Source: a virus (lineage: Duplodnaviria > Heunggongvirae > Uroviricota > Caudoviricetes). Taken from it: a DNA stretch of 26,152 nt. The notes under the pieces were generated by a model. It ran no database searches, was not told the DNA's origin, and saw only the letters and a program-made list of their open reading frames with translations. Within the stretch, counting starts at the first letter, position 1. Each line of letters begins with the position of its first letter. The translations under genes were made by a program, and so were the position numbers. The stretch covers positions 86,261 to 112,412 of IMG/VR virus record IMGVR_UViG_3300035660_000003; one strand, written 5' to 3'. Below, piece by piece: positions 1-26,152 of this stretch.

Positions 1-81
1 AACATCGCCTAATATCTTACTGTAATCACCAATATATCGTGCTTTAATTTTAGTTTTAGACGTATTGCTTGATATAATCAT
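1..81 (-). CDS. Possible 5' end of the next gene in the operon (partial, MIISSNTSKTKIKARYIGDYSKILGDV...)
   Basis: ATG at 81 preceded by AAGGTGGG. The frame stays open to the window edge and overlaps the end of the upstream GT gene. Too short to assign. Confidence 0.25.
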   Translation of the reverse strand, partial: MIISSNTSKTKIKARYIGDYSKILGDV

Positions 82-1282
82 CCCACCTTTTGATTATCTC
101 ATTCCAATTTGAATTTCTTTCATTCAAAATTTCATTCCAGACAACAATTGATTTTTGATTCCATTGAGCGTATTTAGAAAGTCCCTCACTTATGCATTGA
201 TGAAGCAAATTATTAGGATTGAAAACATTGTTCTCTTTTTCTTCAAGTATAGAAAATATATCTCTCATTTCTTTTATATTTTTGGGGTCAAATTTCCGTC
301 CCTCATTTTTCGAATTGATAACTTCTTTGAGTTGTTCTAGTAATTGTTTCGCTCTGCACTCATTACTATGTTTCTGCAATACGAGATTGAGTCCATTTCT
401 AATTATTCTTTTTCTTTCTTCGTCATTTTCCAGATAATATTTCCACTTATCCATAAAATTATACATGTTAATTTCAATCATGTTTTCATTTGGAACTATT
501 CCTAATGCTTTATAATCTAATGGTAAATCAGCTAAACATAATGACTCAGTTGCCATACTTTCCCAGTATTTCGTAACTGGAAATTTGAATAAACCCCCAT
601 CGAAAACCGTGATTTTAGATTTACAAAGAATACTAAGATACTCTGGATAAGAAAAGCGTCTTAGATTAGTTATTACTTTCAAAGAACCATTGTCGCACAC
701 CGATGTTCCCAAAAGTGATTCGTTAAAATCACTGTTAATTAACCATTTCCATATAGCTACCCTAATAGGATACACTATGTTACAACAGCCAGCAAGAAAC
801 ACATCAATTGTCCTTTCGAGATGTTGATTATAAAACATGTTTATCGGAACACTTCTGGGACAATAGCCAACAGTTCCACCGAATTCTTCTTTAGCTCTAA
901 TCCCAACCCCACCACCATACATTCTAAGAAACAAAACATCAAACTCTTTGTTTAGAAATCTATATTTTCTATTTTGCCATTCTCCATGAACGTCATTAAT
1001 AAATGTGATTTTTGGAATATCAGTCATGTGACCAATATCATTTATGTAAAGTCCATCGTTTACTATCACGTCTGGTTTTTCTTCTTTTACTATTACAGAA
1101 AAAGGACCTATTTTAGGGTTTTCTGGATAATATGGCATTTGAGATTCATCGTGGGTGGGTAGATTTGGAATGCCAACAAATACAATATTGTCTTTACCGA
1201 TTAAGTTTTCGAATGCTCGCCTAAACTCTGAATCTGGATAAACAAAAGGCATACTATTTCTAATTATCCATAGAACTTTCAA
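56..1282 (-). CDS. Glycosyltransferase, GT-B fold (CgeB/Glyco_trans_1_2-like), with ~85-aa C-terminal extension
   Basis: Motifs DVFLAG..YPIR, YLSILCKSKI, KYWESMATESLCLAD and YYLENDEERKRIIRNG...HSNECRAKQLL are typical of the CgeB-like family. TTG start overlaps the DegT stop (TTGA). Confidence 0.8.
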   Translation of the reverse strand: MKVLWIIRNSMPFVYPDSEFRRAFENLIGKDNIVFVGIPNLPTHDESQMPYYPENPKIGPFSVIVKEEKPDVIVNDGLYINDIGHMTDIPKITFINDVHGEWQNRKYRFLNKEFDVLFLRMYGGGVGIRAKEEFGGTVGYCPRSVPINMFYNQHLERTIDVFLAGCCNIVYPIRVAIWKWLINSDFNESLLGTSVCDNGSLKVITNLRRFSYPEYLSILCKSKITVFDGGLFKFPVTKYWESMATESLCLADLPLDYKALGIVPNENMIEINMYNFMDKWKYYLENDEERKRIIRNGLNLVLQKHSNECRAKQLLEQLKEVINSKNEGRKFDPKNIKEMRDIFSILEEKENNVFNPNNLLHQCISEGLSKYAQWNQKSIVVWNEILNERNSNWNEIIKRWDDYIKQYV

Positions 1283-2403
1283 ATTTTATCTCTTCCCAAT
1301 ACTTTGATTATTGTGTCAACGACCTCTTTTTGTTCTATTGTAGTCATCCCTTCAAATAACGGCAATGTTAATCCATATTGCCAAGCAAGTAATGAGTTTA
1401 AACATTGTTCGTGCTTCACGTTTATATATGGTGGTAAAATGTGAAGGCAGTTGGTTGGAATCTGAACTTCAATGTCTTTGCTTTTCAGATATTCTTTCAC
1501 TCTAAACTGGATTTCATCATCACGAACAAAGTGTTTATGATTGAAAAGTATGGTATATGATTGATAGGTATGAGTGGCGACTGGGGGAATATACGGAACG
1601 TTTACAATATCGTCTGGAATACTACTAAACAGTTCGCTATAAAATCCAGCCAACTTTACCCTTTCATTTATTATTGTGTTTATTTTCGAAAGACGAACTC
1701 TACCTATTGCAGATTGAACGTCACTAAGACGATAATTATATCCAACATATATATGTTGCCATTTATCATAACTTCGTCCGTGGTCTCTCAGAGAGCGAGC
1801 TAATTCATATATTTCATTGTTGTTCGTCACTAACATTCCACCTTCTCCAATGCCCAATAGTTTTCTAGGGTGAAAACTGAAACAAGACACATCGCCCCAC
1901 GTTCCAGCGAGTTTTCCATATCTTGAAGAACCTATTGCTGGAGCAGAATCTTCTAGCACATATAAACCATATTTCTCTGCTATCTCCATAATTGGTTTCC
2001 AATCAGCCGTTAAACCAAATTCACTTACTGGCATTATAACCTTTGTTTTGTTTGTAATGAATTTTTCTATGTGAGTCGGGTCTATCTGAAATTCTCTAAG
2101 ATGAATATCGCATATTATTGGAGTTGCTCTACAATGAAAGACCACATTAATGGTTGCTGGAAACGTAAAATCTGGAATAATTACTTCATCGCCGTTTTTT
2201 ACATGAAGTGACATAAGAGCAAGATGGAGAGCAGTAGTGCACGAACTTGTAGCCAATGCATATTTGACATCTAAATACTGAGCAAACTCTTTTTCAAACA
2301 TGGCGGTTTCTGGTCCTTGAGTTAACCAACCAGAATCGAAAACTCTTTTCACTGCATCGAGTTCTTCTTTTCCGAGTTTAGGACGAATAAGTGGAATTCT
2401 CAT
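1279..2403 (-). CDS. DegT/DnrJ/EryC1/StrS-family PLP-dependent sugar aminotransferase
   Basis: SGWLTQGP..FE.EFA, SSCTTALHLAL, GDEVIIPDFTFPAT, EDSAPA, SFHPRK (PLP Lys), GEGGM, GYNYRLSD. SD GAGGT. Confidence 0.95.
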   Translation of the reverse strand: MRIPLIRPKLGKEELDAVKRVFDSGWLTQGPETAMFEKEFAQYLDVKYALATSSCTTALHLALMSLHVKNGDEVIIPDFTFPATINVVFHCRATPIICDIHLREFQIDPTHIEKFITNKTKVIMPVSEFGLTADWKPIMEIAEKYGLYVLEDSAPAIGSSRYGKLAGTWGDVSCFSFHPRKLLGIGEGGMLVTNNNEIYELARSLRDHGRSYDKWQHIYVGYNYRLSDVQSAIGRVRLSKINTIINERVKLAGFYSELFSSIPDDIVNVPYIPPVATHTYQSYTILFNHKHFVRDDEIQFRVKEYLKSKDIEVQIPTNCLHILPPYINVKHEQCLNSLLAWQYGLTLPLFEGMTTIEQKEVVDTIIKVLGRDKI

Positions 2404-2405
2404 TT

Positions 2406-3284
2406 TTATGAACCTCTAATTTCTATTTCTCTCAACATGTCTTTTATTCCTTCTGTCAGAGTCCATTTTGGACTGTAACCTAAAAGTCTAATTGCTTTTC
2501 CAATATCATACCAGAATATTGGCGGGTCCCAAGGTCTAGCAGGTTTGATGATTGGTTCTAATTTTCTATTAAGTAAAATTGAACAAATATCATAGATTTG
2601 ACGTATGGGCATAGGATTCCCAGTTCCTATATTGTAAGATTCGTTTGTATATGATGTATTCAATGCTAGAATGTTTGCTTGCACAATATCTTTAACATAA
2701 ACCTGTTCAACTTGTTGTTTACCACCATAAAGAATAACGGGTTTATTCTGAGAAAGAAGATTAATAAAACATGATACTGCTCCCTTAGCTCCTCTTCCAT
2801 AGACATATCCATAACGAAGATTAATAAAAGGCAAATCATTTTTATGCATTTTAAGAATTTGTTCTGCCACCACTTTAGAAAATCCGTAATATGTATTAGG
2901 TTGCATAGAACAAGATTCGTCAATGGGCGGATGAATATCAGAAATTCCAAAATAAACTGCACCTGACGAAGCCGCAACTATGCGTTCAGCCTTCTTTTCT
3001 AATGCACATTGAACAACATTTATTAATCCTTCAACATTAACACGGAAAATTATTCTTGGGTCAGCCTCAACAATAGGAACGGCACATAAATGAAGGATTT
3101 TATCTCCCTCATTTATATATTTTTTCAAATCTGACGACAAAATATCACAAATAGTAATTTCTATTTCTGGAAATAATGAAGATGCACGAATATCCAATGG
3201 TAAAACTTCATATCCTAATTTTCTTAATTCTAATATTGTATGTCCAGCAATGAAGCCACCGCCGCCAGTAACAATTATTTTCAT
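2406..3284 (-). CDS. NAD-dependent NDP-sugar epimerase/dehydratase (extended SDR)
   Basis: TGGGGFIAG Rossmann motif, ASSGAVY, catalytic YGFSK (YxxxK), RYGYVYG, VYVKD, YNIGTG. SD GAGGAG. Confidence 0.93.
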   Translation of the reverse strand: MKIIVTGGGGFIAGHTILELRKLGYEVLPLDIRASSLFPEIEITICDILSSDLKKYINEGDKILHLCAVPIVEADPRIIFRVNVEGLINVVQCALEKKAERIVAASSGAVYFGISDIHPPIDESCSMQPNTYYGFSKVVAEQILKMHKNDLPFINLRYGYVYGRGAKGAVSCFINLLSQNKPVILYGGKQQVEQVYVKDIVQANILALNTSYTNESYNIGTGNPMPIRQIYDICSILLNRKLEPIIKPARPWDPPIFWYDIGKAIRLLGYSPKWTLTEGIKDMLREIEIRGS

Positions 3285-4613
3285 TTAGACATCTCCTCGG
3301 AGTTCAATATTCTGGTTTTCATCCCAGTTGTTAGTATTTACCCACGGTGGTTTGAATTTACTTATGCAAGCCAATTGTTTTCCGCTTCTTGACCTTGCCA
3401 TTGCATCAACATAACGAACTTCAATGTCTATTCTGTCGGAGAAATGTTTAACCAACCTAGTGAAATCTGGAACATGGTTAATATCCCATGCCTTGACCAA
3501 GAGCATTGCTTTACCTTGTTCGTCTTGTTGAACTTGATGTGCTTCGATAAGCATTAGAAAATCTTTTATATCGTAATACATGGACTCGTTGAGTTCTGTC
3601 ATGTTGAGCCAACCATTTTGTTTAGTCCATAGATATTGAAGGGTGCGACCAACTATATTTTCCAGTAATAATAATCCTCTACCACACGAACATTGATGCT
3701 CGGAGTATTTGCCAACATCTCCATTTTCATAACGAACTAAAGGCATGGCATAATTTAACAAGTCTGTCCATATGAAACGTCCGTCTTTCATGGGTTGAAG
3801 AATGTAACGTTCCATAGTCAAATGGATACCTTCGTGTTTATAGCATTCCCCACCCATTGCACCTAAATCTTGTGAACCATAGTAATTGAATACTGGAACT
3901 TCGAATGCTTCATTTGTCAATTTGCGTATATCTTCAGATAATGGTTCACAGTTGTTTATAAAACACTTTAAAGTTGGAATTTTAATGTTATATTTCAAAG
4001 CATAGAAAGATAAACTTCTCATTGCCGAAGCATATGCACGTATCGAGTAGGGAGCAAATTCTTGTATTACACGAAGATAGTTCACAATCGTTTGCTCATT
4101 CACCATCTGTTCTATTGGACAGAACAACAACTCAATCTTTCCATAGGGATTTTTGCCAATGCTTCTGAACGGTTCAACTGGATGTGAACCACCATGACCC
4201 AGTTCTCCAGCACCCCAAACAACTGCTTGTCTTGTCCACGTCAAGTGTGGCTCAGTAACCCAAGACCATATTCTCAAATCAGTATTAGTAATTGGAGTCA
4301 TGTCTGAAGGTTTCTGAACATTGACTACTTCAGAAGTTCCACCAGTCCATATCTTGTAACTTGGAATCTGTTTAGCCCACAATATATCATAGTTATCGTG
4401 AATTTGTTTCTTTGTTAGAATAGGTATTTTCTTCAAATCATCGAGACTGGATACTGAGTCTGGTAGATAACTATAGAATGGACATGAATTCTTCGCATAT
4501 TTTATTAGTTCGTTGAGACCTTCTAATTGCAGAGTTTCAATCTCTTCTTTAGTCCACCATTGAGATTTATTAAGAAAATCGTAAGACAGTTTTTCTCGAT
4601 AATGACTTATCAT
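3285..4613 (-). CDS. Adenylate-forming ligase, phenylacetate-CoA ligase/CapK-like family
   Basis: LKKIPILTK, TGGTS (A3), YYGSQD (A5), TDLLNYAMPLVRYENGD (A7), CSCGR, VGR (A8), SGK (A10 Lys). ATGA overlap with the upstream gene; SD GGTGG. Confidence 0.9.
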   Translation of the reverse strand: MISHYREKLSYDFLNKSQWWTKEEIETLQLEGLNELIKYAKNSCPFYSYLPDSVSSLDDLKKIPILTKKQIHDNYDILWAKQIPSYKIWTGGTSEVVNVQKPSDMTPITNTDLRIWSWVTEPHLTWTRQAVVWGAGELGHGGSHPVEPFRSIGKNPYGKIELLFCPIEQMVNEQTIVNYLRVIQEFAPYSIRAYASAMRSLSFYALKYNIKIPTLKCFINNCEPLSEDIRKLTNEAFEVPVFNYYGSQDLGAMGGECYKHEGIHLTMERYILQPMKDGRFIWTDLLNYAMPLVRYENGDVGKYSEHQCSCGRGLLLLENIVGRTLQYLWTKQNGWLNMTELNESMYYDIKDFLMLIEAHQVQQDEQGKAMLLVKAWDINHVPDFTRLVKHFSDRIDIEVRYVDAMARSRSGKQLACISKFKPPWVNTNNWDENQNIELRGDV

Positions 4614-6556
4614 ATTTCCACCATGAATACTTGTTCATATTCTTTTACCATATGTTTCCATGCCCACCTATCTAAAACTTTCTCCAAATTTTGTTTACCA
4701 ACCCACTTTCTCATACTAGGATTATCCTTTAAATACTGAAGTTTCTCGTTAATCTGTTTCACCATTTCATCTTCTGATTCAATCGGAACTAACCATTCCT
4801 TATCTAAGAATTCTGGAACTCCACCCACACTTGTAGAAACAATTGGTAATCCACAAGCGGCGGCTTCCAAAACTGGTTGAGGCATCCCCTCATATTTGCT
4901 AACGTTTACGAGACAGTCTATTGATTCATAAAACTCGACCATTTCATCCCGTGTTCTGCCCTTCACAAAAAACTTCGGTTCATGTCTATTAATTATTTTT
5001 ACTGGAAACGCCAACCTATTAAGAATATAAAAACGTTTCGCTGGAGATTTAGAGTTTCCAACCCATCCAACAACAAATCTATCTTTTGATTCTTTTTTAG
5101 TTGGTTTAAATATTTCATCGTCAACTCCATTATGACATAAGAAAAGATTATCGGCATTACGTGATTTAAAATAGTCAAAACTTTCTTTTGTAACGCAAAG
5201 TGTTTTCCAACCGTTTATCGGTGAATCAATGCGACCCCAATATACTTGTCCACCCCTTATTCCAACACATTTATTTTTCACTTTATTTATCTCTGCCTTA
5301 ACTTCTTTGGAACAAGCATCATAACAACTGTAATTCATACTAAATATGACATCAGAATTTTTCACGTCTTCTATGGTAATATCACACCATTTCTTTATTA
5401 TACAGTCATGCCTACCATATTTTTGTATGCCTCTAGCCGCAAAATCGAATGCCCATCCATATTCATCAATTATGATTAAAATCTTGAACTTGTCTCTTCT
5501 TCTTTCTCTTCCCCTAGTTATTGCCAAATTATTGAGTTTTTGTCTCTCATTATCAGAAATTCCACAAGTTAAACTCATTTGTCCAGAATGTAAACGTCTA
5601 TGGAAAATGATTTTTGGAATGATTGGCAATTCATAGTTTTCAAGAACTCTTATTTTAAAATCTAAGTCGTCACCAAATTCATATTCTGGATTTCTGTATC
5701 CTATTCTCTCATAAGCAGTTTTTCTGATTAGTATGGTGGACTGGCATAAACAAGAATCTTCGTCAAAATTTCCATCGAAAATCTTCTTTTTATCTAACTT
5801 CTTATAACAATGTTCTACCCGCCAATTCGGGTCTTTAGAAAGACCACTTCTTGGAAAATTAGGGTCGTTAAATTCGTCATACCATCCACAAACCGCATAG
5901 AACCTGCTCTTATCGAGAAAGTTTACTAGATTTTCTATAGCATCAAGTTCTAAATAGTCATCTGAATCTAAATGAATAATAAAATCTCCAGAACTATTTC
6001 TTATTCCAATATTGATTGCGGATGGAAGATTCACGTTTGGAATAGCAATTAATTTTATTCGTTTGGGATATTTCTTTCTATACTCTTCAATTATTTCTGT
6101 ATCGTTACCTATGCTTCCATTGTCAACTATTACATGTGAAACATTTCTGTATGTCTGGTCTAAAACAGATTCGATACACTCTCTAAGGAATGGGTTTCCA
6201 TCTCTGTTCACAGTTATAACAGAAACCTTCGGAAGAGATTTATCAATCATGTGTCTCGTTTCATCTATTTTTTCCTCTTTCAGTCGCCTTATGATTTTTT
6301 GTTTCTCGGTTTCTTCAGCTATTTTTTTCCGTCGTAGTTCCTCTTCCCGAACTTTCAGTTTTTCTTCTTCTTCCTTTTCTCGTTTACGTCTTTCGTTTAT
6401 TTCCTTTTCTTCTTGTTTACCTTTTTCGTAACATCGAATACAGTAACCGCTATAATCGCTATCTTCGACAAAGCACATTGTATATCTTCCGCATCTTTTA
6501 CAGATTGACATTTCAGAATTCCCCATCAATTTCATTTTCAAACATCCAGTCCGCAT
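4610..6556 (-). CDS. Bifunctional GT2 + GT4 glycosyltransferase with N-terminal Zn-ribbon and coiled coil
   Basis: GT2: PKVSVI, ESVLDQTY, HLDSDD (DxD), GDDLDF. GT4: VGWVG, SKYEGMPQPVLEAAACGLPIVSTSVGG (EX7E). N-terminus has CKRC..CIRC plus an E/K/R-rich helix. Start uncertain (6556, 6535 or 6511). Confidence 0.9.
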   Translation of the reverse strand: MRTGCLKMKLMGNSEMSICKRCGRYTMCFVEDSDYSGYCIRCYEKGKQEEKEINERRKREKEEEEKLKVREEELRRKKIAEETEKQKIIRRLKEEKIDETRHMIDKSLPKVSVITVNRDGNPFLRECIESVLDQTYRNVSHVIVDNGSIGNDTEIIEEYRKKYPKRIKLIAIPNVNLPSAINIGIRNSSGDFIIHLDSDDYLELDAIENLVNFLDKSRFYAVCGWYDEFNDPNFPRSGLSKDPNWRVEHCYKKLDKKKIFDGNFDEDSCLCQSTILIRKTAYERIGYRNPEYEFGDDLDFKIRVLENYELPIIPKIIFHRRLHSGQMSLTCGISDNERQKLNNLAITRGRERRRDKFKILIIIDEYGWAFDFAARGIQKYGRHDCIIKKWCDITIEDVKNSDVIFSMNYSCYDACSKEVKAEINKVKNKCVGIRGGQVYWGRIDSPINGWKTLCVTKESFDYFKSRNADNLFLCHNGVDDEIFKPTKKESKDRFVVGWVGNSKSPAKRFYILNRLAFPVKIINRHEPKFFVKGRTRDEMVEFYESIDCLVNVSKYEGMPQPVLEAAACGLPIVSTSVGGVPEFLDKEWLVPIESEDEMVKQINEKLQYLKDNPSMRKWVGKQNLEKVLDRWAWKHMVKEYEQVFMVEI

Positions 6557-6582
6557 TCCTTTACTTTATATTCCAGTTCCAC

Positions 6583-6598
6583 TATTTAAGGTTTTCGG
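6583..6598 (-). promoter_or_regulatory. Archaeal BRE-TATA promoter of the sugar operon (CCGAAA-AC-CTTAAATA)
   Basis: Matches the cRNAANt + YTTAWATA consensus. Predicted TSS ~6560, just before ATG 6556. Near-identical to the 16304-16319 promoter. Confidence 0.7.
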
Positions 6599-6647
6599 CA
6601 AATTGCTTTTGTCAACTTTTATTCTCTATCGCTAATAAAATATTAAT

Positions 6648-7628
6648 TTATCCGTTTTTCGTCCTCTTGACAATCTGGAAAAGTTTATTAATCAATTGAG
6701 TTGTGTCCATTATTCGCAAAACATTTTCCTTCCCATTTTTTGCCATTCTCAGCCAGAAATCTTCATCATTAAATAACCGTTCAATTAATTTCTTCTGTTT
6801 GTCATAGTCTCGATGTTTGGTATATAATTCTGGAAAGAATAATTTAACCGAAGGTGATGAACCAATACATGGAACATGAGCTAAAGCACATTCCATACCA
6901 AATCTCGACCATGCTTTATAGTTTTCATTATCATCGATGGCAATATAACATTTACGTAATAGAAACATGAATCCCTGTTGTGGCATCCGTCCCTGATGGG
7001 GCGTTGAATTAAAAATCTTGAAGGTGTGTGGTAGATTCTCTGGAAGTTTAATGGATGCGGATTTAACACTATGTTTGAGTAATGCAATGTTCCTCATTTT
7101 AGTTTTTAATTCTGCTTTACTGGGAAAGATTTGTAAATATTCCTTATATCTAACAAGTTGAGGCAAAAGCAAATGATATATTGATTTAGAACTTCTTTTC
7201 CTGATATATTGTTCCAAAAGTGGATTGTATTCAATATTCCATGCATCAATCACTTCTAATAAGCCACATTCATCAAGAAATTTTTCAGGTGACTTTCCCT
7301 TAGCCTCTGATGGTAAATCATTCCATGTATAGTGATTTGGAATAAAAAGCCACATGAAATCCATATCTTCTTGATATATTATTTTGGCATTTGGGGCGAT
7401 TTTACGTATTACAAATGGAAGTTTATACCATTTCCAACTAATATCGTGACCTACACATCTGACAAAGATTACATCGGCGTTCTTTATAAGTTCGTTTTCT
7501 GGGAAGACGGACGAATCAATAGTGACGAAATTAATCTTAAACTCTGAAGTGATATAATTCCTTAAAGCAATCTCCCATTGAAAGAAATTTTCCTGCGGAA
7601 GATTCATAACAAAACAAAGATTAATCAA
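6648..7628 (-). CDS. Glycosyltransferase, GT-B/GT4-like
   Basis: C-terminal donor-binding motif WSRFGMECALAHVPCIGS..LFPEL. Likely start is TTG at 7628 (MINLCFV, a typical GT first strand), with SD GAGGG and a TTGA overlap with the HNH stop. Confidence 0.7.
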   Translation of the reverse strand: MINLCFVMNLPQENFFQWEIALRNYITSEFKINFVTIDSSVFPENELIKNADVIFVRCVGHDISWKWYKLPFVIRKIAPNAKIIYQEDMDFMWLFIPNHYTWNDLPSEAKGKSPEKFLDECGLLEVIDAWNIEYNPLLEQYIRKRSSKSIYHLLLPQLVRYKEYLQIFPSKAELKTKMRNIALLKHSVKSASIKLPENLPHTFKIFNSTPHQGRMPQQGFMFLLRKCYIAIDDNENYKAWSRFGMECALAHVPCIGSSPSVKLFFPELYTKHRDYDKQKKLIERLFNDEDFWLRMAKNGKENVLRIMDTTQLINKLFQIVKRTKNG

Positions 7629-8119
7629 TGAAGAGTTCCCTCTTTCCTTTTTTGGTGTGGACAATATCCATAATGACCAATGGAACAATTGCAATTATAA
7701 CAGAGAACACGAAACCCTTCTGGAAAATCATTGGTTGAAAGCCATTGATACAAATTGCCATCTTTCCGCAATTTTGCATGTTTGTTTCCACCACCTTTTA
7801 TATGGTCTATTGTCAAAAATTCGATATGTGATTCATTACAGTTTGGACATGAGCATTTGGGTGGATTGCCACCATAATGAACTAGACATCGTAAACGAAG
7901 TTTTTGTCGAAAATGTTTTTGATAAACTTTAAATTTTTCTCGATTTCTTTCTTGATATTCTTTTCTTTGTTCAATAAGTCTTTCTTTGTTTTCTTTCCAA
8001 TATTTTTTGCTATATTCAGATACTTGTTGTTTGTGTCTAAAAATATATTCTTTGTGTTTTCTCAATATTTCCTCTTTGTTCTTTTCATACCAAAGATGAT
8101 TTCGTTCTTTTTTGTCCAA
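7625..8119 (-). CDS. Free-standing HNH (His-Me finger) endonuclease, paralog 1, with four 15-aa repeats
   Basis: HYGGNPPKCSCPNC..FLTIDHIKGGG..FRVLCYNCN..CPH. TTG start with SD GGTGGAG. Confidence 0.85.
   Translation of the reverse strand: MDKKERNHLWYEKNKEEILRKHKEYIFRHKQQVSEYSKKYWKENKERLIEQRKEYQERNREKFKVYQKHFRQKLRLRCLVHYGGNPPKCSCPNCNESHIEFLTIDHIKGGGNKHAKLRKDGNLYQWLSTNDFPEGFRVLCYNCNCSIGHYGYCPHQKRKEGTLH
7778..7813. repeat. 36-nt exact repeat, copy 1 (ATGTTTGTTTCCACCACCTTTTATATGGTCTATTGT)
   Basis: Identical to 15889-15924. Encodes TIDHIKGGGNKH in both HNH genes. Confidence 0.95.
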
Positions 8120-8155
8120 CTTGATTTCTCCACCATAACTAATATCGAGTTCTAC

Positions 8156-8171
8156 TATTTAAAACTTTTGT
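8156..8171 (-). promoter_or_regulatory. BRE-TATA promoter of HNH paralog 1 (ACAAAA-GT-TTTAAATA), overlapping the lon stop codon
   Basis: Consensus match. Predicted TSS ~8133, immediately 5' of the SD. Confidence 0.7.
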
Positions 8172-10261
8172 TTCTCTTTAACACTTTTCTCTTCAACAAA
8201 AGCAATTTTTATGTAATCCTCTAAAGTTTCACATCCAATAACTTTTATTGTATATTCGTTTGGAATAATATCCTGTTCATAGTTTGTCTTAGGAATGACT
8301 ACTTCAGCAAATCCCCATCTTTGAGCCGCCATGATTTTTTCATGTGTTCCGCCAACAGCCGTAATAATTATTTTTCCGTCGATTCCAATGTTGATTTCTC
8401 CAGAAAATGCAATGTCTTGTCTGATTTTCTTATTCTGAATTATAGATAATAGTGCCAAAGTCATTGCAACGCCAGCACTTGGTCCTTCAACTCCATGTGC
8501 TTGAGCAAAATCTATATGAGTTCGTTTATCAAGTGGCGAAAATCCATACATTTGTTGAATTACATGAGCAACTTTAGAAATTGAATGTTGCATATAAGAT
8601 TCATCTTTTACAGCAACACCAGTTATATGGAAATATCCATCCTGTTTCTTTTTTACTTCTTCCATTGAAGCCCTAATTGGCAGGACTGAACCCATCATTT
8701 CATCTGCATTTGGGTCTTTTGTTATTGATAGACCATAGATTTGACCGATTTTAGGTTCAGATTTCGGATTAATTATCAGATAAACATTCTTTTCGGCGAC
8801 AAATCTTTCCAATACTTGTTGATATATTGATTTACAATGCACGTCTATGGCTTCACGGATATACTTAACATCAACTTCAGATTTACCTTCGTCTCTCGCC
8901 AATGTGCTTGCGGTCTTGATTATAGAAATTAATGGTCTGAATTTGGTCGTCAATTTATCTCTTCTTCCACTCTTTCTCCTAGATTCTTCAATCACTTCCA
9001 TACAGGATTCTCTGGTGAATGGTAAAAGATTGAACCGTTTAACCTCTTGAGAGATGAATTGAACGACTTTCTGACGATTTTCAATCGTGTTATCCATGTA
9101 ATTATTCATATAAACTGTCTTACCATAACCCTGAATACGGTCTAACAATGCTGCATGAATATTTGGCAGACTATCTAAGTTTCCTGCCGCTATAAAGAAT
9201 ACCATAGATGGAACTGGTTCGGTTGAAACTGCCATAGCCGCCGTATCTCCACCATGAAATAGACTTCTTAAAGCTATTGGAATTTGTCCCTCTTCAAGAA
9301 CTGTCAAAAGTGTAATTGCCTCTGCACCAGTCAAATTTTTAATCTCATCTATAAATAATATTCCTAAATGAGCACGATGCACGTCACCAGCACTAACTCT
9401 TTGATGTTCTGGAGTTCCTAAACCACCAGTCTGATATGGGTCCCAAGCAATCGAACCGAATAATTGTGCTGAACCATGTCCTGTAGCATCTATATAGGGA
9501 ACTCTTCCAGATGAATTATCAATCAATAATTTAGGAGCATCAGACCTTTCTGCTCCACCAATTCCTTGTGCGGGACCAACCCCACCCATCATTTTTCCAA
9601 ACCATCCTATCATGAAAGAGAAAAACAATAATGATGCTCCACCAATTACTAACGGTGCAACAAAAATGAATGTATTTAGAGGATTTTCTGATAAAACTAT
9701 AATGAACATTGATAAACCTATTAATGCCAATCCGAATCCCCCTAAGAATGTTCGTAGAATTCTCATTCCCCAACGTTGCCAAAATGATTTTTTTCCAATT
9801 TTCTGTGTTTGAATGGAAATTATTTCTTTTCCTTTACCTGCCTGATGAATACTGATTTTTGGTTCTGATGGTAGAGTTTTATTCTTCCAAGACAAAACAT
9901 CATAAAGTTTGATTTTGTGTTTCTTATAGATTTCAGTCATATAAGAAGACATGGCTCGACCAATCAAAGACTTTCCTGTGCCAGCATCGCCCAACAAAAG
10001 TAAGAAAGGTCCAGCAGGCAACCATTCTTTAGGTTGAGGTTTCAGTCCCATAGGGTCTTCAAAGGCTTTCCACCATTTCTTTTGTTTTAGATAAGTTAAT
10101 TTATGAACCCATTCGTCAATGCATAATCGACACTCTTGCATTGCCCTATCTTGCCCAATAATCCAATCTATTAATTGGTCTGAAACGGAAAATCCCAATG
10201 TGTTCTTAAAATCTTTCCATTTCCACTTTTCAGTATTATCACCAAAGTAATCATCAGTCAT
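8159..10261 (-). CDS. lonB: Archaeal-type membrane-anchored ATP-dependent Lon protease (LonB)
   Basis: Walker A GDAGTGKS, two TM helices inserted in the AAA+ domain, GDVHRAHLGILFIDEI (Walker B), catalytic GPSAG (Ser) and GGTHEK (Lys). Start placed at ATG 10261 behind SD AGGTG. No intein. Confidence 0.95.
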   Translation of the reverse strand: MTDDYFGDNTEKWKWKDFKNTLGFSVSDQLIDWIIGQDRAMQECRLCIDEWVHKLTYLKQKKWWKAFEDPMGLKPQPKEWLPAGPFLLLLGDAGTGKSLIGRAMSSYMTEIYKKHKIKLYDVLSWKNKTLPSEPKISIHQAGKGKEIISIQTQKIGKKSFWQRWGMRILRTFLGGFGLALIGLSMFIIVLSENPLNTFIFVAPLVIGGASLLFFSFMIGWFGKMMGGVGPAQGIGGAERSDAPKLLIDNSSGRVPYIDATGHGSAQLFGSIAWDPYQTGGLGTPEHQRVSAGDVHRAHLGILFIDEIKNLTGAEAITLLTVLEEGQIPIALRSLFHGGDTAAMAVSTEPVPSMVFFIAAGNLDSLPNIHAALLDRIQGYGKTVYMNNYMDNTIENRQKVVQFISQEVKRFNLLPFTRESCMEVIEESRRKSGRRDKLTTKFRPLISIIKTASTLARDEGKSEVDVKYIREAIDVHCKSIYQQVLERFVAEKNVYLIINPKSEPKIGQIYGLSITKDPNADEMMGSVLPIRASMEEVKKKQDGYFHITGVAVKDESYMQHSISKVAHVIQQMYGFSPLDKRTHIDFAQAHGVEGPSAGVAMTLALLSIIQNKKIRQDIAFSGEINIGIDGKIIITAVGGTHEKIMAAQRWGFAEVVIPKTNYEQDIIPNEYTIKVIGCETLEDYIKIAFVEEKSVKEKQKF

Positions 10262-10293
10262 GCTCACACCTGAGAGTAGAAAGTAATTCGAAG

Positions 10294-10309
10294 TATAAAA
10301 AGTTTACGT
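10294..10309 (-). promoter_or_regulatory. BRE-TATA promoter of lonB (ACGTAA-AC-TTTTTATA)
   Basis: Consensus match. Predicted TSS ~10271, just 5' of the SD. Divergent from the 10333-10348 promoter. Confidence 0.65.
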
Positions 10310-10332
10310 TGAAATATAAAAAAATCTTTTCG

Positions 10333-10348
10333 CCATAAAGTTTAAATA
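10333..10348 (+). promoter_or_regulatory. BRE-TATA promoter of HNH paralog 2 (CCATAA-AG-TTTAAATA), leaderless
   Basis: ATG 10371 lies 23 nt after the TATA end, the expected TSS position. Confidence 0.75.
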
Positions 10349-10370
10349 GTTCGTTATCTATACTATAAGT

Positions 10371-10853
10371 ATGATATGTCAGATATGCAAAAAGCAATTC
10401 AGTCCAAGTAAATATAATAAAGTCCGTCAGAAATATTGTAGTTTAACGTGTCGAAAAATTGGATTAAGAGAAAATTACCAGCGTAATTCTAAAAGATATT
10501 GGCGAAAACATAAAAAAGAATATCTCAAAAACATTGAAAGGAGCAAAATGAGACTAAAGAAGTTACAATTGCAATATCGCTTTGAAGTTCTTATTCATTA
10601 TGGTGGCAATCCGCCTAAATGTTCTTGCTGTGGCGAAGATAATATCCTTTTTCTTACTATAGACCATATTCACGGTGGTGGAGAAAGTGACCGTAAAAAA
10701 TTAAAAGGAAGTAATTTTTATAAGTATCTAATTGACAAGTGTTTTCCAGACGGATTTCAGGTATTATGTTCTAACTGCAATATGGCAAAAGGAAGGAACA
10801 AAGTTCAATTCTGTCCTGTCCATCATCCAGAACAATATAAAATTGAAGTTTAA
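10371..10853 (+). CDS. Free-standing HNH endonuclease, paralog 2, with N-terminal Zn finger
   Basis: CQIC..KYCSLTC Zn finger, then HYGGNPPKCSCCG..FLTIDHIHGGG..FQVLCSNCN..CPVH. Its stop overlaps the convergent MCM stop (TTAA, 10850-10853). Confidence 0.85.
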   Translation: MICQICKKQFSPSKYNKVRQKYCSLTCRKIGLRENYQRNSKRYWRKHKKEYLKNIERSKMRLKKLQLQYRFEVLIHYGGNPPKCSCCGEDNILFLTIDHIHGGGESDRKKLKGSNFYKYLIDKCFPDGFQVLCSNCNMAKGRNKVQFCPVHHPEQYKIEV

Positions 10854-12850
10854 CTCGTTGTTCTATAGCAGTTCAAGGTCGGTCTCATAATTACTCCTTT
10901 ATTTAGCAATTCTGAGATGATTTTATTGACATAGCCTTCCAAACCGAGATTTTTAGCGATTTGAAGTAATTCGCCGTGAGAAATTCCTGTAGTGTGGTCA
11001 TTTCCCTGATTATCTCTAATAATTTGCAAAATCTGAGACTCTGCTTTTTCTCTAGTTCCTTTACCAGTCTCAATGATTTCCATATTAAATTTAACACTAT
11101 CGAGAAAGACATTGAAAATCTTTTTAGTTGCTTCGGCATCGGATACATCCGCTATTGGTTTGAGTAGAATTCTAGCATGAGCCTCACAAATCCGTCTCAG
11201 GGCTTCAAACTGTCTATAAAAAATTGAAATTGTTCCTTGATTATCGTTACCGTTTTGCATATGTTTTCTAATCGACAGAAAATAATCATTCAAAATTTTT
11301 CTAGCCTCTGGAGAGACTTCGGGTTTGACTCTTTTTGCATATGCAATATATTTCTTAAATAATTCACGGTCTATTCTCTTGGACTTCTCCTTCTCTTCCT
11401 CACCCCAAATATGTTGAATTACTTTTTCGTCAAGAGATTCATCTGGTTTGTCGATTACTATAAAAATCAAATCAAATCTACTGAATAATGTGGGCGGAAA
11501 ACTTGATAGATTATCCAATACGCTTTTATATGGGTCATATCTACCACTTAACGGGTTAGCCGCTGCTATGATTGAAGTTCGAGCTTTCAGGGTTGCATGA
11601 ACACCCGCCTTATTTATTGAAATGATTTGTTGTTCCATCGCTTCATGGATATTCACTCGGTCTTCTGCCTTCATTTTGTCAATTTCATCGATACAGGCTA
11701 CGCCATTATCTGATAAGACCAGAACCCCCGCCTCAATCATCCATTCACCAGCATCATTTTTAGTCATAGCTGCCGTTAAACCAGCCGCAGTTACGCCTTG
11801 ACCGCTTGAATACATTCCTCTTGGAGATAGTTCCGCAGTTGCTCTTAAAAGTTGACTTTTGGCTGTGCTTGGGTCCCCAACAAAAAGAACGTGGATATTC
11901 CCTCGAATATTGATTTCTCGTTTTCTATCTACTCCGCCAAAAAGACTCAATAGACATGCTTCCTTCTCCATTTTATGACCATAGATGGATGGAGCAACAT
12001 TATCTATAAGAATCTGATAAATATCTGGCTGACTACTTAATTCCTGAATTTCCAATTCTTCTTCAGGCGTTATTTCAATTGATTCTGGGTCTTTACTTTT
12101 CTTATTAATTCCTAAAATATCGAGATAAATTTCATTGAATTTGGATTTGACTCTTCCTTTATACATTGTCGTTAGTTTTACTAATCCAATTACTTCTACT
12201 TCATCTCCGCAATTAACTTTATTTATAAGATGTTGCAATCTAATGAACATGGAAATTCGTTGAGGAACTCTACTTGAAATATCTTCATGCAACTCTTGAA
12301 GGGCGAATTCTTGACTATCTATGGCATCGCTTTCTGATTCTACTGGGTCAAAAAGTCGATGTTTGGATTTACAACCATTACATACTTTTTGTGGAAGACT
12401 TAAAGCCAATGGACTTTCCTGATGGATTGGAGATGTTTCCTCTCCACATTCTCTGCATTTAAAAGTTACATTTAAATACATTGGTCTAACAAATGATAAT
12501 CTGTTGACCAGACCTCTCACCTTAATGGTTTTTCCGACTTGTTTTGCTCCAATATTATGTAGTTTAGTAAATGGGATGGTTTTCTCGTCCATGAACCCGA
12601 TTTGAACTTCATTCCCATCTTTCGAATTACAACTTGCAATGGCTATCGCATCAACCATAGCCTTTTGAAAATCATCGAATGCCCCTCTTTCTGGTGATTC
12701 TATTAACATGGTAGTATAATTCGTATCCCATTGCATCATTTCATCAATGCTAAAAATGATGAAGTTTTTATTCTCATCAATGAGTTCTTTAATATAATGC
12801 TTGTGTTCATCTCTTGCAAAGAATTCCTTAAAGGGGTCAATCATACTCAT
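10850..12850 (-). CDS. mcm: MCM replicative helicase
   Basis: C4 Zn finger (CREC..CNGC), RGNIHVLFVGDPSTAKSQLL, AAGLTAA, AGVLVLSDNGVACIDEIDKM, HEAMEQQ, AAANP, arginine finger SRFDL, RQFEALRR, C-terminal winged helix. No intein. Confidence 0.97.
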   Translation of the reverse strand: MSMIDPFKEFFARDEHKHYIKELIDENKNFIIFSIDEMMQWDTNYTTMLIESPERGAFDDFQKAMVDAIAIASCNSKDGNEVQIGFMDEKTIPFTKLHNIGAKQVGKTIKVRGLVNRLSFVRPMYLNVTFKCRECGEETSPIHQESPLALSLPQKVCNGCKSKHRLFDPVESESDAIDSQEFALQELHEDISSRVPQRISMFIRLQHLINKVNCGDEVEVIGLVKLTTMYKGRVKSKFNEIYLDILGINKKSKDPESIEITPEEELEIQELSSQPDIYQILIDNVAPSIYGHKMEKEACLLSLFGGVDRKREINIRGNIHVLFVGDPSTAKSQLLRATAELSPRGMYSSGQGVTAAGLTAAMTKNDAGEWMIEAGVLVLSDNGVACIDEIDKMKAEDRVNIHEAMEQQIISINKAGVHATLKARTSIIAAANPLSGRYDPYKSVLDNLSSFPPTLFSRFDLIFIVIDKPDESLDEKVIQHIWGEEEKEKSKRIDRELFKKYIAYAKRVKPEVSPEARKILNDYFLSIRKHMQNGNDNQGTISIFYRQFEALRRICEAHARILLKPIADVSDAEATKKIFNVFLDSVKFNMEIIETGKGTREKAESQILQIIRDNQGNDHTTGISHGELLQIAKNLGLEGYVNKIISELLNKGVIMRPTLNCYRTTS

Positions 12851-12884
12851 TAGTCTAACCTTACTTATTTTATATAAATCCGTA

Positions 12885-12900
12885 TATTTAAATGTTATGT
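12885..12900 (-). promoter_or_regulatory. BRE-TATA promoter of mcm (ACATAA-CA-TTTAAATA)
   Basis: Consensus match. Predicted TSS ~12862, followed by SD AAGGT. Confidence 0.65.
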
Positions 12901-12904
12901 TGGA

Positions 12905-12920
12905 TTAATCAATTGATTAA
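12905..12920. repeat. Perfect 16-bp palindrome TTAATCAATTGATTAA
   Basis: Self-reverse-complementary. Intergenic, directly upstream of the mcm BRE. Confidence 0.9.
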
Positions 12921-12951
12921 ACGGTGGGCTGCATTAAAATCTCGACAAAAT

Positions 12952-13209
12952 TCAGCCATTAATCAGTTTAAGAATTTGCGGAAACCATTGTGACAGCACG
13001 CCGAGAATACTTAAACCAAAGACTGAAATAATCAGCCATTTTAACCAGTCGATGTCTTTTTTCATCGATGATGTTTGTTCATCTAATTTTTTATGTAAAG
13101 CAAAAAATTCAACAGCTACGGCTTTTTCAAATGGTGTTCTAGCCAGTTTAAAAATCTCATCTGGACAATCGCTGTATTCATCAATCAATTTCTTAAAATC
13201 ATCTTCCAT
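12952..13209 (-). CDS. Small coiled-coil protein with C-terminal transmembrane helix (85 aa)
   Basis: MEDDFKKLIDEY...KKLDEQTSSMKKDIDWLKWLIISVFGLSILGVLSQWF. Start 13209 is supported by its own promoter and a GTGA SD; the longer track ORF overlaps polB. Confidence 0.7.
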   Translation of the reverse strand: MEDDFKKLIDEYSDCPDEIFKLARTPFEKAVAVEFFALHKKLDEQTSSMKKDIDWLKWLIISVFGLSILGVLSQWFPQILKLING

Positions 13210-13242
13210 AGTATTCACGCATATAAATAGGTGCGAAACCAA

Positions 13243-13258
13243 CTTATAAACTTTATGG
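13243..13258 (-). promoter_or_regulatory. BRE-TATA promoter (CCATAA-AG-TTTATAAG)
   Basis: Consensus match. Predicted TSS ~13220, 11 nt before ATG 13209. Confidence 0.65.
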
Positions 13259-13277
13259 AAGGATAATACAATAACAG

Positions 13278-15758
13278 TTAATTTTGATTCATCCAATTGT
13301 CCATCCGAGTTACGCCCAAAATATCTTTCTCGAAAGACAAGTTTAGCGAGTCCAGAATTTGTTCGAATGTGGTGCGGAGATATTCGATGTATTTTTCAAC
13401 ATCAATATCTTCGGTTTTAGCAAGTTCAAGAGGCTTCACATTTTCGCCTCTACACAGTTTTGGATTAACCTTCACAAACTTTATCGAAGAACCAATTCCA
13501 ATATCCTCAGAATTCAACATTTTAGCCGCCCGAACGTGTTGAGGAATTCCTTTTTCAGTTCGTTCTCCTTTCTCATTTGCCTTACCATATTCCGATATTT
13601 CTTTTGTAATACCAACATTAAATGCCAAATCTGCAAGATTACTCCACTTTCTTTCTTTCAAGATTCTATAGTTAAATTTCAGTAAATCAATTATTTTATG
13701 TTTGGCTAGAGTCATATCCTGTTCAGAATTAACCTGCGACAATATTACTTTGGTATTGTCAAAGGCATTCTTGATAATCGGCGGAGTATGTTTCTTTTTG
13801 CCTGTTAGTCCTTTGACATCCACGAATCCATCTTCGAGAACTCCGAGATAGTTCTTTTTTCTTTCGGATAAACATACATAGCGATAAGATTTATCCAATT
13901 CAAATTCGATGTCAAATTCCTGTTTAGCCCAAGCAATTAATTGGTCTAATACTTCTTTAAGCGGATTCTTAATGAAAATACTATCAGTATCGCCGTAAAG
14001 AATTTCCAAACCTAATTCTTGACCGTGTTGAATTGTCTGACCAATAATATGCCTTCCAATTGCCGTAACCTCTTCAGCCGCTGGTGGACAATACATTTCG
14101 AAACTTTCTGAACCAAAGACTCCGTAACTGGCATTCATAATAACTTTAATTGACTGTTCAGCCACACCATACCATGTCTGAAGTGATTTTGGAAGTTCTT
14201 TATCTTTGGCTTTCTTTTTATACCAATTCACACGCAAATCCCGAAGAGACCCAATCAACATACTTTCAAGTGACCTCTCTTTCAAACACATCCAATGCGG
14301 AAGTTCGCCCACAGTATTGGATTTACATTCTTCATGAGGGCAGTTAATCGTTGAATAGCCAATGTTATAGACTTTTATAATCGAGGGATATAGACTGGCA
14401 AAATCTCCGACTTTGACATTGAAATGTATTCCACTCTTTGGGGGAATTACTGTTGCACCTTTATATTTTTTGCCCTTAACTACTGCTGTAGAAGATGTTA
14501 CGCCCTTCATGGTCTTAATTTCATCGGCGTTTGGAATCAAAAAGTTCCTTTTACGATGTTCATAGGTCAGAAAACTTAGAATCCAACTTGAAACGGATTT
14601 TCTTGAAACGTTCTCGATTGGCATTCTGCTCATTCGGTTAAGAACTAGCATCAAGTTCATGACTAGATTATCATTGAATGTGGTTAATTCTAAGGTTAGT
14701 TCAGCATCACGCATACAATAAGTAATCAATTCAAAATATGATAGGTCGTTAACCCATCTACCAGTCTGGATTTTGCCTTTATTAATTAATGCCTTTGAAA
14801 TAGTATCCAAATCAATGGTTTTATATTTTTGCTGAAAAGCATAGATTTGCATTGCTCGAATGAAAAAGAATTTGTATAGGTCAATATGAATTCCCTTGGT
14901 TAATAAAGTAATCCTATCTCTTACTTCAATTGGGATTTCTGATTCTGGAATTCCGAGTCGCAATGCCCGCACAGCAAGATATTTTAGGTCGAAGTCATCA
15001 CCGTTAAAAGTTATTATGAATGGATATTCATCGAATAAATGGAAAATCATTTTGATGAGTTCGACTTCGGATGAGAAAAATATAGTTTGTGTGCAAGAAT
15101 CTGGATAAATATCCAAGACCTTATTTTCTCGAAGTAGTATAAGTGCAATTCGTTCCCCAGTATTCGAAGCCAGACATGCACACAAAATCGGTAAATTGGC
15201 ACTTTCAGCATTCGGGATTTTTTCCCCAACATTCATAATCTCTAAATCCAAACTTGCCCTCTTGAAATTGGGAGCAGAATATTCGAGCAACCTTGCCCAT
15301 GTCTCGAAACAACTCTTGTCACTTTCATTAATTTTCATTAATTTCAGAACTTGTTCAACACGTTTTTCCGCCTCTGAATCTGTCACGAATTCTAATTTGC
15401 CATCCTTCCTTTGGTATGGCATTCCCATCATAATATTCTTGTCGTAAATATATCCTTGGAAAAACTTAACGTGATTTTCATAGACCTGTGGCATTCCATG
15501 AGTTTGTTTAACATATGATGGATATGCCAAATATGTCTTGTTCATTGTCACATTTTCATGTTTAAGAGCATCATATTTAATGACCTCTTCCGAATTTATC
15601 ACGCCTTTAATTGGCTGACTAAGTTTGATACTCGACAAGAAATATGCTTTATAATCTATATCAGTCCATTCTTCGATTTGCTGAGTTTCATCATTATACA
15701 ATTTTAGGCAGATTGCGTTGAGGGCAGAATTGTAGCTACTACTTACTATGTAAAGCAT
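13278..15758 (-). CDS. polB: Family B DNA polymerase, archaeal PolB1-like
   Basis: ExoI DLEI, ExoII FNGDDFDL, ExoIII YCMRDA, YKGA, DFASLYPSII, KVIMNASYG, YGDTDS, KKNY, VKG. PolB1-type signatures HIDLYKFFF..YAF and W....YEHRKRNFLIP. PIP-like C-terminus TRMDNWM. Start ATG 15758 behind GGAGTG. Confidence 0.97.
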   Translation of the reverse strand: MLYIVSSSYNSALNAICLKLYNDETQQIEEWTDIDYKAYFLSSIKLSQPIKGVINSEEVIKYDALKHENVTMNKTYLAYPSYVKQTHGMPQVYENHVKFFQGYIYDKNIMMGMPYQRKDGKLEFVTDSEAEKRVEQVLKLMKINESDKSCFETWARLLEYSAPNFKRASLDLEIMNVGEKIPNAESANLPILCACLASNTGERIALILLRENKVLDIYPDSCTQTIFFSSEVELIKMIFHLFDEYPFIITFNGDDFDLKYLAVRALRLGIPESEIPIEVRDRITLLTKGIHIDLYKFFFIRAMQIYAFQQKYKTIDLDTISKALINKGKIQTGRWVNDLSYFELITYCMRDAELTLELTTFNDNLVMNLMLVLNRMSRMPIENVSRKSVSSWILSFLTYEHRKRNFLIPNADEIKTMKGVTSSTAVVKGKKYKGATVIPPKSGIHFNVKVGDFASLYPSIIKVYNIGYSTINCPHEECKSNTVGELPHWMCLKERSLESMLIGSLRDLRVNWYKKKAKDKELPKSLQTWYGVAEQSIKVIMNASYGVFGSESFEMYCPPAAEEVTAIGRHIIGQTIQHGQELGLEILYGDTDSIFIKNPLKEVLDQLIAWAKQEFDIEFELDKSYRYVCLSERKKNYLGVLEDGFVDVKGLTGKKKHTPPIIKNAFDNTKVILSQVNSEQDMTLAKHKIIDLLKFNYRILKERKWSNLADLAFNVGITKEISEYGKANEKGERTEKGIPQHVRAAKMLNSEDIGIGSSIKFVKVNPKLCRGENVKPLELAKTEDIDVEKYIEYLRTTFEQILDSLNLSFEKDILGVTRMDNWMNQN

Positions 15759-16269
15759 GAGGACACACTCCACTATTTCGTTTGCCCCAATTACAATTCA
15801 TACATAATACTTGATAACCTTCAGGATAACCGTTTTTAACGAGCCAATAATAAAAACTATAACCCATACTTAAATTAAGCGATTTTTTATGTTTGTTTCC
15901 ACCACCTTTTATATGGTCTATTGTAAGAAACTCTATAATTGTTTCGCCACAGCAGGCACATTTAGGTGGATTACCACTATAATGAATAAGCACTTTCACT
16001 TTTAATTGTAACCGTTTCTGAGAAACAGCGTCTTTATTCTTTTGATACCATCGTTTTAGTATCTCTTTAATTTTTTCTTTATTGGCATCTCGATATTTTT
16101 TCTCTCGTTGAAGAATTTTTTCTCGGTTTTTCTGATAATACCGTTTTTTTATTTCTCTGTCTTTTTCTGGATTGTTTTTCCGCCATATTTTCATATAATC
16201 ATTTAATTTTTTAGAATTTTGACGTTGGTAATTCCGCATATATTGTTTATGCTTTTCGATATCCATCAT
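15739..16269 (-). CDS. Free-standing HNH endonuclease, paralog 3, with five 15-aa repeats
   Basis: HYSGNPPKCACCG..FLTIDHIKGGG..YQVLCMNCN..CPH. Its 3' end overlaps the polB start by 20 nt. Confidence 0.85.
   Translation of the reverse strand: MMDIEKHKQYMRNYQRQNSKKLNDYMKIWRKNNPEKDREIKKRYYQKNREKILQREKKYRDANKEKIKEILKRWYQKNKDAVSQKRLQLKVKVLIHYSGNPPKCACCGETIIEFLTIDHIKGGGNKHKKSLNLSMGYSFYYWLVKNGYPEGYQVLCMNCNWGKRNSGVCPHALHSK
15889..15924. repeat. 36-nt exact repeat, copy 2
   Basis: Identical to 7778-7813. Confidence 0.95.
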
Positions 16270-16303
16270 TATACAACTTCAAATTATATGGTAGAAATTG
16301 TAG

Positions 16304-16319
16304 TATATAAGGTTTTCGG
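16304..16319 (-). promoter_or_regulatory. BRE-TATA promoter of HNH3-polB (CCGAAA-AC-CTTATATA)
   Basis: Consensus match; 15/16 identical to the 6583-6598 promoter. Confidence 0.7.
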
Positions 16320-16345
16320 TTCTGATTTTTAATAGTTAAAATTGC

Positions 16346-16361
16346 CCATAATCCTTATATA
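16346..16361 (+). promoter_or_regulatory. BRE-TATA promoter of the GNAT gene (CCATAA-TC-CTTATATA)
   Basis: Consensus match. Predicted TSS ~16384, 8 nt before the ATG. Confidence 0.7.
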
Positions 16362-16391
16362 TCGGCAAGTATTAATCTCTTTGTGGTTTAG

Positions 16392-16790
16392 ATGAAAGTA
16401 ATAATAGAATTTGATTCGGGTGGAACATGTCACCTGATGCGTGACGGAAAACAAATAGGCGAAACATTATTCATGGAACATAGAACCCAAATAACTATTA
16501 CAGATGCGAATGTTGACGAAGAATTTCAGAGGAAAGGATATGGACGGATTATGTTAAAAGCTATAATGCGATATGCTCAAGAAAAAATGAAACCAATTTA
16601 TCTCTATTCACTTGAGGATGCCGTCCCATTTTATGAAGCACTTGGTTTTTGCCGAATAAAGAAATGGACTGGCACGTGTGAGATTTTCATTAAAAATTTG
16701 AATCCTGAGAAACCCAAAGAAAAACAAATAGACGACACGGACATGATTTGGATTCCAAAGGGGAAGAAAAAGGCTACAGTTTATATCTAG
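16392..16790 (+). CDS. GNAT-family acetyltransferase
   Basis: Motif A VDEEFQRKGYGRIML and motif B AVPFYEALGF. Confidence 0.9.
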   Translation: MKVIIEFDSGGTCHLMRDGKQIGETLFMEHRTQITITDANVDEEFQRKGYGRIMLKAIMRYAQEKMKPIYLYSLEDAVPFYEALGFCRIKKWTGTCEIFIKNLNPEKPKEKQIDDTDMIWIPKGKKKATVYI

Positions 16791-16799
16791 GTGAAACGT

Positions 16800-17258
16800 G
16801 TGCAGGTATTCATTAGATTGAAAGTTGGACAGGAAGAAAGGTTATCTAAAACTTTGAATTATACTTATGTTCCAGAGTCATCAATTAAAGTGAAGGTCTT
16901 ACCTGTTCCTGAATTTATTAAAGATGCCGTTTGTAAATCCTGTAAACAGCCAGCAAAATTCATGTTGGAAGATATGACTTTGACCTGTCAACCTTGTCTG
17001 GAACAAATCCTAAAATCGGTTTCAACATTGGAAAAGAAAGAAGATACGCTTGTGCCGTTGACCGAGGAAACCCTTGCAAAAATGAAGTTTGAATGGTCAA
17101 CCGAACGTGAACGTTGGTATTCAATTCGTGGAATTGGACTAAAACCTAAGAATATGAAAGACTTTTTGGAAGTCATTAAAAAGGTCTTTATAGGTGGACA
17201 ATTTCTAGTTTGCGAAGCAGATTATAATAAGGACAAAAAAGAACTCCAGATAAGTTAA
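16800..17258 (+). CDS. Hypothetical protein with C4 zinc finger
   Basis: CKSC-x14-CQPC. Start is probably GTG 16800, 5 nt after the GGTGA SD; the track start at 16791 lies within the SD. Confidence 0.65.
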   Translation: MQVFIRLKVGQEERLSKTLNYTYVPESSIKVKVLPVPEFIKDAVCKSCKQPAKFMLEDMTLTCQPCLEQILKSVSTLEKKEDTLVPLTEETLAKMKFEWSTERERWYSIRGIGLKPKNMKDFLEVIKKVFIGGQFLVCEADYNKDKKELQIS

Positions 17259-17266
17259 ATATTCCT

Positions 17267-17836
17267 TCATTCTTTATTTTCATGCCGTTTTATCCAATTG
17301 CAATTAGCACAGAGAAGTTGATAGTTCTTTGAACCGCTTTTCAGTTGTTCAAGAACATAAATATAAAATCTTTTTGGACTACCAAATGATTTTATTTCTT
17401 TACATCCGCCACCGCTAATGTGGTCTATCTGTAAACATCTAATATCTGAACAACCATTAGAGACAAGACAACTAGGATTGTTACACTTATTGCCGAGAAG
17501 TTCGAATATTTGCCCCCTCAATTGGGCGTATTCCATCTGATGTTTCTTGTTTATTTTTTCTTTGTTTTTGTTATAGTGAGCACGTATTAAATTTATGTGT
17601 TCTTCATAATATTTCTTGGCGTGTATTTTCTGTTCCTCTTTGTGTTTTTCATAATATTTTTTTCTCCACGCTTTGATTTTTTCTTTGTTTTTATTATAGT
17701 ATTTTCGTGCAGATTTGTTAGCAGATTCCTTGTGCTGCAAATAATATTCATGATTTCTCATCATGATTTCTTTTTTGTGTTTTTGATAGTATTTTCGAAC
17801 AGTTTCTCGGTGTTTTTCATTTTTGACATTCATCAT
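17267..17836 (-). CDS. Free-standing HNH endonuclease, paralog 4 (more divergent), with five 15-aa repeats plus a partial one
   Basis: LGNKCNNPSC..CLQIDHISGGG..YQLLCANCNWIKR. YY at aa 16, 31, 46, 61 and 76. Confidence 0.85.
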   Translation of the reverse strand: MMNVKNEKHRETVRKYYQKHKKEIMMRNHEYYLQHKESANKSARKYYNKNKEKIKAWRKKYYEKHKEEQKIHAKKYYEEHINLIRAHYNKNKEKINKKHQMEYAQLRGQIFELLGNKCNNPSCLVSNGCSDIRCLQIDHISGGGCKEIKSFGSPKRFYIYVLEQLKSGSKNYQLLCANCNWIKRHENKE

Positions 17837-17868
17837 ATTGATTTCACATAAATGATAAGAAAAACAAC

Positions 17869-17884
17869 TATATAAATTTTTCTG
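17869..17884 (-). promoter_or_regulatory. BRE-TATA promoter of HNH4 (CAGAAA-AA-TTTATATA)
   Basis: Consensus match. Predicted TSS ~17846. Confidence 0.65.
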
Positions 17885-17903
17885 TTTTCTTTATCATGTT
17901 TTG

Positions 17904-18305
17904 TTAATCGTTGAGGAAATCGAGAATTTCTTTTAGTGTTATTAGATTGATTAGGATTTGAAGCAATTCTTCGTCTTTCTGATACATTAAGGATGAAGTC
18001 AATTTGATGATTAATTCATCGATTTTCTTATAACTAATAGGCAAATTGATTTGGAACAGGTCTAACATAACTGCTTTGGCATAGTCCGATTTTGCTTCTA
18101 AAATTTCTTGTAATTGTTTAGACGATAGGTCGGATAGAAGATTCAATATATTGGATTTCCGAGAAAATGTAATTGGAACTTTTATTCCAATCAAAACTTC
18201 TATTTCTGTTGATATTCGTCCTTTTACTTTTTTCAATACTTTTTCTAAAATTGTAAATAGGACACCTATCGATGAACCAAACTTATACTTCTTACTGGGA
18301 GACAT
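17904..18305 (-). CDS. Hypothetical protein (133 aa, Leu/Ile/Lys-rich, helical)
   Basis: Fills the gap between neighbours and has its own BRE-TATA. No recognisable motif. Confidence 0.65.
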   Translation of the reverse strand: MSPSKKYKFGSSIGVLFTILEKVLKKVKGRISTEIEVLIGIKVPITFSRKSNILNLLSDLSSKQLQEILEAKSDYAKAVMLDLFQINLPISYKKIDELIIKLTSSLMYQKDEELLQILINLITLKEILDFLND

Positions 18306-18335
18306 AATTACTTCATTATTAATGAGGAGTTCGGG

Positions 18336-18351
18336 TATAAAAAGGTTATGG
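18336..18351 (-). promoter_or_regulatory. BRE-TATA promoter (CCATAA-CC-TTTTTATA), overlapping the upstream stop codon
   Basis: Consensus match. CCA-TAA is the Pro-stop of the 107-aa gene. Confidence 0.65.
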
Positions 18352-18669
18352 TGAATGTGATGACGATTCTTCTTTCTTTTTTATTGTAAGTATTACATGT
18401 TCTCCCGACTTAATGATTACTACAGATTTCTCTATATCGACTGATTTCATATATTGTTTATTGGAAATTATTGTTAATGTTTTTGGTTTTCCAGTTTTGG
18501 GGTCAATCCGCACTTCGCCAGTTTTTTTATCGACATCCCAAAGAATAATTTTAACGTTTATTATTCTAGGTGAAATTTTTTCTTCCTCTCCCTTAATTCT
18601 AATTGTTTCTTCATCTACGTCGGCATGGAAAAGTTCTATTCCGCCTTTTCCTTCATTTGTTCTTCTCAA
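18346..18669 (-). CDS. Hypothetical protein (107 aa)
   Basis: TTG start with SD GGGGA and its own promoter. No recognisable family. Confidence 0.65.
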   Translation of the reverse strand: MRRTNEGKGGIELFHADVDEETIRIKGEEEKISPRIINVKIILWDVDKKTGEVRIDPKTGKPKTLTIISNKQYMKSVDIEKSVVIIKSGEHVILTIKKKEESSSHSP

Positions 18670-18702
18670 GACTTATTCCCCAAAATATAAAATGAATCCT
18701 AA

Positions 18703-18718
18703 TATTTAAACCTTACGG
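18703..18718 (-). promoter_or_regulatory. BRE-TATA promoter (CCGTAA-GG-TTTAAATA)
   Basis: Consensus match. Predicted TSS ~18680, at the SD. Confidence 0.7.
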
Positions 18719-18748
18719 CAATAAATAAAGATGAAGAAACTGGAATGA

Positions 18749-19096
18749 CTAGATTACTTGGTCTTCCCAGTCCATTTTGACTGTATAATTGCCTGCCGTT
18801 ATTGCTGGAACAACCCAAGCCAAAGTCAATAGTCCTGTGGCTTGACTATAATGACCTGCATCGAATGCTTGGTCATTTACCAAGACCGTGCTATCTATCA
18901 CTAAGTCTGTTACGAAAGCCGCTGGCAGTTTACCTGTATCTTCATCAAGAACTGTTGCAGTATAGGTAACGTTATCGCCTTCATATCCTGAAGCAACGTC
19001 TAACTCTTCATTTGTTACAACTACTGTCAGAATTGCTCCTACTTCGAATGCATGTCCAGTTGATTCATCACCAATATATTTAGTGCCGATTGGCAT
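18749..19096 (-). CDS. Single Ig-like domain protein (probable virion decoration/fibre subunit)
   Basis: GY.GDNVTYTATVLD...GNYTVKMDWEDQ beta-sandwich pattern. Paralog of the split domain in 19131-20711. SD GGTGA. Confidence 0.75.
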   Translation of the reverse strand: MPIGTKYIGDESTGHAFEVGAILTVVVTNEELDVASGYEGDNVTYTATVLDEDTGKLPAAFVTDLVIDSTVLVNDQAFDAGHYSQATGLLTLAWVVPAITAGNYTVKMDWEDQVI

Positions 19097-19130
19097 TTCT
19101 TATTCACCTTACATTATAAACATCAAAAGA

Positions 19131-20711
19131 CTATTTAAATCTTTTCTTTAATAATAACAAAATTTGTTGTAGAATGCCCGTCTTTTTCTTCTTTGCACTT
19201 GCTAACCGACTCATACTTTCTGGGTAAAATGTCTGGTCTTCCCAATCTAGTTCGATTATATAATTGCCATGTTCGTGTGGAACGATAAAAACTAATGCTA
19301 ATTCTCCTGTTTCTTGGTCATAAACATCCGAAGTGAGAAGTTGGTCGTCAATCAAGACCGTAACACTTTCAGCAGTATATTCCGCATAAATGCTGAAAGT
19401 AGCATCATTTTCATTATAACCACAATCTTCAAGTGGGTCTGGATAATCTCCAGTATAAGTTAAACTCTTCGTATAAATTGGACCACCCCAGTCAAAATAG
19501 TAAGTATTGTATTTGGTTTCACCAGCACTAACATATTCATTCCAAATTGTAAGAATGTAGTCTCCAGCAAGTAGATAGATTGCCGAAGCAAAATCAAATT
19601 GAATCCAGTCGGGACTTGTATTGGTAATTGCGATTTCTTCAGTTTGCCCCATTAAATTTCCATCCATATCATAAATGGCACATTTGGTTTTCACGCCCGT
19701 TGGTGCTGACCCACCCCTACACAAATATACCATAATATCAGTTACATAACCGTTTATTTCTAATTCGAAAGGACAACCCTCAATAGTATTTCCATAATTT
19801 AGAGGATGCTCTCCTATATTTGTTTTCCCAAACTTTGCTGTAGCAACGGCTATCAAATCAACCATAAAATCCTCTGGTAATACATTAGCATCACTATCAA
19901 GAACGGTTGCCGTGTAAGTTACTTCGTCATTTTCATATCCTTCATCAACAGATAAGTCTTCCTCACCCACAACCACCTCTTTAACTCTAAATCCGCCCAA
20001 AAGTTTAGTATCTAAAGTCCCTAGTAATTCAGTTATTGTTCTATTAATCGCTTTGGTTCTACTGTAACTGTCTAATCCGCCCAAATATTCCGTTACCGTT
20101 ATGGAATGAGCAATGAATTCTTTCAGGTCTAAATTTTCAATGTCACAATCTCCATAAAAATTATAATTATGTCCACTGTTCCAAGTGTTGCAAACAAAAA
20201 TGTAACGGAAATTATGGTTTGCATGCAGAGTAAGGCTTAACGTTGCTAAAAGAGTTGTTCGTGCTGAATTACTATAAACTTCACATGTTAAAGCTGTTCC
20301 AGTTTTTTGAACCGTTAGGTAATACATTGTTCCATCAGTAATTGTGTAAGGTGACGTTGAATAATAAACATGATTATAGATTTCACTTAAATAAATCCCT
20401 TCGATTCCATCACCAGTTTTGTAAATTTCTACGTCAATATATGTTTTGCTTGCATCGTATAAGCCTTTAGCGTCATCTACTTCGTTACTTAGCATCCAAA
20501 CATTGGCTTGACGGTAATTTTGTCCACTCACAGCCTTAACATCAATTTTATGTTTAAAATCCGTGAAGTGTCCAGCACCCATATCCCTCTTAAAATAACA
20601 ATCTTCATTCCGATAATCTTGAAAATCGACATGGTTAGTCCCCACTACTGCAATGTGATTATTATCGTCTTTTTCAACCCAATAGGCTTGACTGAAATCT
20701 TCAACAGTCAT
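19131..20711 (-). CDS. Modular virion adhesin/fibre: lectin-like domain, linker repeats, and Ig-like domain with inserted DUF4082-like jelly-roll
   Basis: N-terminal ~200-aa beta-rich domain, two ITE.LG.LD repeats, Ig halves homologous to 18749-19096, and an insert with the AIYD..G.L..T..WIQFDF..IYLLAGDY pattern. Confidence 0.7.
   Translation of the reverse strand: MTVEDFSQAYWVEKDDNNHIAVVGTNHVDFQDYRNEDCYFKRDMGAGHFTDFKHKIDVKAVSGQNYRQANVWMLSNEVDDAKGLYDASKTYIDVEIYKTGDGIEGIYLSEIYNHVYYSTSPYTITDGTMYYLTVQKTGTALTCEVYSNSARTTLLATLSLTLHANHNFRYIFVCNTWNSGHNYNFYGDCDIENLDLKEFIAHSITVTEYLGGLDSYSRTKAINRTITELLGTLDTKLLGGFRVKEVVVGEEDLSVDEGYENDEVTYTATVLDSDANVLPEDFMVDLIAVATAKFGKTNIGEHPLNYGNTIEGCPFELEINGYVTDIMVYLCRGGSAPTGVKTKCAIYDMDGNLMGQTEEIAITNTSPDWIQFDFASAIYLLAGDYILTIWNEYVSAGETKYNTYYFDWGGPIYTKSLTYTGDYPDPLEDCGYNENDATFSIYAEYTAESVTVLIDDQLLTSDVYDQETGELALVFIVPHEHGNYIIELDWEDQTFYPESMSRLASAKKKKTGILQQILLLLKKRFK
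19132..19147 (-). promoter_or_regulatory. BRE-TATA promoter (AGAAAA-GA-TTTAAATA) encoded by the last codons KRFK-stop
   Basis: Consensus match. Predicted TSS ~19109, at the 5' edge of the GGTGA SD. Confidence 0.7.
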
Positions 20712-21580
20712 TCTTTAACCATCTCCTTATCTCCGCCACCATTAACATATAAATATAGTTTAGGTTCTGTTGAACGACATGCGACTAGATGAAACCAAGA
20801 ACCAACGACAATGGTAGTCCCGCCTTCAATTGCCTTTCCACCAGTCCCTTGTTCATGACAATATGCTTTGGGGGTAGCACCATAAGTAAATAAAGCATAT
20901 CCAGTATATGGAGAAGTCGCCAGACGTTTATCAATAGGGTGTCTATATGAAGTCAAGAGGTCAGGGTTTATCCACGCTTCTATAGTAAATGGTCCTGTTC
21001 CCACATTTAAATTATTCCCACAATTCACATAACCAGTTAAATCAAAGTCCTGTGCACCATCTATCTTACCAGAGGTTGTAACTACTGGCTTATTGGCTGC
21101 AATCTTTGTTCCATCTGCATTGTTTGTAGTGCTATCAGCTATTAAACTTGTAGTTTTATCTCGCATGTGCTGAACCATTTTGAAGTTAGCATCCCAAACA
21201 GCCATTGCGGGAGTTGATTCTGTGTCACCAACATAATCCGTATTGTCAGCGTGAGCATGGTCATAGTATAAATATAGGTCTGTATTGCCTATATCTGTTA
21301 CTGATGGAACTTTAACCCATAACCAAGCCTTTTCGTTAGCATCGTCCCACTTATCTATTTCAACATAGCATTGGGTAGTTCCGTCACTTATTGTAACGGC
21401 AATCTTTAATCTATTAGCATCACTTGTTAATTCATCAAAAATAAAACTGATGTCTTCAGCATTATATCCAGATGAAGTAGATAGATAAAGAAGAATTGGA
21501 AAGTTAGTTAAATCTGCGGTTATGTCTCCAGCATCTACTGTAAGTTTTACCCGTTTAGCCCAACCACTAAGCCAAGCCAT
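20708..21580 (-). CDS. DUF2341 domain protein with C-terminally truncated LamG/concanavalin-like domain (virion fibre)
   Basis: MAWLSGWAKRVKLTV..LTNFPILL, CYVEIDKWD..AWLWVKVP..LYLYY, VWD.NF..V.H, FTIEAWIN..WFHLV..LYVNG then stop. SD GAGGT. Confidence 0.8.
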   Translation of the reverse strand: MAWLSGWAKRVKLTVDAGDITADLTNFPILLYLSTSSGYNAEDISFIFDELTSDANRLKIAVTISDGTTQCYVEIDKWDDANEKAWLWVKVPSVTDIGNTDLYLYYDHAHADNTDYVGDTESTPAMAVWDANFKMVQHMRDKTTSLIADSTTNNADGTKIAANKPVVTTSGKIDGAQDFDLTGYVNCGNNLNVGTGPFTIEAWINPDLLTSYRHPIDKRLATSPYTGYALFTYGATPKAYCHEQGTGGKAIEGGTTIVVGSWFHLVACRSTEPKLYLYVNGGGDKEMVKE

Positions 21581-21620
21581 TTATTATACCTCATGTTTAG
21601 AGAATGTTATAATTATGATT

Positions 21621-22187
21621 TTACGCACTACCTTGTTTGACTTGACATTTGCAGGTCATTGTTAAAGTGTCACCATTATCCCAGTTCATTGACTCAGCCG
21701 CAAATGTTTGTCTAAAGAGCATAGTATCAGTTGTGCCTGCCGCATCCTTGAAAACTCCAACTTCAGTAATTGCTTGTGTGCCAGTCAATCCAGCATCATT
21801 TGCTTGTGAGAATATTACAACCCATTGTGACGTATCATAAGTGCATCCCGCATCAATTTTAACAATAGTTCCCGTGCATAATGCTCCGCCCAATCTTGAT
21901 TTTTGTGTTCCTAATACTCTGTCTCCAACTACTGCTCCGCCAGTTCCAGTTCCAATACCTATATAATCAAATGCGGTATCACCAATATCTTTCGCCATCA
22001 ATCCAGCAACAATCCGCATTCCATCATAAGTGATACAGTTACGTGGTTTCAAATGCAGTTTCTTCAATAGTCTATTCCAACGAGTATTAGACTTATATTG
22101 TTTGATTATTTTGCCATTCTTATCTCTATGAACCCATTCAATCTCATCGATTATTTCAAACTTTCTTTCATGTATTATCATTTTCAT
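21621..22187 (-). CDS. Tail-collar/fibre-like structural protein
   Basis: ITYDG..IVAGL..FDYIGIGTGT..L..ITEVGVF..MLFRQTF..GDTLTMT pattern typical of phage tail-collar fibre N-domains. Probable leaderless start at 22187. Confidence 0.7.
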   Translation of the reverse strand: MKMIIHERKFEIIDEIEWVHRDKNGKIIKQYKSNTRWNRLLKKLHLKPRNCITYDGMRIVAGLMAKDIGDTAFDYIGIGTGTGGAVVGDRVLGTQKSRLGGALCTGTIVKIDAGCTYDTSQWVVIFSQANDAGLTGTQAITEVGVFKDAAGTTDTMLFRQTFAAESMNWDNGDTLTMTCKCQVKQGSA

Positions 22188-22209
22188 CACCATTTTAATT
22201 GTATTCGCA

Positions 22210-22225
22210 TATTTAAAGATTATGG
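22210..22225 (-). promoter_or_regulatory. BRE-TATA promoter (CCATAA-TC-TTTAAATA), overlapping the upstream stop codon
   Basis: ATG 22187 is 23 nt after the TATA end. CCA-TAA is the Pro-stop of the 107-aa Ig gene. Confidence 0.75.
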
Positions 22226-22543
22226 AACTCTCACAATTACCCGAAAGTCTGCCGAAATTTTCGTGTTAAGAGGAGTCATTCTAGTTAATATTGGTTTCCA
22301 GATTGCTTTAACGGCAACTACTTCGTCTGGATTCATATGTTGCACCACTCTAGGTTCAAATGAAAGGTCTGCATCACTCGCAATGAATAAGATGTCAGAC
22401 AATTCATATCTTGAAATGTTTTTGACGTAAATTGTAGTTTCATATGTTTGACCTGCCAAAATAGGTTCATCGGTTTTAATTTCAGTAATTACTTGTTTTA
22501 AGTCAGCATCTTTATATACGATGAAATATGGATAATATGGCAT
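22220..22543 (-). CDS. Ig-like fold protein (107 aa), probably structural
   Basis: GQTYETTIYVKN..L..I..L...P.E.V.V..W.P pattern of CARDB/ASH-like Ig domains. SD GGTGA. Confidence 0.65.
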   Translation of the reverse strand: MPYYPYFIVYKDADLKQVITEIKTDEPILAGQTYETTIYVKNISRYELSDILFIASDADLSFEPRVVQHMNPDEVVAVKAIWKPILTRMTPLNTKISADFRVIVRVP

Positions 22544-22548
22544 TTCTA

Positions 22549-24795
22549 CTACTCACCCACCTTGTCTTTTCCAAGTTTCTCTTCGAGTTTTTCCATGATT
22601 TTCCGTTTTTTAGCATGAGTTTTCTTTATTTCTTCGGATTCGGTTTTGAATTTTTCTGTCTCAGCCTCGTGAGTCTTTTTTATCTCATCAGATTCCATTT
22701 TAATTTTCTCCGTTTCAACCCCTATTCTTTCCATTTCGACTGTTTTTTGTTCAATACTTCTTTTAGTATCTTCAATTGTAACTTTAATACTTTCAATTTC
22801 CCGTTGTATTTTTTCTTTCTTTCTGGCATTTTCTTCCTCATCGAATTGTTTTCGTTTATCTTCACATTCTTGTTGTTTTTTGACGAGTTCTGATTGTTCT
22901 TCAGCCAATTCCATCATTATTTTATCAAGTGGAGTTTCAGTTTTGATTATTAATTCTTGGGGCTTCGATTCAGTTTTAACCGTTATTTCGATTGGAATTT
23001 TTGGAATGGTTTCTTCAATTTCCTCTGATTCTTCCTCTACTGATTCTTGAACTGATGGAATGCGTGTTCCGCCCATTGGTCGTGCAAGTCCCTTTTGAGT
23101 TCCAACTTTCCTCACATTGACTCCGCCTTCCAAACGCTTTTGGGTTGTCTCAATAGTCTGTGGGGGCTGTCCTTCTTTCCCCTCAATTTTCTTTTCTTCC
23201 TTTTCTTCAAGTTTCTTCTTTAAAGCCTTATCTGTTTCTTCAATTTGTTTCTCTAATTCTTCCTGTGTTGGAAGTCGCACTTCGTCCCAACCCATAATAT
23301 TACAAATGGATTTCTCAACCTCTAGTTTTATCTGAGGACTTATTGGATTGGCAACATTTAACAAGCCGACATACATTTTAAGTCTATCTACTTCGTTAAG
23401 TAATCCTTCAGTTTTAAATCTGATTTCTGGACTTCCTAATGTCTGTGTTCCTTTTCCACCCTGTTTTTGCTTTGTTTTTCCATATTTACACCAAATGTGA
23501 CGCAAAATCAATTGTCTTCCAATGGCTTTCTTCAGGTCATTTCTCATGCGTTGGAAGTTATAACTTGGTTCTGTTCCAGCCCTATATGGCAATCCAACAA
23601 CGTGATTTGGCACTTTCATACCTTTAGCAATAAGTTTAAGATAGTATGTAACGACCTCTGTTGCTTCGAAGACTTGTCCACCAATCTCTTTAACATCAAA
23701 TCCAGATGGAACAGGAATCGTTGACCAGTTCTTTTCAGACGCTTCTTTCAATTCCTTAATCATGTTTCTAATATATGGCTCGGACCACGGTCTCTCAGGA
23801 GTTCCACAAATTATGAAATATTTCTTGTTTCCTGCTCTATAAATGCCTTCTCCAACAGCATTTAAAATTCTCTCAAGAACTAATGCTGTTGAACTTACTG
23901 GAGCGATTATGCTTTCGCCTCTTTCCGAGAAATCTTTACGATTCAATGAGAGCCAAAACATTTGCCAAGTGTGAAGTTTGATTGTGGGATTAATCACGGA
24001 TTTCGTTTTCAGGGCTTTAAGTTGAACTGGGAGATTTGGGTCAGCTTGTTGAACGCTTTCTGGATTAACTTCGTCCAAAGTCCAATAAACGGGCAACCAC
24101 GATTGCGGGTCACGATATAATTTAAGTCGTGTATGAGCATCATTGATGATTTTCATTCTTTTAATGCTGATTAGGTCTTTCCATTCTGGTTCTACTGTGT
24201 CATATATTACTACATCAACCTCTCTACCATTAGCATCCTTAGATTTAATGGTTTTGAAATCCTTAATATAGCTTTCAAAACTGATTAATTTTTCGAGGTC
24301 ATAGATGATTTCAGAAGCACCAACGCCAGTAGTCAATGCATTATCAAGAATCACGTCTATCAATTCAAACAAGCCAGAAATGAACTCGTCCTGATAAACA
24401 TTTTCGATAAAAGTTTCAACGTATTCTTTGAGTTCCTGTTTAAACGTATCTTTGGCATCTTCAACCCTAGTGGTTACTGATATTCCACTGCCAAGAATAG
24501 TGTCTTTTACGTAGTCCACACAAGCGGAAATTGGAGCAAAATTCTTTCTGAGACGGATATAAGTCGCAACATCATTAACATTACTTTGAGATTTAAACAA
24601 CTGGTTAGTATCTAGTTTAACTATACCACCACTTTCTTCAATATATGTAAGAAATCCATCCTTAAAAACTTCTTCGACGACTTTTGCAACAGTAGTTCCT
24701 TTACGCTGGGCTTCTTCTTTTGCCCAATCAGAAAAGGGAATTGTTTCTGGCTTGGATTCAGATAATTTTTCTTCTTTAATTGATTTCTTAACCAT
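22549..24795 (-). CDS. Phage portal protein with long acidic/coiled-coil C-terminal extension
   Basis: Portal-like motifs PISACVDY..ILGSG, DNALTTGVGASEIIYD, RGESII.P, IAKGMKVP..VVG and FQ.MR..LK..I..QLI. The last ~250 aa are a low-complexity linker plus coiled coil. Confidence 0.75.
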   Translation of the reverse strand: MVKKSIKEEKLSESKPETIPFSDWAKEEAQRKGTTVAKVVEEVFKDGFLTYIEESGGIVKLDTNQLFKSQSNVNDVATYIRLRKNFAPISACVDYVKDTILGSGISVTTRVEDAKDTFKQELKEYVETFIENVYQDEFISGLFELIDVILDNALTTGVGASEIIYDLEKLISFESYIKDFKTIKSKDANGREVDVVIYDTVEPEWKDLISIKRMKIINDAHTRLKLYRDPQSWLPVYWTLDEVNPESVQQADPNLPVQLKALKTKSVINPTIKLHTWQMFWLSLNRKDFSERGESIIAPVSSTALVLERILNAVGEGIYRAGNKKYFIICGTPERPWSEPYIRNMIKELKEASEKNWSTIPVPSGFDVKEIGGQVFEATEVVTYYLKLIAKGMKVPNHVVGLPYRAGTEPSYNFQRMRNDLKKAIGRQLILRHIWCKYGKTKQKQGGKGTQTLGSPEIRFKTEGLLNEVDRLKMYVGLLNVANPISPQIKLEVEKSICNIMGWDEVRLPTQEELEKQIEETDKALKKKLEEKEEKKIEGKEGQPPQTIETTQKRLEGGVNVRKVGTQKGLARPMGGTRIPSVQESVEEESEEIEETIPKIPIEITVKTESKPQELIIKTETPLDKIMMELAEEQSELVKKQQECEDKRKQFDEEENARKKEKIQREIESIKVTIEDTKRSIEQKTVEMERIGVETEKIKMESDEIKKTHEAETEKFKTESEEIKKTHAKKRKIMEKLEEKLGKDKVGE
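22609..22716 (-). repeat. 54-nt (18-aa) imperfect tandem duplication in the portal tail
   Basis: ETEKIKMESDEIKKTHEA / ETEKFKTESEEIKKTHAK, 13/18 identical. Confidence 0.85.
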
Positions 24796-24837
24796 GAATA
24801 TACCTGCTTTAATGTTAAGTAAATAATAACATTCTAG

Positions 24838-24853
24838 TATATAAGAATTATGG
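24838..24853 (-). promoter_or_regulatory. BRE-TATA promoter of the portal gene (CCATAA-TT-CTTATATA)
   Basis: Consensus match. Predicted TSS ~24815; SD CAGGTA. Confidence 0.7.
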
Positions 24854-24917
24854 CTGGATTAATCATTTTTATTATGGAAAATCAAAAAATTATGGGATTT
24901 ATTCGTTCTCAGACATT

Positions 24918-25373
24918 TTATCCCAATAATCGAGCAAAAACTTCTTCAATTTCTCCGCCGATGTCTGGAATGAATTTATAATCTTTAATCTGGTCTCTAG
25001 TTATCCATTTATAGGCTTGACATTCAGCCAACTTGATTTTTATTTCATCAGAAGTTCCGTCAATGACAACATAAAAACTGATGATAAGACGATTAATTTG
25101 TCCAGCATAAATCGAACAGAGGAAATGCAGTTCTTTATTATAAGCATCGATTCCAGTTTCTTCTTTTAACTCTCTAATAGCACATTTCTCAACGGCAAAG
25201 TATCGAAAGTCTTGACCTATTGGAGTTCCATCTTCAGACTGGAGTTTTCCACCAGCTACAGTCCACAAATTTGCGAATGCTTTATCTGGCGGTCTTTGAA
25301 CGATTAAAGCCTTCCTGTCCATAGAAATCACAATTAATGTAGCACTAACTTTCAAAGATTCTAATTCGCCCAT
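24918..25373 (-). CDS. Nudix hydrolase (MutT-like) with insertion in the Nudix box
   Basis: LIVQRP...LWTVAGGKLQSE-(19 aa)-RELKEETGI and ECQAYKWIT. Confidence 0.9.
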   Translation of the reverse strand: MGELESLKVSATLIVISMDRKALIVQRPPDKAFANLWTVAGGKLQSEDGTPIGQDFRYFAVEKCAIRELKEETGIDAYNKELHFLCSIYAGQINRLIISFYVVIDGTSDEIKIKLAECQAYKWITRDQIKDYKFIPDIGGEIEEVFARLLG

Positions 25374-25377
25374 GAAA

Positions 25378-25902
25378 TCATTCTTCTTTCCTTTTAATTT
25401 TCAAAGTTTTAAATGGTGGATTTTTCAAATATTGAATTGCTCTCTCAATGCCTTCTAAATTATCTCCTAACAATCCAAGACCCTTGTTACATTTTTGACA
25501 AAGGAATCCTCGTGGTTCATTTGTTTTATGGTCGTGGTCAAACTCAAGATAATGTTTATTTCTTTCTTTTTGTGCCATGCTTCCACAGATTCCGCATCTG
25601 TGATGTTGAATTTCCAATAATACATCCCCATCATTAAGAGATAATCCGAATTCAGAAAATTTGTTTTTTCTCGTTCTAATACTCCTTCTCTCTTTATAAA
25701 ATGGTTCTTGTCGATATTTTGCATCACTTTCTACTTTCCATTTTTTATGAATTTTGACCCAGTTTTTGGTATTTTCTCTTTGACGTTGAGCAAAATCTGG
25801 ATTAATTTTTCTAAGATTTTTTTCATAGCAATTTCTACACATCCCTTTAGCATAATAAGATAATTCTGGATGACATGATGGTTTCTTAATATTTCTAATC
25901 AA
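25378..25902 (-). CDS. Recombination endonuclease VII-like His-Me finger nuclease with N-terminal Zn finger
   Basis: QHHRCGICG..LEFDHDHKTNEPRGFLCQKCNKGLGLLGDN..A..YL. N-terminal CH..YAKGMCRNCY. TTG start with SD GGGA. Confidence 0.9.
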   Translation of the reverse strand: MIRNIKKPSCHPELSYYAKGMCRNCYEKNLRKINPDFAQRQRENTKNWVKIHKKWKVESDAKYRQEPFYKERRSIRTRKNKFSEFGLSLNDGDVLLEIQHHRCGICGSMAQKERNKHYLEFDHDHKTNEPRGFLCQKCNKGLGLLGDNLEGIERAIQYLKNPPFKTLKIKRKEE

Positions 25903-25907
25903 ACGAA

Positions 25908-25930
25908 TTTCCCAATTATTAATTGGGAAA
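25908..25930. repeat. Perfect 10-bp inverted repeat TTTCCCAATT-att-AATTGGGAAA
   Basis: Read directly from the sequence. Lies between the TATA box and the start codon of the EndoVII-like gene. Confidence 0.9.
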
Positions 25931-25935
25931 ACAAC

Positions 25936-25951
25936 TATTTAAGTCTTTTGG
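25936..25951 (-). promoter_or_regulatory. BRE-TATA promoter (CCAAAA-GA-CTTAAATA), overlapping the upstream stop codon
   Basis: Consensus match. Predicted TSS ~25913. Confidence 0.7.
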
Positions 25952-26151
25952 TTATATGAGTCGGGAAGAATGATTTTATCTTCCATATCATATAATTCTT
26001 TTGGCAGTTTGCCTTTCTGAATTTGCAGAATAGTCCAATAAGCTCCAACAAGATTCCATATGGATGAAATAAGATGGTTTTCTCCGTCATCTCTACCATC
26101 CACAACGCAAGCAAGATGTCTCATTGCAGAATCTAAAAATCGTGATACTGG
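25939..26151 (-). CDS. dATP/dGTP diphosphohydrolase (DUF5664-like), 5'-truncated by the window edge
   Basis: The frame is open to the window end: PVSRFLDSAMRHL...GRDDGENHL..IWN matches the G.P.SR..DSA.RHL..G..DEDHL...WN family pattern. Confidence 0.8.
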   Translation of the reverse strand, partial: PVSRFLDSAMRHLACVVDGRDDGENHLISSIWNLVGAYWTILQIQKGKLPKELYDMEDKIILPDSYNQKT

Positions 26152-26152
26152 A

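Follow-up and report, generated by a model that had tools for sequence, protein, structure and literature searches.

Virus genome and layout of the cassette

The DNA analysed here, a window of 26,152 nucleotides, forms part of IMGVR_UViG_3300035660_000003, a tailed virus of 112 kb whose record is complete, with a circular assembly and direct terminal repeats. An HK97-type major capsid protein (phrog_544, E 2e-9) and a terminase large subunit (phrog_2, E 3e-19) were identified in this genome. The portal protein noticed in an earlier note on this DNA was confirmed by a feature match of 0.97 to Atlas portal clusters; it has no Pfam, NCBIfam or PHROG match, and homologues were found at 32–42% in three related loci (L010, L102 and L093). 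By its capsid, terminase and portal, the virus is a member of the Caudoviricetes. An integrase was looked for in the virus and not found. The genome carries a cassette of 11 intact genes for tailoring and attaching sugars, listed here with its surroundings (window coordinates unless genome positions are given):

22549–24795, minus strand: portal protein
8159–10267, minus strand: LonB protease (TIGR00764, E 2e-117), conserved on the upstream side of the slot and used as a marker of the host
7625–8119, minus strand: HNH-like insertion between LonB and GT-B1, outside the pathway and missing from the corresponding site of L005 and L103
6648–7628, minus strand: GT-B1, 326 aa from TTG 7628, GT4-like GT-B fold, upstream anchor of the cassette
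4610–6556, minus strand: GT2-GT4 fusion (PF00535, aa 113–285, E 5e-29; PF13692/PF00534, aa 524–606)
3285–4613, minus strand: PaaK/CapK-like adenylate-forming ligase (NCBIfam PaaK/F390-like matches, all under cut-off)
2406–3284, minus strand: SDR1 (PF01370, E 6e-34), predicted GalE-type C4 epimerase/oxidoreductase
1279–2403, minus strand: DegT/DnrJ PLP sugar aminotransferase (PF01041, E 6e-101)
56–1282, minus strand: CgeB-like GT-B glycosyltransferase (PF13524, E 5e-8)
genome 85913–86341, minus strand: LbH1 hexapeptide acyltransferase, first gene past the window edge, its 5' end at window 1–81
genome 85176–85793: PIG-L deacetylase, beyond the window
genome 84326–85174: LbH2 hexapeptide acyltransferase, beyond the window
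genome 83437–84318: SDR2, beyond the window
genome 82973–83440: LbH3 hexapeptide acyltransferase, beyond the window

The six ORFs of the earlier note were all found intact on the minus strand, its family calls were borne out by Pfam/NCBIfam matches (DegT, SDR, GT2, GT4, CgeB-like GT and ligase) and by a fold match (GT-B1), and all four of its GT domains were upheld. The tight coupling it described applies to five genes (gaps of −4, 0, 2 and −4 nt), but not to GT-B1, which lies 91 nt from the first ATG of GT2-GT4. Similarly, its extent of 56–7628 does hold six genes but was set too short, as five more sugar genes continue beyond position 56; the junction gaps from the CgeB-like GT through LbH1, PIG-L, LbH2 and SDR2 to LbH3 are −26, 119, 1, 7 and −4 nt. 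In this enlarged form, with 11 genes for sugar tailoring, ligation and glycosyl transfer, the proposed glycan tailoring and transfer kit is retained. The six genes evolve under purifying selection (dN/dS 0.10–0.35).

LonB shares 58% with a Bathyarchaeia MAG, versus 34–38% with four other archaeal groups, and the hosts are probably sediment archaea of the Bathyarchaeia. The genome strongly avoids two tetranucleotides, GATC (0 occurrences) and GTAC (6), with approximately 359 expected for each. The gene families of the cassette are typical of cellular polysaccharide loci, as would be expected of host chromosome, or of a misassembly, next to a provirus. We consider the chance of this negligible and the explanation refuted: the viral record is closed and circular; a contig from a second study runs from the trypsin-like flank through the cassette to GT-B1; five related viral contigs have the same slot; and GATC is missing here and from every viral cassette locus, whereas cellular loci contain 32–71 copies each. 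The cluster is viral, as the earlier note had assumed. A 16-bp palindrome of the genome has no exact copy in the cassette, its nearest copy being located between PolB and MCM; a sigma-70 promoter scan, a model unsuited to archaea, returned fewer sites than in shuffled sequences; and neither Pfam nor the PDB gave a match for orf210.

Glycosyltransferases

GT-B1, whose homologues reach back to the start at 7628, had no HMM match. Its AlphaFold model (pLDDT 77.5; beginning at ATG 7607, without the first seven residues) matched GT4-type GT-B folds with Z 18.7, rmsd 4.5 and 281 aligned residues, and predicts a GT-B fold of two Rossmann domains. In the Ex7E motif the second Glu is invariant and the first position is Lys or variable; identity to GT4 structures is 10–15%. 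The protein shares 85–86% with its counterparts in L005 and L103 and 33–36% with those in L007, L010 and L102, its dN/dS is 0.10–0.13, and it was present in viral contigs but in none of 301 Bathyarchaeia genomes searched. GT-B1 follows the viral backbone and is a candidate initiating transferase. The GT2-GT4 fusion begins with a Cys-rich, charged leader and possesses a DxD motif (197–200) and a complete Ex7E (556–564); it matches L009 at 74% over its full length, with the GT4 half only in L005, L103 and L093, and has a dN/dS of 0.35. The CgeB-like GT (82% to L009) has as its nearest Atlas clusters (score 0.96–0.97) groups made up to 70–97% of viruses, mostly tailed.

The T4 alpha- and beta-glucosyltransferase folds also match GT-B1, at a lower Z of 15.0–15.2. 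Together with the position of the cassette behind PolB-MCM, the presence of a PF18909 diphosphohydrolase and a Nudix gene in the genome, and phage clusters of GTs and epimerases that glycosylate DNA (10.1101/2023.12.21.572611), this would fit transferases that glycosylate modified viral bases against restriction. Such a role is, in our judgement, improbable. Phage DNA GTs are tied to base-modifying neighbours, ThyS- or 5mYOX-linked (10.1101/2023.12.21.572611), and no TET/JBP, thymidylate synthase, C5 methyltransferase, PurA/PurZ or QueC was detected in the complete genome, although divergent forms could escape detection. The depletion of GATC and GTAC is the pattern expected where restriction is escaped through site loss, and DNA glycosylation has no need for a ligase and three acyltransferases.

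Short-chain dehydrogenases and aminotransferase

SDR1 carries S107-G-A and Y133xxxK137, and the final Gly of its NAD motif is replaced by Ala. Its best PDB match is the UDP-glucose 4-epimerase 4zrm, and its score falls under the galE equivalog cut-off. NDP-sugar 4,6-dehydratases of the RmlB, GMD, PseB or PglF type were sought by an [ST]DE, [ST]DK or [ST]SE motif after the catalytic Ser/Thr (fingerprints from PMC8987622), with the true RmlB of L103, which has TDE, as alignment control. SDR1 has S-G-A and SDR2 T-A-C at the dehydratase acid/base site, and none of 120 SDR1 homologues has DE, DK, SE or CE. By these residues, neither protein is predicted to be a 4,6-dehydratase; a Gly-rich NAD motif, Ser/Thr, YxxxK and no extra acid/base residues point to GalE-type extended SDRs.

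DegT scores 338.7 bits against a Pfam cut-off of 19.8 and retains the catalytic Lys181 and Asp152, as expected of the family, while none of the PseC, LegC, ArnB and WecE NCBIfam equivalogs was above cut-off (best PseC, 256.6 versus 423.5). Its top PDB sequence matches (8vr3/8vr5, 3bn1 and 9bgp; E ~1e-65 to 1e-53) include Psychrobacter Pcryo_0618, Vibrio vulnificus 4-aminotransferases, perosamine synthase and ArnB, at ~30–37% identity and with scores that fail to tell pentose and 6-deoxyhexose substrates apart. These enzymes are C4 aminotransferases, and DegT is by its sequence probably C4-specific. The structure model was poor (pLDDT 52) and served only for reading PDB entry titles. DegT reaches 90% against its L009 counterpart, and none of its best matches in 301 Bathyarchaeia genomes exceeds 43%. 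An aminotransferase occurs in three of the eight viral loci, and the ligase is found without DegT in L005, L007 and L093; DegT is optional in the cassette and the ligase independent of it.

The standard route from NDP-sugar to aminodeoxysugar, which the earlier note had read from the pairing of SDR and DegT, is not supported in that form, because both SDRs are without the dehydratase acid/base pair and a nucleotidyltransferase or NDP-sugar pyrophosphorylase was looked for and not found; DegT, moreover, is dispensable. We infer that the virus tailors NDP-sugars of its host. It is very unlikely that SDR1 is nevertheless a 4,6-dehydratase that forms, with DegT alone, an NDP-4-amino-4,6-dideoxysugar subsequently N-acylated by the ligase. 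SDR1 does adjoin DegT and the pair was inherited together in L009, perosamine synthase is among the top matches of DegT, and NatL2 and AjiA1, PDB matches of the ligase, are PaaK-like enzymes that make amides or esters without CoA; against this stand the residues at the acid/base site of both SDRs and the retention of the ligase in viruses without DegT.

A CapK-like ligase shared with host glycan loci

The ligase scores far below the equivalog cut-offs for PaaK (38.8 versus 646 bits) and F390 synthetase (36.2 versus 459 bits), and its PDB matches are 4r1l, 6wuq (AjiA1) and 6siw. The P-loop, YGxxE/D, RYxxGD, GR-hinge and terminal-Lys motifs of adenylation (TGGT 90, YGSQD 245, RYENGD 294, GR 322 and SGK 410, with a hinge that has no usual Asp) place it, by sequence, in the PaaK/CapK branch of the ANL adenylate-forming enzymes, and its homologues P0021–P0033 bear PF27533 (CapK_C). 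In a midpoint-rooted tree, from which no transfer direction is claimed, viruses and Bathyarchaeia glycan loci share one ligase clade with support of 100/100. The cellular relatives are encoded among surface-glycan genes of the host that include a Wzx flippase, and adjoin UDP-sugar dehydrogenase and Gfo/Idh/MocA genes. A profile search of genome contigs with the ligase alignment gave relatives at 23–31% among the matches listed, and the GenBank phage set only four unannotated matches at 23–25%.

VpsH of a Vibrio cholerae polysaccharide locus, a CapK-like, phenylacetate-CoA-ligase-like protein, is genetically required for the glycine amide on HexNAcA and works on lipid-linked disaccharides (PMC13463779). 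Like the viral ligase it is a CapK-like protein encoded amid polysaccharide or glycan genes, but it belongs to a bacterial Wzx/Wzy lipid-linked pathway. By analogy with VpsH, the viral ligase probably amidates a uronic acid.

A fixed slot with exchanged contents

Related loci were found via protein searches, whereas viral-contig scans with single DegT or ligase proteins or with the GT-B1 alignment gave none. The order MCM-LonB-cassette is fixed in L005, L007, L010, L102 and L103 while the contents differ; L102 stops at a contig edge and L103 is a partial sequence, and genes missing from either are not counted as absent. Close relatives have flanks 83–93% identical around different middles, and a distant virus (capsid 30%) has most of the same middle at 74–90%. 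The recurring core consists of GT4, the CapK/PaaK-like ligase, the CgeB-like transferase and an SDR. L103 carries a true RmlB together with DegT, and in L010, a virus with no ligase, the slot is occupied by genes of ATP-grasp and Asn-synthase type. Since related viruses keep the slot but exchange its contents, in the manner of a bacterial serotype locus, they probably build a variable sugar coat of their own.

A GT4, a deacetylase, a ligase and an acetyltransferase could also make a small molecule, similar to bacillithiol, mycothiol or an aminoglycoside. PIG-L matches BshB1 (E 6e-14, far under cut-off), the best fold matches of GT-B1 include BshA, and Borgs show a comparable gene logic. We give this little credence, because PIG-L and the ligase do not consistently occur together (L005 has the ligase without PIG-L, and L010 PIG-L without the ligase), and four GT domains and rapid swapping are better explained by a surface glycan.

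Proposed pathway and acceptor

The cassette very probably builds a glycan. Host NDP-sugars would be used as supplied, because no activating enzyme was found. SDR1 and SDR2 may epimerise or oxidise them at C4, and DegT would aminate a 4-keto NDP-sugar derived from a host dehydratase or from non-dehydratase oxidation by an SDR. The three hexapeptide enzymes are putative N- or O-acyltransferases and PIG-L a putative de-N-acetylase, and the ligase would adenylate a carboxylate, most likely of a uronic acid, and join it to an amine, e.g. an amino acid. UDP-sugar dehydrogenase and Gfo/Idh/MocA genes beside the cellular ligase relatives, and the ATP-grasp and Asn-synthase-type genes of L010, are in keeping with this scheme. 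GT-B1 may start the chain on a viral acceptor, to be extended by GT2, GT4 and the CgeB-like GT, and exchange of the middle would change the outer sugars.

None of the 11 proteins has a strongly hydrophobic segment (maximum KD19 ≤1.63, versus 2.44 for the membrane protein LonB), and the cassette encodes no Wzx/Wzy- or Gtr-type membrane flippase, polymerase or GT-C; the acceptor would therefore be reached in the cytoplasm. We estimate at about 0.5 the probability that this acceptor is the virion, glycosylated in the cytoplasm by a virus-resident, exchangeable cassette. In its favour are the completeness of a virus with terminase and capsid, the low dN/dS of the six genes, the fixed slot with differing contents, the restriction of GT-B1 to viral contigs (0/301 Bathyarchaeia genomes), the mostly tailed-virus clusters of the CgeB-like GT, and the precedents of mycobacteriophage capsid and tail-tube glycosylation and of the VpsH amide. 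N-glycosylation sequons are, however, not enriched in the structural proteins, and the cassette lies behind the replication genes, away from the capsid gene.

Alternatively, soluble enzymes might modify dolichol-linked N-glycan intermediates at the cytoplasmic face, altering the receptor glycan of the S-layer or archaellum and excluding competing viruses. The ligase shares its clade with chromosomal surface-glycan loci of Bathyarchaeia, exchange between distant viruses of one host group fits a host acceptor, and Methanococcus N-glycans contain uronate-threonine amides; the lipid-linked substrate of VpsH and the Wzx-bearing loci of the ligase relatives fit host-surface modification equally. We nonetheless regard a host acceptor as rather unlikely: surface conversion is typical of temperate viruses whereas no integrase was found, the cassette has no membrane GT or flippase (although host membrane parts could still serve), and GT-B1 tracks the viral backbone, with no host homologue in the genomes searched.

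Comparison with known systems and implications

The fibril glycan clusters of Mimivirus and the Megavirinae combine virus-encoded aminosugar enzymes, namely the dehydratase R141 and an aminotransferase, and GTs, with clade-specific content. R141 is listed as a DE-type dehydratase (PMC8987622), whereas the present cassette, from another realm and host, has no 4,6-dehydratase. The earlier note knew of no archaeal tailed virus with a characterised example, and we found none, but a predicted one has been published: GuangzhiV1, also an archaeal head-tailed virus, has a locus of three GTs and an NDP-sugar-modifying enzyme whose suggested targets are proteins of the virion or the host, and which its relative GuangzhiV2 lacks (PMC13700489). 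A GDP-mannose dehydratase and a methyltransferase belong to the GuangzhiV1 locus; the 11 genes of the present cassette include those for an aminotransferase, acyltransferases, a deacetylase and a CapK-like ligase, and its exchange can be followed through eight viral loci. In the account given in PMC12363180, the tailed mycobacteriophages Che8, Corndog and Myrna, with several soluble GTs of their own, have demonstrated capsid and tail-tube glycans (Freeman et al. 2023); that account describes transferases only, to which this virus adds a predicted sugar-tailoring pathway. In LPS-like islands of cyanomyoviruses S-SCSM2R and P-SSM2 (PMC12801897) and glycoconjugate regions of Borgs (10.1101/2024.11.05.622173), GTs and epimerases likewise cluster with DegT-family genes on viral or virus-like elements, and the targets are unproven; the relevant sections of these sources report no CapK-like ligase. 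Predicted glycan loci of tailed viruses are already in the literature.

Because the cassette is compact and soluble, with natural variants a few genes apart, both its acceptor and the CapK/VpsH ligase chemistry, so far poorly understood, are testable through expression. Because the particles of tailed viruses form in the cytoplasm and bypass the membrane glycosylation machinery of archaea, a glycan kit that is soluble and encoded by the virus itself would show how they come to be glycosylated. As a speculation that we hold to be more doubtful still than a host acceptor, tailed viruses of Bathyarchaeia may wear serotype-like glycans with amino-acid-amidated uronic acids, made with a virus-encoded amide ligase of CapK/VpsH type, and may exchange the cassette both among distant viruses and with surface-glycan loci of the host. 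A fixed slot whose middle is swapped suggests that a surface sugar is under diversifying pressure in these viruses of an abundant group of sediment archaea, hosts in which antibody escape is excluded as the reason for such diversification.

Viral genome and probable host

The contig is 112,412 bases long and bears a 127-base terminal repeat; its final 26 kb form the window. It is listed in the database as a complete virus record and carries terminase, major capsid and portal genes; a search of the virus genome for an integrase found none. A second study of sediment yielded a contig that covers the trypsin-like flank, the entire sugar cassette and its first gene, GT-B1. GATC is absent from the virus genome and from every related viral cassette locus (L005, L007, L009, L010, L093, L102 and L103) but has 32–71 copies in the cellular glycan loci that were retrieved; the 112 kb genome holds 0 GATC and 6 GTAC, against about 359 expected of each, and among the related viral loci only L005, L103 and L007 share the loss of GTAC. 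The complete record with its terminal repeat, the second-study contig and the GATC pattern thus mark the cluster as viral, and not as the host chromosome that the earlier note had considered. LonB shares 58% identity with a Bathyarchaeia MAG versus 34–38% with four other archaeal groups, and Bathyarchaeia are the only named taxa among SDR1 homologs; comparison of MCM did not discriminate among candidate hosts. On these similarities, the host probably belongs to Bathyarchaeia.

Nudix and PF18909 diphosphohydrolase genes lie near the portal (window 24918–25373 and 25939–26151). Pfam matches in the genome outside the window include DruA (two proteins), ribosomal uL16, Top6A/Spo11, Band 7 and DNA ligase domains.

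Gene content of the cassette

The six ORFs reported earlier were all found on the minus strand (GT-B1, GT2-GT4, a CapK/PaaK-like ligase, SDR1, DegT and a CgeB-like GT), and the Pfam search bears out the DegT, SDR, GT2 and GT4 domains and the PF13524 transferase. GT-B1 had no HMM match; its structure, predicted from 12 homologs (pLDDT 77.5), has a GT-B fold nearest to GT4 enzymes (fold search: Z 18.7, rmsd 4.5, 281 aligned) and, with the three Pfam assignments, therefore sustains the four GT domains claimed. Tight coupling holds for five genes but not for GT-B1: a gap of 91 nt separates it from the gene that follows, measured to the first ATG there. Profile matches of the ligase (PaaK/F390-type) are all sub-threshold; by sequence it matches PaaK-like structures, and its adenylation motifs are intact. 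Cassette genes have dN/dS of 0.10–0.35, each against its closest relative.

The cassette is larger than the six genes described. Beyond window position 56 follow, in order, a hexapeptide acyltransferase, a PIG-L deacetylase, a second acyltransferase, a second SDR (SDR2) and a third acyltransferase resembling the sugar N-acetyltransferases WxcM, WlbB and QdtC, giving 11 genes in all (genome 82973–93888). None of the 11 proteins has a strongly hydrophobic segment, and an NDP-sugar pyrophosphorylase was looked for and not found.

Related HNH-like genes punctuate the region, at these window positions:
7625–8119, HNH-like gene, overlapping the GT-B1 start; L005 and L103 lack it there
10371–10853, HNH-like gene
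15739–16269, HNH-like gene
17267–17836, HNH-like gene

Run X2 contains a strain that matches most of the cassette almost exactly; its differences are concentrated in the GT2 portion of GT2-GT4 and within GT-B1 (window about 5840–6400 and 6650–7600), and it has a short duplication within the charged leader of GT2-GT4. Two kb downstream of the cassette lies a 210-aa gene (L001:1324–1956; genome 80323–80955) with no Pfam or PDB match, whose relatives (L009:6314–6919, L093:7694–8311) sit amid sugar genes; its motif pattern, GxExE / ELRT / GxHVH / EYR, recalls carboxylate-amine ligases. A stand-alone GT2-like gene of weak score is found 21 kb from the cassette (L004:1860–2495; genome 60859–61494).

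A fixed slot with exchanged contents

The order MCM, LonB, GT-B1, sugar genes is common to L005, L103, L007, L010 and L102 (the last with two small genes ahead of GT-B1), and the contents differ. L005 and L103 share 85–92% identity with this virus in PolB, LonB and GT-B1 and 83–85% in SDR2, but only 57% and 37% in the ligase and 43% and 30% in the CgeB-like GT; L005 is devoid of DegT, and that of L103 differs (35% identity) and adjoins a true RmlB. The L009 contig is distant (capsid 30%, terminase 36%), yet it shares GT2-GT4, SDR1, DegT, the CgeB-like GT, PIG-L and three acyltransferases at 74–90%, in nearly the same order, its ligase reaching only 54%. Close relatives that differ in the cassette middle, and a distant virus that shares it, show that this middle has passed between distant viruses and been reshuffled. 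Counting this virus, ligase, GT4, CgeB-like GT and SDR occur together in six of eight viral loci, and DegT in three.

Among the further slot contents (L007:12447–15338; L010:11713–18274; L102:9141–15120; L005:15043–18390) are polysaccharide deacetylase, GNAT, sulfotransferase, ATP-grasp, Asn synthase, UDP-GlcNAc 2-epimerase and cytidylyltransferase genes. Downstream in L005 are two N6/N4 methyltransferases and an AdoMet synthase; the distant virus of L009 and L120 has a ribosomal S30-like gene (L009:20104–20322) and three more GT4 genes (L120:44–8005), one with an intein.

Among 301 Bathyarchaeia genomes, identity peaked at 43% for DegT (among the best matches listed) and 32% for the ligase, and GT-B1 was not found, which rules out freshly captured host DNA. 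Nearer cellular ligases (42–44%) lie on metagenome contigs, one of which is a piece of a Bathyarchaeia chromosome that also encodes a Wzx flippase; in a midpoint-rooted tree, these cellular ligases and two viral subclades form one well-supported clade.

Sugar chemistry and the ligase

In 4,6-dehydratases the catalytic Ser/Thr is followed by DE, DK or SE (PMC8987622). SDR1 has S-G-A at this motif and SDR2 T-A-C, versus T-D-E in the RmlB of L103, and the acid/base pair was found in 0 of 120 SDR1 homologs. The best solved-structure match of SDR1 is UDP-glucose 4-epimerase; those of SDR2 are Pal, UDP-glucuronate decarboxylase and 4-epimerases. DegT retains its catalytic Lys and has C4 aminotransferases as nearest relatives, so that an aminosugar is the likely product, as proposed earlier, but not by the proposed dehydratase route, as neither SDR has the pair. 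The keto precursor would be supplied by the host, or by oxidation without dehydration. In the same slot of a close relative, L103:15389–17481 encodes a true dTDP-glucose 4,6-dehydratase with DegT, the route first envisaged.

The best precedent for the ligase is Vibrio VpsH, likewise CapK/PaaK-like and genetically required for glycine amide on uronic acid (PMC13463779). By analogy, the viral enzyme may amidate a uronic acid. Acylation of the DegT product fits less well, because the ligase is kept in viruses without DegT (in L005 also without any acyltransferase), its cellular relatives are found close to UDP-sugar dehydrogenase and Gfo/Idh/MocA genes, and in L010, which lacks the ligase, ATP-grasp and Asn-synthase-type genes occupy the slot.

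Target of the glycan

Our best guess for the acceptor, at a probability of about 0.5, is the virion. It is favoured by the soluble enzymes, by GT-B1, which tracks the viral backbone and had no match in the 301 Bathyarchaeia genomes, by the CgeB-like GT, whose nearest clusters are mostly tailed viruses, and by mycobacteriophages, whose own GTs glycosylate capsid and tail tube (cited in PMC12363180). The main rival, modification of host lipid-linked glycans instead, is less likely. Glycosylation of viral DNA is unlikely: known systems are defined by base-modification neighbours (10.1101/2023.12.21.572611), and TET/JBP, thymidylate synthase, C5 methyltransferase, PurZ and QueC were not found in the complete genome. 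This genome also almost wholly avoids GATC and GTAC.

Relation to known systems

Giant viruses are known to have glycan loci. Such loci are also described for cyanophages (PMC12801897), mycobacteriophages (PMC12363180) and Borgs (10.1101/2024.11.05.622173), and GuangzhiV1, an Asgard tailed virus, has a published predicted locus of GTs plus a dehydratase (PMC13700489). Among phage records, 93 contain DegT genes; the ligase has four matches in the GenBank phage set, all distant and unannotated. To these systems the present analysis adds a cassette that is anchored, and exchanged, in a comparison of eight viral loci, and in which a CapK-like ligase recurs as part of the core.
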